Assembly (NCBI GenBank): GCA_050246755.1
Contig: JBFWVL010000001.1
Location: 1,198,486-1,262,485, forward strand
Length of the DNA: 64,000 nt
Source of the DNA: Bacteriovoracia bacterium
GTDB lineage: Bacteria; Bdellovibrionota; UBA1018; CAIPTA01
Reading direction: 5' to 3'
In this document: positions 1-64,000 of the stretch, piece after piece
Numbering within the stretch: the first letter of the stretch is position 1
Layout of the letters: every line of letters starts with the position of its first letter
Position numbers and translations under genes: made by a program
Notes under the pieces: generated by a model
What the model was told of the DNA's origin: nothing
The model's database searches: none
Seen by the model: the letters and a program-made list of their open reading frames with translations, nothing else

Positions 1-351
1 ATAACCCGAGGCACTTTTGGGATTTAAGGTTCTCTCCCAAGAATCCCAAAAATGTTGCGCCGTAAGGGGCACTCCGTCGCTCCATTTCAACCCGGGCTTC
101 AAGGTATAGGTATAGGTTTTTCCGTCTTTGGAAATTTTCCAGGTGGCGAGGCTCGGAACGGGCTCAAGCTTTTCATTGTATTCCGCAAGGCCTTCGATGA
201 GATGATAGAGAATTCCGATAGACACGAAGTCCGTAGCCAGATTCCAGTCCAAGGTGGGCGGTTCCGTCTCCACGCGTAGACTGAATTCTTGCTTTGCCGC
301 CTGAACGGGCAACACAAAAACGAAGGCGAGTGTTAAAAGTAAATATTTCAT
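1..351 (-). CDS. ABC transporter substrate-binding protein, family 5 (OppA/DppA-like); N-terminal part only, gene runs off the window start
   Basis: Open minus-strand frame from ATG (351..349) to the window edge, absent from the ORF track because it has no in-window stop. My translation MKYLLLTLAFVFVLPVQAAKQEFSLRVETEPPTLDWNLATDF...KTYTYTLKPGLKWSDGVPLTAQHF shows a signal peptide and the LKPGLKWSDG..P.TA motif typical of SBP_bac_5. Confidence 0.7.
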   Translation of the reverse strand, partial: MKYLLLTLAFVFVLPVQAAKQEFSLRVETEPPTLDWNLATDFVSIGILYHLIEGLAEYNEKLEPVPSLATWKISKDGKTYTYTLKPGLKWSDGVPLTAQHFWDSWERTLNPKSASGY

Positions 352-809
352 AAGAAATCTCTCTTGAATGGTGGACTCACTTAGGCGAGTTTTGAGCCGG
401 CGTTCCCCATTAACATAGCGCAATTTCTAGGAAAAAATTAGCTGGCGGGAAAAAATTGCACTCCGCCCTTGGTTATGGCCCGCCCGCACACCCAAAGCGG
501 TCGTCCCCATCGGACGGAAATACTTTTGAACATTCGAGCAATGATAGGCGACCGGAGGCCGATTTTTTCTCCAGATGTTTTAGAAAAATTCATCGACTAC
601 TCTTCCATAGCGAAAAATGGTGATGAAAGCCGGCTTGCGGTCAAATGCCGCCATTGTCCTTTTCCTCGACTAATCATGTAAACATTTCTCAACGCTCTCT
701 TGTCGAAATAAATATATTAATAAATATATTTCATGATTAGATTAGTAAAAAATACCAGCCGTCAAACTTGCGATTGGCACAGCTATTTTTTGGCATTGGA
801 GCGGGGGTT

Positions 810-2234
810 ATGAAACCAAAGGAAAAGTTCGCTCTCGGCACAGAACAGGCCTTCCGCGTTTTTTTGGACGCCGCCCCAGACGCCATCGTAGTAGTAGACG
901 ATGGTGGCCATATAGTGATGGCTAATAAATTGGCGGAAGTGATGTTCGCTTACTCTAAGGAAGATCTGCTAGGCCAACGGGTAGAGATGCTTCTTCCAGA
1001 GAAATCGCGCACCGTTCATATTAGCCATAGGACTGGTTATTTTCGTGACCCTAAAGTTCGTCCCATGGGAGAGGGGAGGGAACTCTCGGGGCGACGAAGA
1101 GATGGAACCGAGTTTCCTATCGAAATTTCTCTAAGTCCACTCCATACGGAGCAGGGCATTCTAGCTATCAGCATTATCCGCGATATCGCCCAGAGAAAGC
1201 AGCTGGAGGCTAAATTTCGCGGCCTCTTAGAATCCGCTCCAGATGGCATTGTGGTGGTGAATACTTCTGGTCACATTGTCATCGTCAATAGCCAAGTGGA
1301 AAAACTTTTTGGCTATGCAAGGGATGAGCTTGTTGGTCAACCCATCGAGATCCTAGTGCCCTCACAATTTAAAGATGGGCACATTAAGCTCCGAGATGGC
1401 TACATTCGTCACCCCAAAACCCGGCCCATGGGGGCTGGACGCGCACTTACAGGCCGAAAAAAAGATGGAACAGAATTTCCGGTGGAGATTTCCCTGAGCC
1501 CCCTAGAAACGGAGCAGGGAACTCTTGTCACAAGTATCGTCCGCGACATTACCGATCGAAGGCACGCAGAGGAACAGCTACAAGCCTCCTTACGAGAAAA
1601 GGAGGCCCTTCTTAAAGAAATCCACCATCGGGTAAAAAATAATCTCCAAGTAACTTCGAGCCTCCTTCGGCTTCAGTCCGATTACATCCAAGATCCAGGT
1701 GCACGCGAGATGTTCGCGGAAAGCCAAAACCGCATTCGCTCGATGGCTTTGGTGCATGAAAAGCTATATAGATCGAGCGATTTATCGCGGATTAATTTCT
1801 CCGAATACGTCGACAGCCTTGCCGGACTTCTCTTTCGTTCGTTTGGGGTAAATCCAAGCCAAATTCAATTCCAACTTACGCAAAGCTCTATTTTTCTCAG
1901 CGTAGAAACAGCCGTCCCTTGCGGTCTGATTATCAACGAGCTTCTTTCCAATTGCTTCAAGCACGCTTTTAAGAAAGGGCAACAAGGCGAGATCCGCGTA
2001 GAAACCAGCCTGGAGGGCGAGCACAAAGTGAAGTTTACGGTATCTGATAATGGGGTTGGATTGCCCAGTGGTTTTGATTTCGAAAAAATGGACACCCTCG
2101 GGCTACAGCTCGTGCGCACCCTGGTGAAGCAGCTCGATGGAGCCATCGAAATTCACGGTGACAAAGGTGCGGCCTTTACGGTGATTTTTTCTAAGGAAAG
2201 AGAACATGACGATGCAAGAAAGCAATCTAATTAA
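810..2234 (+). CDS. PAS-PAS sensor histidine kinase (HisKA_2-type H-box EIHHRVKNNLQ, C-terminal HATPase)
   Basis: ORF 768..2234; two repeated PAS-like blocks (...DGTEFPIEISLSPL... twice) followed by HHRVKNNLQVTSSLLRLQ and an ATPase region (DNGVGLP). Start placed at ATG 810, preceded by GGAG at 798..801; ATG 768 is the alternative. Confidence 0.8.
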   Translation: MKPKEKFALGTEQAFRVFLDAAPDAIVVVDDGGHIVMANKLAEVMFAYSKEDLLGQRVEMLLPEKSRTVHISHRTGYFRDPKVRPMGEGRELSGRRRDGTEFPIEISLSPLHTEQGILAISIIRDIAQRKQLEAKFRGLLESAPDGIVVVNTSGHIVIVNSQVEKLFGYARDELVGQPIEILVPSQFKDGHIKLRDGYIRHPKTRPMGAGRALTGRKKDGTEFPVEISLSPLETEQGTLVTSIVRDITDRRHAEEQLQASLREKEALLKEIHHRVKNNLQVTSSLLRLQSDYIQDPGAREMFAESQNRIRSMALVHEKLYRSSDLSRINFSEYVDSLAGLLFRSFGVNPSQIQFQLTQSSIFLSVETAVPCGLIINELLSNCFKHAFKKGQQGEIRVETSLEGEHKVKFTVSDNGVGLPSGFDFEKMDTLGLQLVRTLVKQLDGAIEIHGDKGAAFTVIFSKEREHDDARKQSN

Positions 2235-4119
2235 AATCCTTGTGGTAGAGGACGAGAGCATTGTGGCTCTTGACATTGAGCGTGGACTTAAAAGAATCGG
2301 TTACGATATTGCCGGTGTGGCTGATAACGGTTGCGATGCCATTCGTCTAGTGACGGAGAAGAGCCCACAGTTAGTCCTCATGGATATTCAGCTTAAGGGC
2401 GACATAGACGGAATCGAAACCGCGCAAAAAATTCACAGCCAATTTAATATTCCCGTCATTTTTCTTACGGCTTACGCTGATGAGCCCACCTTGCAAAGAG
2501 CCAAACTCACGGAACCTTTTGGCTATCTCTTAAAGCCGTTCGAGGAAACGGAACTGCGCACCGCGATTGAAGTGGCTCTCCACAAGCATAGTTCCGTAGA
2601 GATCCATAGGGAGAGGGCTGCGACCGCCTTGAAATTAAGTGAAGAGACTTTTCGCATTTTCGTGGAGTCCGTTCAAGATTATGGAATTTTCATGATGGAT
2701 CCTCTCGGTATGGTCATGAGCTGGAATATCGGCTCTCATCGAATCAAAGGCTACGAGGCACACGAGGTGATCGGAAAGCATTTTTCGATTTTTTATTCAG
2801 AAGAGGACATCGCCAACCGCAGGCCGGAGAAGGAACTCGCCATTGCCGAAAAAGAGGGAAGATATGAAGAAGAGTCATGGCGGGTGAGAAAAGATGGCAC
2901 TCGGTTCTGGACCAGAGTCACGATCACCGCCATTCGCGATAAGGAAGGCGCACTTCTCGCTTTCGGCAAAGTCACGCGAGATCTGACGCTGAAAAAGAAA
3001 GCGGAAGACGATTTACGAGAAAGCGAGGAGCGTAAGTCCGCTACGCTGGAGGCGGCTCTGGATTGCGTAGTAACGTTGGATAGCCAGGGAAAAATCTTAG
3101 AGGTTAACCAGGCAGCCGAAAAAACCTTCGGGTGGAAAAGAGAGCAGGTAATTGGCCGGGAAATGGCCAATATCATCATTCCAGAAAAACTTCGCGAAGC
3201 CCACCGCGCGGGACTAAAGCATTTTTTAGCCACGGGGATCGGGCCGGCTTTGCGACAACGGATTGAACTTTCCGCACTTCGCTCTGACGGTAGCGAGTTT
3301 CCAATTGAACTCTCTATTCTTGATCTTAATGTAAACGGCAAAGTGCTTTTTACCGGCTTTCTCCGCGACATCACAACCCAAAAGAAGGCAGAGGAAATTC
3401 TAAAAAATTCGATCAAAGCAAGAGACGAATTTCTCACCATTGCGTCCCATGAGCTTAAAACACCCCTGACCGCTCTAAAGCTTCAACTTCAGCTAAGCCA
3501 AATGCAGCTAAAGAAGCGTACAAAAACCACAGGAAAAAAGCGCACCCGGCCAGTAACTTTAGAGCGTTCATTGTCCCTCTCCATTAAGCAGGTAGATTCC
3601 CTAACCGGTCTCGTGGAAGAACTTCTTGATGTGGGAATGATTCAGACAGGACGACTTTCTTTGCATCTCGGGGAGATGAAACTATCGGATTTAGTACGAG
3701 AAGTGGTGAGTCTATTTTCGCCTAAACTCGCGATGATAAAATGCTCCCCAGAAACTGAGCTTGAAGACGGGATTGTCGGGAATTGGGATGCACATCGCAT
3801 AGAACAGGTATTGGTAAATTTGATTGGAAACATCATAAAATATGCTCCTGGCTCGAGAGTGAAAATCTCTACGAAGCGGGAAAACGACAAAGTCGTACTT
3901 ATGGTGGAGGATGATGGTCCGGGGATTCCGGAAGAAAAACAAAAGCAAATTTTTGAGCGATTTGAAAGAGCGACTTCTGCCAACTACGTTAGTGGCCTTG
4001 GTCTTGGCCTCTTCGTGGTGAAGCATATTGTCGAATCCCATCACGGGACAGTTCAGTTGCATAGTTCCTTGGGGCGTGGATCGCGATTTACGATCTCTCT
4101 TCCAGAAAAGGTAACTTAG
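2206..4119 (+). CDS. Hybrid response-regulator/sensor histidine kinase (N-terminal REC, PAS domains, HisKA, HATPase_c)
   Basis: N-terminus KILVVEDESIVALDIE...LVLMDIQLKGDIDG is a receiver domain; PAS-like segments; H-box IASHELKTPLTALK; G-boxes DDGPGIP and GLGLGLFVVKHIVESHHG. Overlaps the upstream kinase by 29 nt. Confidence 0.85.
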   Translation: MTMQESNLIKILVVEDESIVALDIERGLKRIGYDIAGVADNGCDAIRLVTEKSPQLVLMDIQLKGDIDGIETAQKIHSQFNIPVIFLTAYADEPTLQRAKLTEPFGYLLKPFEETELRTAIEVALHKHSSVEIHRERAATALKLSEETFRIFVESVQDYGIFMMDPLGMVMSWNIGSHRIKGYEAHEVIGKHFSIFYSEEDIANRRPEKELAIAEKEGRYEEESWRVRKDGTRFWTRVTITAIRDKEGALLAFGKVTRDLTLKKKAEDDLRESEERKSATLEAALDCVVTLDSQGKILEVNQAAEKTFGWKREQVIGREMANIIIPEKLREAHRAGLKHFLATGIGPALRQRIELSALRSDGSEFPIELSILDLNVNGKVLFTGFLRDITTQKKAEEILKNSIKARDEFLTIASHELKTPLTALKLQLQLSQMQLKKRTKTTGKKRTRPVTLERSLSLSIKQVDSLTGLVEELLDVGMIQTGRLSLHLGEMKLSDLVREVVSLFSPKLAMIKCSPETELEDGIVGNWDAHRIEQVLVNLIGNIIKYAPGSRVKISTKRENDKVVLMVEDDGPGIPEEKQKQIFERFERATSANYVSGLGLGLFVVKHIVESHHGTVQLHSSLGRGSRFTISLPEKVT

Positions 4120-4317
4120 CTCCGTTTTAAGCGTTTCGTTTCACGTCCGCTGCTCTTTGGAACGATAGCAACCGTATACCGATTTTTTCCTCCAGACGCT
4201 TACGAAACCTAGTTCAGCCTCAAAGTGGTGGACTCAACTGGACGAATTTCGAACTACGTACATCGAGTACGACGCCTAGATAAGTCCTTCTAATCTGAGA
4301 TTAATCCAGTTCGAGTG

Positions 4318-4346
4318 GGAACAAAAGTTGTGTTCCCGAGATTTTT
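4318..4346 (+). terminator. Candidate rho-independent terminator (GGGAACA-loop-TGTTCCC followed by GAGATTTTTCT)
   Basis: 7-bp perfect stem with 7-nt loop then a T-rich tract, in the convergent intergenic region between 4119 and 4357. Confidence 0.35.
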
Positions 4347-4356
4347 CTAGTGTTCC

Positions 4357-5388
4357 CTAAAATGACGACTCGAGAAATGAGAAGCGAGCTATTTTACCAG
4401 TAGCATCTAAACGACAGCGAACCTCTTGGGGAACCGTGATCATGGGAACAGTATGCCCACAGTCAAAATCGTAAATAATCGGATAATTCCGATTTCCAAT
4501 AACCTCAACGATCAAATCTCTGAGGTTATTGGATGATCCATCTTGGCTATAAACCTCTGGTCGGCTGAAGATCAAGCCCGCGATCGAATCGAAAGCCCCC
4601 ATCAGCTGAAGCTGGCGCAAGCCACGTTCCTCTTTCATCAAAGGGGCATCCATTTCTTCTAGAAGTAAGATTTTCCCTTTCAGGTCTGGCCAATAAGGGG
4701 TGCCGGCTGCACTCAAAAAGGTATTAAGATTTACAGCCACAATGGGAGCTTCCACCAATCCTGGTTGAATCACCTGCCAGCCATCATTCTCAATCCACTC
4801 TCTCGGTAAATTTTTCCAATCGTCATTTGTCCAGCTACGTTTGTGATTACTCCAACGAGAAGGCCGAACAATTTCTCGCTGCTTCGGACCATTTTCCATT
4901 ACAGCATCCAGAAACCACTTTGAGCTTTCCTCAATTCCATTTGGCCATTCCCCAAACCAGCACATCACTGTGGGGCCGTAAAATGTCCTCAGACGAGAAA
5001 ATTTCAATATAGATAGATGGAGCGAAGTCACATCCGAGTAGCCACAAATAACTTTGCGACTTTCACGTATCTCGTCAAAGTCTAGAAACGGAATCATACT
5101 GTTGGAGTTGTAGCCGCCGATAGTGGCCATCAGCGCATTCACTTGCGGATTTCGGATTAATGACATGAACTCGTCAGCACGCTCAGCGCCCGCTCCAGAA
5201 CGGTATCCATCCGCTGATCTTTTCTCGGTTAATTTCCCAAGCCTAATCTTGAATCCGAGCTTTTGAAGAGAGGAAAGACCATTTTCAAAAAGAGCATTGT
5301 TGAATTTATAGCCAGGAGAAGAAGGCGTGAAGACACCTATGGTGTCGCCGGCTCGCAATGGCCTTGGGGTAACAAGTGGTTTTTCCAT
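4357..5388 (-). CDS. S66 family LD-carboxypeptidase (LdcA/MccF-like)
   Basis: 343 aa; N-terminal GDTIGVFTPSSPG, mid GYSDVTSLH, C-terminal DFDCGHTVP: the nucleophile-elbow and catalytic-triad context of peptidase family S66. Confidence 0.75.
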   Translation of the reverse strand: MEKPLVTPRPLRAGDTIGVFTPSSPGYKFNNALFENGLSSLQKLGFKIRLGKLTEKRSADGYRSGAGAERADEFMSLIRNPQVNALMATIGGYNSNSMIPFLDFDEIRESRKVICGYSDVTSLHLSILKFSRLRTFYGPTVMCWFGEWPNGIEESSKWFLDAVMENGPKQREIVRPSRWSNHKRSWTNDDWKNLPREWIENDGWQVIQPGLVEAPIVAVNLNTFLSAAGTPYWPDLKGKILLLEEMDAPLMKEERGLRQLQLMGAFDSIAGLIFSRPEVYSQDGSSNNLRDLIVEVIGNRNYPIIYDFDCGHTVPMITVPQEVRCRLDATGKIARFSFLESSF

Positions 5389-5531
5389 GACTCAGTTTTC
5401 CCATCAGAAAGCTTGAATCCAAATCACATAATCAATACTTCGAAGTTCTAGTCCGGCTGAGTGTCGTCGCCCAGTCTGGCTTAATTTCGAATAGAAACTT
5501 CCGTAAAAAAACTCTCCAACCAGAATTCCGC

Positions 5532-5571
5532 ACTGAATACAGTATACTGCATACGGTATTCTGTATTCAGT
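5532..5571. repeat. 11-bp perfect inverted repeat (ACTGAATACAG / CTGTATTCAGT) with 18-nt spacer, 6 nt beyond the tRNA 3' end
   Basis: Read directly: 5532..5542 is the reverse complement of 5561..5571. Confidence 0.6.
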
Positions 5572-5577
5572 CTAGGA

Positions 5578-5654
5578 TGGTGGGCCCACCCGGACTTGAA
5601 CCGGGGACCAGAAGATTATGAGTCTCCTGCTCTAACCAACTGAGCTATAGGCCC
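5578..5654 (-). tRNA. tRNA with CAU anticodon (elongator Met or lysidine-modified Ile2), 77 nt with encoded CCA
   Basis: Minus-strand sequence GGGCCTATAGCTCAGTTGGTTAGAGCAGGAGACTCATAATCTTCTGGTCCCCGGTTCAAGTCCGGGTGGGCCCACCA: 7-bp acceptor stem, D-loop AGCTCAGTTGGTTAGAGC, anticodon loop CTCATAA, T-loop GGTTCAAGTCC. Closely resembles E. coli tRNA-Ile2/Met-type sequences. Confidence 0.9.
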
Positions 5655-5818
5655 TTTGAGAACCCTCGGATCATACGAAACCCAGGGCTCCAAGCAAACC
5701 TCTTTCTCGACGGAAAGCTTCGGAATAATGCGAGGCGCAAACTTCGGGTGGGTTTTTCCCGTTTTCTCGACGAAGTGTTTTTGTCTGCCTAGTATTGCCC
5801 CGTATAATTTGGGCAGAA

Positions 5819-7279
5819 ATGTCGGCTCTTTTATCCCTATTTATCTTTGCTCTCCTCTCTGCTGCCGCCTTTGCGGAGGAAGAATGCACCGACTATACGA
5901 TCCAAACCCAAAAGCAGACCCTCGGCCAGGTGGCACGAGAGGTATACGGCAAATCGCGGGAGTGGAAGAAGATCGCGGCCTGGAACAAAATTACGCCACC
6001 CTATCGCGTAAAAAAAGGCCAAGTGATCAAGCTCTGCGAAGCGCCGAAGCCCAAAAAGGCGAGCCAACTAGCCACCTCGCTTCCCTCCGATACGAAAGTA
6101 TCGAAAGGCAAGAAAATCGTGGCGGCTCCTCCGCCAAAAATCGCGGAGCCCGTGGAACTCGATGGCAGCTACCTGATGCCCGTTACCCAGGAAGTGATCG
6201 AGAAAGACGAAGAAACCATCTACGTGGTGAATGAGCGGGCGCCTTCCCTATCGATGATTGCGCTGGAACTGTATGGCGACGCGAAGCTCGGCAACGAAAT
6301 TGCTAAATGGAACCATCTTAGAAAGCCCTACAAGCTCGCGCTCGGCCAAAAACTCCGACTGAAACGCAAACCCACCAAAGACCCTAAAAAGGCCGATGAG
6401 TCTCTCGTGAACGCCTGGGAATCTTTGGGTAATGATTGGATGGCCGAACGGATCAAGAAGAGTGCAAGCAAGGTGGACGCCCCACCGGTGCCCGCCGATC
6501 TCGAACCCGAAGCCTTGCCGGTGGAAAAGTCTGCGGTAGTGGAAATAAAAACTCCTCGCGCCGATGCTCCCCTATTCGAGGCACCTACCGCCGTGATGGT
6601 CGAGGGCGAACATGAAACGCGCTGGACCACTTCCGGCGGGCCGACGTTTCAATTTTTTCGTATTAACGGCAGAGACAAAGCAACCGGCGCGGATGCTTTT
6701 CTTCTCTCAAAACTTAGCCCGGGCCTCGAAATAAATGTGGGGGCTCTCGTTCACCCAAGCGTCCGCGCACTGTTTCGTATCTCAGGCTACCGCTCTTCTC
6801 TTTATCCCAATACCGCGAGCACGGCCGTTATTGAAAACTCCCGGCAGACCGCGCTGCGTTTTGGCCTCGGCGCCGAGAAATTGTTTGGCGCACATACCTC
6901 GGTGGGCGCCCTGCTAAATTTTTCCGACGAGCTGTACGTGCGCGGCATCAGTGGGTTGAGCGGAGTGATGATGGATTCGGTAAAAGTATTTCGTACCGAT
7001 CTACATGGCCAATATGAACTTTTCCGCTATCGCGGCGGCCTCATGCGCGCAATGGCCGGGCTTGGTTTACTTTTTCCTGCTACCACTACTTTTTACCAAA
7101 CTCGAGCTGGATTAGCGGCCGGACTGGGCCTCGGTGCGGTTACGGAATTAGGCCGCGAGTGGAAGTTGGCATCCGACATCGAGTACCGCGTTCAAAGCCA
7201 AAGCACCTCGGTGCTAACTGCCAGCCGCAAGGATTTTATTTTAGGTTTTCAATTCGAATGGAAAGGCGATCCGCTATGA
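5819..7279 (+). CDS. Secreted protein with two LysM-like repeats and a C-terminal beta-strand-rich (possible outer-membrane barrel) domain
   Basis: ORF 5795..7279; start taken at ATG 5819 giving signal peptide MSALLSLFIFALLSAAAFA. Two ~45-aa LysM-like blocks (YTIQTQKQTLGQVAREVYG...WNKITPPYRVKKGQVIKL and YVVNERAPSLSMIALELYGD...WNHLRKPYKLALGQKLRL). C-terminal half has alternating hydrophobic/polar pattern. Confidence 0.6.
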   Translation: MSALLSLFIFALLSAAAFAEEECTDYTIQTQKQTLGQVAREVYGKSREWKKIAAWNKITPPYRVKKGQVIKLCEAPKPKKASQLATSLPSDTKVSKGKKIVAAPPPKIAEPVELDGSYLMPVTQEVIEKDEETIYVVNERAPSLSMIALELYGDAKLGNEIAKWNHLRKPYKLALGQKLRLKRKPTKDPKKADESLVNAWESLGNDWMAERIKKSASKVDAPPVPADLEPEALPVEKSAVVEIKTPRADAPLFEAPTAVMVEGEHETRWTTSGGPTFQFFRINGRDKATGADAFLLSKLSPGLEINVGALVHPSVRALFRISGYRSSLYPNTASTAVIENSRQTALRFGLGAEKLFGAHTSVGALLNFSDELYVRGISGLSGVMMDSVKVFRTDLHGQYELFRYRGGLMRAMAGLGLLFPATTTFYQTRAGLAAGLGLGAVTELGREWKLASDIEYRVQSQSTSVLTASRKDFILGFQFEWKGDPL

Positions 7280-8835
7280 AATTAAAAAAGTACTCGCGGC
7301 TCGCTCTTTTATTGTCGTTGTTTTTGGTGGCCTGCAATCCGCTGGGCGATAGCGATTCTAGCAAAATACCGCTGGATTTTCATCCGGGCGCTAGCGTTCC
7401 CGCTACTCCGGATACCATTTCACCTTCCGTGAGCTTTTCGAATGGCACGGGTAGTAGCATCCCCGCTTCCGTTACCCTAACCTTCAGTGAAGGAGTCTAT
7501 GGGCTAAGCACAGGTGCCGTATCCCTCTCCACTTCCACGCTCTGCGCGGCCACGATTAGTTCCGTGACCTTCAACGCCGGAGCTTCCACTGCCACCGTAA
7601 ACCTCGGCGGAACCTTGAATCGCCTCGGAGATATTTGCACGCTCACGATTGATTCCAGCCAGGTGAAGGATGCCGCGAATAACTTTCTCACCGGAACGGC
7701 GGCCAAAATCCTTTCGGTTGATACCGTAACCGCGGCCAATCAGCAGGTGAATGTATACGCGTCCGTCACAAACGCGACTCTATCCGCGGGCGCGACCGCG
7801 ATCGACCTCAATAGCGCAACCGGATTCTACGTAGGCGACAAAGCACTCGTGATTCAGATGCAGAATAGCGTGACGCCCGCCCTCGCCGGCACCTACGAGA
7901 TCGTGCAAATTTCGGGAATCGCCGGAAATCAAATCACTCTTTCCGCTGGACTAGCGAATGCCTACGTTTCCAATACATTTGGAACCACTGCCTCGAAGGC
8001 AGCTCAAGTTTTGCGTTTGCCTCGCTTTACCAATTTTAATATCGCTTCTGGAGGATCGGTAGTAGCTCCGGCCTGGGATGGTAGTACGGGAGGGATCGTG
8101 GCCGTGAATGCCAGCGGCTCCATTACCATCGCTGGATCTATTGACGTGGCCGCCAAAGGATTTCGGGGCGGCACTACCACTGCCAACCTTGCCTGCGGGG
8201 CGATGCCTTCCGTGTCTGCAACGGCAGGAGAATCGGTAGCCGGTATCGGTTCAGCAACTACCGCCACAAACCAATCCGGTGGGGGAGCAGGAAATTCCGG
8301 ACAGTGCAGCTTTGGTGGATACATCGGCGCCGCCGGGGGGGGCGGAGGTGGCTATGGCGCGGCCGGAGAAGACCGCTCGGCGTATACTTCGGGAGCTACA
8401 GTGGTTCAGGGTACGGGCGGCCCGGTAACCGGCGTGGCCACATTAGCGCGAATCTTACTCGGATCGGGCGGCGGGGCCGGAGGGTCCCATGACGCAGGCG
8501 TGGCGGGAGCCGGAGGAATTGGTGGTGGCGCCGCAATTCTTTTCGCAAATTCCATCTCCGTCACTGGCTCTATCGCCGCCACCGGAGCCGCAGGAACTGG
8601 CTGCACCAGCCCCGATGGGTCGGGCGGCGGCGGCGCGGGTGGAAGTATTTATTTGAACGCCACGAATGCTGTCACGGTGGGAACAAACCTCGTGACCGCC
8701 CTGGGCGGCGCACGCGGACTCTGCACCGACGCACAACCTAATCCCGACTACCGTACCGGTGGAGCCGGAGGGGAAGGAAGAATCAAAGTAGTAGGTGGTT
8801 CGGTCAACGGAACAACTAATCCCATCTCGCCCTAA
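7276..8835 (+). CDS. Lipoprotein with Ig-like N-terminal region and glycine-rich repeat domain (adhesin-like)
   Basis: ORF 7159..8835; start taken at ATG 7276 (ATGA overlap with upstream stop) giving MKLKKYSRLALLLSLFLVAC lipoprotein signal. Followed by S/T-rich segment and long GGxGG/GAGG-rich repeats. Confidence 0.6.
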   Translation: MKLKKYSRLALLLSLFLVACNPLGDSDSSKIPLDFHPGASVPATPDTISPSVSFSNGTGSSIPASVTLTFSEGVYGLSTGAVSLSTSTLCAATISSVTFNAGASTATVNLGGTLNRLGDICTLTIDSSQVKDAANNFLTGTAAKILSVDTVTAANQQVNVYASVTNATLSAGATAIDLNSATGFYVGDKALVIQMQNSVTPALAGTYEIVQISGIAGNQITLSAGLANAYVSNTFGTTASKAAQVLRLPRFTNFNIASGGSVVAPAWDGSTGGIVAVNASGSITIAGSIDVAAKGFRGGTTTANLACGAMPSVSATAGESVAGIGSATTATNQSGGGAGNSGQCSFGGYIGAAGGGGGGYGAAGEDRSAYTSGATVVQGTGGPVTGVATLARILLGSGGGAGGSHDAGVAGAGGIGGGAAILFANSISVTGSIAATGAAGTGCTSPDGSGGGGAGGSIYLNATNAVTVGTNLVTALGGARGLCTDAQPNPDYRTGGAGGEGRIKVVGGSVNGTTNPISP

Positions 8836-8845
8836 TCATAGTAAT

Positions 8846-10522
8846 TTAATGCAATAGCGAATCGGGAATTTGGGGCAAATCCTGCTTGAGCACCAAATTC
8901 CGGGGAAATTCGACCGTAAACTTCGAGCCTTCCCCCATTTTGCTCGAGAGAGAAATCTTTCCATGATGCTGGTCCATTATCTCGCGCACGATAAATAGTC
9001 CCAATCCCAGCCCGCTCACGTGATTGCCAGGCACGGCCCGCTCGAAGCGCTCGAAAATTCGCTTCTGGTCCGCGGGCGCGATCCCTACGCCATGGTCTTG
9101 CACCGAAATAAGAATCATTTCTCTCGAAACATTCTCTTCCACTCGAAGCTGAACGGGAGAGCCAGCGCCGTATTTACAGGAATTCGAAAGTAAATTCATC
9201 AGCACCTGAGAAATCCTAACCTTATCCGCCTGCACCATGAGTACGGGCGGAGTGCTTAATTCCAACTCCGAGCCTGCCGAATGAAACTCCGCCGCCATTT
9301 GATTCGCAATTTCCTTGATGAGCACCACTAAATCGAATTGCTCCAGGTGAAGGCGGAATTTCCCCGTTTCGATCCTACCGATATCGAGCATATCCTCGAT
9401 CAGGCGGGAAAGACGCATGATTTGGCGCTCGGCCAGATCGAAAAACTGCGCCATTTTCGGATCCCGATTTTCGGAATCACTCTGTTTGGCCCGAAAACGC
9501 CTTTGCATCTGCACTTGCATCTTTAAACTGGTCAGCGGGGTTTTTAATTCATGGCTGGCAATGGAAAGAAATTCATCGCGGGCATGTACGGCGCGCTCTA
9601 AGCTTTTCGCGTGAAACTCCAAATCGCTCAGAAACTTTTGCTCGGCGGCAACCTTTTCTTCGAAGGCATAATTCAAGGCGCGGCCACTACGATAGATAAG
9701 GATGGAAAACAGAACCATATAGGAAATTACAGAGATAGACGTGCCCTGGGATAAATCATAATAACCGGCTCGCTGGCCATAGAGCCTCACGGCCCCGATT
9801 AAAGGTGGCAAGAAAATAGCCATGGGCAAAAGACGACGAATCGCCATTCCACCCGGCGTTTGGCTGGTAACCAAGCGCAGAATGCTGGATCTTCCGCCCA
9901 CGATCAGCCCCGCGAAAGCCAACAGCAGCAGACAGACGGCGGTATACGGCGAAATTCGAATGAAGGGCCCGACTTTATAAAGGGCGGATACGCCTAAGAT
10001 ATACCCGTTGATCGCGAAAATAGAGATGAGCATCAGCACGATGGTGAGCGCCTGGTGTAGCCAGGCAATGAAGGGCCGCGCACTAAAGGCGAGTAATGTG
10101 AGAGAGCCGAGCAAAAAAATTCCACCCGCTGCAATCGGCGACATCCTTCCAGGGTAAAGGGCGCTCTCCGCGTTGCCCACATCACGCACAATAAATTCGT
10201 CGATACCCAAGCTTCGATCAGTCCAGTATTCCATCAAAGTGGCGGCGCCCACGCAAACGGCAAAGAAGCCAAGAAAAAATATCGGAAGCCGCCAGCGGTT
10301 CGCGCCTTCTTTGCCTTTAGTATAACAAAGCAGAAACATCGCTACCGCGCAGGTCGTAAGGCAGAGGCTGGTATTGGGCTTCATCGACATACCGGCGAGA
10401 TTCCGCCAGGCCTGGGCCGAAGAGCTAAGCCAAATCATCAAGAAAAAAGAGCTAATAACGAAAGACGCCGCAACTGCTACTTGGCAGACGCGGCGTAAAT
10501 CAATAAAGGATTCTTTTTCCAT
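8846..10522 (-). CDS. Membrane-integrated sensor histidine kinase (polytopic N-terminal sensor, HisKA, HATPase_c)
   Basis: 558 aa; multiple hydrophobic helices in the N-terminal ~300 aa, H-box IASHELKTPLTSLK, G-box GLGLGLFIVREIMDQHHG. Confidence 0.8.
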   Translation of the reverse strand: MEKESFIDLRRVCQVAVAASFVISSFFLMIWLSSSAQAWRNLAGMSMKPNTSLCLTTCAVAMFLLCYTKGKEGANRWRLPIFFLGFFAVCVGAATLMEYWTDRSLGIDEFIVRDVGNAESALYPGRMSPIAAGGIFLLGSLTLLAFSARPFIAWLHQALTIVLMLISIFAINGYILGVSALYKVGPFIRISPYTAVCLLLLAFAGLIVGGRSSILRLVTSQTPGGMAIRRLLPMAIFLPPLIGAVRLYGQRAGYYDLSQGTSISVISYMVLFSILIYRSGRALNYAFEEKVAAEQKFLSDLEFHAKSLERAVHARDEFLSIASHELKTPLTSLKMQVQMQRRFRAKQSDSENRDPKMAQFFDLAERQIMRLSRLIEDMLDIGRIETGKFRLHLEQFDLVVLIKEIANQMAAEFHSAGSELELSTPPVLMVQADKVRISQVLMNLLSNSCKYGAGSPVQLRVEENVSREMILISVQDHGVGIAPADQKRIFERFERAVPGNHVSGLGLGLFIVREIMDQHHGKISLSSKMGEGSKFTVEFPRNLVLKQDLPQIPDSLLH

Positions 10523-10534
10523 GGAGGGTTAAAA

Positions 10535-12343
10535 TTAGCCGTCCACGAAACTCTTGAGCAGACGAGCACGCGAGGAATGGCGAAGCTTACGCAACGCCTT
10601 CGCCTCGATCTGACGGATACGCTCCCTCGTCACGAAGAAGTCCTGGCCCACTTCCTCGAGGGTATGATCGCTCTTCTCGCCGATACCGAAACGCATGCGC
10701 AATACCTTCTCTTCACGAGGCGTGAGAGTGGCGAGGACGCGACGGGTCTGTTCGGAGAGGTTGATATTGATCACGGCCTCAGCGGGGTTAATGATGTTTT
10801 TGTCCTCGATGAAATCGCCCAAGTAAGAATCTTCGTCTTCCCCGATAGGAGTCTCGAGGGAGATCGGCTCTTTTGCGATCTTAAGAACCTTGCGAACCTT
10901 ATCCACCGGCATATCCATCTTCTCGGCGATTTCTTCCGGAGTGGCCTCACGGCCGAGCTGCTGTACTAGCTGACGCGAAGTGCGCACTAGCTTATTGATC
11001 GTCTCGATCATGTGCACGGGAATACGAATGGTACGAGCCTGGTCGGCGATCGCGCGGGTAATTGCCTGACGAATCCACCAGGTGGCGTAGGTAGAGAACT
11101 TATAACCGCGGCGGTATTCGAATTTATCCACGGCCTTCATCAAACCGATATTTCCTTCCTGGATGAGATCCAAGAACTGCAAGCCGCGGTTAGTGTATTT
11201 TTTTGCGATCGATACCACGAGGCGCAAGTTCGCTTCCACGAGCTCGCTCTTGGCGTGGTCGGCGCGCTGCTCGCCCTGCATGGCTACGTCGTAGATGTCC
11301 TTCAGGGAGTTAATGTCTACGCCGGAGGTGTGCTCCACCTCGGTTACGCGGGCAAAGCCCTGCTCGTAAGAAGCGGCCATCTGCTCGAACTTCTGCGCAG
11401 TGATGTCTTGCTCTTTCAAAAGCGTGATTTTCGTACGGTCGTCGCCTTCGCGGTAGGTGGCAACGAGCTTCATGAAATCAGTGTGGGTTTTTTGGTCGTA
11501 GAATTTAAGCGTGCGCTCTTGCTCGCTGCGAATAGTAACCGTCTCTTGGTAGGCGGATTTAATCGCATCAAGGAGCATGTTGATCGTCTTGCGGTTAAAG
11601 GAGATGAGGAGGAATTGTTTAATTACCTCGTTCTTCTTCTTTGCCATGTCTTTTTCGATCTTCTGCTTATCCTTGGCGGCGATGGAGGGATTCAGGTACG
11701 TCGCTTTTACTTTTTTAAAGTGGTCGAGCTGGCTTTTTAGCGCATTCATCGACTGGAGAAGGCGCTGCTGGTGGGCCTTTTCATCTTCTTCGGAGATTTC
11801 TTCGTCCACGCCGCGAATCATGTCCTTCACGCGAATCTGACCGTCTTGTACTTTTTGCGAAAGACCCAAGATTGCGTCCACGCCGATCTGGCAGCTCATG
11901 AGTGCGGAAACGATTTGTTCCTCACCCTGCTCAATACGTTTAGCAATTTCCACTTCGCCTTCGCGAGTCAGCAGGGAAACGGAACCCATCTTGCGGAGAT
12001 AAAGTTTTACGGGATCAATCGAGCGAACGCTGGCTTCTTCTTCTTTTTGCTTCTTCTTGAGGAACTCGTCAAGCTCCACGCCCTCGTCTTCGTCGTCACC
12101 GTCGTCGGCGCCCTTGGCCTTCACGGTTTCATCCACCTCGATATCGTTATCGAGCAAGAACTCCATCACCGCGTCCACGCGGGGAGCGTCTTGAATGTCT
12201 GCGGGAACAAGATCGTTCACTTCTTCGTAAGTAAGAACGCCGCGAACCTTTCCCAACTCAAGGATTTTTTTCAAAACCTTCGCAGCGAGAAAATCGGCGG
12301 CTTGCATTTTTGTCTTGTTGTCGGCCATTCGCAATGTCTCCAA
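10535..12343 (-). CDS. rpoD: RNA polymerase primary sigma factor (sigma-70)
   Basis: 602 aa; acidic region 1.1, region 2 [54 protein letters not shown], region 4 helix-turn-helix near the C-terminus. Confidence 0.95.
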
Positions 12344-12345
12344 AA

Positions 12346-14226
12346 TTATTTCCCTGCCCTTTGGCGCCGGAGCTCAATGAGCTTCACAAACGCTTGTTCG
12401 CTTTCTTCCGCGTTACCTTCGCGGATGAGTTGCTGTAGATTCGCTTCCTGCCGCCTCAATGCTTCGTCCTTCAGCCGGTGAATTGCCGCGGCCACATCGG
12501 GCGCCGAGAGCGCGTCGTCTGCAGCCACCAGCGCTTCGGCAACCAAATTCCTAATCAGCGGTTGTTCGCGAACATCTTCCCGCAATCGCTGCAATCTGCT
12601 TTCTTCGGTTTCGCCCGGAGTAAGGGGTTCGAAAAGAAGAGCGAATGCTTGCTGAATCTGGGGATCACTCACAAAGGGTAAAACTTCTCCGGATTCATGC
12701 TGGCGCAATTCTGAAATCCGGGAGGGATGTTTCACAAGACCGCTCAAAAACCTCCGCTCAAAGCCAACGTCTTTCTTAACACTACGTGCTTGAATTTGCC
12801 TGCTTTTTTCAATTATTGCCGGCCTTTTTTGGAAGCCATTTGCCTCGAAGTTCGGCCCGGAACTTGCTTTCTCCTGGCTCGAAACAAAACCTTTTCTGTA
12901 GCGACGTATAGCGTCCGTCAACAATTCTAGTTCAATGCCGAGCCCCTTCGCTACGCCAGGCAAGCGCGCCTGAATCCACAACTCGTCGCGTAATTTCGCG
13001 AGTTTACTGGCTATTTTGTCGAGAATTTCCGTGCGCGCCTGAAGACTATTGGGGGCATCGGCGATTCTTTTCTCTATCCAGAGGTCGAGGGCGGCGGGTG
13101 CGTTCTGCAAAATTCCCGCCATCTGGAGGGCTCCATCGTCGTGGGCACGCAAAAATTCGTCGGGATCTTTCCCATCGGGAAGGCGGGCCATCAAAAGGGG
13201 AAAGCCCTCGTTGTCGAGAAAAAGGTTCATGGCGCGCTCGGTGGCCGCCTTGCCCGCATTGTCGGAGTCGTAGAGACAAATAACCCGGGGCGCGAGCTTA
13301 CGCAGAGCGGAGGCTTGGTTGCGAGTGAGGGCCGTGCCGCAATTGGCAACCACATTGGAAAAACCGGCCTGAACTAACGATAAACAATCCATGTAACCCT
13401 CGACGAGGACTACGGCTTCGAGCTCACGAATCGATTTCTTCGCCTGATCCAGATTATAAAGAACTTTTTCTTTTTCGTAGACGACGGACTCCGGGCTGTT
13501 CAAGTACTTCGGAGCATCCGCGCCATTTGCGCCGAGCCAGCGGCCGCCAAAACCCAGAACTTCGCCATTAAGGTCCCGAATGGGAAAAATAAGGCGGTTC
13601 CGGAAAGTATCGAACAAATTCGAGCCGTCCTCTTTGGGCGGCTCTCCGCCCTTGGTGCGAAAAAGCCCAAGCGCGTGGGCCTTGATCATCGGCGCTTGAA
13701 TTTTCAAAAAATAGTCGCGCAGGGACGTCCAGGACTCGGGCGCGTAGCCGATGGCAAATCCGAGCATCGATTCCGGGTTGATTCCGCGCTTTAGCACGTA
13801 ATCCCGCGCGGGGCCGCCCTCTGGGCCCTCGAGAGTTTCCTGATAAAAACGAGCCGCAAAGCGATTGAGCTTCAGGAGTTGCTTTTTCTCTTCGGCGGCC
13901 TGGCGATCCTGGGCCAGCTGTTCAGGCGTCCGCTTTTCGTCATCAAGCTGAAGGCCCGCTTTGGCCGCCAAAAATTCGATCGCTTCGCGGAAAGAAAACC
14001 CCTTCGTGAGCTCGATGAAGGTGATGATATCGCCGCCCTGATTGGTAGAATAGCAGTAGAAACCCTGGTTCTCTGGATTCACGAAAAACGAAGGAGATTT
14101 TTCTTTGGAAAAAGGAGAGAGGCCAGTGAGGTATTTGCCAGATCGGCGCAGCTGTACCGTTTCCGACACCAGTTGCACGATGTCGATCGATTCCTTCAGC
14201 TTTGCGATGAACTCCTTACTGGCCAT
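12346..14226 (-). CDS. dnaG: DNA primase
   Basis: 626 aa; N-terminal primase zinc-binding-domain region and TOPRIM core ([24 protein letters not shown]). Immediately upstream of rpoD. Confidence 0.85.
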
Positions 14227-14233
14227 GAAAGCC

Positions 14234-14689
14234 TTAAGGCTGTAACAGCGCGAGCTTCTTTTTCACGGTTTCGCTGATTACGGACCCTTCCGCACGCCCG
14301 GCCACTTTCGCGCCCACGGCTTTCATCACGGCGCCCATATCGCGCATACTTTTTGCGCCCGTTTCTGCAATGGCCGCATCTACGAGCAAAGCAAGCTCAT
14401 CGGCGCCCATCTGCTCGGGGAGAAAGCTCTGGATGAGCTTCAATTCGGACTCTTCCTTCACGGCAAGATCCTCCCGGCCGCCTTTGCGAAACTGCTCGAT
14501 GGAATCCCGGCGCTGCTTGGCGAGGTTCATCAAAATAGGAATTACGGCGGCATCGTCCATTTCTTTACGCGTATCCACTTCAATTTTTTTGATGGCGGCC
14601 TGGATGAAACGGATGGCGCCGAGCTTTTCCGCTTCTTTGGCCTTCATCGACGTAATCATGGCTTCCTTGAGGCGATCTTTAATGCTCAT
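14234..14689 (-). CDS. GatB/YqeY domain protein
   Basis: ORF 14234..14746; start taken at internal Met (MSIKDRLKEAM...). Placed between rpsU and dnaG as in many macromolecular-synthesis operons. Confidence 0.75.
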   Translation of the reverse strand: MSIKDRLKEAMITSMKAKEAEKLGAIRFIQAAIKKIEVDTRKEMDDAAVIPILMNLAKQRRDSIEQFRKGGREDLAVKEESELKLIQSFLPEQMGADELALLVDAAIAETGAKSMRDMGAVMKAVGAKVAGRAEGSVISETVKKKLALLQP

Positions 14690-14787
14690 GGGCACTCCTT
14701 CATAACGGTGAGATAGGAAATATGGGAATAAAATAAAGAAGGGCAAGACCGCGAAGCCTTGCCCATACTTATTGTTTACAATCTGAA

Positions 14788-14991
14788 CTAGAAGCTAGGG
14801 CGACGGCCTTTTTTCTCCGAACGCTTGCGGGCGGCCAAAGATTTTTTCTTGCGGCGAACGCTGGGCTTTTCGTAATGCTCACGCTTACGAACTTCGGAAA
14901 GAATACCGGCTTTTTCACAAAGCTTTTTGAAACGCTTAATGGCGTTTTCGAAGGACTCGCCTTCGTTTACGCGAATGGTAGGTTTTTCCAT
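14788..14991 (-). CDS. rpsU: 30S ribosomal protein S21
   Basis: 67 aa, [50 protein letters not shown]..., basic C-terminus; characteristic S21. Confidence 0.9.
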
Positions 14992-15022
14992 AATTAAAGA
15001 TCACCCCGCTTTCAGAGTCCCC

Positions 15023-15051
15023 AACTTAGTGGCTAGGAAGCGAGATGTCAA
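15023..15051 (-). promoter_or_regulatory. Candidate sigma-70 promoter for the rpsU-yqeY-dnaG-rpoD operon (TTGACA-N17-TAAGTT on minus strand)
   Basis: Minus strand reads TTGACA (15051..15046), 17-nt spacer, TAAGTT (15028..15023), about 30 nt upstream of the rpsU ATG. Confidence 0.4.
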
Positions 15052-15053
15052 TT

Positions 15054-15416
15054 TCACATGGTTTTTACGCTATAGCCAAAGGCCCGAATCCGGCCCAAAT
15101 CCATCTCAGAGATCTCGAGATCTACGGTTTTCCCGGTAGGTGCGCCGCATTTGGTAACGCGCATGCGCCCATCCGTGCCGCTCCTAGCATTAAAAACTAC
15201 CACCCCGGCTGCAGTTACCTCTTGGGCCGCCGCTTTAGGTGTGAGCTTAGAAGGACTTTCACATTGCTTAGAACCATCAGCCTTAGAAACCCAAACGCGA
15301 TTATCGCTCTCTTTTTTCACTTTCACCTCCCAGCGATTTTCGGATTTTTGCACCGCGCTAGTGCAGGCGGCAAAGGCCAGGAATGCCAGGAAAGAAAACA
15401 GATAAGAAAAACGCAT
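15054..15416 (-). CDS. Small putative lipoprotein, unknown function
   Basis: 120 aa; N-terminus MRFSYLFSFLAFLAFAAC resembles a lipoprotein signal peptide with lipobox cysteine. Overlapping plus-strand ORF 15045..15455 is Arg-rich with no features. Confidence 0.5.
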   Translation of the reverse strand: MRFSYLFSFLAFLAFAACTSAVQKSENRWEVKVKKESDNRVWVSKADGSKQCESPSKLTPKAAAQEVTAAGVVVFNARSGTDGRMRVTKCGAPTGKTVDLEISEMDLGRIRAFGYSVKTM

Positions 15417-15601
15417 AGTCCTCCTAGAAATTCAGTACTTGAAGCGAAAAGATAGCATCATTTTGCGGGTATAGGCAAAGCTGGCCTGGGCTTAAAAACG
15501 GCGCTATGATCGCCAAATCCATTTCTACCTATAGCCCCGCGGCCCCGCTTCAACAAAACGGCCGCAATTGGGGCAATACAGAAACGGCTAAAAGAGGAAC
15601 T

Positions 15602-17902
15602 ATGTCGCTAGAACAAGACGCGCTCGAGTACCATTCACGAGACCCCAAAGGGAAAATTGAAGTTGTCCCCACTAAGCCCTGCTTCACGGCCCGAGACCTC
15701 ACTCTTGCCTACTCGCCCGGCGTAGCAATTCCCTGCAACGTAATCGCCGCCAATCCCGATGCGGTTTACGAATACACCAGCAAGGGCAACCTTGTGGCCG
15801 TGCTTTCCAATGGAACGGCAGTGCTCGGGCTGGGAAATATCGGCCCCCTCGCCGCCAAGCCGGTGATGGAAGGGAAGGGAATTCTTTTCAAAAAATTCGC
15901 CAATATCAACGTGTTCGATATCGAGCTCAATGCTCCCGATCCCGACGATGTGATCAAAGCCTGCAAAATGCTGGAGCCCACGTTCGGCGGCATCAATCTC
16001 GAAGATATCAAAGCCCCAGAGTGCTTCTACATCGAAGAAACGCTGAAGAAAGAACTGAATATTCCGGTTTTCCACGACGACCAGCATGGCACCGCCGTGA
16101 TTTCGGCGGCCGCGTTTGCGAACGCCATTGAGATCATCGGTAAAGATCCCGCCAAGATGAAAGTGGTTTTCTCCGGCGGCGGTGCGGCCGCGATGGCGTG
16201 CGCCAACATGTATCTGAACATGGGCATTCGAAAAGAAAATCTTACCATGTGCGACTCCAAAGGAGTGATCTATAAAGGCCGCACCGAAGGGATGAACCCC
16301 TATAAAGAACGTTTCGCGATCGACACCAAGAAACGCACGCTGGCTGAAGCAATGGAGGGCGCGGATGCGTTCGTGGGGGTTTCCGTAAAAGGGGCCGTTA
16401 CTTCCGCAATGGTAAAAAGCATGGCAAAGGACCCCATCATCTTTGCGATGGCGAATCCAGATCCCGAAATTCTACCCGAAGAAATTCTAAAGGTGCGCTC
16501 CGACGCGATCATCGCCACCGGCCGCTCCGACTACGTGAACCAGGTAAATAACGTACTCTGCTTCCCCTTCATGTTCCGCGGCGCCCTCGACGTACGTGCC
16601 CGACAGATCAACGAAGAAATGAAAGTGGCCGCCGCCAAAGCCCTCGCTGCCCTTGCCAAAGAACCGGTTCCCGAAATGGTATCGGCCGCTTACGGTGGAA
16701 ATAAGTTTTCATTCGGCCGAGAGTATTTAATTCCCAAGCCCTTCGACCCCCGCGTCCTTCTCTGGGTTGCCCCTGCGGTGGCGAAAGCTGCGTCCGATAC
16801 CGGCGTGGCCCGTTTTCCGATTACCGATGTCGAAGCCTACAAGGAAAGCCTCGAGAGCCTGATGGGCAACCGCTACGTGGTGATGCGCACCTTGCGCAAT
16901 ACCGTGAAGCGCGCGGCCGAAAGCAAAAAATATCTCCCGAAGATCGTATTTGCCGAAGGCGAAAACGAAACCATCCTCAAAGCCGCGCAAATCGTGCTCG
17001 AAGAAAAAATCGCGATCCCGGTCCTCCTCGGAGATCCCACGCTGATTCGCCAGCGCATCCAAACATATAAGCTCGATGGCCTACAAAACGTGCAGATCGA
17101 GGATCCTATTCATTCCGATAAGACCGAGCGTTACGCCAAAACCCTGCTGCAGAAGCGGCAACGCAAAGGAATGACCCCTGTTCGTTCCGAGCGGATCATG
17201 AAAAATCGCAACTATTACGGCCCCATGATGGTGGAAATTGGCGAAGCCGATGGCGTGCTCAACGGATTGACCCAGAGTTATCCGGATACCATCCGCCCCA
17301 TGCTCCATACGATTGGAACTAAACCCGGCCAGCGCGTGGCGGGAATTTACATGATGATCTTCAAATCCCGGGTAATGTTCTTCGCGGACACTACGGTGAA
17401 CACCGGAATGGGTGCCGACGAACTTGCGTCCGTGGCGATCGAAACTGCCAATATGGCTCAACAGTACCTCCAAACGCCCGCACGCGTGGCGATGCTTTCC
17501 TATTCAAACTTCGGATCGGCCCCCACCGCTTCCAGCCAAATGATGAAGCAGGCCGTGGCGATCGCGAAAAAACGGCGCCCAGATTTAATTATTGACGGAG
17601 AAATGCAAGTCGAACCCGCGGTGGACGAGAAAATCGCGTCCGAATTCTTCCCCTTCTCCGCTATTCAGGGCGATGCCAACGTGCTAATTTTCCCCAACCT
17701 TTCCTCGGCCAATATCGCCTACAAACTGTTACAACGCCTTGGCGGCGCCGAAGCGATCGGCCCGATCTTGATCGGAATGAATAAGCCCGTGAACGTAATC
17801 CCCACCGGGGCCGACGTGCAAGACGTGGTAAACATCGCCATTTTCACTTCGATCGCCATCCAGAATACCCGCGAACAGCAAGCCCAAATAGGACACTCAT
17901 GA
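15602..17902 (+). CDS. maeB: NADP-dependent malic enzyme (malic enzyme domain plus C-terminal phosphotransacetylase-like domain)
   Basis: ORF 15506..17902; start taken at ATG 15602 (AGAGGA 5 nt upstream). N-terminal malic-enzyme motifs ([30 protein letters not shown]) and C-terminal PTA-like domain. Confidence 0.85.
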
Positions 17903-18285
17903 AGCAAGTAATCGCCAGTAAGAATGCCCCCGCCGCCATCGGCCCCTACTCACAAGCTATCGCGGTGGAAGGCGCTAAGCGCATGGTGTTTCTTTCCGGG
18001 CAAATAGGGCTAGATCCGACCACCGGCCAGCTCGTTACGGGCGGAATTGATGCCGAAACCAAACAAGTGATGAAAAATATCGAAGCCCTTCTCAAAGAGT
18101 GCAACGCCTCTTTTGCCCAGGTAGTGAAGAGCACGATTTTTTTGAAAGATTTTAACGATTTCACCGTCGTGAACCAGATCTACGGGTCCCATTTTCCGAA
18201 GGAGCCGCCGGCGCGTTCCACCGTGGAAGTAGCGCGTCTGCCCCGCGATGCCAAGATTGAGATCGAGTGCCTCGTAGCGCTTTAA
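17899..18285 (+). CDS. ridA: RidA/YjgF family enamine/imine deaminase
   Basis: 128 aa; APAAIGPYSQA...FLSGQIG...ARSTVEVARLPRDAKIEIE, classic YjgF/RidA signature. ATGA overlap with maeB stop. Confidence 0.85.
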   Translation: MKQVIASKNAPAAIGPYSQAIAVEGAKRMVFLSGQIGLDPTTGQLVTGGIDAETKQVMKNIEALLKECNASFAQVVKSTIFLKDFNDFTVVNQIYGSHFPKEPPARSTVEVARLPRDAKIEIECLVAL

Positions 18286-18387
18286 CCTGCTGAAATCAGC
18301 GGCATATATTCATTTACATCCCAAAAGGATTCGCATTTATTTTAGCGAAATACCTGTTATCGTGAGCTCCGGAATACGGGAGAAAAA

Positions 18388-19275
18388 ATGGTCGTTTTCA
18401 AACCAAAGATTTTCGGGATCGTGATCAAACATAACGTGCCTAAGGCTACCAAGCTCGCGCTGGAAGTAGCGGCCTGGCTCGAAAAGAAAAAATGTAAAGT
18501 TATCGTGGCCGACGAAGCCAAATCTTTTATCGAAAAGAAAAAGAGCGTAAAGGCTGTTCCCAAAGAAGAGCTCCCGGCCAATTGCGATATGGTGATCGTA
18601 TTCGGCGGAGACGGAACATTCCTCTCCATCGCTCGCCAGATGATCTGGAAATCTATCCCGATCTTAGGCGTTAACTTGGGCACCCTCGGTTTTCTTACCG
18701 AAGTAAAAGTCGACGAAGTATACGAAACGCTCGAAGGGGTGTTGAAGGGCAAATACAGCGTGCAGGAACGCTCGATGCTCGAAGCCTGCGTAAAACGCGG
18801 CGGAAAAGAATTGTTCTGCCTGCCCGTACTGAACGACGTGGTGATCACCAAAAGCGCGATCGCCCGCGTGATCGATTTCCAGCTTTCTCTGAATGGCGTG
18901 CCGGTAGCCCTGCTTAAGGCAGATGGTTTGATCGCCGCCACTCCCACCGGATCCACGGCTTATTCTCTGGCCGCCGGCGGACCAATCGTGCACCCCCAAG
19001 TGGGCGGCATGGTAATCGTGGCGATCTGCCCGCATAGCCTGAATGTCCGCCCCCTGGTGATCCCCGAAGACGCCAACGTGGAAGTGGAGTTGATGAAGAA
19101 GGACGGGGATATCATGCTCACTCTCGATGGCCAGTTCGGCTACGAACTCCACCAAGGCGATAAAATCCTGATCACCAAGTACAAAAGGCACTCTCTGCTC
19201 GTGGTACAATCTCCGCGACGGGATTATTTCGAACTGTTGCGCACTAAGCTATCGCTGGGTTCGCGGAGGGAATAA
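18388..19275 (+). CDS. nadK: NAD(+) kinase
   Basis: 295 aa; GGDGTFL motif, NDVVI, and C-terminal conserved DGQ region typical of NadK/PpnK. Confidence 0.85.
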   Translation: MVVFKPKIFGIVIKHNVPKATKLALEVAAWLEKKKCKVIVADEAKSFIEKKKSVKAVPKEELPANCDMVIVFGGDGTFLSIARQMIWKSIPILGVNLGTLGFLTEVKVDEVYETLEGVLKGKYSVQERSMLEACVKRGGKELFCLPVLNDVVITKSAIARVIDFQLSLNGVPVALLKADGLIAATPTGSTAYSLAAGGPIVHPQVGGMVIVAICPHSLNVRPLVIPEDANVEVELMKKDGDIMLTLDGQFGYELHQGDKILITKYKRHSLLVVQSPRRDYFELLRTKLSLGSRRE

Positions 19276-21036
19276 ATGCTTACGAGACTACGCATTCAGA
19301 ATTTTGCCATTATCGATGAAGTGGAAATCGATTTTGGGGCCGGCTTGAATATTATTTCCGGGGAAACCGGGGCGGGAAAATCCATTCTCATGGATGCGCT
19401 CGTATTGATCCTCGGCGGCCGCGCCTCGGCGGATTTGATTCGCCTTGGCACCGACGAGGCCACCGTAGAGGCGCTTTTCGACCTCGGTGAAAGCACGAAC
19501 CTCAAGGAGGCTCTCGAGCTTCACGGCATTCCCACCGAGGAAGGCGAACTAATTATCCGCCGTATCGTGCATCGCTCGGGAAAGAACCGAATTTTCGTGA
19601 ACGGCACCATGGCCAATATGGCCACCTTGCAGTCCCTCACCGCCGCCCTCGTAGACCTTTGCTCACAGCACGATCAGCAGTTGATCGCGCGCCCCGAAGA
19701 GCAACTTCTCTGGATCGACCGATTCGGCGAACTAGAGGGCCAGCGGGCGGAAATAAAAACTCTCCACCAAAAATGGCGGGAGAAGAAAACCGCCCTTGAT
19801 TCTCTGTCTACCGATTCCGTTCAGCGCGCCCAAAAGCTGGATTTCCTGCGCTTTCAAATAGGAGAGCTCGAAGACGCTGAATTAACCTCTCCCTCGGAAG
19901 ACGAAGAGCTTCAGCAGGAACTAAAAATCCTGGATAATGCGGAAGCCTTATTCGCGTTCGTATCAGAAGCCGAAGGACTCGTGGGCGGCGGTGAAAGCGC
20001 TCCTTCGATGCTCGATCAAGTAAACGTATTGCTCATGAAAGTAAAAGCGCTGCAGAATTCCGACCCCAAGCTAGCGGAAGCCACGGAATACCTCGGGGCA
20101 CTTAAAGTACATGCCGAAGAGCTTGGTTTTTTCATTCGCCGGTATTCGCAAGGTGTCAGCCGCGACGAAGGCCGTCTCGAAGGCATCAATGCCCGCCTCG
20201 CGTTACTGGCTAAGTTGAAACGGAAATACGGCCCCACTCTGGCTGACGTGTTCACGCAGCTGAGCCATTTCCGCCAGGAAATCTCTCTGCTCGAGAACCA
20301 CGACTCCTCCCTCGCCGCCGCTACCGATGCCGCAAGAGAAGCTCTCGCGGATCTACGGAAAGCTTCCGAAAAACTTTCCCAGGCCCGCAACAAAGCCGCC
20401 AAGGCATTTGCCTCCGCCGTGGCCGCCGAGCTAGCCGATCTGCACATGGACCGAGCCCGCTTTCACGTGTCCCTGCAGCGCCTCGAGGAGCCGAACAATA
20501 CTGGGTTCGACCTCGCACGTTTTGAAATTGCCGCGAATCCCGGAGAGCCTATGGGCCCCCTCACCAAGGTGGCATCGGGCGGTGAGCTTTCCCGTATCAT
20601 GCTCGCCATGCACAACGTGGTATCTACTCGCGGCGATATCGCTGTTTACCTCTTCGACGAAGTGGATACCGGTATCGGCGGAAAAACTGCGGTGGCGGTT
20701 GGGGCAAAACTACAAAAAGTGGCCGCGCACAATCAGGTAATCTGCATCACCCACCTGCCTCAGGTGGCGGCCTATGCCGATCGCCATTTTCACGTAGAGA
20801 AATCGGTGAAGAAGCGCGAAGGCCAGGAACGTACCGTGGCCACGGTGGTGGCGCTCTCCGCGAATGAGCGTGAGCTAGAGCTGGCCCGCATGCTGGGCGG
20901 TAATGATCGCGACAAAGCCGCCCTGGCGAATGCGAAGGCTATGCTGGATAAAGTGAAGCGCCGGCCCGTGGCCAAAGCCTCCCCGCTAGATAAAAAGCCA
21001 AAAGGAAAAGACTCCGTTTCACTGCGTAAGCACTAA
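19276..21036 (+). CDS. recN: DNA repair protein RecN
   Basis: 586 aa; N-terminal Walker A GETGAGKSILMDAL, long coiled-coil middle, C-terminal signature/Walker B region (LFDEVDTGIGG). Confidence 0.9.
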   Translation: MLTRLRIQNFAIIDEVEIDFGAGLNIISGETGAGKSILMDALVLILGGRASADLIRLGTDEATVEALFDLGESTNLKEALELHGIPTEEGELIIRRIVHRSGKNRIFVNGTMANMATLQSLTAALVDLCSQHDQQLIARPEEQLLWIDRFGELEGQRAEIKTLHQKWREKKTALDSLSTDSVQRAQKLDFLRFQIGELEDAELTSPSEDEELQQELKILDNAEALFAFVSEAEGLVGGGESAPSMLDQVNVLLMKVKALQNSDPKLAEATEYLGALKVHAEELGFFIRRYSQGVSRDEGRLEGINARLALLAKLKRKYGPTLADVFTQLSHFRQEISLLENHDSSLAAATDAAREALADLRKASEKLSQARNKAAKAFASAVAAELADLHMDRARFHVSLQRLEEPNNTGFDLARFEIAANPGEPMGPLTKVASGGELSRIMLAMHNVVSTRGDIAVYLFDEVDTGIGGKTAVAVGAKLQKVAAHNQVICITHLPQVAAYADRHFHVEKSVKKREGQERTVATVVALSANERELELARMLGGNDRDKAALANAKAMLDKVKRRPVAKASPLDKKPKGKDSVSLRKH

Positions 21037-21094
21037 GCCAAAATCAAAAAATTTTGAGTCTCTGCATTCGGTAGCACCGGGGTAAGCTTCCTCT

Positions 21095-22294
21095 ATGATT
21101 CAGGAAGAATTAGCAATCAACGGCGGCCGCCCCGTTCGAGACTCCTACCTAATTTTCGGCAAACCCGATATCCGCGAAGAAGAAATCCAAGAAGTAATCG
21201 ATTGCTTGCGCTCCGGATGGGTAGGCACCGGCCCTCGCGTGGCGAAATTCCAGGAAAAAATTAAGAGCTACGTGAATGCCACGCACGCGCTGGCCGTTAA
21301 TTCCTGCACCGCCGGCCTGCACCTCTCCATGATCGCGAGTAATCTCGGGCCCGGCGACGAAGTAATCACCACGCCAATGACGTTCGCCGCTACCGCGAAC
21401 GTGATCGAACACGTGGGCGCCACCCCGATTTTTGCCGACTGTAAATCGGAAGATATGCTGATCGATCCACACGAGATCGAAAAGAAAATCACTCCCCACA
21501 CCAAAGCCATCGTGCCCGTGCACCTGGCCGGACGCTCCTGCGACATGGATCCCATCATGCGGATGGCGAAAGCCCGGGGCCTGAAGGTAATTTCCGATGC
21601 CGCCCACGCGCTTGGATCGGAGTACAAAGGGAAAAAAATCGGCTCTTTCAGCGATTTCACGGTTTTTAGCTTCTATGCCACCAAGAATTTAGTTACCGCC
21701 GAGGGCGGAATGGTTACCACCAGCAATGAAGAGGGGCTAGCGAAGCTCGCCACCTATTCCCTTCACGGCATGAGCCGCGATGCCTGGAAGCGCTATAGTG
21801 ATGCCGGCTTCAAACACTACCTCGTGGAAGCCGCCGGATTTAAATACAACATGACCGATATGCAGGCAGCCATCGGCCTGCGCCAGATGGATCGCTTCGA
21901 GGCAATGCAAACGCGGCGCAAAGAGATTTGGCACCGCTATATGCGGGAACTGCAAGAACTGCCTATCGATCTACCGGCCGTAGAAGATCCCGCGAGCCAG
22001 CACAGCTACCATCTATTCACGATCTTTCCCCGCCTCGGCGAACTGAAAGCGGATCGAGATACGATTCTCCAGGCCCTGCATAAAGAGAATATCGGTGTAG
22101 GCGTGCATTACGTAGCCCTGCATCTCCATCCGTACTACCAGCAAAAATACGGCTATAAACGTGGCGATTTTCCTAATGCGGAAAATATCTCCGACCGCAC
22201 GATTTCCATCCCCATGGGCAGCAACCTTAGCGATACCGACGTGAGCGACGTTATCTACGCCATCCGTAAGGTGCTCAGCCACTATAAGCGATAA
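21095..22294 (+). CDS. DegT/DnrJ/EryC1/StrS family PLP-dependent aminotransferase (sugar aminotransferase)
   Basis: 399 aa; ITTPMTFAATANVI, AIVPVHLAG, FSFYATKNL (PLP-lysine region) typical of the DegT/ArnB/PglE family. Confidence 0.8.
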   Translation: MIQEELAINGGRPVRDSYLIFGKPDIREEEIQEVIDCLRSGWVGTGPRVAKFQEKIKSYVNATHALAVNSCTAGLHLSMIASNLGPGDEVITTPMTFAATANVIEHVGATPIFADCKSEDMLIDPHEIEKKITPHTKAIVPVHLAGRSCDMDPIMRMAKARGLKVISDAAHALGSEYKGKKIGSFSDFTVFSFYATKNLVTAEGGMVTTSNEEGLAKLATYSLHGMSRDAWKRYSDAGFKHYLVEAAGFKYNMTDMQAAIGLRQMDRFEAMQTRRKEIWHRYMRELQELPIDLPAVEDPASQHSYHLFTIFPRLGELKADRDTILQALHKENIGVGVHYVALHLHPYYQQKYGYKRGDFPNAENISDRTISIPMGSNLSDTDVSDVIYAIRKVLSHYKR

Positions 22295-22302
22295 GAGACC
22301 AT

Positions 22303-23445
22303 TTGACGGGCCGGGGCGCGGGAGTTACGTTCCGTCCCGCCATGAGCAAAGACCTCGCCTATCTTTACGTTCACCTGCCTTTTTGCGAGGTGATTTGCCA
22401 CTATTGCGATTTCTATACGGCGCGCGCCAAGGATGCGCGGCATGAAGATTTTTTTGCGGCACTCACCGCCGAAGCCCAAACCCAGCTACCCAGCTTGGCG
22501 CCACGGCTAAAAGCTATTTATTTTGGCGGCGGAACCCCGAGCGCTTCTCCACCCGCGCTGATCGAGCGTTTTTTGGATCTATTCCGCGATAGAATTTCAG
22601 CCGATACGGAGATAACTCTCGAGGCCAATCCCACGAATATAAATGCAACGCTCGTGACTGCCTGGAAAAAAGCCGGCATCACGCGCATTTCGCTCGGGAT
22701 CCAAAGCCTAGATGATTCCATGCTGAAAAAATTAGGGCGCATGCATTCCGGAGAACGGGCAATTTCGGCCCTAAGAATGTGCCTGGCTGAGTTCGAGAAC
22801 GTGACCGGCGATCTGATCTACGGAGTTCCCGGACAGGCGGAAGAGCAGCCCGCCGAACACGCCGGCGTCATGGCCAAACTTGGGTTAAAGCATATTTCCG
22901 CCTATAACCTCACGCTGGAACCCACCCATTTCCTTCACCCGAAGCTTCCCGACGACGCCTTCTCCTGGAAACAGATCCAAAAATTGGCCGAAATTCTCGA
23001 GGCGAGGGGATTTCGTCACTATGAAATTTCCAATTTTGGGATGCCAGGATTTGAATCACGCAACAATAAAAACTATTGGGCCGGGGGAGGGTATTTGGCC
23101 CTTGGTCCTTCGGCTCACGGCTTTGATGGAGCTTTTACCAGGTGGCGTAATGTGGCCGATTGGGAAAAATACATACGCTTGGCGAACCTCGGAGAAAGCG
23201 TACGGGAAGAGGTGGAGGAGCTGACCCTGGAACAGCGAAGGATCGAGACGATCTTTACGTCTTTACGCACCGCAGAGGGTCTGGAAATCGGCAAATTTGC
23301 CGAAAAATTTGGGCAAAACTTGCTCGAAAATCCAGCCATAAAAGAATGCGAAAAAAGTGGCCTCGGAAGAGTGACAAACGGCTCTTTCGTGCTTACTTTC
23401 TCGGGGCGAATGCTGGGAGATGAAATAGCCCGGAAGCTGTTATAA
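22303..23445 (+). CDS. hemW: Radical SAM heme chaperone HemW (HemN-like, oxygen-independent coproporphyrinogen III oxidase family)
   Basis: Radical SAM motif CEVICHYC in the LYVHLPFCEVICHYCDFY context, AIYFGGGTPS, C-terminal HemN_C-like region. Real start may be ATG 22342 (MSKDLAYLYVHLPFC). Confidence 0.8.
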   Translation: MTGRGAGVTFRPAMSKDLAYLYVHLPFCEVICHYCDFYTARAKDARHEDFFAALTAEAQTQLPSLAPRLKAIYFGGGTPSASPPALIERFLDLFRDRISADTEITLEANPTNINATLVTAWKKAGITRISLGIQSLDDSMLKKLGRMHSGERAISALRMCLAEFENVTGDLIYGVPGQAEEQPAEHAGVMAKLGLKHISAYNLTLEPTHFLHPKLPDDAFSWKQIQKLAEILEARGFRHYEISNFGMPGFESRNNKNYWAGGGYLALGPSAHGFDGAFTRWRNVADWEKYIRLANLGESVREEVEELTLEQRRIETIFTSLRTAEGLEIGKFAEKFGQNLLENPAIKECEKSGLGRVTNGSFVLTFSGRMLGDEIARKLL

Positions 23446-23470
23446 CGGATGTCTTTTTATGGTCACTTTT

Positions 23471-23500
23471 CTTGACAGTTTCTAATCCGCCACCATATTT
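23471..23500 (+). promoter_or_regulatory. Candidate sigma-32 (heat-shock) promoter upstream of grpE-dnaK-dnaJ
   Basis: CTTGACA at 23471..23477 and CCACCATATTT at 23490..23500, resembling the sigma-32 consensus (CTTGAAA ... CCCCATNT), about 45 nt upstream of the grpE ATG. Confidence 0.35.
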
Positions 23501-23541
23501 CCTAGTAGCAGAGGCCATACCTTAATTGACGGAAAAACATA

Positions 23542-24117
23542 ATGAATTCAGATGCTTATAAAGAAGAGGCCAAGTCGAATCCGAGCCTAGATGGCCGGGA
23601 TGAGGAGGCCACCAAAGAGGCCGGCGGAGATGCCGCGGCCGATGGGGCGGTTTCCGATCCGGTGCAGGAGCTTCAGAGCAAGCTGCAAGATTCGGAAAAG
23701 AAATACTTATACCTCTATTCCGAATTCGAAAACTTTCGCCGCCGCTCGGAGCGTGACCGCATCGATTTTATTAAGTTCGGCCATGAAGGTTTTCTGCGGG
23801 AGCTATTGCAGGTGGTCGATAATTTCGAGCGTGCCCTGGAGCACGCGAAAGGCTTGGCTACCGAAAAGGCTTCACCCGTTAGCCAAGTTACCCAAGGCAT
23901 CGAAATGATTCATTACCAAATGCTGGAGTCGCTAAAGGCTCAGGGCGTAGCTGAGATTCAAGCATTGGGGAAAAAATTTGATCCGGCGCTGCACGAAGCG
24001 GTGGGAGAAGAAGCAGCGGATAGTGAACCGGGCATTATTCTGAAGGTGATGCAGAAGGGCTACCAGCTACACGGAAGATTGCTGCGTGCTGCCCGCGTGA
24101 TTGTGGCAAAAAGTTAA
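23542..24117 (+). CDS. grpE: Nucleotide exchange factor GrpE
   Basis: 191 aa; coiled-coil region YLYLYSEFENFRRRSERD, C-terminal GRLLRAARVIVAK motif. Confidence 0.9.
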   Translation: MNSDAYKEEAKSNPSLDGRDEEATKEAGGDAAADGAVSDPVQELQSKLQDSEKKYLYLYSEFENFRRRSERDRIDFIKFGHEGFLRELLQVVDNFERALEHAKGLATEKASPVSQVTQGIEMIHYQMLESLKAQGVAEIQALGKKFDPALHEAVGEEAADSEPGIILKVMQKGYQLHGRLLRAARVIVAKS

Positions 24118-24155
24118 TTTTTGATTAGTAAACGTTTTTTGATTAGGAGGAATTT

Positions 24156-26090
24156 ATGGGAAAAATGATTGGAATCGACTTAGGTACTACTAACTCTTGC
24201 GTATCGGTGCTTGAGGGTGGGAGCCCAAAAGTAATCGCCAACTCCGAGGGAGCGAACACCACGCCCTCCGTGGTAGGCTTTACCGAAGGCGGCGAAGTAC
24301 TCACCGGACAAATCGCCAAACGCCAAGCGGTTACGAACCCCGATAAGACCATCTTCGAAGCCAAGCGCCTAATTGGCCGCAAGTTCAACTCGAAAGAAGT
24401 TCAGGAGTTCATCAAAGTAGCTCCTTTCAAGATCATCGAGATGAAAAACGGCGACGCCGGAATTGAAGTGAAAGGGAAACAGTATTCTCCTCAGGAAATT
24501 TCCGCACATGTGCTCATGAAGATGAAAAAGACTGCGGAAGATTATCTCGGCCAGCCGGTAACGGAAGCCGTGGTCACCGTACCCGCTTATTTCGACGACT
24601 TGCAGCGCCAGGCCACCAAAGACGCCGGACGCATCGCCGGCCTCGACGTGAAGCGTATTATTAACGAACCCACCGCGGCGGCTCTCGCCTACGGCCTCGA
24701 TAAGAAACGCGACATGAAAATCGCCGTATTCGATCTCGGGGGCGGTACCTTCGACGTTTCGATTCTCGAAATCGGCGACGGCGTATTCGAAGTAAAAGCC
24801 ACCAATGGGGATACCTTCCTCGGCGGCGGTAACTTCGACCAAAAAATCATCAACTTCCTTGCCGACGAGTTTAAAAAAGAAAACGGCATCGATCTTCGTT
24901 CAGATAAAATGGCTCTCCAGCGCTTGAAAGAAGCCGCCGAAAAAGCCAAGCACGAGCTTTCGAGCTCGGTGGAAACCACCGTGAATCTTCCCTTCATCAC
25001 CGCGGATGCCACTGGCCCCAAACACTTAAACGTGAATATCTCACGCTCGAAGTTCGAAGCCCTTGTGGCCGATTTAATACAGGCGCTCGTTAAGCCTTGT
25101 GAAATGGCCCTCAAGGATTCGGGTATCTCTAAGAGCGACATCAACGAGGTAATTCTCGTGGGTGGTATGACTCGCATGCCGAAAGTTCAGGAAAAAGTGC
25201 GCGAGATCTTCGGGCGCGAAGCCTCCAAGGGAGTTAACCCCGACGAAGTAGTAGCCGTGGGCGCTGCGATCCAGGGTGGCGTGCTTCAGGGCGATGTAAA
25301 AGACGTTCTCCTTCTCGACGTGACTCCACTCTCTCTCGGGATCGAAACCTTGGGCGGCGTGTTCACGAAACTCATCGATAAAAACACCACGATTCCGGCC
25401 AAGAAGAGCCAAACCTTCTCGACCGCCGCCGATAACCAGACGGCGGTAACGATCAACGTGCTTCAGGGTGAACGTGAGTTCGCGGCCGATAACCGCCCGC
25501 TCGGACGATTCGACCTCGTGGGTCTTCCTCCTGCTCCCCGCGGTATGCCGCAAGTAGAGGTTACTTTTGATATCGATGCCAACGGGATCGTGAACGTTTC
25601 GGCCAAAGATTTGGGCACCGGAAAAGAACAGAAGATCCAGATCACTCCCAGCTCAGGCCTTTCGGAAGAGGAGATCAAGCGCATGGTTGCCGACGCCGAG
25701 AAAAACCGCGGCACCGACGAAGCCAAGAAGAAATTGGTTACGGCGCGAAACGAACTCGATGGTCTCACTTACTCGGTGGAGAAAACCCTGAAGGAGAACG
25801 AAGCGAAGGTAGACGCGGCTGCCAAGGGTGAAGTAGAAGCCGCCATCGCCGCCGCGAAATCGGCGCTCGAGGGCGAAAGCGCCGACACCATGAAAACCGC
25901 TTTGGAAGGATTGCAGAAGGCCTCCAATAAAATGGCCGAGCAACTCTATAAGCAGACGGCCGATGCGGCTCAGCAAGCAGGCGCTAATGGCCAAGCCGCG
26001 AACGGAAACGGCGCAAACGGCGCGGCCGCTTCCGGCGACAGTAAGAAAGATGGCGACGACGTAATCGACGCTGACTTCAAAGAACTCTAA
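24156..26090 (+). CDS. dnaK: Molecular chaperone DnaK (Hsp70)
   Basis: 644 aa; [41 protein letters not shown]-terminal lid. Confidence 0.97.
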
Positions 26091-26112
26091 TCCGATAACT
26101 AAAAAAATAGGA

Positions 26113-26146
26113 CCGTTAGCCTCCAAGTGGGGCTAACGGTTTTCTT
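26113..26146 (+). terminator. Intrinsic terminator/attenuator hairpin between dnaK and dnaJ
   Basis: Perfect 9-bp stem CCGTTAGCC / GGCTAACGG with 9-nt loop, followed by TTTTCTT, ending 1 nt before the dnaJ ATG. Confidence 0.6.
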
Positions 26147-27277
26147 ATGGCAACCAAGCGCGACTATTACGAAATTCTGGAAGTTACCAAAACCGTCACG
26201 GCCGAGGATTTGAAGAAAGCCTACCGTAAGAAAGCGGTTCAATTTCATCCCGATAAAAATCCTGGCGATAAGGAGTCGGAAGAAAAGTTCAAGGAGGTCT
26301 CTGAGGCCTACGAAGTGCTTTCGAATCCCGAGAAACGCCGCGCCTACGATCAATTCGGCCACGCCGGAGTGGGTCAAGGAAGCCCGTTCGGTGGAGGGGG
26401 TGGCTTCGAGGGCGCCAACATCAATGATATTTTCGGTGATATCTTCGGCGATATTTTCGGCCAAGGCGGAGGAAGAAGCCGTGGGCGCCGCTCTCGTTCC
26501 CATGGGCGTCCCGGGGAAGATTTAGCTTACGATTTAGAAGTAAAATTTGAAGAGGCGGCATTTGGGAAAACCGAAACCGTCGAAGTATGGCGTGAAACCG
26601 CCTGCGGTACTTGCAGTGGCACCGGCTCTAAATCCGGCAAGGCTCAGTCTTGTGGTACCTGCGGCGGTGCGGGTGAAGTGCACTTCCAGCAAGGATTTTT
26701 TAGTGTTTCACGGCCTTGTCCCGCCTGCCACGGCGAGGGGATCACGATCAAAGATCCCTGCTCAGCATGCCGCGGTCATGGTCGCACCCAAACCAAATCG
26801 AAATTGGAAGTCCGCATTCCGGGCGGTATCGCCACGGGGCAGCGACTTAAGTTGTCGGGTGAAGGTAATAGTGGAGTGCGTGGCGGAGAAGCGGGCGATC
26901 TCTACGTGAGTATTCAAGTAAAACCCCACCCTATATTCGAGCGCGATGGCGATAACGTGCTCTGCGACATTCCGGTAAGCATTGCGCAGGCCGCGATTGG
27001 CGCAGAGCTAGAAGCCCCCAGCCTCGACGGGAAAGTAAAAGTAAAAATCCCGAGCGGAACGCAAAGCCATCAGACCCTAAGGCTCAAGGGAAAGGGGATT
27101 CCCCACCTCGGTGGCTATGGACGAGGAGATCAACTCTTGCGTATACTTGTGGAAACCCCGACGAAGCTTTCGCAGAAGCAAAAGGATCTCTTGCTGGAGC
27201 TCGAAAAGAGCTTCGGAGTGGAATCCCAGCCGCTCACGAAAACGTTCCTCGGCAAAGTGAAGGATCTCTTTGGATGA
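26147..27277 (+). CDS. dnaJ: Molecular chaperone DnaJ (Hsp40)
   Basis: 376 aa; J-domain with [10 protein letters not shown]-rich linker, four CxxCxG zinc-finger repeats ([32 protein letters not shown]). Confidence 0.95.
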
Positions 27278-29286
27278 AAATCATGCTCGCGCTTTTGGTG
27301 GCCCTTTTCTTTTTTGCCCCGCAAGCACGCGCTGCCGATCCCTCCCCTGACGCAGAAACTCTTTACGCCGACGCCGAACGCCTTTACTTAAAAAGTAATT
27401 CTCAAGGGGCCCTTCAAAGCCTGGGGAAATTTTTTGCTCTTCCTAGCAGCGCGGTTCCGGTTCGTTCGAAAATCCGAGCCCATAACCTACGGGGCCTTAT
27501 TTACTTTCAATCCCGCACCCTGCAGCCCGCGATGCAGGAGTTCGAAGCGGCCGTGCAGCTAGCCAATCGTGGCCTGCAAGACAACGACTCGCTTCTTCAC
27601 CTTACTCGTTACAACCTCGGAAATGCATATTTCCAGGTAAATAAGGCCGAAGACGCCTACGACCTACTGAAAACCGTGACTCCCGACGCCCTCGACGCGG
27701 ATACGCGCGCGCGCTTTCACCATCTTTTTGGAAACGTACTTTCGGCCCGCGAAGAAAAACTAGAGGCACTCGTTCAATATCTTGGCGCCGCCAACCTCGC
27801 CAAAGACGTAGCCGCGCGCGATACTTTTTTGCAAAAAGCCCAGAATGCCTCCAAGAGCATTTACCTAAAAAACCCGAAGGTAGACCTAGACCGCCTCGCG
27901 AATCTTTCTTTTCCGGGCGGAAGCGCCGCGGATCTTGCTACCCGGATTTTCATGGCCCGCGGTTATATGTATCTCGGAGATACGAGCAAGGCCGAGAGCT
28001 TGCTCGAAAAAGTACTCAAAGAAATTGAGCCTAATCATCCTCTTCGCCCGCGCGCTGAAGAAATGCTTTCCGACTTGGGAAAACTTTCGCGCGTAAACCC
28101 TAAGGCTATCGGCGTACTGCTTCCGCTCAGCGGAAAATTCGGAAAATTTGGCCGTCTCTGCCTGAATGCGATCCTCATGGCCCACGGCGTATTCGAAGAA
28201 ATGGCCGAAAAAGTAGACGCAAACGGCCTCCGCCTCGTGATTCGCGATTCTGGGGAAACCCCCGAGTCGGCTACGGAGAAATTCGAGGAGCTCGTGAAAG
28301 ACGAGGGCGCGATCGCGGTAATCGGCCCGCTCCTCAGCAAACAGTTTCCCGCCTTGGCACGCAAGGCCCAAGAGTTTGGGGTACCGCTTATCAGCCTTAG
28401 CCAACGCATCGAAGCCGGCCAAATGGGTTCTTATATTTTTCCCGTAGCGCTCTCCCCCAACCAACAAATCGAAACGATCGTCTCTCACGCCATAGGTAAG
28501 GAAGGCTTCAAGCGGTTCGCCATTCTCGCCCCGAGCGATACTTTCGGCGAAGAATACGTACATTTATTCTGGGACGCCGTGGAAAAAGCCGGTGGAAAAA
28601 TCGTGGGCATAGAAAGATACGAACCCAGGAGCACCGACTTCCGCGAAGAAGTGCGGCGCTTGCTTGGGCAAGAATATTTAGGTGCCCGGAAAATCGAGCT
28701 TGAAGATCTCGAGCGCCGCAAAGAGCGCTACGCTGCCACCCTAAAGGTAAAGGGCAAGCTGCGCCAGCGCATGCTAAAAGTATATGATCCTAAACCAGTG
28801 GTCGATTTCGACGCACTCTTTATCCCCGACGATCCGGCAACGGTAGGCCAGATTGCTCCCGCCTTCGCCGTGGAAGACGTGGCCAATCTGCCCCTCTTGG
28901 GAATCAATACCTGGAATACTCCGGACATCGTGCAACGCGCTGGCAGGTACCTGCAAAGGGCGCTATTTGTGGATGGTTTTTTTGCCAATAGCCAGGACGC
29001 CAAGAGCATTCAATTCACCCAGGACTACATGAAATTTTTCAAATCCGTACCTGGTACCATTGAAGTGCAGGCGTACGATGCCGCTTCAATCCTGATCGAA
29101 GCACTTAAGGATCATTCCATCGGGAATCGTTCCGCGCTTCGCGATCAACTTCTTTCCAAGGAGAAATTCTCCGGAATATCGGGCGATTACCGCTTTAGCG
29201 AAAATGGCGTAGAAAGAAGCGCCCATCTTTTGACGGTCCGGGGAAATTCAATCGCAGAAATTTCCGAATCTCAGGGCAAGCGGTAG
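27274..29286 (+). CDS. Secreted TPR-repeat protein with C-terminal periplasmic ligand-binding (LppC/LpoA-like, type-I PBP fold) domain
   Basis: 670 aa; signal peptide [23 protein letters not shown]-like helical N-terminal half, C-terminal half ([15 protein letters not shown]...[13 protein letters not shown]...) resembling Peripla_BP_6/LppC. ATGA overlap with dnaJ stop. Confidence 0.55.
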
Positions 29287-29295
29287 CGGCATTTC

Positions 29296-29324
29296 TTGCT
29301 AGCTATGTAGTCGTTACGTATAAT
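29296..29324 (+). promoter_or_regulatory. Candidate sigma-70 promoter upstream of fliD (TTGCTA-N17-TATAAT)
   Basis: TTGCTA at 29296..29301, 17-nt spacer, perfect TATAAT at 29319..29324; then AAGGAGG at 29348..29354 and TTG start at 29361. Confidence 0.5.
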
Positions 29325-29360
29325 TTTAAGAGGTGGTTCTTTTGTCAAGGAGGATAAAAG

Positions 29361-30737
29361 TTGCCGTCCATATCACTTGGGCCAATTGCATCGGGACTTC
29401 CCAAAGACTTAGTCAAGCAGCTCGTAGAAGCTGAGCGCGAACCCATTCGTAAATTGGAAAATCGTAAGCAAGATGAAGAGGCGAAGCTGAAACTCGTCCA
29501 AGACCTTTCTTCGCGCATCAATGACATCTCCAGCGGCCTAAAGGACCTCACTAAATTCAGAAATTTCCGCGATCTCATGGCCGTGAACCCCAGAGCCGAT
29601 CTCATGGACGTAACCGTAGATAAGAATTCCGCGGAACCCGGCAGCTACCAGATCGAAGTGGTGCGCCTCGCCGGACAATCTTCGATTATGTCGAATGGAT
29701 TTCCCGACGCCGACGATACCCAAGTGGGCGCCGGTTATTTCAGCTACGAGCTACCGAACGGCGAGACCAAAGAAGTTTATATTGACCCCGACAACAGCAC
29801 GCTTCAGGGCGTGGCGAGGATGATCAATAAAGAAAAGGACCTGCAGTTAAATGCCATCGTCGTGGACGACGGAACCGGCTCCGAAAACCCCTTCCGCCTC
29901 ATCGTGACCCACACCAAAACCGGCGAAGTGAACGACGCAGAATTTCCTAATTTTTATTTCCTCGATGGCGACGAAGACTTCTACATGGAGAAGGAAAGGC
30001 CTGCGCAAAACTCCTTAGTGAAGGTGAACGGTTTCGAGGTGGAGTTTGAAGGAAATAAGATCGACACCCTTCTTCCCGGGGTAACCTTGGACCTGAAAGA
30101 CGCGGCCCCCGGAAAAGAATTCACGCTCAAAGTGCAAGAAGACAATAAGAGCGTACGCGGAAAAGTGGAAGGAATGGTTGGCAAGCTCAATGAAGTGCTG
30201 AGCTTCATCCAGGGCCAGAATAAACTCGATAAAGACAGTAATACTAGGACCACGCTCGGCGGAGATATCACGCTGCAAACTCTCGAGTATAAAGTACGCC
30301 AGCTGGTGCAAACCCCAGTGGCCACCGAATTCGGCGGGGTGCGCATGGGCGATCTCGGGGTCACTTTCACCCGTAACGGACTGCTGGAATTCTCGGGCGA
30401 TAAATTCGAGAAAGCACTTAATAAGAACTTCGCGGCGGTATCGCAGTTTTTCGTGGGCCTCGAGGACGAGGGGGACGGTTTTGCCTCCAAATTAGACGGC
30501 ACCGTGAAATCCATGACCCGCCAAGAGGGCGTGGTACAATCGCGGGTAGATGGGATCAAGCGCAGGATTCGCGATATTGACCAGCAGATTGAAGTGAAAG
30601 AGCGGCAAATCGCGCGCACGGAACAGGCGCTTAAAGACAAATTTTCTGCACTCGAAGGAACGATCGCGAAACTAAAAGGACAACAAGCATCAGTGGCGGG
30701 AGCCTTGGGCGGCGGTGGCGCCCTTCCCGGACTTTAA
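29361..30737 (+). CDS. fliD: Flagellar filament capping protein FliD
   Basis: 458 aa; apparent TTG start 6 nt after AAGGAGG; N-terminal SISLGPIASGLPKDLVKQLVEAEREPIRKL and C-terminal coiled coil typical of FliD; followed by fliS. Confidence 0.8.
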   Translation: MPSISLGPIASGLPKDLVKQLVEAEREPIRKLENRKQDEEAKLKLVQDLSSRINDISSGLKDLTKFRNFRDLMAVNPRADLMDVTVDKNSAEPGSYQIEVVRLAGQSSIMSNGFPDADDTQVGAGYFSYELPNGETKEVYIDPDNSTLQGVARMINKEKDLQLNAIVVDDGTGSENPFRLIVTHTKTGEVNDAEFPNFYFLDGDEDFYMEKERPAQNSLVKVNGFEVEFEGNKIDTLLPGVTLDLKDAAPGKEFTLKVQEDNKSVRGKVEGMVGKLNEVLSFIQGQNKLDKDSNTRTTLGGDITLQTLEYKVRQLVQTPVATEFGGVRMGDLGVTFTRNGLLEFSGDKFEKALNKNFAAVSQFFVGLEDEGDGFASKLDGTVKSMTRQEGVVQSRVDGIKRRIRDIDQQIEVKERQIARTEQALKDKFSALEGTIAKLKGQQASVAGALGGGGALPGL

Positions 30738-30765
30738 AAACTACCCTAAGGATGGGGACTAAAAA

Positions 30766-31161
30766 ATGAACCAGCACGGCGCAAAGGCATACCACAACAC
30801 CTCGGTCCAAACGGCCAGCAAGGAAAAAATCCTGTTGATGCTCTACGAAGGCTGCATTCGCAATCTAAAGAAGTGCAAGATTGCGATGGAAAACAAACAA
30901 TGGGCCGAAAAGGGCCAATACTTGGGTAAGGCTCAGGACATTATCAATGAGCTTTCGAACTCGTTAAACTTCGAAGTGGGCGGAGAGCTTTCTAAGCAAC
31001 TGGAAGGCCTTTATATTTATATTTTCAGCCAAACCACTCAGGCCAATATCGATAACGATCCAAATAAAATCGCTCATTGCATCAAGCTCCTGGAAACGCT
31101 CTACGAAGGCTGGAAAGAAGCCGTGGAAAAGCTAAAAGGCCCCGAAGGGAGCAAAAAATGA
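30766..31161 (+). CDS. fliS: Flagellar export chaperone FliS
   Basis: 131 aa; AYHNTSVQTASKEKILLMLYEGCIRNL...GGELSKQLEGLYIYI, the FliS four-helix pattern. Confidence 0.85.
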   Translation: MNQHGAKAYHNTSVQTASKEKILLMLYEGCIRNLKKCKIAMENKQWAEKGQYLGKAQDIINELSNSLNFEVGGELSKQLEGLYIYIFSQTTQANIDNDPNKIAHCIKLLETLYEGWKEAVEKLKGPEGSKK

Positions 31162-31598
31162 CGCACTTATACAAGCTGCTCGAGCAAAAGAACTACTGGT
31201 ACGGAAAATACCTTAATTGCACCGCCGCTTTCCAGGCCGCGCTTAAGCACGCCCCGGAGATTGCGCTCTCCGAGCTCGAGCTTTTTTACGGCAACCGCGA
31301 CAGCCTCCTGAAGATTTTAGAAGGCATAGACCAAAAAATCGATGAGCTATTGGCCACCCCGGAATGGCAGGCCCACCAGTACTCTTCCGAGCAAACCGCG
31401 CGTATCCAGCAGTTCATCCGGGAAAAAGATAACGCCGTGGAAAAGATCGTGGCCATCGATAAGGTGGTTATCGCCGAATTAGAGAGAATTCAGCTGGAAG
31501 GCCGAGGTAAGATGCAGTCTCTGCTTAGGGGAAAAAAGGCTCTTGCCAAATATAAGAGCGAGCCCAAACATAATGAAAAAATCGATAAGCGGGTATAA
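31158..31598 (+). CDS. Hypothetical protein in flagellar locus (possibly FliT/FlgN-like chaperone)
   Basis: ORF 31077..31598; start taken at ATG 31158 (ATGA overlap with fliS stop); ~146 aa, predicted helical and charged; no motif I can assign. Confidence 0.45.
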   Translation: MTHLYKLLEQKNYWYGKYLNCTAAFQAALKHAPEIALSELELFYGNRDSLLKILEGIDQKIDELLATPEWQAHQYSSEQTARIQQFIREKDNAVEKIVAIDKVVIAELERIQLEGRGKMQSLLRGKKALAKYKSEPKHNEKIDKRV

Positions 31599-32612
31599 AT
31601 GAGCCGGGATAAAGAAATCGAATTCAGTCAGAGCTTTGAACACCAAGCGGCGGTGAATAATTTGGTGGCCGAAACGTTTGAGAGCGCCGATGCTAGCGGC
31701 GGCGAGCAAGTATTTGAGTCCAATGGGCGCCTCAATACCTCCGTGCTCGTGCGTAACGCCAAAATTCTTTTGGCCGCCGGCGACGTAATCCTCGCCAAAA
31801 ATATTTTCCGCGCCCTCGTGGAAGCCGGAGAGTCGTTAGGCGTGGCTTATTCAGGCCTCGGAAGCTGCTATGAGCTGGAGAACAAGCCCGACCTCGCCAT
31901 CAAAGCTTACCGCGAAGCCATCATCTTTGAGCCCACCTATGGATGCCTCTACGCTCTCGCGGATCTCTACATCAAGCGCGAAGAATATCAAAATGCCGTG
32001 GGAACTTTGCTTCGCGCCCAGAACTTGAATCGCCTTTCTTCTACCCACTTATTCGAAATCCATAAAAGCCTTGGTAGCTGCTATATGCAGCTCTCCCAGC
32101 TCAATAACGCCGAAGCCCACTATCGCCGCGCCTACGAAATCAATCCCGGCTCAGATGCGCTTCACGTGAATATCGGATCTCTTGCAATGAAAAAGGGGGA
32201 TCTCTCTACCGCGCTTCTGCATTTTAAAGAAGCCACGCGGATCAATCCCCTCAACGGCGGCGCTTATACCGGTCTGGGCTTGGCTCATATCGGACTAGGA
32301 AACAGAGAGCCGGCTCACGAAGCATTTGCCAATTCCCTCCGCATTGATATTCACGATGTAACCGCGCTTTACCATCTGGTGAAGCTTGCCTACGAGCTCA
32401 AGCAGTTTGAAACCGTTTCCGAGCTCCTGAATAAATATATTCAGAACAACACCGTGAACTCGAATATTTTGTATAGCTACGCGGGGATTCTTTATCACCG
32501 CATGCTCTATAGAGAAGCACTGGAAGAATGTGAAAAGTTATCGGCCCTTAAGCCGGATCACGAAGGTGCAAAAAAAATGAAAGAGCTGATCCTGACGAAA
32601 TTATCAAACTGA
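31599..32612 (+). CDS. TPR-repeat protein
   Basis: 337 aa; repeated 34-aa helical units with TPR-like A/Y/G spacing (AYSGLGSCYELENKPDLAIKAYREAI..., AHYRRAYEINPGSDALHVNIGSLAMKKGDLSTALLHFKEATRINP). Confidence 0.65.
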   Translation: MSRDKEIEFSQSFEHQAAVNNLVAETFESADASGGEQVFESNGRLNTSVLVRNAKILLAAGDVILAKNIFRALVEAGESLGVAYSGLGSCYELENKPDLAIKAYREAIIFEPTYGCLYALADLYIKREEYQNAVGTLLRAQNLNRLSSTHLFEIHKSLGSCYMQLSQLNNAEAHYRRAYEINPGSDALHVNIGSLAMKKGDLSTALLHFKEATRINPLNGGAYTGLGLAHIGLGNREPAHEAFANSLRIDIHDVTALYHLVKLAYELKQFETVSELLNKYIQNNTVNSNILYSYAGILYHRMLYREALEECEKLSALKPDHEGAKKMKELILTKLSN

Positions 32613-32646
32613 AGAGTCAGGACGCCGGACAAGGATTGTTGGCGCT

Positions 32647-34185
32647 ATGAAAAATAACAGAATTGCCGTTCGCGGCGACAATACACTCGAAGGAACGATC
32701 TCCTTGGCGCCCGCCATTGCGGCGCTTCGGTCCCGTTATCCCGAATCGGAGATCATCTTCGTGGGCAATGAGTCCATGCGTGAGGCGGCGGGCCTCTTGC
32801 CCGGAGTGAATGGTTTCTCGAGCGATTTTAATTCCGTAAATCCGGGCGCCACTTTTAGTATTTCGGGTCCTGCCGGATCTGAATCCGTAGACTGGAAAAT
32901 TTATCTCGAAGGTCCAGCGTTAGGCGCCGAGGGTAACCCCTATCACCACATTGATCTTCTCCGGAAGGTAATAGGAGCCGATTTGGTGGACGTGAATTTC
33001 GAGCTTATAGCTCCTTCCACCGACACCGGCCTTCTTCCGCCCGGATTACTGAGTGGCGAAGAAGGCCTGCGGATCGCGATCTGCGTTGGCTCACTGGAAA
33101 TCTCCGAACTAGAAGCGATTTTACAAGGCATATCCTCGCTCACCATTCCCCGCGAAGTATATCTAGTGGGAACCGTGAAGGACAAAAAGAAATCCTCCGA
33201 GATCATTTCTCGCCGTGATGGACAGCTGGCCATCCACGATCTATGCGGCCGCCTAACCCTAACCCAATTTTCGCAAGTGCTCCGTTCCGCCGATGTTTGC
33301 ATCGCCGGCCCCGGAGCCAGCATTCTCCTTAGCTCCGGTTACGGAACATTTACTGTATGTTTCGATAACCAACCCAAACGCGGTCCGCTGCACTATCCTT
33401 ATGGCCATGGCCACCTAGTGATCCAGAGCGCGGCCGAGCAAGATTTCGCCGCCAGCATCGGGCTGCTTACGCGGGAAATTCTCGAATATGCCGTGAGTGC
33501 CAACACGGGTAGCGTGCCCACACTGGACCAATGGCAGGCCTTCGCCGATTCCCGCTTGGATGAATATTTGGGGAAAATCCGTCTGCTCGCCACGCAGAGA
33601 ATAGAGATCGTGCTCGACGAAGAAAAACGACTCACCGAGCTCTACCTGCGCCCGCTAATCTATCTCGGCTCGGAAGCCAGCGACGTGATGGAAACCTTTT
33701 ACCGTTTACTGTGGGAACATTCGCTAAATGCCCGTACGCTCTCCAGCGAAGATATCGAGATGCTGCATCAGGATACGGTGGCTTCGATCTGCACGCTGCT
33801 TGCTCCCCTAGAAAAACTATTCGAGTTATCGAAGTTCGGACATAGCTATTGTCAGCAGGTGAAGAAGGCGCTTATTGCGGGAGACGTGGGTCTAGCGCAG
33901 CAAGAATCATCGAAAGTGCAAGAAGTAGAAGAGTTGGTTTTTCAGCTAAGTGAAAGTTTTCCAGCTCTTAGCGCACTTTGTGCGTTTCATAGGAAGAGCC
34001 AGGCTCATATTCCTGAACTCGACGCGGTGGATATGGCGGAAGAAATGTCGGACGTATTCGCCGACCTCCAATCTCGAGTACTCGTGGTGCTCGACTTGGC
34101 CAAAACTTTGTTCCATACTACTTTCCAGAAAGAGTCCGCGCAGCTAGCGGAATCCTCTCCGGTGGAGGGCTTATCCGATGGTTAA
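32647..34185 (+). CDS. Hypothetical protein (N-terminal region weakly resembles a GT-B/heptosyltransferase-like fold)
   Basis: 512 aa; N-terminus RIAVRGDNTLEGTISLAPAIAALRSRYPESEIIFVG resembles the N-terminal strand-helix of GT9 enzymes, but key motifs cannot be confirmed by eye. Confidence 0.45.
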   Translation: MKNNRIAVRGDNTLEGTISLAPAIAALRSRYPESEIIFVGNESMREAAGLLPGVNGFSSDFNSVNPGATFSISGPAGSESVDWKIYLEGPALGAEGNPYHHIDLLRKVIGADLVDVNFELIAPSTDTGLLPPGLLSGEEGLRIAICVGSLEISELEAILQGISSLTIPREVYLVGTVKDKKKSSEIISRRDGQLAIHDLCGRLTLTQFSQVLRSADVCIAGPGASILLSSGYGTFTVCFDNQPKRGPLHYPYGHGHLVIQSAAEQDFAASIGLLTREILEYAVSANTGSVPTLDQWQAFADSRLDEYLGKIRLLATQRIEIVLDEEKRLTELYLRPLIYLGSEASDVMETFYRLLWEHSLNARTLSSEDIEMLHQDTVASICTLLAPLEKLFELSKFGHSYCQQVKKALIAGDVGLAQQESSKVQEVEELVFQLSESFPALSALCAFHRKSQAHIPELDAVDMAEEMSDVFADLQSRVLVVLDLAKTLFHTTFQKESAQLAESSPVEGLSDG

Positions 34186-34792
34186 TTTAGTTATTAATGG
34201 CAGAAGACATGAGAAAGAAGAAACCGTTCTCTTTGGTGAATTCCTGAACGGTCTCAATAAAGACTTGGCGTCGCGAGCGCAGGTTATTTCTATATTAAAA
34301 ATCGACGGCCAAACCATCGACGAGAAAAATGAAATTAGCTACGCCATGCGTGCACTGGGCCAAATCGGCAAGATTGAAATCACCACCGTTGATCAGTTGG
34401 AGCTCGCGTTCGAGGCCCTTACTTCGGCCAAGGCCTACAGTAAAAAACTTATCTCTTATTGCCGGCTAAATGCTCAAAGCTATAAGACGGGTAATATCAA
34501 AGAAGCCGATAAAAATTTCGTGGATCTAGTAGAAGGCCTCGAGAATCTTACGCAGCTAATTATGGCGTCGCAAAGCATTCTGCGCGGCAAGTACCGCGGG
34601 ATTCACACCAATGATTCCTCGCTTCGTATCGCCCAGGTGCGCTTGGTTTCGGCGATCGAAGAATTACTTCCCGCCAAACGCGGAAACGATCACCAAATGC
34701 TCGCCGATATTCTCGGCAATGAGCTACCGGACGCTCTGCTCGAGATGGCCGAATATGGTATCCCGGTGCTGCAGCGGCTGCGCACCTCCTAA
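34178..34792 (+). CDS. Hypothetical protein
   Basis: 204 aa ORF overlapping the upstream gene by 8 nt; no recognizable motif. Confidence 0.45.
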   Translation: MVNLVINGRRHEKEETVLFGEFLNGLNKDLASRAQVISILKIDGQTIDEKNEISYAMRALGQIGKIEITTVDQLELAFEALTSAKAYSKKLISYCRLNAQSYKTGNIKEADKNFVDLVEGLENLTQLIMASQSILRGKYRGIHTNDSSLRIAQVRLVSAIEELLPAKRGNDHQMLADILGNELPDALLEMAEYGIPVLQRLRTS

Positions 34793-34795
34793 AAG

Positions 34796-36760
34796 ATGCC
34801 GGCCTCTCTTCGACTAAAACTGGTAGGCGAAGGGCCGGAAATCGATAGCATCGAGAACTCTATTCGCGCGGCGTCTATCGCCTACCAGCGATTTCCCGAA
34901 ATCGAGGGCGCCTGCGAAAGCCAAGAGCTGGAACCGGCAGAAATTTTCTTGCTTAGCCCTTCGCTTTATTTTCAATCCCACCTAAGTCAAATTTCGAAGC
35001 TAGATCGTGCGCCCGAAGTCCTACTGGTGACCGGAAAGAAATTACCGAACTTAGCAAAAATTTTGGTTCCTCATCCCATTTATACCAATTGGGGCCCCGG
35101 TGAAATCGACTGGCAAATTCAGCGAGCCGCCGAATTCCACCGTCGCAAGCGCCGCCTAGACGCGCTTCGCGATCATCACAAGCGAAGCTGGAATTTAGAA
35201 TCTAATCCCGCTATCAATCTCGTAACGAATTTGATGCGTAAATGCACCATGGCCGAGGAATATCAGGATCTACTCACCGCGGTGCTCACGCTGCGCTCGG
35301 TAATTGACTTTCACGACTGCTGCCTTGTTACGCTCGATGGGGACCAAAACCTAATTGAAGGCTGGCACTGCCCACGAGAATCCAAAGAACGCTTTGAACG
35401 TATTGATTTAAGTAAAGCAGAGCCGCAGGTTCTCCGTTCCCTAGAGGAAGGCACTGCCCAGCTCTTTAGCACCGAGCAAGCTGGAAAATGGGAAAAATTC
35501 ACCAAGCACCCTTGGAGTTTCGGCATGGCCATGCCTTTCTCCGTGCACGAAAGCCCCCGCCGCTCAAAGGCTGCTAAATCAGCGGTACTTCTGCTTTTTC
35601 GTCGGGAACTGGTGCCATTCGTGGAGCGGGATGTCTGGCTGCTGGAGCTCACCTATGGCCCGCTAGCGCTCGCCCTGGAAAAAATCGCGATGCTCAAGGC
35701 CATCGGTCAGGCGAGCAAAGAATGGCGCGCCACCTTCGACGGAATATCCGAACCGCTTACCGTAATTGACTCTACCTACCAAATCGTGAAAGCGAACAAA
35801 GCATTCGCGGCCCTAGTAGACCAAGACTACAAGAAACTTAAAGGGAAGCGTTGCTATTCTTTACTTGCCAACCGTCGCACCCCCTGTGTCGGATGTCCCG
35901 TCGGCATGGGAACTCAGCCGCAGGGTGGTTCTCGCGTGCAGCTGCAAGGCAAAATCCGCAAGGATCTTCTGGTTTGGTCTTACGGCATTCGCACCGGCCT
36001 GGAATCTTACCAGTTCCAATTTTATCGTAACGTTTCCAAAGAAACTGCGTTGGCTTCTACGCTTATCCAATCCGAGAAAATGGCGGCGCTCGGTCGCCTA
36101 GTGGGGGCGGTAGCGCACGAATTAAATAATCCCCTCGCCGGAATCTTAGCCACCAGCCAGATTCTTCTGCAGGAAGGCAAAGAAGACGGCCTGGATGCCG
36201 CCACGATGGATGATCTCGAAGAAATTCGTTCCGCTGCCTGGCGCTCCAAAAAGATTATCGATGATCTTCTCGGTTTCACTTCCACCGAGGAACAAAAACT
36301 CGTGGAAGCGAACTTGCTTGATGCCGTACGCTCAGCGCTCACCTTCTCCAAGGCCGCCCTGAAAGACGTAGCCGTTAAAGTGCATTCAGAAAAAGTCGTT
36401 CCGCGCGGAATCGTTTCTACGCACGCCCTGCAGCAAGTTCTCTTCAATCTGATCACGAATGCCGCCCAAGCCATGAACGGAAAGGGGGCGATCGAGATCT
36501 CGATCCGCGGCGAGGACGAAAGTTACCGCATCGACGTAAAAGACTCCGGGCCTGGCATTCCGGCCGAAAAATTGAAAAATATCTTTGAGCCCTTCTTCAC
36601 GAGCAAGCAAGAGGGAATGGGTACCGGCCTCGGGCTTTCCATTGTGCGCCACCTTACCCAAAAAATGAATGCTCGCCTCGAGGTAACGAGCGCCCCGGGC
36701 AAAGGCACTTGTTTCAGCATCTTCGTTCCACTTGCTCCTTCCCCCGAGGAAAAAGCATGA
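34796..36760 (+). CDS. Sensor histidine kinase with cysteine-motif sensory region
   Basis: 654 aa; H-box VGAVAHELNNPLAGI, G-box GTGLGLSIVRHL, and a CYSLLANRRTPCVGCPVG cysteine cluster in the sensory region. Confidence 0.8.
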   Translation: MPASLRLKLVGEGPEIDSIENSIRAASIAYQRFPEIEGACESQELEPAEIFLLSPSLYFQSHLSQISKLDRAPEVLLVTGKKLPNLAKILVPHPIYTNWGPGEIDWQIQRAAEFHRRKRRLDALRDHHKRSWNLESNPAINLVTNLMRKCTMAEEYQDLLTAVLTLRSVIDFHDCCLVTLDGDQNLIEGWHCPRESKERFERIDLSKAEPQVLRSLEEGTAQLFSTEQAGKWEKFTKHPWSFGMAMPFSVHESPRRSKAAKSAVLLLFRRELVPFVERDVWLLELTYGPLALALEKIAMLKAIGQASKEWRATFDGISEPLTVIDSTYQIVKANKAFAALVDQDYKKLKGKRCYSLLANRRTPCVGCPVGMGTQPQGGSRVQLQGKIRKDLLVWSYGIRTGLESYQFQFYRNVSKETALASTLIQSEKMAALGRLVGAVAHELNNPLAGILATSQILLQEGKEDGLDAATMDDLEEIRSAAWRSKKIIDDLLGFTSTEEQKLVEANLLDAVRSALTFSKAALKDVAVKVHSEKVVPRGIVSTHALQQVLFNLITNAAQAMNGKGAIEISIRGEDESYRIDVKDSGPGIPAEKLKNIFEPFFTSKQEGMGTGLGLSIVRHLTQKMNARLEVTSAPGKGTCFSIFVPLAPSPEEKA

Positions 36761-37116
36761 AAATTCTAGTGGTAGACGATGAAAAAATAATTTCTAGCAG
36801 CCTCCAGCGAGTGCTTACTCGCGCTGGCCACGAGGTAATGGTGGCAAATAACGGCGTAGAAGCATTGCGCATCATCTCCGAAAATAAAAAATTTGAAGTG
36901 GTTTTTCTGGATCTCCTGATGCCGGAAATCGGCGGCGCGGAAGTTCTGGATTTCGCGAAAAGAGCAATGCCCCAGGCTAAAGTATTGATGATGACGGCCT
37001 ACGGGGATCTATCGGTGAAAGAAGATCTAGTGGCCCGCGGCGCGCTCCGAGTGCTTGCCAAGCCCTTCGACGACATTACTTTAATTCCGCAAATGGTAAC
37101 AGAACTTGGGAATTAA
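36757..37116 (+). CDS. Single-domain response regulator (CheY-like receiver)
   Basis: ORF 36709..37116; start taken at ATG 36757 (ATGA overlap with kinase stop, GAGGA RBS); MKILVVDDE...VFLDLLMPEIGG...VLAKPF. Confidence 0.8.
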   Translation: MKILVVDDEKIISSSLQRVLTRAGHEVMVANNGVEALRIISENKKFEVVFLDLLMPEIGGAEVLDFAKRAMPQAKVLMMTAYGDLSVKEDLVARGALRVLAKPFDDITLIPQMVTELGN

Positions 37117-38639
37117 AAAATCGCGGCCTTTTTCACGGTGGCGATCAGCGCACCCGGAAACAAGCCATAGTTAATCGTGAGAAATATGCAAATCGCGATT
37201 GCCAGGTAGGCAAAGTTAGATTTGCGGAATACCAGACTGGGCTCAGTTCCCTCGCTCATATACATGAGCACCACGAGGCGCAGGTAGTAGTAAACGGATA
37301 CGGCGCTCGTGAGAACGGCGATCAATACCAGCAGGCCTTCACCCGCTTCGAGGGCGCCCGAGAACATATAGTATTTTCCCACGAAGCCCGCGGTCGGCGG
37401 AAAGCCTCCCAGACTGAGCAAGAAAATCGTCAGCGCCGCGGCCACCCAGGGGTGGCGTTTTGCAAGGCCGGCCAGGCCCTGCGTGGTGAGCGCGCCGTCG
37501 GCTTTGCCGGCGAAGAGCGACATCAGGGTGAAAGCCCCGATATTCATCGCCGAATAGGCCACTAGGTAGAAAATAATTCCCGAATATCCCACCCAGGGAC
37601 CCGCCAGTAGGCCCACCAGCAAATAGCCCGTGTGGGCAATCGCCGAATAGGCCATTAGCCGCTTTAGGTTCGTCTGCATTAGAGCCACGAAATTCCCGAT
37701 GAGCATGGTGGAAAGAGCAATCCACCAGAAGATCGTATGAATGAGATGAAATGCCTGCACGTGAGCGCCAATTCCATCCACCACCCCGTGTACCTGAGGC
37801 CCCCAAAAGGCATGCCCAACGCGAATCAGCGCTGCAAATACGGCGGCCTTCAAAGCGGTGGCCATATAGGAGGTAATGTTCGTAGGCGCGCCCTCGTATA
37901 CGTCGGGGGCCCACATGTGAAAAGGAGCAGCAGCAATTTTAAACAAGAACCCCACGAGCAAGAACACGAATCCCGCGATCAGCAGAGGATTCGAAAAGGC
38001 ATCGGGTTGGGCGGTAAGGGCCTTCGAAATATCCACGAGCTTCGTGGTATTCAGAGCACCGTAGATCAGCGCCATTCCGTAGAGATAAATCGCAGCGGAA
38101 GCGCCGCCCATCACGAAATATTTTACCGAGGCTTCATTGCTGAACGCATTCATGCGGCGCATGCCCACGAGCACATACACCATGAGGCTCATCAGCTCGA
38201 GCGCCACGAAAAGCATGAGGAGTTCTTCCGAGCAAGCCAGCAGCATCATACCGAGAGTGGAAGCGAGCAGGATCGGGTAAAATTCGGCGAAGTGGATCTC
38301 GCTTTCGTCGAGGTAGGAATAAGAGCCCATCATTACGAGTAAAGTGGCTCCACAGAGAAGCACATTAAAAAAAGACGAGAAGTAGTCGAGTACGATTGCG
38401 CCGCCAAATACGCGGATGGGCTCCTGCACCCAATGGAGTTCCGTCCAAACGATGGTCATCACGAGTGTAATCGCCGAAAAGATAAAAAGCGGAAGCTTCT
38501 TGCCCGGGCCTTCGCCGAAGTGGACGGTAGCCAAAAGCATCGAAAGCATAATTCCCAGCGTGAGAATTAGGTACGGGCCGAGCGCCATCCACTGGGCCGT
38601 GGAGAGCACCAAGTTTTGTGGATTAATTATAGTGAGCAT
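37113..38639 (-). CDS. nuoN: NADH-quinone oxidoreductase subunit N
   Basis: 508 aa polytopic protein; LFKIAAAPFHMWAPDVYEGAPT motif; last gene of the canonical operon. Confidence 0.9.
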   Translation of the reverse strand: MLTIINPQNLVLSTAQWMALGPYLILTLGIMLSMLLATVHFGEGPGKKLPLFIFSAITLVMTIVWTELHWVQEPIRVFGGAIVLDYFSSFFNVLLCGATLLVMMGSYSYLDESEIHFAEFYPILLASTLGMMLLACSEELLMLFVALELMSLMVYVLVGMRRMNAFSNEASVKYFVMGGASAAIYLYGMALIYGALNTTKLVDISKALTAQPDAFSNPLLIAGFVFLLVGFLFKIAAAPFHMWAPDVYEGAPTNITSYMATALKAAVFAALIRVGHAFWGPQVHGVVDGIGAHVQAFHLIHTIFWWIALSTMLIGNFVALMQTNLKRLMAYSAIAHTGYLLVGLLAGPWVGYSGIIFYLVAYSAMNIGAFTLMSLFAGKADGALTTQGLAGLAKRHPWVAAALTIFLLSLGGFPPTAGFVGKYYMFSGALEAGEGLLVLIAVLTSAVSVYYYLRLVVLMYMSEGTEPSLVFRKSNFAYLAIAICIFLTINYGLFPGALIATVKKAAIF

Positions 38640-40182
38640 CGGGAATAGCCTTTCTCAGCAGGGCGGTCTCTTCGGGTGTAGGCACCGAAATGCGCTTCGT
38701 GAATTCTTTTACGGAAGGTTCCATGTGCCGGAAGAAGGTCTTAGGAAAGAGCCCCATATAACCAATGAGGAAAATCAGCGGGAGAAGATAAGCAAACTCT
38801 CTCCAGTTGATATCCGTTAGGCCTTCCGATTTTTTCGCGTCCGGCACGCCGAAAAGAATACGCTGGGTGAGCCAAAGCATATAGACGGCACCGAAAATCA
38901 CCCCCGTAGCGGCCAGGGCCGTCCAGTAGGGGTGCGCGAGGAATCCACCCTGCAGAATGAGAAATTCGCCGATGAAACCATTCGTGCCCGGAAGCGCGAT
39001 CGAGCTGAAAGTTACTATGAGCCACACGATCGAAAAGAAAGGTAAAGTTTTGGCGAGACCGCTATACGCAATAATCTCGCGAGTATGTTTACGCTCGTAG
39101 AGAACACCTACCAAAAGGAAGAGCGCGCCGGTGGAAACGCCGTGATTCAGCATTTGATAGAGTGAGCCGGTGATCCCGATTTGATTTAGGGCGAAAAGAC
39201 CAAGAATCACGTAACCCATATGAGACACGGAGCTATACGCCACCAGCTTTTTGATATCGTCTTGCGCAATGGCCACAAAGGCACCATAAACGATCGCGAT
39301 CGCGGCAATACCCATCATCCAAGGAGCAACGATCGGCAAAATAGAAACCGAAAGCGGCATCGCGAAGCGCATGAGTCCGTAGCCGCCGAGCTTCAAGAGA
39401 ACGCCCGCTAGAATCACGGAACCTCCCGTTGGAGCCTGCACGTGGGCGTCCGGCAGCCAAGTATGCAGAGGGAAAAGCGGAACCTTGATTGCAAACGCCA
39501 AGGTAAAGGCCAGAAAGATCAGCCCTTGGGGGGTCATCATGTGTCCGCCGGCAAGCTGCAGCCTTAGAATATCTGGCAAGTAGGCCGAGTACCCGCCGAA
39601 CTGCGCCTTCGTTTGGAAAACTAAATAGATAATTGCCACCAGCATCGGCACGGAACCGGCGAAAGTGTAGAGCAGGAATTTCTGGGCCGCGTAGATCTTG
39701 TCTTTGCCGCCCCAGATTCCGATCAAGAAAAACATGGGAATCAACATCGCTTCCCAGAAAACGTAGAAGAGAAAAAGATCCAGCGCGAGGAAAGCGCCGA
39801 GGATGGTGCTTTCAAGCATCAGCATGAAGAAAAGGTATTTCTTGATGTCTTTCTCCACGGCGTGCCATGCGGACAGTACGATGATAGGAATCAAAAATGT
39901 CGTGAGTAAAATCAAATAGAGGCTGATGCCGTCGATACCCAGCGCGTAGCGAGCTCCGATCTGGGGGAGCCAGTCCATTTGCGAAACCATCTGCAAACCG
40001 GCGTTGCCTATGTCGAAGTTTTTATACATGCAAATTGAAAGGGCAAAAATCGCGGAGGAACCGATAAAAGCGACCCAGCGCACGGCCACTTCTAGCTTGG
40101 AAGGAATCAAAGCTACGATCACGGCCAGCAGGAGCGGGCTAAAGACCAAGCAAGAAAGAATATGTTCAGAAATGCCCTGCAT
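38623..40182 (-). CDS. nuoM: NADH-quinone oxidoreductase subunit M
   Basis: 519 aa; FAIKVPLFPLHTWLPDAHVQAPTGGSV motif. Confidence 0.9.
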   Translation of the reverse strand: MQGISEHILSCLVFSPLLLAVIVALIPSKLEVAVRWVAFIGSSAIFALSICMYKNFDIGNAGLQMVSQMDWLPQIGARYALGIDGISLYLILLTTFLIPIIVLSAWHAVEKDIKKYLFFMLMLESTILGAFLALDLFLFYVFWEAMLIPMFFLIGIWGGKDKIYAAQKFLLYTFAGSVPMLVAIIYLVFQTKAQFGGYSAYLPDILRLQLAGGHMMTPQGLIFLAFTLAFAIKVPLFPLHTWLPDAHVQAPTGGSVILAGVLLKLGGYGLMRFAMPLSVSILPIVAPWMMGIAAIAIVYGAFVAIAQDDIKKLVAYSSVSHMGYVILGLFALNQIGITGSLYQMLNHGVSTGALFLLVGVLYERKHTREIIAYSGLAKTLPFFSIVWLIVTFSSIALPGTNGFIGEFLILQGGFLAHPYWTALAATGVIFGAVYMLWLTQRILFGVPDAKKSEGLTDINWREFAYLLPLIFLIGYMGLFPKTFFRHMEPSVKEFTKRISVPTPEETALLRKAIPDAHYN

Positions 40183-40191
40183 GTAGCTCTC

Positions 40192-42132
40192 CTAGAAAAA
40201 GCGCACTACGGTTATCAGCAAAAACACCAGCATGCCCAGCATGAGCGCGGTGAGGTAATGTTCGAGCCGGCCCGTGTGCATCAAGCGCAAGGTGCGACCA
40301 GAAATTTTCGAAACTTTTGCGGTTAGCAGTACCGCCCCGTCGATTACCACCACGTCTACCATTTTCCAGAGAAAAACGGAGAAGGCGTGGATGGGACGAA
40401 CCACCAAAGCCTCGTAAAACTCATTGAGGTAGTAGCTATTGTAGAGAAAAGAAAACAGCGGGCCTTCTTCTCGGCTTTCCGGTTTCGAGAGGAACAGCGT
40501 TTTCGCGAGGAAAAGGCAACCCACTGCCACCACCACAGAAACCAGCATGAGCCCCCATTCCATGGCCAGAGTTCCGTGCCCCTGACTAGCCGGAACGATT
40601 CCCTCGAGCAAATGCTCTAGGTAATTCGGGATTGAGTGGCCGCCGAGAAAATGAGGCACGCTGAGAAACCCACCCAATGCCGCGAGCGCCGCAAGAATAA
40701 TCAGCGGAACCGTCATTAAGGGAGGAGATTCGTGCAAGTGGTGGCGCACCTCTTCGGTAGAGCGATTCTTGCCGAGGAAGGTCAAGCACACGAGACGCCC
40801 CATGTACGTGGCGGTGAGCCCCGCGGTAGCCAGCCCAACGATATAGAGAGGCAATCCACCGAGAGGGCTGGAGAAGGTCTGCCAGAGAATCTCATCTTTG
40901 GAGAAGAACCCCGAAAAAATCGGCACACCAGAAATCGCGAGAGTTCCCACCACGAAGGTCCAGTAAGTAATCGGCATATACTTCTGCAGGCCGCCCATCT
41001 TTCGCATGTCTTGCTCGCCGCCGCAGGCGTGAATCACCGAGCCCGAGCCGAGGAACATCAATGCTTTGAAAAAAGCGTGAGTCATAAGATGGAAAATCGC
41101 GGTGGTATACGCGCCCACGCCCACGGCGAGGAACATATAACCGAGCTGACTCACGGTGGAGTATGCGAGCACTTTCTTGATATCCGTCTGCACGATCGCG
41201 ATCGTCGCGGCCACGAACGCGGTCCCCACCCCGATCACCGCGATCACCGTCGAAGTAATCGGCGCGAGGCTGAATAGGAATCCTAGGCGGCAGCACATGT
41301 ATACCCCGGCCGTCACCATGGTAGCGGCGTGAATGAGAGCGGAAACGGGAGTAGGGCCGGCCATTGCATCGGGCAGCCAAACGAAGAGCGGAATCTGCGC
41401 CGATTTACCTGTAGCGCCCACGAAGAGCAAAAGGGTAATTACGGTTAGGATGCCGAAACCCACTTCCACCGAAAGACTTCCCATTGCCTCTTTCAGCTCC
41501 ACAAAGTCGAGAGTGCTGAAATGCATGAAAATTAGGAACATGCCGAGGAGGAATCCAAGGTCTCCGATACGGTTCACTACAAAAGCTTTTTTTCCGGCCT
41601 TCGCCTTTTCGATATCTTCGAACCAGAAACCAATTAGGAGGTAAGAGCAAAGCCCCACGCCTTCCCAGCCAATGAAGAGAATGGGCAGACTCGCGCCCAA
41701 GATGAGGATGAGCATCGAGGCCGTGAACATATTGAGGTAGGTGAAATAGCGGGCGGGATTCTCGTCCTCATGCATGTAGGCGATCGAATAAATGTGAATT
41801 AGGCAACCAACGCCGCTCACTACGAGGGAAAGCACGCCGGAGAGCGCGTCCACGCGGAAACGCATCGGAATATTGAAGTTCGCCACTTCGATCCAAGAAA
41901 ATGCCGTTTGCTCGAAGGCGGAGGAAACGCCCTCCTTGCCGGTGAGACGGAGATAGAGCGACACAGCCAATGCAAAGCTGCCGAAAACGCAGCCACTGGC
42001 GATCACGCCGGCCAAATCGCCAGGAATTCGCGGGATTTTTTTCCAGGGTATAGCCCCGAACAATCCGTTAATCGTGGCGCCGATAAGCGGCAGCAGGACA
42101 ATCCAACCTAAGAGACTTGTTTGTTCGGTCAT
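40192..42132 (-). CDS. nuoL: NADH-quinone oxidoreductase subunit L
   Basis: 646 aa; IPLFVWLPDAMAGPTPVSALIHAATMVTAGVYM motif and long C-terminal extension. Confidence 0.9.
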   Translation of the reverse strand: MTEQTSLLGWIVLLPLIGATINGLFGAIPWKKIPRIPGDLAGVIASGCVFGSFALAVSLYLRLTGKEGVSSAFEQTAFSWIEVANFNIPMRFRVDALSGVLSLVVSGVGCLIHIYSIAYMHEDENPARYFTYLNMFTASMLILILGASLPILFIGWEGVGLCSYLLIGFWFEDIEKAKAGKKAFVVNRIGDLGFLLGMFLIFMHFSTLDFVELKEAMGSLSVEVGFGILTVITLLLFVGATGKSAQIPLFVWLPDAMAGPTPVSALIHAATMVTAGVYMCCRLGFLFSLAPITSTVIAVIGVGTAFVAATIAIVQTDIKKVLAYSTVSQLGYMFLAVGVGAYTTAIFHLMTHAFFKALMFLGSGSVIHACGGEQDMRKMGGLQKYMPITYWTFVVGTLAISGVPIFSGFFSKDEILWQTFSSPLGGLPLYIVGLATAGLTATYMGRLVCLTFLGKNRSTEEVRHHLHESPPLMTVPLIILAALAALGGFLSVPHFLGGHSIPNYLEHLLEGIVPASQGHGTLAMEWGLMLVSVVVAVGCLFLAKTLFLSKPESREEGPLFSFLYNSYYLNEFYEALVVRPIHAFSVFLWKMVDVVVIDGAVLLTAKVSKISGRTLRLMHTGRLEHYLTALMLGMLVFLLITVVRFF

Positions 42133-42142
42133 GACGAAATCC

Positions 42143-42460
42143 TTATTGCTTCATCTGGTTCAGCTGCGCGGTGCCCACTTCACGTAAGTTCCGATAGAGC
42201 GCAATTAAGAGGCCTAATCCGATCGCGCCCTCGGCGGCGGCCACGGTCACGATAAAAAACACCATGAGCTGGCCGTTCATATCTTGATTTAAGCGGGAAA
42301 AGGTCACGAGGGTGAGGTTCACGGCCGTGAGCATTAGCTCGATGCACATTAAAACCGCGATGAGGGAGCGGCGAAGCATAATGCCCGTAAGCCCAATCGC
42401 AAACAAGGCCGCGCCCGTTATTAGCGCTGGAAAAATCATGGGGTCCGCTAAGTGATGCAT
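42143..42460 (-). CDS. nuoK: NADH-quinone oxidoreductase subunit K
   Basis: 105 aa, three helices, conserved Glu in CIELMLTAVN and VAAAEGAIGL. Confidence 0.85.
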   Translation of the reverse strand: MHHLADPMIFPALITGAALFAIGLTGIMLRRSLIAVLMCIELMLTAVNLTLVTFSRLNQDMNGQLMVFFIVTVAAAEGAIGLGLLIALYRNLREVGTAQLNQMKQ

Positions 42461-42999
42461 CAGTCCACCCTTCTTTTTGCCAGAACCACGCAGCCCACTA
42501 CCGCGATGGAAAGCAGCATGCCCACCGTGAGGAAGGGCATTACGTAATCCGAAAACATAATTTCCGAAACCACTCTCACGTTTCCACCGTTCTCGGCCAC
42601 GGCCGCCGAGGTGAATGGGCCTTTATTCGCGGCGGGAATCGACTTCATAAAAATAATCGTCATCAACGCGCAGAATCCCACCGCAATCGCGATCGGTACC
42701 GGCCAAAAACCTCTGTTCGTAGGCCAATCGATTTCCACCTGCTCCACGCTGAGAAGCATGATCACGAACACGAAGAGCACCATGATCGCGCCGGCATAAA
42801 CAAGAACTTGCACCGCGGAAACGAAATAGGCTTCCTGCATGGCGAATACTCCCGCCACATTCAGCAATACGGAGATCAGCGAGAAAGCACTCGATACTGG
42901 ATTCTTCAATGCGATCACGCCGATGGCGGAGAGCACGGCCAAGCCGCAAAAAAGATAAAAAAGAATTTGTGGGAGTAGATCCTGAAAAAATTCGTTCAT
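42460..42999 (-). CDS. nuoJ: NADH-quinone oxidoreductase subunit J
   Basis: 179 aa membrane protein in conserved position between nuoI and nuoK. Confidence 0.8.
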   Translation of the reverse strand: MNEFFQDLLPQILFYLFCGLAVLSAIGVIALKNPVSSAFSLISVLLNVAGVFAMQEAYFVSAVQVLVYAGAIMVLFVFVIMLLSVEQVEIDWPTNRGFWPVPIAIAVGFCALMTIIFMKSIPAANKGPFTSAAVAENGGNVRVVSEIMFSDYVMPFLTVGMLLSIAVVGCVVLAKRRVD

Positions 43000-43439
43000 T
43001 TCTTCGCCCTTTGAATCAAGAGATAATCTTTGTCATACACGCGGCGCTCGTAGTCGGCCATTTCGTAAATATTCGAAAGCTTAATGGCGTCCTTCGGGCA
43101 GGCTTCTTCACAAAAACCGCAAAAGCAGCAGCGTAAGATATCGATTTCGAATTTCACGGGATACTTCTCTTTATTGGCGCGCTCGCCGGCTTCAATGTGA
43201 ATGCAATCGGCGGGGCAAATCGTGGGGCAAAGCATGCAGGCCGTGCAGTTCTCCACGCCATTTACGGTTTTGATGTAATGCTGGCCACGGTAACGCGGAG
43301 AATAACTACGGCGCTCCTCGGGATATTGGTACGTGATGTTTTTTCCGAAAAACCAGAACTTCATCGTGATCAGAAGCCCTTTGAAGAGCTCGATCAAGTA
43401 GAAGCGCTGCAGAAATCCATGTTCGCGTTTAATCAGCAT
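42996..43439 (-). CDS. nuoI: NADH-quinone oxidoreductase subunit I (2x[4Fe-4S])
   Basis: 147 aa; two CxxCxxCxxxCP motifs (CTACMLCPTICP, CCFCGFCEEACP). Confidence 0.9.
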   Translation of the reverse strand: MLIKREHGFLQRFYLIELFKGLLITMKFWFFGKNITYQYPEERRSYSPRYRGQHYIKTVNGVENCTACMLCPTICPADCIHIEAGERANKEKYPVKFEIDILRCCFCGFCEEACPKDAIKLSNIYEMADYERRVYDKDYLLIQRAKK

Positions 43440-43448
43440 AAATTTTCC

Positions 43449-44552
43449 TTAATGCCCGTACATTACGGCGATCGAAACCGCCGTTGCTAGAATATTAATG
43501 AGAGCCAAGGGGACCAAAACTTTCCATCCCAGCCACATCAGCTGATCGTAGCGGAAGCGCGGAAGCGTAAAGCGAACCACGATGAAGAAAAGCATAAAGA
43601 GGATTACTTTTAGCCAGAACGTAAGCACTTGGCCGATCACCACCGCCCAATAGAGCATTTGGTCGGTGAGATGGAAATGGCTCAGGAGCGCGTGCAGGCC
43701 GGGGGCTTGCCAGCCGCCAAGAAAAAATGTCGCCACTAACCCGGAGGCGGTGATCATATGCGCGTACTCGGCCATGAAAAACAGCGACCACTTCATGCCG
43801 CCGTACTCCAGGTGATATCCGGCCACGATCTCGGCTTCCCCCTCGGGAAGGTCGAAGGGCAGACGGTTGGTTTCGGCGAAAGCGGCCACGATAAAAATCA
43901 ATGCGGCGAGAGGCTGATGAAAGATTCCCCAGTTCGGCAGAAAGCTAATCTGCTGGCCGAAGATCATCAGGGGGCCGCCCTGACTAACGGCCATCTCCAT
44001 TAAGTCTACCGTATTGTAGTTCATGATGATGGCCACAAGGCTCATCCCCATCGCGAGCTCGTAGCTGATCATTTGGGCCGTGGAGCGAAGTCCGCCGAGC
44101 ATGGAATATTTATTATTAGAAGCCCACGAAGCCACGATGATTCCATATACGGCAAGCGAAGATATCGAAGTGATGTATACGAAGCCCACGTTCATCGAAG
44201 AAAGCTGCAGGGAAATGATCGTTCCATTTACGTCGATCACCGGACCGAAAGGAACCACGGCGAAGGTCATGAAAGCGGGAACTACGCAAATTCCGGGAGC
44301 CAACAAGTAGTACCACTTGCGCACGTGACCGGGCACTAGGTCTTCCTTGAAGATAAACTTCACGGCATCGGCGATCGATTGCAGAAGGCCGAATGGGCCC
44401 ACGCGGTTCGGTCCGGTTCGATTCTGCATCCAGGAACAGATTCGGCGTTCGGCCCACGCCATTAACGGCGCCACGTGCAGGAGCACTAAAAGCACCATCG
44501 CGAGCTTTCCCACCATCGCTATCAATAAAATATTCGGAACGGTCATTTCCAC
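43449..44552 (-). CDS. nuoH: NADH-quinone oxidoreductase subunit H
   Basis: 367 aa; RTGPNRVGPFGLLQSIADAVKF and LPRFRYDQLMWLGWK motifs. Confidence 0.9.
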   Translation of the reverse strand: MEMTVPNILLIAMVGKLAMVLLVLLHVAPLMAWAERRICSWMQNRTGPNRVGPFGLLQSIADAVKFIFKEDLVPGHVRKWYYLLAPGICVVPAFMTFAVVPFGPVIDVNGTIISLQLSSMNVGFVYITSISSLAVYGIIVASWASNNKYSMLGGLRSTAQMISYELAMGMSLVAIIMNYNTVDLMEMAVSQGGPLMIFGQQISFLPNWGIFHQPLAALIFIVAAFAETNRLPFDLPEGEAEIVAGYHLEYGGMKWSLFFMAEYAHMITASGLVATFFLGGWQAPGLHALLSHFHLTDQMLYWAVVIGQVLTFWLKVILFMLFFIVVRFTLPRFRYDQLMWLGWKVLVPLALINILATAVSIAVMYGH

Positions 44553-44555
44553 GAC

Positions 44556-45974
44556 TTAACTCACTTTCCGCGACGATTCGATCAACGCGCCGATCAGGCT
44601 CGCGAGGGGCCGGCTCATGCCGATCGGCTGCGTAACGGCCTGGAAGGTTTGCTGCATTCCCTGATAATTCACGAAAGTTCCGGCTTTTTCGTACGTCGAG
44701 AGACCGGGCAATACGAATTGGTAACCGAGAAGCTCTTCCTTCAAAAACAACCCGATCGCCACCGCTTTTTTCGCTTTCTTCGCCAGCCCGTAAGGGGGGC
44801 GCACTTTGCCCGCGCTCACGAAGAAGCAAAGGTCGAATTTCGCCGGATCGAATTCCGCCGAAGCCTTAAATCCCACGGCTTCGAGTCCCTTCAAATTAGG
44901 AGATTTATCTTTACGGCGCAGCAAGTGATCGAGCGGCTTATCTTCTGAGCTCGAATTCACGGTTGGGCTATAGGAAAAATAGGCGGCGTTTGGAAATGCT
45001 TTCTTCAGCGCATGAGCTTCTTCTTGCGTGGCATCAGCGCACACGAAGAAAGCAATCGACTTGGCGCCATCCATCATTTCTTTTACGGCGGGAAGCGCTT
45101 CGTTCCACATCATGCCCTTAGGATTTCCGCCACGGAGATCCGTAGGCCCCAGTACGCGAGAGGGAGTGTGCACGTGGTGAAAGCCGTAACGGCCTTCATC
45201 GCACATCCACCACTTATTCACTTCCATATTCACGCGCGGCTCCAGACGGAAAACCACGCCGGAATCCTGCGAACCAAGAATATTACAGCCCTGCGCACAG
45301 CCGTCGCATACGCTTTCGGCCGTTTTGAGATACCACACGCGCTTTTTGAAGCGGAAATCCTTGGTGGTGAGAGAGCCCACAGGGCAAACATCAGCCAGCC
45401 CGCCGGCATAAGCAGTTTGCAGGGGCTTATCATCGATCGTGATGATCTCAGTGCTGTTTCCGCGCTGCTCGGCGATCATTTCGTGGATACCACCCACTTC
45501 GTCGCAATAGCGGATGCAGCGGGTGCAGTGAATGCAACGATTCATATTCTTCTTGATCGAAGGGCCCATATCCACATCGATAAAGGTACGGCGGAAAAAC
45601 TGGTTCCGGGTGTCTTCGGCGCCGTGGTTATAGCTATACTCCTGAAGGCTGCATTCTCCGGCCTGATCGCAAATCGGGCAATCGAGCGGATGGTTAGCGA
45701 GCAAAAATTCCTGCACGCCACCCACAGATTTTTTTACTTTTTCGGAAGTGGTGGAAATTTTCATTCCATCGGCGCAGGGCGTGGAACAAGCGGTCACCAG
45801 TTTCTTCTGGCCCTCCACTTCCACCAAGCACATTCGGCACTGTGCCACGATCGAAAGACCGTCGTGGTAGCAATAGCGGGGAATATGATTGTTTTTGGCA
45901 CGGTCGGTAGCCTGGATGATCTTCTCACCCGGCTTAAACTCTACCTGCACTCCGTCGACTATAATGTTCGGCAT
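44556..45974 (-). CDS. nuoG: NADH-quinone oxidoreductase subunit G (compact form)
   Basis: 472 aa; N-terminal 2Fe-2S and 4Fe-4S cysteine motifs (CRMCLVEVEG, CPICDQAGEC, CIHCTRCIRYC); shorter than typical NuoG. Confidence 0.85.
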   Translation of the reverse strand: MPNIIVDGVQVEFKPGEKIIQATDRAKNNHIPRYCYHDGLSIVAQCRMCLVEVEGQKKLVTACSTPCADGMKISTTSEKVKKSVGGVQEFLLANHPLDCPICDQAGECSLQEYSYNHGAEDTRNQFFRRTFIDVDMGPSIKKNMNRCIHCTRCIRYCDEVGGIHEMIAEQRGNSTEIITIDDKPLQTAYAGGLADVCPVGSLTTKDFRFKKRVWYLKTAESVCDGCAQGCNILGSQDSGVVFRLEPRVNMEVNKWWMCDEGRYGFHHVHTPSRVLGPTDLRGGNPKGMMWNEALPAVKEMMDGAKSIAFFVCADATQEEAHALKKAFPNAAYFSYSPTVNSSSEDKPLDHLLRRKDKSPNLKGLEAVGFKASAEFDPAKFDLCFFVSAGKVRPPYGLAKKAKKAVAIGLFLKEELLGYQFVLPGLSTYEKAGTFVNYQGMQQTFQAVTQPIGMSRPLASLIGALIESSRKVS

Positions 45975-45988
45975 TTTATTCCTTTAAT

Positions 45989-47278
45989 CTAGTGGCTATA
46001 GCTCGAGCTTCCAAAAGGGCAACGCTTCTCGTTCACGTGTTGCTCGTATTCGGTTCGGAATTTTTTCACCATTGAACGCAACGGCCAGGCAGTGGCTTCG
46101 CCGAATGCACAGATCGTGGTTCCGTCCATGTTATTGCAAATGTCTTCGATCAGATCGAGGTCGCCAATATTCCCCTCGCCCCGCTCGAGGCGCAGGTGAA
46201 GATCTTTGAGCCACATGGAGCCCTCGCGGCAAGGTGTACATTGTCCGCAGCTTTCCACTTGGTAAAAATGCGCGGTGCGGATCGCCACCTTGAGAATACA
46301 AGTAGCGTCGTCTATTACCATAATGCCGGCCGAGCCGAGCATGGAACCAGCCTTCGCCAAAGAATCAAAATCCAGGTTCACACTGCATTCTTCGGCCGTG
46401 AGCACCGGCGAGGAGGATCCGCCGGGAAAAGCCGCCTTCAGCTTCCGGCCCTTCCAAATTCCCCCACAATCTTCGTTGATCAACTGCATGAGAGGGTAAC
46501 CGAGGGGACGCTCGTATAGGCCAGGACGGTTTACGTGTCCAGAAATACAGAACAGCTTCATGCCGTGATTGCGCTCGGGACCGAACTGCTTGAACCAGGC
46601 GGCGCCGCGATTAATGATCATCGGAATGCAGGCTAAGGTTTCCACGTTATTCACTACCGTGGGGCAACCGAACAAACCGATAGCGGCCGGGAAAAAAGGA
46701 GGCTTGATTCGCGGTTCGCCCCGCTTTCCCTCGAGGGAATTCAGGAGCGCGGTTTCTTCTCCGCAAATATACGCGCCGGCCCCGCGATGCACGATCATGT
46801 CGAGCTGGTATCCCGTGCCGTTCACGTTTTTTCCAAGCAAACCGGCCTTATAGGCTTCTTCGATCGCTTTATCGAGGATCTTTGCCTCCTTCACGTATTC
46901 ACCGCGGATATAGCAGTAAATCATATGAGCATTGATCGCCATCGCGGCGATGATGGCACCTTCGATCATGAGATGAGGCTGGTAAGCCATGATCGCGCGA
47001 TCCTTAAAAGTGCCGGGCTCAGATTCGTCGGCGTTGATCACGAGATACTTCGGTTTATCTGAATTCTTCGGAATGAATCCCCATTTCGTGCCGCAAGGAA
47101 ATCCGGCGCCCCCGCGCCCGCGAAGGCCGCTTTCCTTTACCTCGGCCAAAACTTTTTCTGGCCCCATTTCCACGGCCTTCGGAAGAGCCGTATAACCCGA
47201 TTCATTCTTTTTATAGGCGTCGAGGCCTTCCACACCGGCCTGGCCGTAATATTTAGAGAATACGATTTCCTGCTGCAT
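45989..47278 (-). CDS. nuoF: NADH-quinone oxidoreductase subunit F (FMN/NADH-binding)
   Basis: 429 aa; GRGGAGFPCGTKW, GAGAYICGEETALLNSLEG, ESCGQCTPCREG. Confidence 0.92.
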   Translation of the reverse strand: MQQEIVFSKYYGQAGVEGLDAYKKNESGYTALPKAVEMGPEKVLAEVKESGLRGRGGAGFPCGTKWGFIPKNSDKPKYLVINADESEPGTFKDRAIMAYQPHLMIEGAIIAAMAINAHMIYCYIRGEYVKEAKILDKAIEEAYKAGLLGKNVNGTGYQLDMIVHRGAGAYICGEETALLNSLEGKRGEPRIKPPFFPAAIGLFGCPTVVNNVETLACIPMIINRGAAWFKQFGPERNHGMKLFCISGHVNRPGLYERPLGYPLMQLINEDCGGIWKGRKLKAAFPGGSSSPVLTAEECSVNLDFDSLAKAGSMLGSAGIMVIDDATCILKVAIRTAHFYQVESCGQCTPCREGSMWLKDLHLRLERGEGNIGDLDLIEDICNNMDGTTICAFGEATAWPLRSMVKKFRTEYEQHVNEKRCPFGSSSYSH

Positions 47279-47751
47279 TAGCGGAACTCCTCAAGCACTT
47301 TATCGAGCTGTTTCTCATCGAAATTCTCGTGGTAGTCGTCGTTGATCTGGCAAACCGGCGCCGTGCCGCAAGATCCGAGGCACTCCACTTCGGAAATAGT
47401 GAACATTCCATCCTTGGTGGTACCACCCAGAGAAACACCGCACTTCTTTTCCGCGCGGTGAATGAGGTCTTCGGAGCCGCGCAGCCAGCATGCGATGTTA
47501 TTGCAAAACTGGAGGTTATACTTGCCCACCGGCTTGGTGTGGAACATGTGATAAAACGTAACCACTTCTTTCACCCGCGTTTTCGGAATCGCGAGAAAAT
47601 CGGCCACATCTTGCATCGTATCGTCGGAGATCCAGCCGCGGTCTTTTTGGGCCGCATGCAGAGCCGGTAAGAGCATGGCTAGCTTATTGGGATACATTCC
47701 TTGAATGCGGTCCATCTCGGCGTAAAATTCGTTTCCAAATTTCTTTTCCAT
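47278..47751 (-). CDS. nuoE: NADH-quinone oxidoreductase subunit E (2Fe-2S)
   Basis: 157 aa; CNNIACW...CLGSCGTAPV thioredoxin-like 2Fe-2S motif. Confidence 0.9.
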   Translation of the reverse strand: MEKKFGNEFYAEMDRIQGMYPNKLAMLLPALHAAQKDRGWISDDTMQDVADFLAIPKTRVKEVVTFYHMFHTKPVGKYNLQFCNNIACWLRGSEDLIHRAEKKCGVSLGGTTKDGMFTISEVECLGSCGTAPVCQINDDYHENFDEKQLDKVLEEFR

Positions 47752-47752
47752 A

Positions 47753-48994
47753 TTAGCGGTCTAACTCCCCGGCAATAATATTCACGGAACCAATCACGGC
47801 GATCACGTCGCCCACGTTTTCACCCTTCACCATCTCGTCTACGGGCTGGAACATGAAGAAAGAGGGGGCGCGGATACGCAAGCGGTAGGCCTTGGGACCG
47901 CCGCGGCTGATCGCGTAGAAGCCCATTTCGCCATTTGGGCCCTCCATAGGGCAGTACGCTTCTCCTGGAGGAACATCGAAACCTTCCATGAAAAATTTGA
48001 AATGGTGGATCAAGGACTCCATCGAATTATAAACGCGTTCCTTTTCCGGAATCTTCACGCGTTTATCGTCGGCCCAGATTGGGCCTTTGGGCATTTTCTG
48101 CGCGATCTGGCGGAGCATGCGGATGGATTCGAAAATTTCCGCCATACGCACCAGATAGCGATCGTACACGTCGCCGCCCTTTGCCACCGGAACGTCGAAC
48201 TCCAGCTCGCGGTACGCAAGATAAGGGCGGTCCCTGCGTAGGTCGATATTTACGTTGGAAGCGCGGAGGCAAGGGCCCGTCATCGAGTAAGCGAGTGCCT
48301 GTTCGGCGGTGAAAACGCCCACACCGCGGGTACGATCCACCCAGATACGGTTGTTCGTGAGCAGCTTGTCGAGCTCCTTAAAACATCTTTCGGTTTCATC
48401 AAGCCAAGCGTTCAGACGGGGAATGAAGCCATCGGGCAAATCACCAGAAAGACCGCCCACGCGGGTATAGGTGGTGGTCAACCGTGACCCACAGAGACTT
48501 TCGATCAAACTATAAGCTTCTTCGCGCTGGTGGAATCCGATGAGAAAGTAGGTCATGGCGCCAAGGTCGAAGGCATTGATGCCCACGCAAATGATATGAT
48601 CAATGATCCGCGCCATTTCGCAAACCATCGTGCGAATCCACACGTTGCGCGGAGGAATCTCGATGCCCATGAGCTTCTCGATCGTGGTCACGTAGGCCAC
48701 GTTATTCTGCAGGGCCGAACAATAATTCAGGCGGTCCGTATAGGGAATAAACTTATGGTAGGTTTTCACCTCGCCGAGCTTTTCCATCCCGCGATGCAAA
48801 TAACCGATCTCACATTTGCTCTCCTCCACCACTTCGCCGTTGAGCCGGCAAACGATACGAAGCGTTCCGTGGGTCGCCGGATGCTGGGGACCGATATTGA
48901 TAAGCATCTGCGAACTCTCGAAGATATCGCCATTATCGTCGTCTTCGAAGGCATCGCCTTTTCTAGGGAGCTGGAGTCCGGTTAGTTTATCCAT
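47753..48994 (-). CDS. nuoD: NADH-quinone oxidoreductase subunit D
   Basis: 413 aa; NIGPQHPATHGTLRIV, IGYLHRGMEKL, YTDRLNY, C-terminal GSVNIIAGELDR. Confidence 0.92.
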   Translation of the reverse strand: MDKLTGLQLPRKGDAFEDDDNGDIFESSQMLINIGPQHPATHGTLRIVCRLNGEVVEESKCEIGYLHRGMEKLGEVKTYHKFIPYTDRLNYCSALQNNVAYVTTIEKLMGIEIPPRNVWIRTMVCEMARIIDHIICVGINAFDLGAMTYFLIGFHQREEAYSLIESLCGSRLTTTYTRVGGLSGDLPDGFIPRLNAWLDETERCFKELDKLLTNNRIWVDRTRGVGVFTAEQALAYSMTGPCLRASNVNIDLRRDRPYLAYRELEFDVPVAKGGDVYDRYLVRMAEIFESIRMLRQIAQKMPKGPIWADDKRVKIPEKERVYNSMESLIHHFKFFMEGFDVPPGEAYCPMEGPNGEMGFYAISRGGPKAYRLRIRAPSFFMFQPVDEMVKGENVGDVIAVIGSVNIIAGELDR

Positions 48995-49647
48995 TATTCA
49001 CGCTCCAATACGGTCTTGGCCGAGCCTGGAGAGCCGATTGTTTTTTCTTTACGCAGCTCGTGCCGCGACATTCTCTCCGCCGATGGATCAAGACCGAAGC
49101 TATCGGTGGATGCCGATCCCTCGAAGCGCTGGTAGCGCTTAATGGGATAGTCCTTACGCTGGGGATGCCCCACCCAGCGCTCGTCGAGCAGAATGCGGTG
49201 CAGGTGGGGATGGCCCGAAAATCTCACGCCGTACATATCGAACACCTCGCGCTCCAGCCAATTGGCGGCCCTCCAGATGCCCACCACCGAGGGAGTTTCT
49301 TCTTCTTCTCTCACCCGCACCTTAATACGGATGCGGTCGTGGTTCTGCAGGGAAAAAAGCTGGTACACCACCACGAAGCGGTGCGCCCCGCCGGGGTTCT
49401 TCAAAGTGCCGAGGCCGTAGTCCGCGATCTTATCCAGCGGAGGATTATCATCGTAAGCGGTGAGATCAGAAAGGAAGCTGTACTCGAGGCCCTCTTCCGT
49501 GCGGATCGACTGCAAAAATTCTACGATTTTTTCTTTGCGCACGAAAAAAATAGGATCATCGGTATTTTCCGATACTACTTCCTCAATGGCATCGCCGTAA
49601 CGGGCTTTGATCCTGTCGATTTTTTCCTTCGGAAAATCCATCTTCAT
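48994..49647 (-). CDS. nuoC: NADH-quinone oxidoreductase subunit C
   Basis: 217 aa; [24 protein letters not shown] signature. Confidence 0.9.
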
Positions 49648-50126
49648 TGCAGCATCGCCTTACTTTTTTTAATTTTTTCCTGGAGCCGCATCACGCCGTG
49701 AATCACGCCCTCAGGAGAGGGCGGGCAGCCGGGAATATAGATGTCCACCGGAATTACTTCATCCGCACCCTGCATAACACTGTAGGTATCGAAAATGCCG
49801 CCGGAAGAAGAACAAGCGCCCATTGCGATCACCCACTTAGGATCGGCCATTTGCTCATAGAGAGTCTTGAGCACGGGGCCCATCTTCTCCGTGATCGTGC
49901 CGGCGATGATCATCATATCGCTCTGACGAGGAGAAAAGCGCACCACCTCGGCGCCGAAACGCGCAAGATCGTAGTCGGCCGAAAGCGTGGCCATCATCTC
50001 GATTCCGCAGCAGCTCGTACCGAAAGGATAGGGCCAGAGAGAGTTGGCTCTCGCCCAATTTACAAAATCTTCCAGTCTAGTAGTTAAAACATCCGGTGCG
50101 CCGTCTTTTGGCATATCGCCCCCCAT
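49644..50126 (-). CDS. nuoB: NADH-quinone oxidoreductase subunit B (N2 cluster)
   Basis: 160 aa; [23 protein letters not shown] cysteine motifs. Confidence 0.92.
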
Positions 50127-50151
50127 TCAGGCCGCTTCTGCGGCCCAGAAA

Positions 50152-50514
50152 CTATTCCCACTCGAGCCCGCCGCGGCGCCATTCGTATAAAAAGGCCACG
50201 GTAATCATGGTCATGAAAAATAGCATTACGCCGAGGATGAAAAAGTTCACCCCGAGAAATTTCCGGTACGCGAGGGCCCACGGAAAGAGCAGGGCTACCT
50301 CCACATCGAATAATAGAAAAGAAAGTGCCACGAGATAGAAGCGAACCGAAAAACGCTTTCTCGCGTCTCCACTAGGAGGTACGCCGCATTCGTATACGGA
50401 ATTTTTGAATTTATTAGGTCGCTTTGGTCCCAAGAGAGCCGCGCCGAAAATTACGGCGAACGAGATGCCTAACCCCACGAGAAACAAAAGCAAAACCGGA
50501 AAATACCCGGACAT
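50152..50514 (-). CDS. nuoA: NADH-quinone oxidoreductase subunit A
   Basis: 120 aa; YECG motif and FDVEVALLFPW; AGGGGG-type RBS upstream of the ATG. Confidence 0.88.
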   Translation of the reverse strand: MSGYFPVLLLFLVGLGISFAVIFGAALLGPKRPNKFKNSVYECGVPPSGDARKRFSVRFYLVALSFLLFDVEVALLFPWALAYRKFLGVNFFILGVMLFFMTMITVAFLYEWRRGGLEWE

Positions 50515-50556
50515 GCTGCACCCCCTAATGTGTGCAAAAAATTTAGCATGTTGGAT

Positions 50557-52011
50557 TTATTTAAGAAAGACTTTTGCAGTTTCGAAAAGTAAGGCAAATA
50601 CCCGATGCCAAAGGAATCCAAGCGCGGCGAGAGCAACGATTGCGACGGCTAACGAGAGCCACTCCAACGCGCCGTACCGAAACAGAACAAGAGGCGCAGT
50701 GTTTGTCGACGACGAAGCGCGTTGGCGGAATAGTAAATCCGTTCCCACGCGAATGGAAATTAGCGAAAGGGTGGCCACCAGCAGTACTTCGGCCGCGAGG
50801 AAAAATAGGGATTTCTGTTCCATCATCGCCGCCAAAAGATTCAATGCCATGGGAAATCCAGGTAAACCAGGAATGCAAAGCGGGCTGGCGAGCGCCAATA
50901 ATAGCAATAACCCCGAAGAGCGAAACGTGCGCGCGGCACCGTAGACATCTTTTAAATTTTCGCCGCCGGCACTTTCTTGAAATCGTCCCCAGTTAAAACC
51001 CAAAAGACTGGTCCAAACAAAAACCGAGGCAAAAGCATAGGTAATGGAGGATGCACTAAGTACGGTCGGCAATGCACCGGCCACTAAAATGGCCGACCAC
51101 TGCGCGCCCACTAGGGCACTGAAAAGACGCTTTGAATTTTCCTGCGTGAGCGCCACTAGGGCCAGCCAAAAGCCACCGCTAAGCCCACAGAGCTGTAACG
51201 TGCGCAGTCCCTCGGAAACTTCCCCGGGCCGAGCCTTGCCAAAAACCTCCACTCCCATTTTCCACAAAGCGAGGGTAACCGTTCCCTGCCAGATCACGGA
51301 AAGGGTTACCACTACCGGCCAGGGCATTCCTTGGTCGCGATCCACGTGCGCAAAGTGAAATGGAAAGAGTCCGGCGGCCATCACGAAGGGCAGGCAAAGC
51401 GCAAACACCACGAGAAGCGCGCTGAGGGAATAAATCGATTGCGCGTGAAGAAAAGAAGAGATCACATCATAGTGAACGCCGCCGGCGACCACGGCCAGAG
51501 CCGTAGCCGCGCCAAACCCACCCGCCATTACCAGAGAAGCTTGAATCCAGTACTTCAAGACGGCTTCCCCTTCACCGCGACCCCGAAACGCCAGGCCGCC
51601 GAGGAAAAGAGATAACCACGATCCGCAAACCAGAAGGATAATCGAAAGGGTCATCTGTCGGGAAAGCAGCAAGAGATCACAAAGCATTACCAGCGTGGAA
51701 AGCAGGAAAAGAACTTCGTGTTTTCTTTTTGCGGGTAACTCTTTGGTGGCCACAACGCCGCGCCCCAGGAGAAGGGCCGCCACGAAAAGAGCCGCACGCG
51801 GCAAACGGAAAAGCGGTTGATCTTCCAGAAGCCCGAACCAGATTTGGGACTGATCGGCCGATTGGCCCACGGCCAAGGTTGCCATTGCCGCCAAAAATCC
51901 GAGGCTTGAAAGAAATTCAATCGCCGTGCGCGAGCGAGAACTGCGGTTAAAAAGCAGCGCCACTCCTTGCGCTAGCGTGGCTAATCCGACGACTAAAATC
52001 GATAAGGGCAT
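50557..52011 (-). CDS. Divergent complex I antiporter-like membrane subunit (NuoN-like)
   Basis: 484 aa polytopic protein; EAVLKYWIQASLVMAGGFGA and GLFPFHFAHVDRDQGMP align by eye with nuoN EASVKYFVMGGASAAIYLYG and AAPFHMWAPDVYEGAP, but charged residues differ. Confidence 0.65.
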   Translation of the reverse strand: MPLSILVVGLATLAQGVALLFNRSSRSRTAIEFLSSLGFLAAMATLAVGQSADQSQIWFGLLEDQPLFRLPRAALFVAALLLGRGVVATKELPAKRKHEVLFLLSTLVMLCDLLLLSRQMTLSIILLVCGSWLSLFLGGLAFRGRGEGEAVLKYWIQASLVMAGGFGAATALAVVAGGVHYDVISSFLHAQSIYSLSALLVVFALCLPFVMAAGLFPFHFAHVDRDQGMPWPVVVTLSVIWQGTVTLALWKMGVEVFGKARPGEVSEGLRTLQLCGLSGGFWLALVALTQENSKRLFSALVGAQWSAILVAGALPTVLSASSITYAFASVFVWTSLLGFNWGRFQESAGGENLKDVYGAARTFRSSGLLLLLALASPLCIPGLPGFPMALNLLAAMMEQKSLFFLAAEVLLVATLSLISIRVGTDLLFRQRASSSTNTAPLVLFRYGALEWLSLAVAIVALAALGFLWHRVFALLFETAKVFLK

Positions 52012-52023
52012 GCCGACCTCAAA

Positions 52024-53478
52024 CTAATTGCCATTTAATCCTTTCAGCAGGGCCGCCACCGATACTCCCATGGGCCCCAGAAGCAGGCTCGGCAAAACCC
52101 CTAAAACCAAAAGCACCAGACCAAGCGGTGCAATCGCAAGAATCTCTTCCCAAACCAAGTCGTGAAACTCTCCGCGATCTCCATCACCGGCCCCGGCGTC
52201 GAGACGAAAAAACATAATGCTCATCCCAGCAAAAGCAACCACCGGAACTGCTAGCGTAACCACGAGCAGCGGCCAGCTATGCACCCCGCTCAGCGACCAA
52301 ATAACGAAAAGTACCCCGTAGAATCCAATGGAAACCGGCAGAAAGAGCGCAAAAAGGGAGGCCGCCGCCGTGCTGAGCGCAAAGGCAGGAAATTCACGGA
52401 TTCTTTGGAGCGGTAAGGGGAATTTTCTTCTCTCGTGACAAGCAAGCACGAAGAGCATGAACGGAATAGAGAGCGTTTGGAAAAATAGGAGAATAAGAGA
52501 GCCGTGCCACCCTTTGGGATTTAAATTGAACAAGCCGATGGCGATGAACGAGCAAACGGTCTGCTGCAACCAAAATACGCGATCGCGCGCCTGGCGTGCG
52601 CCGAGAAAATTCAGCGCACAGTAAAGGGCGCCGATGGAGAAAAAGGCCAGAAGGTAATGGCCGAACCGCAAAAGCTCGCCGGGAAAAAGCTCCACCACGA
52701 AACGAGAGAGCAAAGTAAATCCCAGAAGCGGCTGCAGCGCTAGCGGCACCGCTTTTTCTACGGATTCCATTTCGAATATCCGGCGGGTGCTGCCGTGAAA
52801 GGGAAATATTCCGGCGCCGATCCCGAATGCCAGCAGCAATAATCCAAAGCCGATCGACCCCGGCAGTACCATATAGGTATCGCCCGATAGTCGGAACCAC
52901 TCCCCGATGGAACCACGGAATCCCTCCGAGAACGCCAGCACGCAAAGCAATAACGACAATGAAGCGATGGTAGAGAGAAAAGCCGCCTCGCGTACCGGCT
53001 CAATGCGATTTTCCTTTGCGTCTACCCCGGAAAATATAAATCGGGGGAGTAATGCGCCGGCAAAGAAAACAGAGAAAAGCAAAAGGTGATCAGCGCCTAG
53101 GGCACCGAGCACACAAGTCAAGTAGGCGGAAAGGCTGGCTACCGAGGCGCGGGATTTCTCGAGCATTCCCCTCGCCAGAAAGTGATAGCAAACGGTTACG
53201 GAAGAGACCGCTAGCGCCAATATTCCCGAATGAAATACCCAGCGGAGGCCCGTGTGATTCGACCAAGCGCTCTGGGCGAGAATCGCCGGAGAAAGCACGC
53301 TTCCGGCGTATTCGTTGGGCGAATAGAAGCCGATGGCCAAAAACAGAAAACAAACCCAAGAGAGAAGGTGCACCAACAACGAAAATGCCCAGAGCTTCTT
53401 CCCGCGCACGGGACCGCAAGCCGCCACCGTGACGAGCAGAGGCAAAAACGTAGCGATTAGTCCCGCCCAGCCTTTCAC
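52024..53478 (-). CDS. Divergent complex I antiporter-like membrane subunit (NuoM-like)
   Basis: ORF 52024..53520; start possibly GTG 53478 overlapping the upstream stop (GTGA). GIGAGIFPFHGSTRRIF aligns with nuoM AIKVPLFPLHTWLPDAH; polytopic. Confidence 0.6.
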   Translation of the reverse strand: MKGWAGLIATFLPLLVTVAACGPVRGKKLWAFSLLVHLLSWVCFLFLAIGFYSPNEYAGSVLSPAILAQSAWSNHTGLRWVFHSGILALAVSSVTVCYHFLARGMLEKSRASVASLSAYLTCVLGALGADHLLLFSVFFAGALLPRFIFSGVDAKENRIEPVREAAFLSTIASLSLLLCVLAFSEGFRGSIGEWFRLSGDTYMVLPGSIGFGLLLLAFGIGAGIFPFHGSTRRIFEMESVEKAVPLALQPLLGFTLLSRFVVELFPGELLRFGHYLLAFFSIGALYCALNFLGARQARDRVFWLQQTVCSFIAIGLFNLNPKGWHGSLILLFFQTLSIPFMLFVLACHERRKFPLPLQRIREFPAFALSTAAASLFALFLPVSIGFYGVLFVIWSLSGVHSWPLLVVTLAVPVVAFAGMSIMFFRLDAGAGDGDRGEFHDLVWEEILAIAPLGLVLLVLGVLPSLLLGPMGVSVAALLKGLNGN

Positions 53479-54818
53479 AGGATCCCCCCGGCCAGCTGCG
53501 TGGCCACGACAATGAAACACATCAGGAAAACTCCATACCCAGCGAAAGCGGCCGGGGCCGACTCGAGAGAGGATTCCGCTCCCGGCTCAGGAGGACGATC
53601 ATCCACAAAAATTCTTCGGCAGATATGCACGTTGGCGCAGAAGTAAAAAAACCAAAGCAAGCCGAATACGATGCCGTAGCTGATACCGAGATCGAGGGAA
53701 CGAGCGCCGATCCCACTGAAAATCTGAAACACCGGGGTGCCGGGCACTCCGAGGATAAGCGCGAAAAGAATTCCCACGAAAACCTTCTGTAGCGGGCGCA
53801 CCACTTTGACCACCGAAGCATAAAGTACTAGCCCGGTGAATACTGGTACGAAGAGACAGGTAAAGTACGCGGATAGTACTAAGCTTGTCTTCGAGACTCC
53901 CACCGAAACCAAAATGAGCGAAAAGAAAAAACTCGGTAGGCTTCCCAGCATTTTTCGCCTGGATCCGGCCGCAAAAAGACCGCTGATAGAAAAGGCGCAG
54001 CCGGAGATTCCCAGTAGATACAAAGCCAGCTTCTGCTTCCACCCCATATCGGGATAAACCACAGAAAAAAGCGTGGATATCTTCAAGGCCACCGCGCTGA
54101 TGAAGGTAACCAAGGTAACGGTTACGCCTTCCGGAAGATTTTCCACCGCCATACTGAACCATCGGGACCATGGCGGAAGCGGAATCGAGAGCACTACAAG
54201 GCCCAGCCAGATAAATAAACCGAGCGAAGAACCGGAGCGGGGGCCGAATAGCATATCCTTCGCGCCGAATTCCACCACGCCCCATACAATCATCAGCAGT
54301 CCCAACAAGAAGTAGAGGCTATACATACGGCGGGAAATTCTATCTCCCATCTCACGACTGGCCCCGGCAATGGCAAAGCGAATTAGGTAGAAGAACACCG
54401 CCGCCGCCAGCAAAAGCAAACCCCCAGTAGCTACCGCGTTGTTAGAAATTATAAAAAGGCTGGTAAACGCCTGCGCCAGCGATAGCAGCACGCTTACCAC
54501 TCGCAGGCCGCCCGCCACCGCCCCCATCGCATGGGCAAAAAGAAAGCAGAGTTCTGCGGTGAGCAAAAAACCAAGCCGGAAAGAATCAAGCGAGAGCACG
54601 AATTCGAGCGGATAACCATCAGCAAGCGAGGTAGAAATTTCAATTACCGCTCCGCCAAATACAACCGGGCGTAAAAGCACGATGAGAAGTAGAGCGCGAA
54701 GGCTCGACGCGATGATCCCCGGGGAAACGAGCCTTTTGTGAAATGCATTCGGCAAAGGTATCGCGGCGGCGAAGGGCAAAACTATATACAGTAAGAATAT
54801 TAGCCGTTCTAAGCTCAT
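53475..54818 (-). CDS. Divergent complex I antiporter-like membrane subunit (additional NuoM/N-like paralog)
   Basis: 447 aa polytopic protein; IPLPPWSRWFSMAVENLPEG loosely aligns with the antiporter-like PLFPLHTWLPDAHVQAP region; 4-nt overlap with upstream gene. Confidence 0.55.
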   Translation of the reverse strand: MSLERLIFLLYIVLPFAAAIPLPNAFHKRLVSPGIIASSLRALLLIVLLRPVVFGGAVIEISTSLADGYPLEFVLSLDSFRLGFLLTAELCFLFAHAMGAVAGGLRVVSVLLSLAQAFTSLFIISNNAVATGGLLLLAAAVFFYLIRFAIAGASREMGDRISRRMYSLYFLLGLLMIVWGVVEFGAKDMLFGPRSGSSLGLFIWLGLVVLSIPLPPWSRWFSMAVENLPEGVTVTLVTFISAVALKISTLFSVVYPDMGWKQKLALYLLGISGCAFSISGLFAAGSRRKMLGSLPSFFFSLILVSVGVSKTSLVLSAYFTCLFVPVFTGLVLYASVVKVVRPLQKVFVGILFALILGVPGTPVFQIFSGIGARSLDLGISYGIVFGLLWFFYFCANVHICRRIFVDDRPPEPGAESSLESAPAAFAGYGVFLMCFIVVATQLAGGIL

Positions 54819-56563
54819 TTAGCCCCCAGGAGAAAGAGCACTCCGGCGAAAAGCGTGAGCACGGTTCCAAAAAACAAATAAAAGCGAATATTTCCGGAAT
54901 GAAGAAAACGCATCAGCCGAGAAAGCGAGGATCCGTAAGCGAGAAAACCACCCGGAAATTTCTCGGCAAAGAGCATCCGATCCGTCTCTTGCAGGGCACT
55001 GGCAGCGCGAATATTTATGGTTCCAGCTCTAAGCGCAATCCAGTCCATTCCTTTTTCGGGCGCAAGCACGGCCGCCTGATTCCAGCGGACAACCGCAGGA
55101 TCGATTCGCGGAAAAAGATCTTCCATTTTCTTTTCCTTATTGGCGCTCCAAATACTAAGGCGAGAATTAGCTCCAAGGAGCATACCCGCCAACCCTCCCA
55201 CCAGCAGGGCGGCCCCGCGCACTACAAGGGAAATATCGGATAAGAAATCTATCGGGAACTGAAGCAGCCCGGACAACCCATCGTAGGCCCGGAATAGAGC
55301 GGCCAGTTGAATCAGGATAACCAGTGACGCGGGCAAAACCGCGGAAGCGAAAGTAAAATTATTTTCCTTCTCTTTGTTCTGCCGCAGAGAACCCACCAAT
55401 GCCTTCACGGCCACCAGAGAAAGCAGAAAAGTGAGTATTCCCATGATGGCTATTTTCAAGATCGTTTCCCGATTCTCGGTATGCGCCGAAGGTACGCTCG
55501 TAAAAGGAACCACGCCGGAGATGATTCCCAGCAAAAACAGTGTGGCTAAGAATATGAGCGCCGTTCGCCACGCTTGGGCACTTTGGCGGGCGAAGCGGAG
55601 CAAAAGGCTTAGGGCGTAACAAGAAAGCAGGCCCATCGCTTCGAAGGCTCCCCAGCTTAATTCTTCCGGCTTTAAAGACGAGAAGCGCAGAAAGAGGATG
55701 TATCCAAAAATGCCGAATAACATCCAAAAGCTGGCGCTAAGCGTGGTGGAGGCGAGAAAAGACAAAGCCGAAAACAGTGCCGTGGCAACTGCAAATAGCG
55801 CCGAAAGCGGGATCCATAATTCGCCCGACATGTCCTCGTGGATAACTCTACCCAGCAGAAAAAAGGCCGTACCCGCCTGAATCAACGCGAGCGGAACATA
55901 GCGCCACTCGCTGAAATTATGCTTAGAAAGCATGAATGCCATCACGTAAAGCACCATGCCGAGCAGAACGACGGAGCTATTGGTAAAGAAGCTCGCCGCG
56001 GTGAGGCCGAGCATCGCGATCAATCCGAGAAATAAAAAACTATTTCGCTTAAAATAGGAAATTCTCTCGAGCTCGCCCTCTGTGCCGCCCATTTCTAGGC
56101 TGAAAGAATGCAAGAGGAAAACGGTGATTTCGATGAACATCAGCGAAAGGAGCGCGTTCTCGCTCAAGTAGGCGAGGGCCAGGAATAAGAACGAACCGCT
56201 TAGGAATAGAAAGCGCAGCGTACCCCTCGCGCCGCCGAAGGAAGAAGCGCCGTCGAACATGACCAAACCAAGCAAAACGGAGGCAGAAAGAAAAATCCAA
56301 ACGTACCGCACCCAATACATGAGTAACGACGGCTCAAAATAGCCGGAAGTGTCGGTGGAAAGGGGCAATAGAAATTCCATTTTCACCGGAAGCTCAAACT
56401 GAAAAATCCCGATTAGGGAGGCGAGCAGCATCGTGCCGAACAAAATAAGACCGCCACGCTTCTCGGAATCGGAACGGCGATCGCTCTTAAGCGCAAACAA
56501 AACCAGCGCCGCAAGCGGGGCGCAGAATATAAGCAGTGGCACTACGATATTCCCAAAATTCAT
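54815..56563 (-). CDS. Divergent complex I antiporter-like membrane subunit (NuoL-like by position and length)
   Basis: 582 aa polytopic protein immediately after the NuoK-like gene, with extended C-terminal region; canonical NuoL motifs not recognizable by eye. Confidence 0.55.
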   Translation of the reverse strand: MNFGNIVVPLLIFCAPLAALVLFALKSDRRSDSEKRGGLILFGTMLLASLIGIFQFELPVKMEFLLPLSTDTSGYFEPSLLMYWVRYVWIFLSASVLLGLVMFDGASSFGGARGTLRFLFLSGSFLFLALAYLSENALLSLMFIEITVFLLHSFSLEMGGTEGELERISYFKRNSFLFLGLIAMLGLTAASFFTNSSVVLLGMVLYVMAFMLSKHNFSEWRYVPLALIQAGTAFFLLGRVIHEDMSGELWIPLSALFAVATALFSALSFLASTTLSASFWMLFGIFGYILFLRFSSLKPEELSWGAFEAMGLLSCYALSLLLRFARQSAQAWRTALIFLATLFLLGIISGVVPFTSVPSAHTENRETILKIAIMGILTFLLSLVAVKALVGSLRQNKEKENNFTFASAVLPASLVILIQLAALFRAYDGLSGLLQFPIDFLSDISLVVRGAALLVGGLAGMLLGANSRLSIWSANKEKKMEDLFPRIDPAVVRWNQAAVLAPEKGMDWIALRAGTINIRAASALQETDRMLFAEKFPGGFLAYGSSLSRLMRFLHSGNIRFYLFFGTVLTLFAGVLFLLGAK

Positions 56564-56578
56564 CCGTTAAAACTCCAG

Positions 56579-56899
56579 CTAATGCCGCAAACTATCTTCT
56601 TCATCCACATCCAGCGTTCCGCGAAATCGGCTACAGCGGTGCAATACCAGCAGACCCACCGCCACGAGCGCGGGAACCATTCCCAATGCCACTAACGAGA
56701 GCACGATGAGATCTCCGCCGCCGGAAGAAAAATATTGCGAGAATAAAAATCCACATGCCACCACGGCCTTAAGTGCGGTGGCCTGACCCACCAGCCCCCA
56801 TGCCGCCACCCGGCGCAGCGCGATGGCCGAAAGGCCCGCCACAAATACGGCCAAGAGCAAGATCACGTTAATTTTGTTTGCCACCGAGGTTAAATCCAT
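56579..56899 (-). CDS. Divergent NuoK-like small membrane subunit
   Basis: Track ORF 56579..57289 overlaps the NuoJ-like gene in another frame; start taken at ATG 56899 (MDLTSVANKINVILLLAVFVAG...), giving 106 aa with three hydrophobic helices at the NuoK position. Confidence 0.55.
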   Translation of the reverse strand: MDLTSVANKINVILLLAVFVAGLSAIALRRVAAWGLVGQATALKAVVACGFLFSQYFSSGGGDLIVLSLVALGMVPALVAVGLLVLHRCSRFRGTLDVDEEDSLRH

Positions 56900-57393
56900 T
56901 ACCGCTCCCTCCGCACAAGGAAGAATCCTCCGGTAACGATTACGATCAGGAAAAGCAGCGGAATCACCGCTAGCAGCCAGTCGGAGGTCCAGATTTTTTC
57001 GTGGAGCAGAGACAAACTTGGCGCCGGCGTCACCCCCGGTGGCATCAACTCCTCGAGCTCCAAGATCGCCAGCGCGCCGGTGACCACCGAGCAAAGGCCT
57101 AGCCATAGGAAAAACAGGCGATACAGCCAATCGGCACGGCGATTGCGGGCCGGGCGCGCGGGAAGCAGTTCTTGGGTGCGAAAATAAAGATAAATAGCGA
57201 AATCGGCCGAAAGAAATACCGCAATCATCATAATCCCAAAGTATCCGCCACTCATGAGTTCTACGGCCGCGCCCAAGCCAATGGAGCAAAGAATAGATCC
57301 CCAGAGTAAACGTTCGGTGGAATCGGCGGTGATCGCCATAATCGCGGAAATCAATGCCAACGCCAAACAGCTGCCAACAAAAAATGAGATCAT
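56899..57393 (-). CDS. Divergent NuoJ-like membrane subunit
   Basis: 164 aa, hydrophobic helices, in the J position between the NuoI-like and NuoK-like genes. Confidence 0.55.
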   Translation of the reverse strand: MISFFVGSCLALALISAIMAITADSTERLLWGSILCSIGLGAAVELMSGGYFGIMMIAVFLSADFAIYLYFRTQELLPARPARNRRADWLYRLFFLWLGLCSVVTGALAILELEELMPPGVTPAPSLSLLHEKIWTSDWLLAVIPLLFLIVIVTGGFFLVRRER

Positions 57394-57863
57394 CGTCTCA
57401 CCTCGTAAGTACGAATACGGGTGATGTCTTTATCGCTCTTCTGGCCGCCACCACGAAATACGGCGATTAAATCTTTCGTGCTCTCGGTAACGATTTCAAA
57501 TTCTTTGGAATAGGAAAGGCTAGCCTCGGGACAGATCTCGATACAAACACCGCACGAAAAGCATTTTCCCAAATGAATATTGAATTCTTGCACGCGAATC
57601 GTACCGTCGCGCAGGTTCTCGGAAGTAAAATCAATTGCCTTCACCGGACAGGCCGGAACGCAAAGACCGCATCCACTGCACTTCGATAAATCATTGGTCA
57701 CGTAGCCCTTATAGCTAGTGAACATGTCTAATGGGGCCTTGGCGGACACTAGGTCTGGATACTTTTCCACGACGCTTTTGTAACGATGCTTCGTACGGCG
57801 CAGAAAGCCGAAATTGATTTTCAGCGTGCTCTTGAGGGCGTTAATTACCTGCCTGACCTTCAT
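57390..57863 (-). CDS. Divergent NuoI-like 2x[4Fe-4S] ferredoxin subunit
   Basis: ORF 57390..57911; start probably Met17 at 57863 (ATGA overlap with upstream stop); two CxxCxxCxxxCP motifs (CSGCGLCVPACP, CFSCGVCIEICP). Confidence 0.75.
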   Translation of the reverse strand: MKVRQVINALKSTLKINFGFLRRTKHRYKSVVEKYPDLVSAKAPLDMFTSYKGYVTNDLSKCSGCGLCVPACPVKAIDFTSENLRDGTIRVQEFNIHLGKCFSCGVCIEICPEASLSYSKEFEIVTESTKDLIAVFRGGGQKSDKDITRIRTYEVRR

Positions 57864-58795
57864 CCGCGCACCCCCACCCAAACGGCTTCGAGAAAGAATC
57901 CGATGAGACATAGACGCAATAGCCAGCGGGCCGCCAATTCACTGGCGTCGGCCGAGCGAATCTTAGGAAAACTAGCCTGCAGAAGGGTGAACACGAATAT
58001 TCCGGCCGCCACTTTCAGCGGAAAGAGAACTTTCACGATGAGCCCGCTGGCCCCTCCGCAAAAAACGTATACCCAGAAACAAATCAAAGAGAATACCCAC
58101 ATTTTCTGCACGAAAATCGTGATGTATTGCATCGAGTGATTGAGGCTCTGCTCATCTTGCAGCTGCACTGGACTTTCCGTGGCGAAAAGGAAAATGGAGC
58201 AGAAGGCGGTTATGCCGCAAAGGAAAAGACCCGGACTGCTCAGCAGCGCGTGATAGGGGAAATAAATCTGAAAATCCGAAATCGCGCTCAAGTTGAGCTG
58301 ACCCACCCTTAGGGTTACGGCGAAAACCGATAGCAGCAATCCCGAAACTCCCATCGCCCGAAGCAAAAGCCGGCGGCGGCGGTCGAAACGCTCGCGTGAA
58401 TCGGCGGTGGCATGCACCAGCAGCGCCTCTAAAGCGGCCGCGATCATCGGAAAAAGCAGCAGGAGTGGAAGATCAATTTGATCGCCGCCCTCCGGGTAAG
58501 TTACCGCCAGCAAAGCCAGCAGGAATACTATGGGAAGAATTCGCCAAACCAAGGAGGCGAGACGTATCCGAAACGGCAGGGCCAATAAATCCGCCGGCTT
58601 CTTTTTCCGGGTTTTCTGAAAATCTTTCCAGACCTGAAAAAAATCCGTTTGCCCATGCCGGCCGGGCCCGTCGCGATGCTGCACGCGAGCAGCGACGAAG
58701 CGTTCGCAAAAAAGAAGGAAGAAGGTTCCCCCAAAGAGAAAGAGTAGCGAGCCCACGAGCGCCGCCCCGGCGAGCAAGAAATCTAGCGCACTCAT
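57860..58795 (-). CDS. Divergent NuoH-like membrane subunit
   Basis: 311 aa; RVQHRDGPGRHGQTDFFQVWKDFQK aligns with NuoH RxGPNxVGxxGLLQxxADxxK; polytopic. Confidence 0.7.
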   Translation of the reverse strand: MSALDFLLAGAALVGSLLFLFGGTFFLLFCERFVAARVQHRDGPGRHGQTDFFQVWKDFQKTRKKKPADLLALPFRIRLASLVWRILPIVFLLALLAVTYPEGGDQIDLPLLLLFPMIAAALEALLVHATADSRERFDRRRRLLLRAMGVSGLLLSVFAVTLRVGQLNLSAISDFQIYFPYHALLSSPGLFLCGITAFCSIFLFATESPVQLQDEQSLNHSMQYITIFVQKMWVFSLICFWVYVFCGGASGLIVKVLFPLKVAAGIFVFTLLQASFPKIRSADASELAARWLLRLCLIGFFLEAVWVGVRG

Positions 58796-59868
58796 TTGTC
58801 TACCTCCGAAAAGGAGATATCGAGCGAATGAATCACGAGGAAAGCGTCTTCCGCGTGAATTCCGCGCAGCAGGCGCGGCAGCACCTGAACCGCCATAGCC
58901 GAAGGGCAGAAAAAACTTACTTGCGACGGCTGCGAACGGCCATCGGATTCAACCATCGCGTAGATAGCTCCGCGAGGGCCCTCCACGCCACAAACTGCTT
59001 TTCCGGGCGCCGGGCGCACGTCTAGACCCACCCGGATGCGGTGGTTACCCGAAGGAATATGGCGAAATACGGATTCGATGAGCTGAGCCGACTGCAAAAT
59101 TTCCCGCTTGCGAATGTGTGCGCGGTCGAACGCGTCTCCCAGATAATTCCTCGAGGTGTCTAGCATCATCTCTGTGCCACGATAAGCGCCGTAGGGGCGC
59201 GAAACCCGAAGATCGCAGTCCGCTAAGCCGCTCGCACGCGCGTTAGGACCAGTAATATTCCAATTTTTAACCATCGCCGCATCTAACTGGCCCAAACCCC
59301 GGGTGCGCTTTTCGAAAAACGGGTGCGTAAGGAGGGAGCTTTCTAGATCCGGCAAAAATTCTCTTAAGCTGGCCACGGCTTTTTCGATTTTAAAAAACCA
59401 TCCGTCGGTGGCGTCGCTGATCACTCCACCAAGGCAAATAGAGCCGAAACCAAGGCGCGAACCGCAATACATCTCAAATATATCCGCGAAGCGCTCGCGT
59501 TCCCGGAGGCAGTGATTCATGATCGCAGCCTGCCCGGCAGCCCTGGCCAAATTTCCGTAGTAATGAAGATGGCTGGCAATTCGGTTGAGCTCGAGCAGAA
59601 TTAGGCGAATCTGCTCAGACCGAGCCGAGATTTCTATGCGCAGCAAGTCTTCGCAGGCCGAGGCAAGAGCGAAATTGAAGGCCGGAGCCGCGAGATAATC
59701 GAGGCGATCCATGTAATTTAGGGCTTGGGCTAAAGGTAGCTGCAATGCGATCGCTTCCAGGCTACGGCGTCCATAACCCACGGTCATCCGGGCGTCGGCC
59801 ACTAAGCCACCGTCTTCTTCGAGCTTCAGCCCGAAAGCACCGATTCCCTGCGTTCCCGCAAGATACAT
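58792..59868 (-). CDS. Divergent NuoD-like (49-kDa-type) subunit; no NiFe-binding cysteine motifs
   Basis: ORF 58792..59967; start probably Met34 at 59868. LAGTQGIGAFGLKLEEDGGLV / VGYGRRSLEAI / YMDRLDY / HSLDISFSEVDK align with canonical nuoD GPQHPATHGTLRIV / IGYLHRGMEKL / YTDRLNY / GSVNIIAGELDR. No CxxC pairs at either terminus. Confidence 0.75.
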   Translation of the reverse strand: MYLAGTQGIGAFGLKLEEDGGLVADARMTVGYGRRSLEAIALQLPLAQALNYMDRLDYLAAPAFNFALASACEDLLRIEISARSEQIRLILLELNRIASHLHYYGNLARAAGQAAIMNHCLRERERFADIFEMYCGSRLGFGSICLGGVISDATDGWFFKIEKAVASLREFLPDLESSLLTHPFFEKRTRGLGQLDAAMVKNWNITGPNARASGLADCDLRVSRPYGAYRGTEMMLDTSRNYLGDAFDRAHIRKREILQSAQLIESVFRHIPSGNHRIRVGLDVRPAPGKAVCGVEGPRGAIYAMVESDGRSQPSQVSFFCPSAMAVQVLPRLLRGIHAEDAFLVIHSLDISFSEVDK

Positions 59869-59879
59869 AGGAGTATAAT

Positions 59880-60272
59880 CTAAAGTGGTCGCCACGTGGC
59901 GTCCCTTTCTGGAATCATGCCGGCGAACTCTACTCCGTTGAAAGTGCGTAGCTCTTCTTCCCACCAAAGACTAAACGGCCAGAGGGCGCTGGGGCGCGGA
60001 AAGGCCGAAGAAGGAGCAACTTCCAGAATAAAAAAGATCGGTTCATTTCCGCACGTAAGCAGCAGCTCGATGGAAAGATTCGTGCCCGCGCCGGCCGTCG
60101 ATAACCCATGCAAAGCGGGGCGTTCGCCAGAGGGTAGCGCGCCCCAATGCTCGAGCAATTTTGCCAGCTCCGAAGTTCCCGCCTGGACGCGAGAAACTTT
60201 ATCTCCGGCCGCAGGGGTGCCCGGCACCTTCACGATGCCTCCCCAAATATTTTTTTCTCCGCCTGATCTCAC
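59880..60272 (-). CDS. Divergent, shortened NuoC-like (30-kDa-type) subunit
   Basis: 130 aa; LWPFSLWWEEELRTFNGVEFAG aligns with canonical [22 protein letters not shown]. Confidence 0.6.
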   Translation of the reverse strand: MRSGGEKNIWGGIVKVPGTPAAGDKVSRVQAGTSELAKLLEHWGALPSGERPALHGLSTAGAGTNLSIELLLTCGNEPIFFILEVAPSSAFPRPSALWPFSLWWEEELRTFNGVEFAGMIPERDATWRPL

Positions 60273-60718
60273 GACGCGGACCTCCGGATTTTTTCCTGCA
60301 ATTTAATCAGCGCATGAATCAATGACTCCGGTCGTGGAGGACAGCCCGGAATAAAAAGATCCACGGGAATTATGGCCTCGAGACCCGGGATACGATGTTT
60401 TCCTTCGGCCGAAAACATTCCACCGGTGCTGGCGCAACTGCCAACGGCCACCACGAATTTTGGATCGCGCATCTCGGCGTAAATCTTTTTCAGTTCTTCG
60501 GCAATGCCGGGAGTTACCGGGCCTGAAACAAAGAGCACATCGGCGTTACGATGATCGGTCACAATCCGGCAACCGAGCCTCTCCCAATCGAATCTCGGTC
60601 CGGAAGCAGCTTCCACTTCCAGGGTACAGCAAGAAAGCCCCACATGATAAACCCATAACGAATCCGCGAGCGCGGATTTTGGCTGAGAGGGAGCGGATTC
60701 TTTTTGGATCTCCATCAT
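60269..60718 (-). CDS. Divergent NuoB-like (PSST-type) subunit with N2-cluster cysteines retained
   Basis: 149 aa; SCCTLEVEA, GSCASTGG, PGCPP: all four N2 cysteine ligands in canonical spacing. Confidence 0.8.
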   Translation of the reverse strand: MMEIQKESAPSQPKSALADSLWVYHVGLSCCTLEVEAASGPRFDWERLGCRIVTDHRNADVLFVSGPVTPGIAEELKKIYAEMRDPKFVVAVGSCASTGGMFSAEGKHRIPGLEAIIPVDLFIPGCPPRPESLIHALIKLQEKIRRSAS

Positions 60719-61137
60719 TGGTTTTCCTTATCGGGCCACTCGAGATTGTCTATCCACTTCAGGTAGCTTTTACGGCCGCCGTACCAAAGTAGGGCCAGCA
60801 TCAACGCGGGAAAAATCAAAACCTTTCCCATCACCAGCCAGCGGTCGTGCATTTCGAGGGAAACTATTTTTTGCCGGTACGAAGCCCACATCGGCAAAGA
60901 GAGTGCGATTCCGCACCAGAGCATTAGCAGCCAAAGAACGTGATAGAATGAACGGAACGCACCTTCCGGGGCGCCGTTCCCTGGCTCACGAATTCCCTGA
61001 ACCTTTTCGAGACGATCCCATAGCACGAGCACCAAAATGGCCACAAAAAGCAGCACTGCTGGAATTAAAAAGAGGAGAAATCTAGAATACATCTGCCGTC
61101 CTTGAGTTTCAGTGCCTCTTCCCACAGCCATATTCAC
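60715..61137 (-). CDS. Divergent NuoA-like small membrane subunit
   Basis: 140 aa (start ambiguous: GTG 61137, ATG 61131 or ATG 61092); three hydrophobic helices; C-terminal YLKWIDNLEW resembles NuoA YEWRRGGLEW. Confidence 0.5.
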   Translation of the reverse strand: MNMAVGRGTETQGRQMYSRFLLFLIPAVLLFVAILVLVLWDRLEKVQGIREPGNGAPEGAFRSFYHVLWLLMLWCGIALSLPMWASYRQKIVSLEMHDRWLVMGKVLIFPALMLALLWYGGRKSYLKWIDNLEWPDKENQ

Positions 61138-61194
61138 CCGGCGGCAATGCCGATCCGGATCCTTGAAATGCCTAATGTGAGAACTGACCTAGGA

Positions 61195-61223
61195 AGCGTA
61201 AGAACTTTGCAGGAACGTGTCAA
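61195..61223 (-). promoter_or_regulatory. Candidate sigma-70 promoter for the divergent complex I-like cluster (TTGACA-N17-TACGCT, minus strand)
   Basis: Minus strand reads TTGACA (61223..61218), 17-nt spacer, TACGCT (61200..61195), in the 114-nt divergent intergenic region shared with mfd. Confidence 0.35.
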
Positions 61224-61251
61224 GAATTATGCTGTAATATGGGATAGTTAG

Positions 61252-64000
61252 ATGTCGCAATCCGCCGGTAAAAAACAGTCCGCAGTTTCGCTCAACGGGC
61301 TTTCCCCGGCGGCCTTCGCTTATCTGCTTCCGGAACTTCTGAGCGAAGGCAATGAATTGCGGGCAGTTGTGCTCGTAAGCGATGAGAGCGCGGCGGACCA
61401 AGTTGCGGAAGATATCGCTTTTTTTGCGGACTTTCGGGGCGGTGCGTGGAAACACACTTCCTTGTTACGTTTGGGGGGGTGGGAGCAAAGCCCTTACCGA
61501 AACCTCCAGCCCGGTCTTTCCGCCCGGCTCGATCGCATCAAAGCGAGTCACTTTCTCGTTTCACCCAGCTCCAACCGAAACTGGATTCTGGTCAGCTCCG
61601 CCCGTTCATTTCTTCAGGCCGCCGCCACCCGCGAGCATTTAACCGAAACGGTTCAAGTGGGTAAGGGCATCGCTATTCATCCGGAAACCTTAGCCGCCCA
61701 ACTTACTAAAATAGGCTACACGAAAACCGAAAACGTAGAAGATCCCGGAAACTTCAGCGTGAGGGGCGGGATCGTGGATGTATTTCCCCCTTCGCTGGAA
61801 AATCCCGTGCGCCTTGAATTCTTCGATGAGGAAATCGAGTCCGTTCGCATATTCAATCCCGAAACTCAACGCAGCGTGCGCCTGCTTTCCGAAAAAGAAA
61901 CCGTAGAACTGATCCCGGTACGCGAGTTCACCTGCGATCCCCTGAGCCTCGCCGCGGCCAGAGAAACGATCAAGGAATGGTGTGATCAGCACGATCTCCC
62001 GCGGGCGGCAAGGGAAAGAATAGGCCTATTGCTGAGCCAAGGCGTGGCCACGCCCGAAATGGATTATTTGCTGCCCTTTTTCCGGAACGAGCAAACCTGG
62101 CCGGTCCAGCTTTTACCTCCCGGCGTAACCCTTTGCATTTTCGAGCCAGAAATCTTCCGCGAAACCGTGGCGGCCTGGCGGGAAAAAGAAGAAGAACTAT
62201 ATAAGAACAGTTTAGATAGGCAGCAGGTAGTTCCCGAGCCCGATCGATTGTTCATGCCGCTCAACACCGCGCTCGCCCCGGAACGCTGGAATAAAATTAT
62301 GGAAACCCGCGAGCTCGCCCTCGGCGAAGGTTCGCCGCGCTTCGAGCGCATCCGGCTGGGATCCAAGAAAAAAGCCACCGACATGCCGGGCCTCATGCGC
62401 ACCCTCACAAGTATGCGGGAGCGCGGCACCACCACGGTTATAGTGGCGAATTCTCAGTCGCAGCTCGATCGCGTACTTTTCCTGCTCAATCAAAGTAAAG
62501 TGCGCGCGGTGGCGGTGAAGGGTGAATTCGACCTGCCGAAAGATCCCTCGATCGTAGCCCTTGCGCTCGGCCAGCTCTCCGAGAGTTTTCACCTCCTCGA
62601 GAAAAAAATCGCTTTCCTTTCCGAAGACGAGATCTTCGGTGAAAAACAGCATATTCACCGGCCGGGACGTAAGCGTTCCGCGGCGCCCACCGTTACGATG
62701 GACGATCTCGTAGCGGGCGATATGGTGGTGCATATCGAGCACGGAATCGGACGTTACGTGGGGCTGGCGCGGGTAAAAGCGCTGGGCAATGAGGGCGATT
62801 TCGTTCAGCTGGAATATGCCGACGGCGATAAGCTTTATATTCCGGTTTACCGCCTCGAAGGCCTTTCCCGCTACGTGGGAACATCGGGCGAAAACGCATC
62901 GCTCGACCGCCTTGGCTCAGGCTCTTTCGCAAAAACGAAAGATAAAGTAAAAGCCGCGATCAAAGACATCGCCCAGGACTTGCTACGGGTACAGGCTGAG
63001 CGCGAGCTCCGCGAGGGTTACGCCTTTTCCTCTCCCGACGACGAATATCGCCGCTTTGAAGCCGAATTCCCTTTCGACGAAACGCCGGACCAGGCCAAAG
63101 CCATTCAGGAAACTATCGATGATATGACCGAAGGAAAGCCCATGGATCGTCTCGTATGCGGCGACGTGGGTTTTGGAAAAACGGAAGTGGCCATCCGGGC
63201 GGCGTTCAAGGCCGCCCAGGATGGGAAGCAGGTGGCGGTGCTGGTGCCCACCACGATCCTCGCCGAGCAGCACTACCTCACGTTCAGTCAAAGAATTTCT
63301 TCTTACCCCTTTAAGATCGCAAGTCTCTCTCGCTTCAAAACGCGCAAAGAACAAGCCGAGATCCTAGAAAATCTGGCGGCCGGAAAAATAGACATCGCGA
63401 TCGGAACGCATCGTTTGCTTTCCAAAGACGTAAAATTTAAAGAGCTCGGCCTCGTGATCATCGACGAAGAACAGCGCTTCGGCGTGGAGCACAAGGAAAA
63501 ATTAAAACAACTGAAGGCTACGACCGACGTGCTCACGCTCACGGCCACGCCCATTCCCCGCACCCTGCAGATGTCGCTGATGGGCTTAAAAGACGTGAGC
63601 ATCATCCGCACCCCGCCGGGCGATCGCCTTTCTATCAAAACCCACCTCGCTACTTTCGATCACGAACTGATCCGCGACGCGATTCGCACCGAGCTCAGCC
63701 GGGGCGGGCAAGTTTTTTTCATCCATAATCGCATACAAACCATTGGAAAAATGGAAGAGTTGCTTCAGCGGCTGGTGCCCGAGGCGAAATTCGTAGTGGC
63801 GCATGGCCAGATGGCCGAGGGACAGCTCGAGCGGGCCATGATCGGCTTTTATCAGAAAAAGTTCGACGTGCTGATCGCTACCGCCATTATCGAAAATGGT
63901 CTCGACGTGCCCAACGCGAACACGCTGATAGTAAATCGTGCCGATACCTTCGGCCTCTCGCAACTTTACCAAATCCGGGGCCGCGTGGGCCGCTCCCAGA
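61252..64000 (+). CDS. mfd: Transcription-repair coupling factor Mfd (N-terminal ~916 aa; runs off window end)
   Basis: Open frame from ATG 61252 to the window edge (absent from ORF track, no stop in window). Translation contains [37 protein letters not shown], helicase motif [16 protein letters not shown], and motif [11 protein letters not shown] at the window edge. Confidence 0.9.

Follow-up and report, generated by a model that had tools for sequence, protein, structure and literature searches.

The stretch of DNA analysed here, called the window below, is 64 kb long and carries near its left end a gene of the S66 peptidase family that is read on the minus strand behind a tRNA gene. The features of this locus, numbered from the first letter of the window, are the following:

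4357..5388, minus strand: coding sequence of an S66 serine peptidase of the MccF clade, Bdellovibrionota-type subfamily (open reading frame, Pfam and PDB matches)
5389..5532, minus strand: upstream spacer, which from its position between hairpin and start codon is expected to hold the peptidase promoter and 5' UTR
5533..5571, minus strand: strong stem-loop directly 3' of the tRNA (-20.8 kcal/mol, z -5.3, 0 of 200 shuffles folding as well)
5578..5654, minus strand: tRNA with anticodon CAT, at the boundary of a low-GC block (ARAGORN; Rfam tRNA, 69.5 bits)
1..5577, no strand assigned: compositionally foreign block made of two PAS sensor-kinase genes and the S66 gene, delimited by its composition and open at the left window edge

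A tRNA had been noticed beside the peptidase gene in an earlier, sequence-only reading of this DNA, and it is confirmed by both ARAGORN and Rfam as a tRNA-CAT that shares the strand of the peptidase gene and lies 190 bp ahead of its start codon. The same reading placed the gene between this tRNA and a long promoter region, a description that is not borne out. Indeed, the upstream side offers only 190 bp, part of which is occupied by the hairpin, and the spacer on the other side (4120-4356, 237 bp) separates two convergent genes. The stem-loop probably ends or processes the tRNA transcript, thereby insulating the peptidase gene. Since this hairpin comes directly after the tRNA, the peptidase gene is presumably transcribed from a promoter of its own, within the ~145 bp that are left. 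A scan with the sigma-70 consensus, which is uninformative for this phylum, returned no promoter-like site in the upstream spacer. Within the window, the gene is flanked by two PAS sensor kinases and, in the other direction, by genes encoding a LysM-like protein, a secreted Gly-rich protein, a histidine kinase, RpoD (rpoD), DnaG (dnaG) and a YqeY-like protein. The small ORFs found at positions 1-700 contain stops or give no matches, and they look non-coding. The sole other record of the neighbouring kinase is a Logan contig of 10.5 kb, which reaches no further left.

The proximity of a tRNA was also considered as a possible trait of the whole family and was rejected, a tRNA being located within 300 bp in 4 of 60 loci, none of them a tRNA-CAT. 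The genomic context in relatives, which the sequence-only reading had proposed as a check, does not sustain a link either: the relatives that are 87% and 83% identical have no tRNA at this place, and the adjacency is peculiar to this genome. Ahead of one related copy (locus L085), traces of a decayed tRNA are at most weak: two colinear 11-mers match the tRNA of the window, Rfam reports no tRNA and the MAFFT alignment is unconvincing.

The open reading frame (4357..5388, minus strand) begins with an ATG and encodes 343 amino acids. The protein is 100% identical to a database entry named "MAG: LD-carboxypeptidase [Bacteriovoracia bacterium]", and both S66 domains are detected by Pfam far above their gathering thresholds: PF02016 with 105.6 bits (threshold 25) over residues 17-138, and PF17676 with 87.2 bits (threshold 23.7) over residues 214-327. 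The domain starts from residue 14, and the protein has neither a signal peptide nor an N-terminal hydrophobic segment. The comparison with relatives gives an identity of 83-93% for the protein and of 74-77% for the DNA, a difference which argues for purifying selection on this gene. No second S66 paralog was found by tblastn in the 64 kb window. The gene product is an intact, complete, cytoplasmic and stand-alone S66 serine hydrolase that is kept under selection.

The S66 family comprises both the LD-carboxypeptidases and the MccF enzymes, and the homologs of this protein are annotated in their source records as "muramoyltetrapeptide carboxypeptidase LdcA". Taken at face value, these names would make the protein a true LD-carboxypeptidase, in the sense of LdcA or YkfA, which would remove the terminal D-Ala from murein tetrapeptides, either in the recycling of its own wall or on the wall of the prey. 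The fold and the triad of LdcA are common to the query, its family is conserved across the predatory Bdellovibrionota, which process much peptidoglycan, and the native composition of the gene in most relatives suggests a housekeeping role. The names themselves, however, apparently go back to a COG-level assignment in which MccF is included as well. Against the LdcA equivalog of NCBIfam (NF008424), the query obtains 78.5 bits for a cut-off of 378. In addition, no murein-recycling gene or dipeptide epimerase adjoins the query gene, unlike the situation of B. velezensis ykfA.

The sequences and structures of known enzymes point the other way. Reference sequences were taken from annotated records and included E. 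coli MccF (EcMccF), E. coli LdcA (EcLdcA), AgnC5, B. velezensis YkfA and others, the EcMccF reference coming from an E. coli plasmid cluster of ThiF-type, MFS, methyltransferase, GNAT and S66 genes that we take to be mccB-mccF. The alignment gives the query an identity of 34% with EcMccF, 37% with B. anthracis MccF (BaMccF) and 23% with EcLdcA, the two MccF enzymes being 59% identical to each other. A phmmer search of the PDB ranks the candidates in the same way: BaMccF (226 bits, E 5e-66) and EcMccF (201 bits), then BA_5613, Lmo1638 and Ba3275 (104-136 bits), then the LD-carboxypeptidases of E. coli (5Z01), Oxalobacter (6UUK) and P. aeruginosa (1ZRS) with 29-61 bits. A model of the query was built with AF2 from a 50-sequence family alignment (pLDDT 92.7, pTM 0.92) and compared to the PDB with Foldseek. 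Both MccF enzymes are matched with a TM score of 0.91-0.92 and an rmsd of 1.8-2.0 A, the other MccF-clade structures with a TM score of ~0.85, and LdcA with 0.70-0.76.

The phylogeny is in agreement with these searches. A neighbour-joining tree was computed from 48 sequences with 300 bootstraps, and in it the query family forms a clade supported at 93%. The canonical MccF enzymes of E. coli, B. anthracis, Vibrio, Paraclostridium and Pediococcus form another one at 100%, and the query lies outside of it. The query family, canonical MccF, AgnC5 and a Streptomyces protein join at 85%, and LdcA, YkfA and a Legionella protein remain outside this super-clade. By BLAST bit scores, the query and canonical MccF are reciprocally closest outside their own groups. 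The query thus belongs to the lid-bearing MccF clade, apart from LdcA. It is no ortholog of the MccF enzymes known from E. coli and B. anthracis, and its own distinct subfamily is sister to theirs. The proposal that the protein is MccF-like and no housekeeping LdcA is accordingly upheld by profile HMMs, PDB search, fold, tree and reciprocal BLAST alike, and the tree suggested earlier to separate LdcA from MccF does not cluster the query with LdcA orthologs. The argument from protein size was also correct: EcMccF counts 344 aa and EcLdcA 304 aa, and the difference corresponds to a lid insertion of ~25 residues which is present in the query and missing from EcLdcA, YkfA and the Legionella protein. 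With its low equivalog score, its separate position in the tree and this additional lid, the protein is unlikely to be an LD-carboxypeptidase.

The residues on which an MccF-like activity would depend were located on the gene by alignment:

5035..5037, minus strand: codon of the nucleophile Ser118 in a GYSD motif, equivalent to EcMccF Ser118 and BaMccF Ser112; present in 120/120 family members
4657..4659, minus strand: codon of the triad Glu244, equivalent to EcMccF Glu243; invariant in the family
4453..4455, minus strand: codon of the triad His312, equivalent to EcMccF His311 and BaMccF His303; invariant in the family
4771..4863, minus strand: lid loop, residues 176-206, aligned with EcMccF and missing in LdcA and YkfA
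4642..4650, minus strand: codons of Asp247-Ala248-Pro249, which replace EcMccF Arg246-Lys247-Ser248 and alter the side-chain pocket

The triad S118/E244/H312 aligns with those of EcMccF, BaMccF and EcLdcA and is found in 120/120 family members; the mutants S112A and H303A are named in the titles of PDB entries. The lid of the query reads P-x-R-W-S-N-H-x-R-x-W186-x-N-G-D-W-K-x-x-P-R-E-W-x-x-N-x-G-W. Its Trp186, which is present in all of the 120 family members, is aligned with Trp186 of EcMccF (W180 in BaMccF), and this EcMccF residue stacks on the adenine of processed microcin C (McC) (PMC8323819). The W186F and W180A mutant structures are deposited in the PDB, according to the entry titles. 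The lid positions S180, H182, R184, W186, W191, R196, W198 and W204 are each conserved in 120/120 members. The motif itself is peculiar to the family, WSNHxRxWxNGDWKxxPREWxxNxGW standing where canonical MccF has WSDExINW, and the invariance of this lid speaks for its binding something specific.

The pocket that would accommodate the side chain is partly retained and partly remodelled. Asn222 (Asn220 of EcMccF) and Arg255 (Arg254 of EcMccF) are kept in the query, the former being invariant in the family. Arg246 of EcMccF is replaced by Asp247, Ser144 by Trp144, His148 by Trp148 and His313 by Val314, and the position of Lys247 is occupied by Ala248. This alanine is found in 113/120 family members, and the Pro249 that follows it in 104/120. 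Since the alignment runs without a gap from the triad Glu to the conserved Arg255, the replacement of Lys247 by Ala is a secure call. According to Agarwal et al. 2012, Asn220 and Lys247 reportedly set the specificity of EcMccF for acidic side chains, and changes at these two positions are said to have switched the enzyme from acidic to aromatic aminoacyl-adenylates. The title of PDB 3TLY mentions an S118A/N220A/K247A mutant of EcMccF. The altered pocket of the query speaks for a substrate other than aspartyl-AMP. The subfamily can be recognised by a signature that combines MCWFGEWP, the WSNHxRxW lid and the Ala-Pro pair replacing Lys247.

Homologs that are 55-67% identical to the query occur throughout Bdellovibrio, Halobacteriovorax and Bacteriovorax and in many related MAGs. 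A search of 1.84 billion cluster representatives returned 8600 S66 relatives (E <= 0.001), 349 of which reach E <= 1e-30, and the 150 nearest representatives commonly carry the lid Trp but rarely the Lys247 signature. In a scan for two subfamily-specific peptide patterns, using one genome per species, 374 species carry the patterns. The best 80 of these 374 are mostly Bdellovibrionota, and they include two complete Ca. Uabimicrobium genomes (56-58% identity) as well as Bradymonadales, Myxococcota, Planctomycetota, Gemmatimonadota, Fusobacteriaceae and Deinococcus pimensis.

The surroundings of these homologs are variable. In B. bacteriovorus, B. svalbardensis and further relatives the gene lies in surroundings that bear no relation to one another, and an all-against-all clustering of 84 related loci revealed no conserved neighbour, no ORF family being present in >8 loci or at a fixed position. 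GNAT acetyltransferases similar to MccE were considered as candidate partners and not retained: an iterative HMM search detected them within 3 kb in 6/84 loci, which is not clearly above chance. A few individual cases are more suggestive. A member that is 48% identical to the query is fused to DUF952. One distant homolog is fused to a class II aminoacyl-tRNA synthetase resembling LysRS, and a copy on a Cetobacterium plasmid lies among three GNAT acetyltransferases; together with the presence of AgnC5 in the agrocin 84 cluster, these last two are hints as to the role of the wider clade.

The gene of the window differs from most of its homologs in composition. The block 1..5577 has a GC content of 47.2%, against 52.7% for the window, and the segment at about 1-5500 is the strongest outlier of the window (tetranucleotide z 4.5, dinucleotide z 3.0), with a transition at the tRNA. 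Among the 31 genes of the window, the S66 gene ranks last in GC (46.1%, z -2.9) as well as in GC3 (45.3%, z -2.7), and the two PAS kinase genes come just above it on both counts. In 50 related loci the gene usually matches its host (median dGC3 +0.004), and the window copy is the most deviant. The two nearest relatives, with 76.5% and 74.4% identity in nucleotides and 83-87% in the proteins, are homologous in DNA exactly from one end of the CDS to the other and no further. The contigs of these two relatives have a GC content of 45.5-46.4%, which is the composition of the gene in the window and unlike that of the genome to which the window belongs.

A local horizontal acquisition of the block 1-5500 is plausible on these grounds. 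A related member of the Bdellovibrionota with a GC content of ~46% is the probable donor of the block ending at the tRNA, which would have been imported or exchanged by recombination. Since the clade in which the gene is nested occurs widely in Bdellovibrionota, this donor would be a related predator and no distant reservoir of resistance. The idea of an acquired gene, put forward in the sequence-only reading, is thus sustained in part, by the lowest GC and GC3, by an outlier block that ends at the tRNA and by a homology that stops at the CDS ends. The usual marks of integration were looked for within the window, whose left edge cuts the block: positions 1-5577 hold neither an integrase nor a recombinase gene, and nowhere in the 64 kb is there a second copy of the tRNA's 3' end that could serve as an att site.

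The lowest GC3 of the window and the unconserved flanks could also be those of a decaying passenger, carried by a foreign segment and devoid of function in its host. Such a fate is hardly credible, however, for a gene whose reading frame is intact and full-length, whose product has kept all the invariant residues of the family, and whose protein identity of 83-93%, against 74-77% for the DNA, indicates purifying selection. The native composition in most relatives and the wide spread of the gene in Bdellovibrionota fit better with a conserved physiological role than with a sporadic antibiotic resistance.

A resistance specifically to microcin C finds no support: no homologs of MccB, MccC, MccD or MccE were detected in the 64 kb window (tblastn, E < 0.01), and Lys247 of EcMccF is an Ala in the query. 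From the replacement of Lys247 by Ala-Pro and from the remodelled lid, rich in Trp, Arg and His, it can be argued that the preferred substrate is probably no processed microcin C and would rather be another aminoacyl-nucleotide or a related conjugate. By analogy with MccF, which acts on McC and on aminoacyl-sulfamoyl-adenylates, the function favoured here, to which we give an even chance, is the hydrolysis of the amide-type linkage through which a nucleotide-like moiety carries an aminoacyl or peptidyl group, with a preference for non-acidic side chains. A substrate with a nucleotide-like leaving group would be bound first, its base stacking on the lid Trp186. The amide-type bond joining the aminoacyl or peptidyl group to the nucleotide moiety would then be cut. 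Non-hydrolysable mimics of aminoacyl-adenylates, which are poisons of aminoacyl-tRNA synthetases, could in this way be destroyed. Lys247, Arg246, Ser144, His148 and His313 being all changed, the transfer of a substrate from MccF to the query is uncertain.

These same differences leave room for another conjugate, neither antibiotic nor murein peptide, such as a small peptide or metabolite, linked to a nucleotide or modified in some other way, that is encountered in predation or in ordinary metabolism and for which the lid would provide a new specificity. The lid motif, invariant across 120 members and unlike that of canonical MccF, and the pocket residues that differ from MccF would be understandable in this case, as would the fusion of the 48%-identical member to DUF952, the absence of conserved neighbours and the presence of the subfamily in the unrelated predators Ca. 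Uabimicrobium, Bradymonadales and Myxococcota. No particular substrate is pointed to by these observations, however, and the retention of Trp186 and Asn222, along with the close fold match to nucleotide-bound MccF, favours an MccF-like ligand; we hold this other conjugate to be possible, if somewhat doubtful. More speculative still, and quite improbable in our estimate, is that the subfamily constitutes an MccF-like class characteristic of predators, with a lid devoted to a nucleotide-linked substrate other than microcin C, and spread among predators by horizontal transfer. Such enzymes could disarm aminoacyl-nucleotide toxins from the cytoplasm of the prey, or salvage UDP-MurNAc-peptides or other nucleotide-linked peptides.

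The outcome of this analysis is an incremental refinement of annotation. The automatic label "LdcA / LD-carboxypeptidase" is corrected for the query and for hundreds of Bdellovibrionota homologs, and an uncharacterised sister subfamily of MccF is defined, with a signature by which it can be recognised. Should the favoured function prove right, that is, the detoxification of aminoacyl-nucleotide antibiotics with another side-chain preference, the reservoir of resistance against Trojan-horse inhibitors of aminoacyl-tRNA synthetases would be wider, and the way in which predators cope with prey-derived toxins might be informed as well. Several MccF subfamilies with different aminoacyl specificities were reportedly proposed by Nocek et al. 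2012. Stand-alone mccF homologs have already been described in many bacteria (PMC4010828, PMC8323819).

The closest known systems are the MccF enzymes of B. anthracis (PDB 3GJZ, 3T5M, 5K99) and of the E. coli mcc plasmid (PDB 3TLA-3TLZ), S66 serine peptidases which cut microcin C at the carboxamide bond that holds its AMP part to the aspartyl or peptidyl part. The query resembles them in length (343 aa for 336-344 aa), in fold (TM score 0.91-0.92, rmsd about 1.9 A), in the positions of the triad, in the lid insertion with its Trp186, in Asn222 and Arg255, and in the absence of a signal peptide. Like B. anthracis MccF, it is encoded by a stand-alone chromosomal gene (PMC8323819). It differs from both by an identity of 34-37% only and by its separate clade, and from canonical MccF by a lid that is 2-3 residues longer and carries the invariant WSNHxRxW...W...R.W...W. 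Of the EcMccF pair Asn220 and Lys247, the Asn is present (N222) and the Lys is replaced by Ala248. The linkage to mccABCDE is a property of E. coli MccF only, the B. anthracis gene being stand-alone, and is therefore not strictly defining; stand-alone mccF homologs are indeed common (PMC4010828), and the stand-alone B. anthracis ortholog is active (PMC8323819).

Three further S66 proteins assigned to the "MccF clade", BA_5613 (4E5S), Lmo1638 (4H1H, 4INJ) and Ba3275 (5F1Y, 5F5X), are like the query lid-bearing and stand-alone, and Ba3275 has AMP bound in 5F5X according to the PDB title. They are further from the query than canonical MccF, with 104-136 against 201-226 bits and a TM score of 0.85 against 0.92. 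AgnC5, the "MccF-like protein" of the agrocin 84 cluster on pAgK84 of Rhizobium rhizogenes K84, is associated with a Trojan-horse nucleotide antibiotic. It shares with the query the super-clade supported at 85%, a lid that has two Trp in AgnC5, and an Ala at the Lys247 position; it is however only 30% identical, is encoded inside a biosynthetic cluster and has a Glu at the Asn220 position. With LdcA (E. coli b1192; P. aeruginosa PA5198) and YkfA, the query has in common the S66 family, the two-domain fold and the triad. These enzymes, of 297-315 aa and 23-26% identical to the query, do not possess the lid insertion, and LdcA is unable to protect against McC (PMC8323819). Their genes are found in a context of murein or peptide recycling that has no counterpart around the query, with emtA as a neighbour, or a dipeptide epimerase together with a peptide ABC transporter.

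Two S66 relatives carry the peptidase domain as part of a larger protein. In P0223, a cluster representative of 822 aa, a LysRS-like class II aminoacyl-tRNA synthetase (PF01336 and PF00152, with LysX and LysS as the top NCBIfam matches) is fused to a C-terminal S66 domain bearing the lid, the loop insertion of the MccF clade. This "Rosetta-stone" fusion, found in one metagenomic representative, links the MccF-like peptidases to aminoacyl-adenylate chemistry, or it could be an artefact of gene calling. In the second protein, P0122 (464 aa, with 48% identity to the query), the S66 domain belongs to the wider subfamily of the query and is followed by a C-terminal DUF952 domain.

The neighbours of the S66 gene are detoxification-like or mobile at two related loci:

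L089, on plasmid p2 of Cetobacterium somerae: three GNAT acetyltransferases together with an MTA/SAH nucleosidase and a Fic protein
L101, a Bdellovibrionota MAG contig: a DJ-1/NUDIX gene, a GNAT and a resolvase, along with several HTH regulators

Among the best 80 of the 374 matches, the subfamily is also encountered in predators that do not belong to the Bdellovibrionota (L024, L027, L020, L060 and L051), with identities of 46-58%. Two complete genomes of Ca. Uabimicrobium are among these, as are Bradymonadales and Myxococcota. The Uabimicrobium and Bradymonadales copies are placed inside the Bdellovibrionota sequences in the neighbor-joining tree, and this placement suggests a transfer of the subfamily between predators.

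In the window itself, the S66 gene lies in the block whose composition deviates most within the 64 kb, with a GC content of 47.2% versus 52.7% and z scores of 4.5 for tetranucleotides and 3.0 for dinucleotides. The features of this region are as follows:

1-5577, low-GC block: two genes for PAS sensor kinases together with the S66 gene, ending on the right at the tRNA
5533-5571, minus strand, stem-loop of 11+4 base pairs directly 3' of the tRNA (-20.8 kcal/mol, z -5.3)
5578-5654, minus strand, tRNA-Met(CAT), called by ARAGORN
7159-8835, plus strand, ORF whose product combines a lipoprotein-like N-terminus with a repetitive C-terminal half very rich in Gly/Ala/Thr

The left side of the block is open at the window edge, and the block may be a piece of a larger island. 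At L085:677-738, upstream of an 87%-identical homolog, two colinear 11-mers, CAGTTGGTTAG and GGCCCACCATC, are shared with the window tRNA at similar spacing. No tRNA is detected at this position by ARAGORN or Rfam; the pair could correspond to a decayed tRNA or att remnant, or it could have arisen by chance. In the ORF at 7159-8835, the local GC content reaches 65%, and the sole domain match of its product is a marginal one to Big_5.

The stem-loop, which is devoid of a U-tract, probably serves in processing or termination. The adjacent tRNA is not an initiator, because its G1-C72 pair is formed. It may be a lysidine-modified tRNA-Ile2 rather than an elongator tRNA-Met; it also contains the pairs C4-G69 and C5-G68, which resemble those of E. 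coli ileX.

Follow-up and report, generated by a model that had tools for sequence, protein, structure and literature searches.

The 472-residue product of the nuoG gene analysed here is very probably a genuine and functional NuoG of a 14-subunit NADH:quinone oxidoreductase, in the naturally compact form of the Bdellovibrionota. According to this reading, the N1b 2Fe-2S cluster would be kept in the electron-transfer part, the N5 and N4 4Fe-4S clusters would relay electrons from NuoF towards NuoI, and the small Fe4S4 subdomain would bind the off-pathway cluster N7, while only one alpha/beta domain would remain of the cofactor-less scaffold that resembles a molybdopterin enzyme. The size of the cofactor-less C-terminal region of NuoG is already known to differ widely between lineages. 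The initial annotation had described the protein as much shorter than the usual 75-kDa subunit and as retaining the N-terminal Fe-S domains. The first statement is confirmed by the length and by alignments to solved subunits, and the second by Pfam matches and by the ligands of N1b, N5 and N4, to which the N7 site has to be added.

The gene is an intact open reading frame with an ATG start (its coordinates in Table 1 include the stop codon) and an AAGGA-type ribosome-binding site upstream. It lies between nuoF and nuoH, 14 nt from the former and 3 nt from the latter, as expected of a NuoG in a nuoA-N operon. The 14 nuo genes make up the whole operon, which contains no additional ORF and has intergenic gaps of -17 to +25 nt. 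The closest database protein shares 93% identity and also has 472 residues. The suggestion that the short form is a lineage trait is borne out by the related species-level loci, all of Bdellovibrionota type, since a NuoG of 462–498 aa was found in 80 of 80, at the same operon position and with the same gene order, E-F-G-H-I; the trait is, moreover, wider than the lineage.

Table 1. Coordinates of the compact nuoG gene, its domains and its neighbours within the window (the whole 64-kb stretch of DNA that was analysed).
Feature	Position	Strand	Basis
nuoABCDEFGHIJKLMN operon, canonical, holding nuoG	37113..50514	(-)	Pfam assignments for nuoA-I and gene order
nuoF	45989-47278		nuoG neighbour
Compact nuoG ORF, 472 aa plus stop codon	44556..45974	(-)	Pfam, NCBIfam, solved-chain matches
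nuoH	43449-44552		nuoG neighbour
2Fe-2S domain, residues 1-80; predicted N1b ligands C35, C46, C49, C63	45735..45974	(-)	Pfam Fer2_4
N5 region, residues 81-135; predicted ligands H95, C99, C102, C108	45570..45734	(-)	Pfam NADH-G_4Fe-4S_3
Ferredoxin-like N4 domain, residues 136-215; predicted ligands C147, C150, C153, C197	45330..45569	(-)	Pfam Fer4_Nqo3
Molybdopterin-type Fe4S4 subdomain, residues 216-270; N7-type C223, C226, C230, C258	45165..45329	(-)	Pfam
Single retained alpha/beta domain, residues 271-466	44577..45164	(-)	AlphaFold, Pfam Molybdopterin, alignment with long forms
Charged conserved loop DKPLDHLLRRKDKSPNLKGLE, residues 345-365	44880..44942	(-)	Alignments with long forms, conservation

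The N-terminal part of the protein carries the Fe-S domains. Pfam recognises Fer2_4 at residues 4-77 (E 9.5e-18), with the four Cys ligands of the N-terminal 2Fe-2S cluster N1b; NADH-G_4Fe-4S_3 at residues 87-123 (E 3.8e-15), with the N5 site HxxxCxxCxxxxxC; Fer4_Nqo3 at residues 137-203 (E 4.5e-22), with the N4 site CxxCxxC...CP; and Fer4_NDSU1/Molybdop_Fe4S4 at residues 217-269, where the CxxCxxxC motif and the distal Cys that characterise the N7-containing subgroup of NuoG (the E. coli/Thermus type) are present. The spacing of the N7 cysteines is that of C228/231/235/263 reported for the E. coli protein (Pohl et al. 2007).

The four Cys/His ligand sets (N1b, N5, N4 and N7-type) are invariant among 35 Bdellovibrionota sequences and 149 compact sequences, and all of them were found in every representative of compact length (471–605 aa) that was checked. 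The N5 and N4 sites are kept in all full-length representatives checked (at least 460 aa) except P0265, which has HCGC at N5. The four N7 cysteines occur in every compact-length representative checked and are missing in only one full-length sequence, the long P0251 (788 aa), as well as in the 414-aa fragment P0237. The clusters N1b, N5, N4 and N7 are probably bound. N7 has been described as an off-pathway relic (PMC9474812).

The N-terminal domain also matches models of HoxU (NCBIfam, residues 5-205, E 3e-41), [FeFe]-hydrogenase and formate dehydrogenase, and it could be argued that the protein does not belong to complex I at all and is instead the HoxU-, HydA- or FdhA-like Fe-S module of a hydrogenase or formate dehydrogenase diaphorase. 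The likeness is due to a homologous module, consisting of the 2Fe-2S and two 4Fe-4S domains, which is shared with HoxU and with the N-terminal domain of the [FeFe]-hydrogenase HydA; these proteins, however, stop after the Fe-S module or continue differently, unlike the compact NuoG, in which the module is followed by the N7 subdomain and by an alpha/beta domain of molybdopterin type, and which is encoded in a nuo operon. A diaphorase is at odds with the location of the gene, which here and at each of the related loci is flanked by nuoF and nuoH within a complete nuoA-N operon; the top sequence and structure matches are the 75-kDa/NuoG/Nqo3 chains of complex I (E 1e-77 for the single sequence, 3e-105 for a profile), and the Pfam scan detected neither a hydrogenase H-cluster domain nor a catalytic molybdopterin domain. 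An origin outside complex I is thus very improbable.

What the compact NuoG has lost lies in the molybdopterin-like part. The Pfam Molybdopterin match covers only residues 421-466, which correspond to profile positions 307-352 of 353, and the Pfam scan gave no match to Molydop_binding (PF01568), so that the complete C-terminal region expected of a NuoG (full PF00384 plus PF01568, or the equivalent) is not present. The NCBIfam NuoG model (TIGR01973) gives 403.7 bits, below its curated equivalog cut-off of 470.05, with profile positions 1-328 of 606 covered; the low score is attributed to a shortened architecture rather than to a different ancestry. When the protein is compared with the solved 75-kDa subunits, which have ~690 residues, its residues 4-303 (or 3-325 in the profile search) fall on their first ~330, and its residues 420-468 on positions of about 551-600; no continuous alignment past about residue 338 was obtained with any solved chain in the sequence and profile searches. 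Because the Pfam, NCBIfam and solved-subunit alignments cover only parts of the full subunit, the shortfall with respect to characterised NuoG, Nqo3 and NDUFS1, of ~230–430 aa within the molybdopterin-like part, is genuine.

Comparison with eight long NuoGs of 707–875 aa allowed the missing parts to be located. With respect to them the compact protein is devoid of one contiguous internal block of ~133–172 aa, of a further 16–36 aa nearby, and of a C-terminal part of 123–166 aa that is carried by six of the eight long forms; three of these six were scanned, and in each of them this part corresponds to Pfam Molydop_binding. The initial annotation had proposed that part of the C-terminal molybdopterin-like domain was missing; the alignment it recommended, with full-length NuoG/Nqo3, shows the Fe-S part and a tail segment in register, with the middle and the C-terminal domain absent, and the proposal therefore stands except that the loss is not a simple truncation. 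It is a domain excision more than a C-terminal truncation, and both ends of the Molybdopterin region are kept: the retained alpha/beta domain is made of the first (residues 271-358) and last (359-466) segments of that region. Judging by the Pfam profile coordinates and by general knowledge of the molybdoenzyme fold, this domain would be the equivalent of the discontinuous 'domain II', and the excised parts would be the contiguous middle domain ('domain III') and the C-terminal Molydop_binding barrel ('domain IV' or D). The retained domain may well be the one that contacts the rest of the peripheral arm, and the lost ones would represent a dispensable outer scaffold.

The loop DKPLDHLLRRKDKSPNLKGLE spans the point at which the long NuoGs carry their extra block of 133–172 aa, and the wider compact class has its motif, D..L.R.D(K).PN..G, in the consensus as well. 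The C-terminal retained domain has a mean column identity of 51–56%, with invariant residues, and this conservation indicates selection.

The AlphaFold model of the compact NuoG, built with an alignment of 149 sequences, reaches a pLDDT of 95.1 and a pTM of 0.90, with pLDDT values of ~97–98 across the retained alpha/beta domain; it replaced an earlier model from 35 sequences, in which the Fe-S region was poor (pLDDT 72.8, TMq ~0.45). The predicted fold superposes on solved Nqo3, NuoG and NDUFS1, and its query-normalised TM scores to complex I chains are 0.85–0.88 (Foldseek E 1e-43), for example 0.86 for T. thermophilus 4hea_3, 0.86 for E. coli 7z7r_G and 0.88 for Arabidopsis 8bed_G. The target-normalised scores are only 0.45–0.63, which implies that the model corresponds to a portion of the complete subunit.

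A protein of ~60% of the length of characterised NuoGs, with an NCBIfam score under the cut-off, might come from a full-length nuoG that was truncated or frameshifted into a pseudogene, or that was misassembled. This explanation has practically no chance of being correct, considering that the ORF is intact and tightly spaced between its neighbours, that ORFs of the same size class recur in 80 independent species-level assemblies, that the missing internal block is in frame and its junction motif is conserved, and that the C-terminal domain is itself conserved and modelled with high confidence.

It has also been considered that the missing domains come from another ORF, located elsewhere, and assemble in trans. 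There is a precedent for this in Euglena, where NDUFS1a (PDB 8iuf chain 1A, 385 aa) is naturally short and carries the Fe-S part of NDUFS1, and a second polypeptide supplies the rest; the search, besides, covered 64 kb of the genome. In the compact NuoG, by contrast, the domains are deleted and the window contains no second ORF: tblastn with the C-terminal parts of the eight long NuoGs recovered only the tail of nuoG itself, both in the window and in the 80 related loci. The search for a separate ORF that the initial annotation had called for, genome-wide, has thus given a negative answer over that range. Furthermore, the segments flanking the missing block are both kept in one polypeptide, which points to an excision and not to a break, and compact NuoGs of many phyla, in their hundreds, have the same junction. 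A split gene is consequently very improbable, although somewhat less so than a decayed one.

A different proposal, compatible with that of a genuine compact NuoG, is that an unrecognised lineage-specific accessory protein replaces the lost domains. The means by which NDUFS1 is stabilised are known to vary among lineages of complex I: eukaryotes use NDUFS4 and NDUFA2, Thermus uses Nqo15/16 and E. coli uses loops (PMC8762328). Such a protein would parallel NDUFA2, which compensates for the absence of domain D in eukaryotes. Neither an extra subunit nor an extension that could compensate was detected, and the fact that NuoE (157 aa), NuoC (217 aa) and NuoI (147 aa) are not extended leaves room for a separate factor. 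Nevertheless, the 14-gene operon offers no spare ORF and no candidate was identified. Bacterial NDUFS1 is composed of domains A-D; eukaryotes lack D, whose proposed role is to stabilise the contact between B and C (PMC8762328). If D serves to brace the two alpha/beta domains against each other, it would be left without a role once one of them is gone, and no inter-domain interface would need bracing. An accessory protein is therefore unlikely, if less so than the explanations discussed above.

The compact form, read as a genuine NuoG, is common in many phyla and extends well beyond the Bdellovibrionota. Among the best 150 representatives of 50%-identity clusters, 132 are compact (471–605 aa, median 533), and where their sources are named they include Methylomirabilota, Binatia, Acidobacteriota, Armatimonadota, Nitrospinota and other phyla, with Rokubacteria/NC10, Armatimonadetes, Caldithrix, Limnocylindrales, Chlamydiae, Kryptonium, Omnitrophica, Bacteroidetes and Terriglobales among the further names. 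In operational terms, a compact NuoG has ~470–605 aa, no insert at the junction (query residues 350-362), the D..L.R.D(K).PN..G loop and no Molydop_binding domain, and the 472-aa protein of the Bdellovibrionota type displays every one of these features. Simple identity does not discriminate between a single loss and several, given that the 270 shared N-terminal residues are 45% identical to compact and long forms alike. The initial annotation treated the short form as worthy of note unless related taxa uniformly had it; they do, and a short NuoG has to be regarded as ordinary, because the whole of the Bdellovibrionota has it and comparable forms occur in many further phyla.

In the literature on NuoG/Nqo3, Bdellovibrio, truncation and N7, no description of a compact NuoG was found, only general context (PMC3144371, PMC4758237, PMC8762328, PMC9474812), and the structure searches likewise gave no solved example of this architecture. 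The direct significance of the finding is small, in that it represents one more natural minimisation, rather extreme. Viewed as a deletion experiment performed by nature, it suggests that one alpha/beta domain and the N7 subdomain are enough to hold the Fe-S relay, and it could guide the engineering of a minimal enzyme or the choice of targets for cryo-electron microscopy. It is tentatively proposed, as a possibility with the odds somewhat against it, that the compact class demonstrates that a 14-subunit complex I can work without two of the four NuoG domains, namely the middle alpha/beta domain and the C-terminal barrel, and that the junction loop (DxxxDxLLRRKDKSPNLKG) became a new structural or inter-subunit contact. 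The NCBI records of metagenome-assembled genomes name such proteins '2Fe-2S iron-sulfur cluster-binding protein' or 'molybdopterin-dependent oxidoreductase'; together with a score below the NCBIfam cut-off, these generic names mean that strict profile pipelines could wrongly call complex I incomplete in lineages that have the compact NuoG. Since it scores below the curated NuoG thresholds, compact NuoG may also be systematically missed, or named generically, in metabolic reconstructions of uncultured phyla.

With the compact NuoGs of other phyla, the Bdellovibrionota form shares 36–43% identity over the full length, the excision junction, the loop, the four ligand sets and the absence of Molydop_binding. 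Most of the other compact forms have an extra tail of ~40–55 aa after the last conserved helix (six compared, L-INS-i) and loops of ~10 aa after residues 239 and 375; neither is present in the Bdellovibrionota protein, which is thus at the lower end of the size range of the compact class.

With regard to the characterised enzymes, Nqo3 of Thermus thermophilus (783 aa) and NuoG of E. coli (908 aa) occupy the same operon position, share the N1b, N5 and N4 ligands and the N7-type CxxCxxxC...C set, and match the compact sequence over its residues 1-325. The compact protein differs from them in being devoid of the middle alpha/beta domain (the two blocks absent with respect to the long forms), of the C-terminal domain of Molydop_binding type and of the insertions specific to E. 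coli, and the target-normalised TM scores against both are 0.46–0.55. Its best sequence and structural matches are NDUFS1 and the NuoG of Paracoccus (674 aa), with query-normalised scores in the range given above. The mitochondrial and alphaproteobacterial 75-kDa subunits, like the compact NuoG, do not have a full domain D (PMC8762328). In NDUFS1, however, the two alpha/beta domains, B and C, are both present and the N7 cysteines have disappeared, whereas the compact NuoG keeps the N7 cysteines and a single alpha/beta domain, and what occupies residues ~330-550 in NDUFS1 is reduced in it to only ~95 residues.

The nuoG gene of the canonical operon is real and intact: it comprises 472 codons, has an AAGGA-type ribosome-binding site ahead of its ATG start and ends with a TAA stop. 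It is the seventh gene of the tightly packed operon nuoABCDEFGHIJKLMN (nuoA–I assigned by Pfam), whose intergenic gaps range from -17 to +25 nt. The spacing around nuoG (14 nt from nuoF; 3 nt between its stop and the nuoH start) is too tight to hold a frameshifted continuation or a missing exon-like piece. Just downstream of nuoN lies a convergent gene for a 654-aa sensor histidine kinase, which matches HisKA and HATPase_c and, weakly, PAS.

A second, highly divergent complex-I-like cluster is located directly upstream of the operon, in the same direction, and contains no NuoE, NuoF or NuoG. In 25 of the 80 related loci compared (all Bdellovibrionota-type, at species level), a tblastn match to the NuoN of the window is found just upstream of nuoA; some of the phylum may thus share the tandem layout, in which an additional antiporter-like gene or cluster precedes the operon.

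Features of the nuo region (window coordinates) and of compact NuoG (residues)
Feature	Position	Strand	Remarks
Sensor histidine kinase	34796-36760	+	
nuoABCDEFGHIJKLMN operon	37113-50514	-	
nuoG	44556-45974	-	
Junction loop	44880-44942	-	residues 345-365
Second cluster	50557-61137	-	
NuoN-like	50557-52011	-	weak
NuoM-like	52024-53520	-	weak
Large membrane ORF	53475-54818	-	447 aa; no Pfam or NCBIfam match
Large membrane ORF	54815-56563	-	582 aa; no Pfam or NCBIfam match
NuoK-like	within 56579-57289	-	
NuoI-like	57390-57911	-	
NuoH-like	57860-58795	-	
NuoD-like	58792-59967	-	
NuoB-like	60269-60718	-	42% identity; N2 cysteines present
Fer2_4	residues 4-77		Pfam
NADH-G_4Fe-4S_3	residues 87-123		Pfam
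Fer4_Nqo3	residues 137-203		Pfam
Fer4_NDSU1 / Molybdop_Fe4S4	residues 217-269		Pfam
Molybdopterin	residues 421-466		Pfam; profile positions 307-352 of 353 only
N1b ligands	C35, C46, C49, C63		present
N5 ligands	H95, C99, C102, C108		present
N4 ligands	C147, C150, C153, C197		present
N7-type ligand set	C223, C226, C230, C258		present

The N-terminal Fe-S domains are retained, as the initial annotation had stated, together with full ligand sets, in which neither 35 Bdellovibrionota homologues nor 149 compact homologues show any variation. The Pfam scan gave no match to Molydop_binding, and the NCBIfam NuoG model (TIGR01973) scored 403.7 bits, below its cut-off of 470, aligning at profile positions 1-328 of 606 only.

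An early AlphaFold2 model, built from 35 sequences, was poor in the Fe-S part and was replaced by one based on a 149-sequence alignment (mean pLDDT 95.1, pTM 0.90), in which residues 271-466 form a single alpha/beta domain (pLDDT ~97-98). The top Foldseek matches in the PDB are all complex I 75-kDa/NuoG/Nqo3 chains (E down to 1e-43), with query-normalised TM scores of 0.85-0.88 (0.86 for both T. thermophilus 4hea_3 and E. coli 7z7r_G) and target-normalised scores of merely 0.45-0.63. By these high and low values, compact NuoG is a rigid part of the canonical subunit, in which the Fe-S domain and the retained alpha/beta domain are modelled in their usual relative placement. The idea that the protein is instead a non-complex-I Fe-S module of the HoxU/HydA type is contradicted by these matches and by the operon position, and is most improbable.

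Residues 3-325 align with the first ~330 residues of solved 75-kDa subunits, and residues 421-468 with ~551-598 of human NDUFS1 (687 aa), so that ~95 residues stand in for ~220 of the human protein, whose last ~90 residues have no counterpart. When eight long NuoGs of 707-875 aa were aligned to compact NuoG with L-INS-i, they showed an extra contiguous stretch of 133-172 aa beyond residue ~358, another 16-36 aa after residue 375 and, in six of the eight, a C-terminal part of 123-166 aa, which is Pfam Molydop_binding in all three scanned of those six. Both the first (271-358) and the last (359-466) segments of the Pfam Molybdopterin region are kept. The molybdopterin oxidoreductase fold has two alpha/beta domains, one made of two flanking segments and the other forming a contiguous insert between them. 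Given this layout and the retained flanks, the equivalent of 'domain II' would be kept and those of 'domain III' and 'domain IV' excised. The loss in compact NuoG is thus a domain excision together with a terminal loss, and not a simple truncation. The initial annotation was right that C-terminal molybdopterin-like sequence is lost, but the loss comprises an internal block as well as the C-terminal part.

It had also proposed a search for a separate ORF encoding the missing region. When the C-terminal parts of the eight long NuoGs were compared by tblastn with the 64-kb window and the 80 related loci, nothing significant appeared beyond the tail of nuoG itself. On this search of the 64 kb and the related loci, a split gene, with the missing domains encoded separately, is very unlikely, and it is also unlikely in principle because the polypeptide keeps the sequence flanking the missing block on both sides. 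The neighbouring peripheral-arm subunits are minimal (NuoE 157 aa, NuoI 147 aa, NuoC 217 aa) and, compared with solved homologues, show no obvious extension that might compensate. An unrecognised accessory subunit, for which no candidate was identified, is a somewhat less remote alternative, although still an unlikely one.

The excision junction is occupied exactly by a strongly conserved charged loop, DKPLDHLLRRKDKSPNLKGLE. Its motif, D-x3-D-x-[IL]L[RK]R-x-[DSN]K[ST]-[PSA]-NL-x-G-x-E, is located where long NuoGs bear the extra domain. The closest database match (472 aa, 93% identity) is labelled Bdellovibrionota, and the 120 best matches measure 462-493 aa, except for one 379-aa entry covering just 80% of the query; those with names belong to Bdellovibrionota, Oligoflexia, Bacteriovoracia or Bdellovibrionales. 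Scanning one genome per GTDB species yielded 145 relatives, and the best 80 loci (45-81% identity; nearly all labelled as Bdellovibrionota lineages, Bdellovibrio sp. among them) all have a nuoG of 462-498 aa in the order nuoE-F-G-H-I. Mean column identity is lower in the retained C-terminal domain (51-56%) than in the Fe-S part (70-85%), yet this domain, too, has invariant residues. Because the form is conserved in 80 species and its junction is in frame, a pseudogene or artefact is, for practical purposes, excluded. The suspicion that the short form is a lineage trait is thus borne out, and its uniformity among related taxa, together with its membership of a widespread compact class, makes it unremarkable.

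That class emerged when 1.84 billion cluster representatives were searched exhaustively with HMMER: 132 of the best 150 matches are compact (471-605 aa, median 533; 36-43% identity over the whole query), nine are fragments and just nine reach at least 700 aa. The compact matches share the junction without insertion, the looser loop D..L.R.D(K).PN..G and all four ligand sets, and their named sources include Rokubacteria/Methylomirabilota/NC10, Binatia, Armatimonadetes, Caldithrix, Limnocylindrales, Chlamydiae, Kryptonium, Omnitrophica, Nitrospinota, Bacteroidetes, Terriglobales and Casimicrobiaceae. A database protein of 1405 aa, P0124, has a NuoG-like region at residues 851-1164 (32% identity, four matched stretches) and looks like a large fusion. 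Over the shared N-terminal 270 residues, identity is 45% to compact and long forms alike, which does not separate a single from a multiple origin. No paper on compact NuoG or the Bdellovibrionota form was found in the literature searched, an absence that does not prove it undescribed.

The protein calls for caution in annotation, since it falls under the curated NuoG threshold and since NCBI MAG records give such proteins the generic names '2Fe-2S iron-sulfur cluster-binding protein', '(2Fe-2S)-binding protein' or 'molybdopterin-dependent oxidoreductase'. According to a 2026 preprint, nuoG (K00336) is wholly absent from 176 Omnitrophota genomes, while two compact NuoG-like proteins (P0463 and P0482) are labelled Omnitrophica/Omnitrophota; this may be an annotation blind spot.

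Beyond what was observed (the architecture, the conserved ligands, the place in the operon and the structural agreement), a function can be proposed. Compact NuoG would bind N1b, N4 and N5, which would relay electrons from the flavin/N3 site of NuoF to NuoI, as happens, to our knowledge, in every characterised complex I. It would also bind N7, the off-pathway cluster, which has been called a relic lying too far away to take part in electron transfer (PMC9474812). The protein is a natural minimal NuoG scaffold. Most other compact NuoGs differ from the Bdellovibrionota form only in having an extra C-terminal tail, ~40-55 aa long in the six aligned with L-INS-i, and a pair of ~10-aa loops. Bacterial NDUFS1 has been divided into four domains, A-D, of which D is absent in eukaryotes, and D (or, in eukaryotes, NDUFA2) has been proposed to brace the B/C interface (PMC8762328). 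Once B or C is gone, D would have nothing to brace, which makes the joint loss of two domains plausible.

Follow-up and report, generated by a model that had tools for sequence, protein, structure and literature searches.

We analysed the junction between two complex-I-like gene sets that lie head-to-tail on the minus strand of a 64-kb window, by which we mean the whole stretch of 64,000 nucleotides. The minus-strand gene train runs from A' (ATG 61092) to nuoN (stop 37113) and comprises 12 divergent and 14 canonical genes, in agreement with the total of 26 given in a preliminary description of this DNA. The geometry of the junction was also described exactly, with a stop at 50557 and the nuoA ATG at 50514 separated by 42 nt on the same strand: the TAA stop codon of N' occupies 50559-50557 and the ATG of nuoA occupies 50514-50512. 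The genes and features from which the argument starts are these:

61195..61223, minus strand: promoter-like site of the divergent cluster (TTGACA 61223-61218, 17 nt, TACGCT 61200-61195)
60715..61092, minus strand: A', first gene of the divergent 12-gene cluster (125 aa)
60269-60718, minus strand: B', divergent cluster
58792-59895, minus strand: D', divergent cluster
57390-57863, minus strand: I', divergent cluster
54815-56563, minus strand: L' (582 aa), one of four large membrane proteins
53475-54818, minus strand: M1' (447 aa), another of the four large membrane proteins
50557..52011, minus strand: N', last divergent gene (484 codons), NuoN-fold antiporter-like, about 17% identical to known NuoN
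50515..50556, minus strand: spacer from the N' stop to the nuoA ATG, 42 nt, ATCCAACATGCTAAATTTTTTGCACACATTAGGGGGTGCAGC
50521..50526, minus strand: Shine-Dalgarno sequence of nuoA, AGGGGG, 6 nt 5' of the ATG
50152..50514, minus strand: nuoA, first gene of the canonical 14-gene nuoA-N set (Pfam Oxidored_q4, E 3e-33)
37113..38639, minus strand: nuoN, with which the train ends; a convergent response-regulator ORF runs into its stop codon

At 42 nt the spacer is the largest gap in the train, and since all other junctions overlap or measure at most 25 nt, it alone is big enough for a signal. Its GC content is 0.43, against 0.53 in the flanks. NuoA (120 aa) has an identical start across all relatives, and the context from the ribosome-binding site to the start codon, GGGGGTGC[AG]GC-ATG, is nearly invariant among them. 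The inverted repeat noticed earlier next to this ribosome-binding site is indeed there (TGCAC 50536-50532 and GTGCA 50521-50517); we rejected its hairpin as a functional element, given that 6 of 10 loci lack the outer G-C pair and that its energy does not surpass that of shuffled sequence. Folding of the spacer did not rise above shuffles over either 52 nt (z -0.9) or 131 nt (z -1.3). The variation in gap length between relatives, 42 to 234 nt, excludes a plus-strand ORF that spans the gap (50405-50944). Searches against Rfam gave no match at E<=1 in 50300-50800 and, at the gathering threshold, a single tRNA and nothing else in the whole 64-kb window.

Judged by ORF sizes and order in the window, the canonical set encodes NuoA-N in order, including the NuoE, F, G N-module. 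Pfam families are given for the orthologous canonical genes in three related loci (L001, L014 and L021; related loci are numbered with an L), and orthologues of nuoB to nuoL reach identities of up to 72-99%. A histidine kinase gene (654 aa) and a single-domain response-regulator gene on the plus strand (34796-37116) converge on the end of the train. With its end at 37116, the response-regulator ORF shares 4 nt with the end of nuoN (stop 37113), so that no space is left there for a terminator.

The proteins of the divergent set are harder to place. Pfam recognises B' (Oxidored_q6), D' (Complex1_49kDa), I' (Fer4) and, weakly, H' and K', and finds no family for the four large membrane proteins, A', C' or J'. 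Alignment of profiles with hhalign relates M2' to NuoM (97% probability), N' to NuoN (92%) and H' to NuoH (91%). For N', a profile of 21 sequences found no match in the PDB, so a fold search was needed to place it: its AlphaFold (AF2) model (pLDDT 76, pTM 0.81) has as its top Foldseek matches the complex I chains N / NdhB (TM about 0.78, 17% identity). L' and M1' have no Pfam match at E<=5 and no hhalign similarity to NuoL, M, N or each other. The assignment of C' is weak, and A', J', L' and M1' are placed by gene position only. No homologue of nuoE, F or G was found within the upstream cluster, and the only nuoEFG genes of the array are those of the canonical downstream set. The cysteines of the N2 and 2x[4Fe-4S] clusters are present, as CC...C...CP in B' and as two CxxCxxCxxxCP motifs in I'. 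D' carries GYGRRSLEA in place of the NuoD motif GYLHRGMEK and is missing a segment of about 22 residues. These residues suggest that the electron path of the divergent enzyme is probably intact and that its quinone site is probably altered.

The closest proteins come from uncultured Bdellovibrionota. Among the matches listed, N' is immediately followed by nuoA on the same strand in every related contig that reaches far enough, including the 3.08-Mb contig L021, and where the upstream end is covered the array adjoins a divergently transcribed mfd. In the closer loci the tandem layout goes with N' identities of 47-97% and gaps of 42-234 nt, distributed as follows:

42 nt: the window, L014-L017, L021 and one NCBI assembly
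44 nt: L006, L011 and L022
53 nt: L005
113 nt: L001
119 nt: L009
151 nt: L004
190 nt: L008
207 nt: L010
225 nt: L007
234 nt: L003

The tandem layout also persists in three more distant relatives, L018-L020 (NuoA 63-66% identical), where the gaps measure 49, 81 and 59 nt. One of them, L019 (1-5919), has a single antiporter-like gene (486 aa) after the K-type gene, against four in the window, so the size of the membrane arm varies in this enzyme family. The outgroup L024 (1-8000; NuoA 55% identical) has a Pfam-recognised L-M-N-type cluster 3.2 kb before nuoA on the same strand, separated from it by a glycosyltransferase gene, a methyltransferase gene and one further gene on the opposite strand. 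Since genes of the opposite strand directly precede nuoA in L024, nuoA needs its own promoter there. This arrangement may represent the state that preceded the fused array.

At the upstream end of the train, the candidate promoter proposed near 61195..61223 gained support from comparison. In 7 of 8 relatives, with A' proteins only 53-84% identical, the block CTAACTATCCCATATTACAGCATAATTC-TTGACA-N17-TACGCTT hardly differs. Our consensus scan missed this site because its -10 hexamer matches at only 3 of 6 positions. A GTG/ATG further upstream, in frame with A' in the window, falls out of frame in L015. Seven relatives have an almost unchanged copy of the 28-nt block CTAACTATCCCATATTACAGCATAATTC (61224-61251), which abuts the -35 hexamer of A' on its 5' side. 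On the other strand it reads TGcTGTAAT just before the ATG of mfd, which starts at 61252 on the strand opposite to A', and it may serve as a back-to-back promoter for mfd or as a site for a regulator.

We then asked what separates the two sets transcriptionally. A consensus terminator scan found none in the spacer, and a laxer scan based on T-tract rules found none from the N' stop to the conserved box described below, either in the window or in 14 related junctions. The preliminary description had seen no convincing intrinsic terminator in the gap and proposed terminator prediction; these scans concur. Between the N' stop and nuoA there is no G+C-rich stem of 5-7 bp or more with a U tract after it. 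As a positive control, the scan used on the junctions detected the terminator of rpsU, a gene elsewhere in the window, and since rpsU has such a canonical terminator the organism uses intrinsic terminators. The nearest candidate lies inside nuoA:

50496..50510, minus strand: small hairpin CCGGGTATTTTCCGG with a T-rich tract, in nuoA codons 2-10, with a stem of 4-5 bp

We rejected it as a terminator: such matches are no more numerous than in shuffles, the stem is largely forced by Gly GGN and Pro CCN codons, and the hairpin, in codons 2-6, sits under the initiating ribosome, before Leu and Phe codons. As for Rho, only 42 nt are untranslated and C equals G over the last 166 nt (no C-over-G bias); such a short, C-unbiased stretch is a poor substrate. 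Rho-dependent or other non-canonical termination at the junction would nevertheless be compatible with the sequence. With no terminator at the junction, read-through from upstream is the default expectation, and the junction has the features of a single operon: same strand, short spacer and adjacency conserved across divergent genomes. The earlier suggestion that both modules are co-transcribed from 61195..61223 is plausible on three counts (no terminator, conserved adjacency, a promoter conserved in 7 of 8 relatives), and the read-through itself is what we infer from them. Relatives with long leaders carry an attenuator-like hairpin and T run between the box and the ribosome-binding site that is absent from the window (L003 10535-10552; L010 about 11614-11638; L008 about 11604-11620; and the L007 leader); GAGTCGCGTCTTTGCGCGCTCC is an example from L010 and L007.

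The rpsU locus also provides a precedent for promoter-like sites in this DNA. Its features are:

15054-15416, minus strand: lipoprotein-like ORF of 120 aa at a divergent intergenic region, preceded by gaTGCTATCTTTT (15457-15447)
15051-15023, minus strand: rpsU promoter-like site, TTGACA (15051-15046), 17 nt, TAAGTT (15028-15023)
14790-14991, minus strand: rpsU (Pfam Ribosomal_S21, E 1e-22)
14764-14741, minus strand: rpsU terminator, a 10-bp stem with 6 G-C pairs and a T tail

The rpsU site lies within a 62-nt same-strand gap that starts right after the stop of the preceding ORF, and its TAAGTT is the hexamer of the nuoA box in several relatives. The window has 7 occurrences of the pattern TGNTANNTTTT, where 2.3 would be expected, and 0 of 100 shuffles gave as many as 7. 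Taken by itself, the region 14741-15457 on the minus strand is a small locus with clear promoter-like and terminator signals.

The preliminary description had also reported no convincing promoter hexamers in the nuoA spacer. Our consensus scan of the gap likewise found no promoter of the TTGACA/TATAAT type with at least 9 of 12 matches, but comparison with the relatives did not support the absence of a promoter, revealing an invariant box that matches an extended -10 element:

50563..50568, minus strand: predicted -35 position, TTTCTT, a weak match (2 of 6) inside the last N' codons
50540..50548, minus strand: extended -10-like box TGcTAAATT (TGCTAAATT), with TG at 50548-50547 and the hexamer TAAATT at 50545-50540
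50528..50534, minus strand: CACACAT block, at the predicted transcription start around 50533

The pattern T-G-n-T-A-n-n-T-T is unchanged in all 14 non-redundant junctions and, with L021 and L022 added, in 16 of 16 distinct ones, a count that overstates independence, since the 16 junctions come from phylogenetically related, closer relatives. The junctions were aligned by anchoring them on the shared box. The invariant positions are those that define an extended -10 element, namely a TG one base before the hexamer, T(-12), A(-11) and T(-7). The two middle positions of the hexamer are free, and L021 has a C-to-G change at -13. Because this division into invariant and free positions matches the tolerance of extended -10 elements, we read the box as an extended -10 promoter. 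Two T residues after the box are kept in 13 of 14 junctions, and a block [CT]AC[AT]C[AG]T follows 4-5 nt after the box or T-run. In the window this block is CACACAT, which is kept in 11-13 of 14 junctions and lost in L021. Pairwise identity at third codon positions is 43% in the adjacent nuoA and 35% in the last 20 codons of N'; set against these values, the conservation of the spacer indicates that it is selectively maintained and not neutral. The motif is missing before nuoA in the more distant relatives L018-L020 and in the outgroup L024, which limits its age to the closer clade.

The surroundings of the box behave like those of a promoter. TAAATT matches TATAAT at only 4 of 6 positions, and the poor -35 in the window is as expected if the TG extension compensates. 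In six loci with long gaps, GTCGAC is fixed 15-16 nt before TGCTA, which yields the arrangement TCGACT-17-TA[AG]NTT (including TAAGTT); the -35-like hexamer TCGACT of these relatives has 4 of 6 matches at a spacing of exactly 17 nt. The distance from the box to the ATG, on the other hand, floats between 33 and 112 nt and amounts to 64-112 nt in four loci. A fixed distance to the upstream hexamer combined with a free distance to the ATG is the behaviour of a promoter, unlike that of a translational element. All 9 short-gap loci use CTT for the penultimate codon of N' (Leu, in the region 50560-50568), as does 1 of the 7 long-gap loci, the other 6 having TTG, CTG or TTA; this bias hints at a constraint at the DNA level where the upstream half of the promoter overlaps the end of N', or at shared ancestry. 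The spacer probably carries an internal extended -10 promoter, to which we infer that RNA polymerase binds; the predicted start near 50533 would give a leader of about 19 nt that contains AGGGGG.

Other readings of the gap were tried and discarded. A sigma-54 reading of its TTGCA lacks GG at -24, and TTGCA is not conserved (L016, L006). A sigma-28 reading (TAAA-N15-GCCGATAA) found no -10 match in the sequence. The second copy of TGCTAAATTTT, at 6912, is likely a chance occurrence because it falls within a 494-aa ORF. Two further motifs were observed in the course of these searches. The gaps of L003, L004, L010 and L007 share a second motif, GAAAAATTGTTTAG, located some 45-70 nt upstream of TGCTA; the window lacks it, the equivalent position there being N' coding sequence. 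The motif CACATTAGG occurs exactly twice in the 64 kb, both times in a minus-strand leader (50524-50532 in the nuoA spacer and 61171-61179 in that of A'), and at least two matches were seen in only 1 of 100 shuffles. Conservation of the copy in the A' leader, which lies downstream of the A' promoter, does not extend to L015.

Sigma-70 promoters of the extended -10 (TGn) class can work with a minimal -35 element or with none. The nuoA box resembles them in its TG-n-hexamer, its weak -35 and its suitable distance before the Shine-Dalgarno sequence and the ATG, and differs from typical examples in its hexamer, TAAATT or TAAGTT, which has T instead of A at -8, and in the conserved T-run that comes next. 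The Escherichia coli-type nuoA-N operon consists of 14 tightly packed genes with a promoter upstream of nuoA. The canonical set examined here is like it in the order A-N, the overlapping or abutting cistrons and the promoter-like element with a short leader before nuoA. Unlike the E. coli operon, it has twelve more complex-I-like genes 42 nt upstream on the same strand with no terminator in between, and its nuoA promoter is internal, with an upstream half that overlaps the preceding coding end.

The box also takes part in a possible RNA helix over the nuoA start codon:

50545..50550, minus strand: CATGCT, the reverse complement of AGCATG (50517-50512, the start codon and the 3 nt before it)

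The six pairs of CATGCT with AGCATG are intact in all 10 short-leader junctions (60 of 60 cells). Four variable pairs of the helix show one-sided, wobble-preserving transitions only, with zero compensatory double changes. RNAalifold found the helix independently, together with U:G pairing to the ribosome-binding site, at a consensus energy of -5.5 kcal/mol. In L021 a G-G mismatch breaks the helix, and TGnTAnnTT is kept. Neither compensatory changes nor stability above background (z -0.9), the marks of a structured RNA, were seen. The conservation of CATGCT could partly act at the RNA level, and a hairpin that masks the start codon would be the weaker alternative to an internal promoter. The two readings are compatible: an RNA that starts at about 50533 would be without the CAUGCU arm, and only read-through RNA would have it.

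From sequence and comparison, we give about an even chance to a nested operon in which read-through of all 26 genes is combined with an internal nuoA promoter. Transcription would start at the conserved A' promoter (61223-61195), with RNA from about 61188, would meet no terminator at the N'/nuoA junction and would continue into nuoA-N, for a transcript of about 24 kb and 26 genes. The spacer promoter (TG 50548-50547, TAAATT 50545-50540), with its start near 50533, would produce the canonical nuoA-N without the divergent set. Coupling would be asymmetric: whenever the divergent set is transcribed the canonical set, including nuoEFG, would be transcribed too, and the reverse would not hold. The same absence of a terminator would also suit one obligate 26-gene unit with no internal promoter, which we consider unlikely. 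Its box would act in RNA, tuning nuoA translation or marking a processing site, through a hairpin in which CAUGCU pairs with AGCAUG and the U-run pairs with the GGGGG of the ribosome-binding site. Such a role agrees with a six-pair helix that survives in 10 of 10 short-leader junctions through wobble-preserving changes alone, and with the RNAalifold result. Yet there is no compensatory double change, the shuffle control is uninformative, and the fold is shallow, with -5.5 kcal/mol for the consensus and z of -0.9 and -1.3 for single sequences. An RNA element would moreover not account for the invariance of TA, for the constant 17 nt to TCGACT in the long-gap loci, or for a box that stands 64-112 nt from the ATG in four loci and that keeps TGnTAnnTT in L021 despite the helix mismatch.

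The conserved promoter-like box would also suit two separate units, in which the divergent transcript stops at the junction or shortly beyond it (through Rho, a roadblock, or a terminator that is weak or non-canonical) and nuoA-N is transcribed only from its own promoter; we hold this to be improbable. Consistent with it are the terminator-like hairpin at 50510-50496 (CCGGG...CCGG with a T tract), the hairpins with T runs in the nuoA leaders of L003, L007, L008 and L010, and the clear separation of the two clusters in the outgroup L024. However, the hairpin in the window has only 4-5 bp, mostly dictated by Gly/Pro codons and beneath the initiating ribosome, terminator-like matches are not above shuffles, and no structure comparable to the 10-bp terminator of rpsU was seen. 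An untranslated stretch of 42 nt with C = G is a poor target for Rho, and strictly conserved same-strand adjacency is a trait of operons. Least probable, and very unlikely in our estimate, is that the conserved block serves mainly as a transcription-factor operator, for example of a redox or oxygen regulator, that controls passage into nuoA or initiation there. The conservation does reach further than the -10-like positions, taking in CACACAT and, upstream in the long-gap loci, GAAAAATTGTTTAG, and CACATTAGG is found in two places, the nuoA gap and the A' leader. Against this, the block has no operator-type dyad symmetry, L021 has lost CACACAT while keeping TGnTAnnTT, the second CACATTAGG copy is not conserved in L015, and no regulator gene lies in the array. 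Under the nested-operon reading, the conserved promoter-like box makes nuoA-N probably transcribable alone, so strict co-regulation of the two modules, for which the preliminary description had named co-regulation as a possibility, is unlikely. The conserved tandem layout, the lack of a terminator and the conserved box together lead us to predict one-way coupling, with transcription starts near 50533 and RNA reads that bridge 50515-50556.

As regulatory architecture, an internal extended -10 promoter within an operon is ordinary; less so is the conserved tandem array in which this one would lie. Complex-I-like enzymes of 11 subunits without NuoEFG are known, for example in Desulfitobacterium hafniense (PMC11238625; survey in PMC4453560). 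The upstream cluster is like them in having B, D, H, I, K and N-type subunits, no E/F/G and preserved Fe-S cysteines. It is unlike them in having four large membrane subunits instead of three, with no detectable similarity for L' and M1', and in lying directly before a complete canonical set that holds the only nuoEFG of the array. For a genome that encodes nuoEFG once and the other genes twice, the possibility of two isozymes has been noted (PMC4453560). The array shares with that genome one N-module set and two sets of the other subunits; here, in contrast, the sets are head-to-tail in one array and the second is far more divergent (NuoN about 17% identity). Complex I types with a fourth pumping subunit, the Nitrospira 2M type and the rhizobial green complex I, are described in PMC9040806, citing Chadwick et al. 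2018. The upstream cluster is like these types in its four antiporter-sized membrane subunits after a K-type gene, and differs in that only M2' (NuoM-like) and N' (NuoN-like) are assignable. A Peredibacter genome paper reports two nuo clusters in Bdellovibrionota that are not adjacent, and our literature searches returned no description of a head-to-tail tandem array of two nuo sets.

The junction decides whether the divergent complex-I-like enzyme is expressed with ordinary complex I or independently of it. If the divergent enzyme borrows the NADH-oxidising module, one-way coupling is what one would expect to see. A more far-reaching version, which we regard as quite doubtful, is a 26-gene super-operon for two forms of complex I that share one NuoEFG module, with the junction setting their ratio and the helix damping nuoA translation on read-through RNA. 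If this were true, read-through would guarantee NuoEFG and the canonical subunits whenever the divergent four-subunit membrane arm is made, and the internal promoter would provide the canonical enzyme alone.

Follow-up and report, generated by a model that had tools for sequence, protein, structure and literature searches.

What does a second set of complex I-like genes do in a bacterium whose normal respiratory complex I genes adjoin it? We addressed this question for an uncultured Bdellovibrionota bacterium, in a stretch of 64,000 nucleotides that is called the window below. A first-pass annotation had described twelve tightly packed minus-strand genes in complex I order, without nuoE, nuoF or nuoG, at 50557-61137, and this description held at those coordinates. 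The locus consists of twelve intact, co-directional and translationally coupled ORFs at 50557-61092 (61137 with the GTG extension of A2), arranged as A-B-C-D-H-I-J-K-L-M-M-N with overlaps of 1 to 4 nt at most junctions, and no homologue of NuoE, NuoF or NuoG was found among its genes (Table 1; likely starts were adjusted by comparison with orthologues). The nuoA start lies 42 nt past the stop of gene N2, the nuoN-like gene, and canonical motifs in the resident nuoA-N sequences indicate that every catalytic residue is intact there.

Table 1 Genes and noncoding elements of the locus (positions in the window)
Feature	Positions	Strand	Basis or remark
mfd/A2 intergenic element, sigma-70-like promoter	61195-61251	-	Conserved; read from sequence
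A2, NuoA-like, 125 aa, three TM segments	60715-61092	-	ORF reaches GTG at 61137
B2, NuoB-like, 149 aa	60269-60718	-	PF01058 1.4e-28; NuoB NCBIfam 2.8e-46
C2, truncated NuoC-like, 130 aa	59880-60272	-	Family profile vs PDB NuoC; HHalign 91%
D2, short-type NuoD-like, 367 aa	58792-59895	-	PF00346 7e-49; NuoD NCBIfam 3.5e-69, under curated cut-off
H2, NuoH-like, 311 aa	57860-58795	-	PF00146 3.5e-15
I2, NuoI-like 2x[4Fe-4S] ferredoxin subunit, 157 aa	57390-57863	-	Fer4 families
J2, NuoJ by position only, 164 aa	56899-57393	-	Place between I and K
K2, NuoK-like, 106 aa	56579-56899	-	PF00420 2e-6
L2, NuoL-fold, 582 aa	54815-56563	-	HHalign; AlphaFold/Foldseek
M2a, extra antiporter-like subunit, 447 aa	53475-54818	-	HHalign; AlphaFold/Foldseek
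M2b, NuoM-like, 484 aa	52024-53478	-	NCBIfam NDH_I_M 4.5e-22, far under cut-off
Gene N2, NuoN-like, 484 aa	50557-52011	-	NCBIfam NDH_I_N 1.9e-15
Spacer of 42 nt, gene N2 to nuoA	50515-50556	-	Conserved in at least 9 loci
Canonical 14-gene nuoA-N operon	37113-50514	-	ORFs; Pfam for C, E, F, G, L, M, N

The element between mfd and A2 carries promoter-like hexamers, TTGACA (61223-61218) and TACGCT (61200-61195), separated by a 17 nt spacer and preceded by CTAACTATcCCATATTACAGCATAATTC. The element, both hexamers included, was found in 8 of 12 loci, the Mfd proteins of which are approximately 50-83% identical; a consensus promoter scan, which applied a stricter -10 rule, did not flag the element. 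The spacer between gene N2 and nuoA contains an extended -10-like sequence, TGcTAAATT (50548-50540), and a GGGGG Shine-Dalgarno sequence, and it looks like an independent promoter. A scan of this gap found no terminator-like site.

Relation of the products to complex I subunits

The first-pass annotation had aligned each product by eye to its canonical counterpart. BLAST or phmmer bore this out for B2 (41% identity to the resident subunit), K2 (31%), D2 (28%), I2 (25%), the gene N2 product (23%; family profile 6e-18) and M2b (22%; family profile 1.8e-33), but not for the others. A2, C2 and H2 required family profiles, which gave 7.7e-5 for A2 against resident NuoA (HHalign probability 69% over 107 columns), 1.4e-8 for C2 against PDB NuoC chains (profile positions 27-126 matching chain residues 27-125) and 1.1e-19 for H2 against E. 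coli NuoH. C2, for which the window protein has no Pfam match, consists of the core alpha/beta domain with a WPxAxWxExE motif, the C-terminal third being absent. L2 and M2a, neither of which has a sequence match in Pfam, NCBIfam or PDB, were recognized by HHalign (79% and 94%, respectively, against M2b) and by predicted structure. The AlphaFold model of L2 (pLDDT 77) retrieved NuoL/ND5/NdhF chains as nearly all of its top 50 Foldseek matches, and that of M2a (pLDDT 88.6, pTM 0.91) reached TM-scores of 0.7-0.8 with MrpD/NdhD/ND2/ND4. For J2, HMM, HHalign and PDB profile searches detected no similarity; it has four to five hydrophobic segments, and its placement between I and K is constant in all loci.

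The claim that the cluster is no simple nuo duplicate was thus upheld by identities ranging from 41% to undetectable and by D2, which branches apart from resident NuoD. The two clusters share subunits of the same folds in the same gene order and lie adjacent on the same strand, and multiple nuo clusters are common among Bdellovibrionota (PMC13147790), as would suit an ordinary second isoenzyme working like the resident one. The absence of the N-module, the extra antiporter-like subunit, the truncated NuoC and NCBIfam matches well under curated cut-offs, NuoB subfamily models excepted, set it apart, and the catalytic residues, not conserved on proper alignment (see below), contradict this reading, to which we give almost no credence.

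D2 proved informative for the origin of the cluster. It lacks the NiFe CxxC motifs in the alignment, as first noted, and a group 4 hydrogenase was rejected on this ground. A suggested resemblance to Ehr complexes, defined as relatives of group 4 hydrogenases (PMC6349859, PMC10284858), did not withstand analysis. The cluster does belong to the complex I/hydrogenase superfamily, its large subunit has lost the ancestral active-site ligands, as in Ehr, and D2 gives full-length alignments to MbhL and MbsL. Nevertheless, D2 scores best with NuoD/NdhH (1e-74 to 1e-60), ahead of MbhL (4e-55), MbsL or HycE (2e-46); it matches only the NuoD, FpoD and NdhH models of NCBIfam and not PF00374; and the genes run in nuo order, NuoA, J, K and a NuoL with lateral helix among them. 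In a neighbor-joining tree D2 is nested among short-type NuoD of other phyla (its nearest outside relatives, approximately 366-390 aa), away from resident NuoD. Score, gene order and subunit set thus place the origin of the family in NuoD-type complex I rather than in group 4 [NiFe] hydrogenases, and an Ehr-type complex is highly improbable.

Retention and loss in the redox core

Residue columns, covering 12 to 14 lineages, were read from profile alignments with solved structures and the resident canonical subunits as references. When window D2 was aligned to T. thermophilus Nqo4, His38 and Asp139 were missing, as in all lineages examined; these form the quinone-protonating pair of NuoD, and the roles of the residues lost from this cluster are established (PMC5938582). 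Tyr87 is present in window D2, and Tyr87 and Arg84 are mostly retained across the family, Tyr87 being F or S in several lineages.

Preservation of the Fe-S ligands, claimed earlier, is true of the window, where B2 has all four cysteines of cluster N2 and I2 has both of its CxxCxxCxxxC motifs, but cluster N2 is not conserved family-wide. I2 is the best-conserved subunit, with all eight cysteines invariant in 13/13 lineages and a conserved C-terminal RIRTYEVRR. The cluster N2 cysteines are intact in nine of the 13 lineages, including the window, and lost or incomplete in the other four: all four are gone in L011, three of four in L016, and the set is partial in L012 and L015. This erosion is progressive inside one sub-clade and follows a different pattern in each lineage; L011 and L016 nonetheless share 82% identity in B2, 83% in D2 and 92% in I2, compared with 74% in Mfd. 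The redox core therefore appears to be dispensable, judging from cluster N2 in these four lineages and from the Tyr87 replacements.

Loss of canonical proton-path residues in the membrane arm

Residues linked to quinone chemistry and proton pumping had been reported as apparently replaced, and the profile alignments confirmed it. The TM2 Asp/Glu of NuoA are W/L and G/L/C/F/A in A2 of every lineage examined. H2 keeps the N-terminal ER..Q.R.GP..G..Q...D..K motif, whereas the TM5-6 acidic loop is deleted in each lineage examined and the E-channel glutamates are lost. In K2, aligned to E. coli NuoK, both canonical glutamates are lost across 14 lineages, and an invariant Lys occupies the position of NuoK Asn40. 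TM5 Glu, TM7 Lys, TM8 Lys and TM12 Glu of M2b, and the four canonical Lys/Glu positions of the gene N2 product, are replaced in every lineage examined. M2a has 14 TM segments with broken TM7 and TM12 and keeps only the TM8 Lys of the relay. L2, which carries the lateral helix, the terminal TM helix and a C-terminal HxGNxRxY motif, keeps only an invariant TM5 Glu and a TM7 Lys/Arg; residue calls in L2 and M2a were anchored on motifs and on secondary structure predictions rather than on coordinates. Several charges persist in buried positions, namely, L2 Glu145 with Lys/Arg214, M2a Lys246, H2 Glu123/Glu303 and Glu99 of the gene N2 product, and could form a rewired ion path. J2 has an Asp (Asp64) within a TM segment in 14/14 lineages.

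A working oxidoreductase is possible but doubtful. A ferredoxin-like donor on I2 would pass electrons through N6a/N6b and cluster N2 to a quinone or another lipophilic acceptor at Tyr87, with no ion translocation or with rewired coupling. The invariant I2 clusters, the nine lineages with intact cluster N2 ligands, the retained Tyr87 and Arg84, and the H2 motifs, which shape the quinone entrance, all fit such an enzyme, and ferredoxin is the presumed donor of the N-module-less relatives NDH-1 and 2M complex I (PMC8165549, PMC6606698). However, His38 and Asp139 are gone throughout, Tyr87 is itself replaced in places, a sub-clade that has lost cluster N2 still shows strong constraint on B2 and D2, and the canonical relay is missing from M2b, N2, K2, H2 and A2; if the enzyme were uncoupled, there would be no reason for purifying selection on four large membrane subunits. 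We agree with the first annotation that the electron donor and acceptor cannot be inferred from sequence.

Distribution and selection

The family is small and was found only in Bdellovibrionota metagenome-assembled genomes of one lineage, always between mfd and nuoA, within a neighborhood that is syntenic as a whole (serS-TPR-surA-surA-mfd). In L018, L2, M2a and M2b are absent and the NuoN-like N2 is the sole large subunit kept, which suggests that the distal arm is dispensable. This confinement, the lineage without three large subunits and the variable cluster N2 ligands had escaped the first-pass annotation, and no description of the cluster was found in the searchable literature.

An evolutionary relic, i.e., a once-functional second complex I decaying to loss, would be compatible with the wholesale loss of catalytic residues, the lineage-specific erosion of cluster N2, the reduced L018 locus and the fast membrane subunits (22-63% identity where canonical NuoB has 79-96%). 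Compared with the canonical subunits, the second cluster changes several-fold faster, its peripheral subunits at about the rate of Mfd. Yet at least 13 loci, with Mfd identity down to 47%, are free of frameshifts and stops, each of the 12 genes has a dN/dS within 0.03-0.19, and the 4-nt overlaps and the conserved promoter element have been maintained. All 12 genes are thus under purifying selection and are not pseudogenes. The catalytic losses are already common to the deepest branches, and the 'dead' state has therefore long been maintained. A relic is unlikely.

Known relatives and a possible role

The set of four antiporter-like subunits corresponds to the '2M' complex I architecture, a name that the first-pass annotation had not given it. 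With 2M-type complex I (Chadwick et al. 2018, via PMC6606698 and PMC9040806), the likeness is one of gene architecture: twelve subunits, an L with lateral helix, two NuoM-like genes separating L from N, and no NuoE/F. Those complexes are described as having extra pumping capacity and a 26-aa insertion, whereas here the Lys/Glu relay is missing from M2a, M2b and N2, neither the quinone site nor the E-channel is left intact, and the TM15-TM16 linker of L2 is only approximately 17 aa longer than in resident NuoL. With N-module-less 11-subunit complex I and cyanobacterial NDH-1, which is ferredoxin dependent (PMC8165549), the cluster shares the 11 core subunit types, the absence of NuoEFG and the Fe-S chain of NuoI and NuoB, but NDH-1 has retained the residues of the quinone site and the pump and possesses accessory subunits of its own, for which there are no genes here. 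MBH and MBS (Mbx) likewise place a NuoB/C/D/I-like peripheral module on a NuoH-like anchor with Mrp-type subunits, and their large subunit is about as long as D2; unlike this cluster, they keep an active site and the charged relay and have Mrp-style gene order and subunits.

We propose, at a probability of about 45%, that the locus encodes a clade-specific, strongly diverged paralogue of N-module-less complex I with 2M architecture, whose selected role is non-catalytic or weakly redox-dependent. Folds, subunit set and the NuoI-type [4Fe-4S] pair are retained, as is cluster N2 in this genome. The alignments indicate loss of the canonical energy-conversion machinery (the NuoD pair, the NuoH loop and E-channel glutamates, the NuoA Asp/Glu and the NuoK glutamates) and of the relay in three of four antiporter-like subunits. 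A complex-I-shaped particle very probably assembles that would be incapable of canonical quinone-reduction-driven proton pumping.

What has been selected in this diverged paralogue is most likely a non-catalytic or rewired role, and its narrower description as non-catalytic or weakly redox-dependent is tentative. The likeliest version would be a structural or regulatory membrane assembly co-expressed with canonical complex I, the genes for which come next with no terminator in between. In that case the ferredoxin-like clusters of I2 would be mainly structural elements, or a residual electron entry point, and static ion pairs, e.g., between the invariant K2 Lys and the invariant J2 Asp, might stand in place of the former proton path. 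Some electron transfer may still be selected in most members, because the I2 cysteines are invariant, cluster N2 ligands persist in 9/13 lineages and Tyr87 is mostly kept, which speaks against a purely non-catalytic role. Adjacency to nuo is weak evidence of a functional link, since the entire neighborhood is syntenic and the spacer ahead of nuoA resembles a promoter of its own. The cluster has been conserved clade-wide by selection despite the loss of nearly every residue for quinone reduction and pumping.

Twelve complex I-like genes lie upstream of the canonical nuo operon

The window derives from a 1.9-Mb contig of a Bacteriovoracia (Bdellovibrionota) MAG, and its proteins correspond exactly to NCBI entries MGE32613xx (locus tags AB7K68_059xx). 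Twelve diverged genes, denoted A2, B2, C2, D2, H2, I2, J2, K2, L2, M2a, M2b, and N2 and referred to together as the second cluster, precede the resident canonical nuoA-N operon (see the table of features). After their starts had been adjusted by comparison with orthologues, adjacent genes overlapped by 1 to 4 nt at most junctions, and overlaps of this size are a typical sign of translational coupling. As "N2" also designates the [4Fe-4S] center of NuoB, we refer to the NuoN-like protein as subunit N2 and to the center as cluster N2. PGAP labels B2 and H2 as Nuo subunits and C2, D2, L2, M2a, and subunit N2 as "hypothetical."

At every locus examined, NuoE, NuoF, and NuoG are absent from the second cluster, as the first-pass annotation had noted for the window, i.e., the N-module expected of a Nuo14 complex is missing. 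The only copies are found in the downstream canonical operon. NuoG of that operon is just 472 residues long, with N-terminal Fe-S domains and a molybdopterin-like domain reduced to a remnant (positions 307-352 of PF00384); a similarly short protein (473 residues) is encoded at L018, an orthologous locus. Elsewhere in the window, a 512-codon ORF without Pfam match at E <= 1e-5 lies amid housekeeping and histidine kinase genes. The first 6,000 nt have a GC content of about 47-48%, versus 51-56% over the remaining window, and may represent a compositionally distinct segment.

Features of the window and of orthologous loci (window coordinates unless a locus is named)
Feature	Position	Strand	Description
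Second cluster	61137/61092-50557	minus	12 co-directional genes, directly upstream of canonical nuoA-N
Canonical nuoA-N	50514-37113	minus	14 genes
Canonical nuoG	44556-45974	minus	
I2 C-terminal tail	57390-57440	minus	RIRTYEVRR
mfd/A2 spacer element	61195-61251		about 55 nt, non-coding, between divergent mfd and second cluster; CTAACTATnCCATATTACAGCATAATTC-TTGACA-N17-TACGCT
Subunit N2-nuoA spacer	50515-50556		42 nt; extended -10-like TGnTAAATT (window TGcTAAATT), strong GGGGG Shine-Dalgarno
512-codon ORF	32647-34185	plus	
Possible compositionally distinct segment	1-6000		
B2 of L011	9205-9621		cluster N2 ligands GD / S / N
B2 of L016	9202-9618		cluster N2 ligands GD / C / S
B2 of L012	9130-9597		C111 to S
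B2 of L015	9169-9621		CG and C140 to S
Variant cluster of L018	8700-14801		nine genes, A2-K2 and a single N2-type subunit, then canonical nuoA-H; Logan SRR2568014 contig

The products represent a complete complex I core set

Each product had been proposed to align with its canonical counterpart. In BLAST/phmmer comparisons with the resident subunits, this proved correct for B2 (41% identity), D2 (28%), I2 (25%), K2 (31%), M2b (22%), and subunit N2 (23%), but A2, C2, H2, J2, L2, and M2a had no match. Pfam recognized B2, D2, H2, I2, and K2, to which NCBIfam added M2b as NuoM-like (4.5e-22) and subunit N2 as NuoN-like (1.9e-15), both far under the curated cut-offs. Profiles of the family, i.e., the second-cluster orthologues of related MAGs, were built from eight loci; they related A2 to NuoA (7.7e-5), C2 to NuoC (3.6e-7), and H2 to NuoH (4e-14) and strengthened the assignments of M2b (1.8e-33 to NuoM) and subunit N2 (6e-18). 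The C2 match does not go past about residue 125 of the NuoC chains, and C2 thus lacks the C-terminal third of NuoC.

L2 and M2a matched nothing in Pfam, NCBIfam, or PDB sequences. HHalign nevertheless aligned M2a with M2b at 94% probability over 321 columns and L2 with M2b at 79% probability over 377 columns. The AlphaFold model of M2a (pLDDT 88.6, pTM 0.91) has 14 TM helices, of which TM7 and TM12 are broken, and superimposes on MrpD, NdhD, ND2, ND4, and NuoL/M/N with TM-scores of 0.7-0.8. For the L2 model (pLDDT 77), NuoL/ND5/NdhF chains make up nearly all of the top 50 structure matches; its C terminus consists of a long amphipathic helix followed by a terminal TM helix, and the protein carries an HxGNxRxY motif resembling QTGxxxxY of NuoL. 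J2 showed no similarity to anything in family profile, HHalign, Pfam, NCBIfam, or PDB profile searches and we name it NuoJ only by its size, hydrophobic segments, and constant location between I and K. Subunits A, B, C, D, H, I, J, K, L, M, and N are thus all represented, 10 of the 11 by sequence, profile, or structure, and J2 by position and size. I2 ends with a RIRTYEVRR tail, a possible interaction motif, that is nearly invariant in the family and missing from resident NuoI.

The second cluster belongs to the Nuo lineage

D2 scored 1e-74 against NdhH/Nqo4, 4e-55 against MbhL, and 2e-46 against HycE; it matched only NuoD, FpoD, and NdhH in NCBIfam and did not match PF00374. A search for the N- and C-terminal CxxC ligands of NiFe found no CxxC pair in D2, whose C terminus reads SLDISFSEVDK. 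The first-pass view that this is not a group 4 [NiFe] hydrogenase (Ech/Mbh/Hyc/Hyf) is thereby upheld. [quoted passage not shown] Because of these D2 affinities and of the nuo gene order, we consider with high confidence that the second cluster is neither Ehr nor a hydrogenase, as judged from sequence. We also rejected the idea that the resident operon had recently been duplicated in tandem, since D2 shares 34-37% identity with foreign short-type NuoD proteins compared with 28% with resident NuoD, in line with the earlier statement that this is no simple nuo duplicate.

So-called 2M complexes I combine a second NuoM with an L subunit that has a lateral helix (PMC6606698, PMC9040806). The second cluster similarly has an additional NuoM-like subunit, with M2b matching NuoM and M2a adopting an antiporter-like fold. 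The NuoL lateral helix of 2M complexes is reported to be lengthened by an insertion of about 26 residues; the linker between TM15 and TM16 spans about 88 residues in L2 versus about 71 in resident NuoL, in a part of the model that is of low confidence. We assign the second cluster, with high confidence, to a Nuo-lineage complex I paralogue without N-module and with 2M subunit architecture.

Named family members all come from Bdellovibrionota MAGs

Searches with D2 returned about 85 sequence clusters at 38-100% identity, followed by a gap to ordinary short-type NuoD at <=37%. All named members come from MAGs of Bdellovibrionota, Bacteriovoracia, Oligoflexia, or "Bdellovibrionales." The L2 profile had 32 matches among 1.84 billion representative proteins, all of them family members, and did not retrieve canonical NuoL from that set. 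Scanning the genome collection with D2 alone found nothing, and the scan with an alignment yielded three family loci only, plus canonical NuoD loci. Thirteen further loci share the order serS-TPR-surA-surA-mfd, divergent second cluster, and nuoA-B-C-D. L003-L006 were uninformative as to origin. No description of it was found in the searchable literature, and the nuo clusters of the Peredibacter paper differ from it (37-41% identity).

Residues for quinone chemistry and proton pumping are replaced

The functional roles of the complex I residues compared here are established (PMC5938582), and the resident canonical subunits hold all of them. In D2, His38 (Thermus numbering) is replaced by I/L/Q/P/V/M and Asp139 by A/V/C/S/T/L in all lineages, while Tyr87 is present in the window and most lineages and is F or S in several. 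The set of a working quinone reductase at the quinone headgroup site (NuoD His38, Tyr87, and Asp139) is therefore broken in D2. H2 retains the N-terminal ER..Q.R.GP..G..Q...D..K motif; its glutamates of SYE and AETNR are replaced, and the TM5-6 loop PFDxPEAExE...EYSG is deleted. The TM2 Asp/Glu residues of NuoA are W/L and G/L/C/F/A in A2, and Glu36 and Glu72 of K2 are hydrophobic or Pro/Gly in 14 of 14 lineages. The E-channel carboxylates (NuoH loop and glutamates, NuoA Asp/Glu, NuoK Glu36/Glu72) are accordingly missing from H2, A2, and K2.

The antiporter-like subunits were aligned on conserved PFH and P..GF motifs (M2b and subunit N2) or mapped from motifs and predicted secondary structure (L2 and M2a). 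In M2b and subunit N2, the TM5 Glu, TM7 Lys, TM8 Lys, and TM12 Glu/Lys are all replaced, the exceptions being an Arg in the TM7 position of M2b (two lineages) and one in the TM8 position of subunit N2 (a single lineage, L018). Of the four canonical positions, M2a retains the TM8 Lys alone, and L2 an invariant TM5 Glu and a TM7 Lys/Arg. None of these subunits thus has the full relay of TM5 Glu, TM7 Lys, TM8 Lys/His, and TM12 Lys/Glu. The losses that the first-pass annotation had perceived in the window therefore extend across lineages. They are old and common to all branches of the family, and we conclude with high confidence that the complex is incapable of canonical quinone-reduction-driven proton pumping.

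Other charged residues are conserved within the family. K2 has an invariant Lys one turn from a lost glutamate position, and an invariant TM Asp is the sole conserved charge of J2. Energy could conceivably be converted along a fully rewired ion path, e.g., through the K2 Lys with the J2 Asp, L2 Glu145 with Lys214, M2a Lys246, and Glu99 of subunit N2, driven by electron transfer through I2 and, where present, cluster N2. We regard this as improbable. It would amount to complex I coupling without His38/Asp139, the E-channel, or the canonical Lys/Glu axis, an outcome not expected from current models of the complex I mechanism.

Cluster N2 and distal subunits are dispensable in some lineages

Fe-S ligands had been described as preserved, which is correct for the NuoB- and NuoI-like proteins of the window and for I2 generally (all eight cysteines of 2x CxxCxxCxxxC in 13 of 13 lineages), but not for cluster N2 across the family. 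Its four cysteines are intact in B2 of the window and eight other lineages (9/13); in one sub-clade they were lost piecemeal, in a pattern that differs per lineage, from a protein that is otherwise highly conserved. Between L011 and L016, two loci at which most of these ligands are gone, identity amounts to 82% for B2, 83% for D2, and 92% for I2, with 74% for Mfd.

Conservation of the I2 cysteines bears on the main alternative to the reading that we favor below, namely, residual ferredoxin-type electron transfer via I2. The genes around the clusters in the window are of the housekeeping type (rpoD, dnaG, dnaK, recN, malic enzyme, histidine kinases), with no candidate electron donor among them.

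At L018, A2-K2 are followed by one large subunit, which matches the subunit N2 profile at 7e-72, and then by nuoA; L2, M2a, and M2b are thus lacking. This locus retains the cluster N2 cysteines in B2 and has a Phe at the Tyr87 position of D2. In a crude tree of the D2 family, built by neighbor joining only, it falls in the basal part beside a 12-gene lineage. Cluster N2 and three antiporter-like subunits are hence dispensable in some lineages, and the role of the complex may be independent of the cluster N2-to-quinone step and of the distal pump modules.

All twelve genes are under purifying selection

Between the window and its closest relative, L013, dN/dS was 0.03-0.19 for all twelve genes, values that are approximate because dS is saturated, and 0.02 for nuoA. 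Frameshifts, which would have pointed to pseudogenes, were not found: no second-cluster ORF is interrupted at any locus. Identity across loci is 66-96% for canonical NuoA and NuoB, 31-71% for A2 and B2, and as low as 22-63% for the second-cluster membrane subunits. Calibration against Mfd (47-83% identity) indicated that B2, D2, and I2 change at ordinary housekeeping rates and that the membrane subunits alone are faster, so abnormally fast evolution of the whole second cluster was rejected.

Conserved spacers flank the second cluster

The mfd/A2 spacer element was found in 8 of 12 loci, with homologous spacers in L002, L009, L011-L014, and L017, and is strongly conserved even between lineages that share only about 50% identity in Mfd. 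Possibly it includes the promoter of mfd or a site for a regulator as well. The spacer between the stop codon of subunit N2 and the nuoA ATG has no terminator-like hairpin. It is conserved in most loci; the spacers of L014 (214 nt) and L018 (139 nt) are longer and unrelated to it. Because the conserved version bears an extended -10-like element and a Shine-Dalgarno sequence, the canonical nuo operon probably has its own promoter. Transcription of the second cluster may read through into nuo; given that element, a firm claim of co-transcription was rejected.

A putative structural or regulatory pseudo-enzyme complex

Our preferred reading, held with low confidence, is that the second cluster encodes a "pseudo-enzyme" complex with a structural or regulatory role, which may be exerted together with the adjacent canonical complex I, since the catalytic losses are ancient and shared by all branches, cluster N2 and antiporter-like subunits are dispensable, and every protein is under purifying selection. 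Annotation pipelines give the name "NADH-quinone oxidoreductase subunit" to half of the second-cluster genes and label the remaining half "hypothetical." Metabolic reconstruction of these Bdellovibrionota MAGs may consequently credit them with a second proton-pumping complex I that does not exist.

Research on the mechanism of complex I depends on point mutations in exactly those residues that are replaced in this family. Here they were swapped wholesale, yet all folds were kept and selection was maintained. The natural variants, with cluster N2 intact, with cluster N2 lost, or lacking L2, M2a, and M2b, provide built-in comparisons. If the ion path is rewired, coupling would be shown to be rebuildable from different residues. 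If the complex is non-catalytic, it would provide the first clear example of a whole multi-subunit respiratory complex that has become a pseudo-enzyme complex, and the purpose of a 12-subunit membrane scaffold would become the question.
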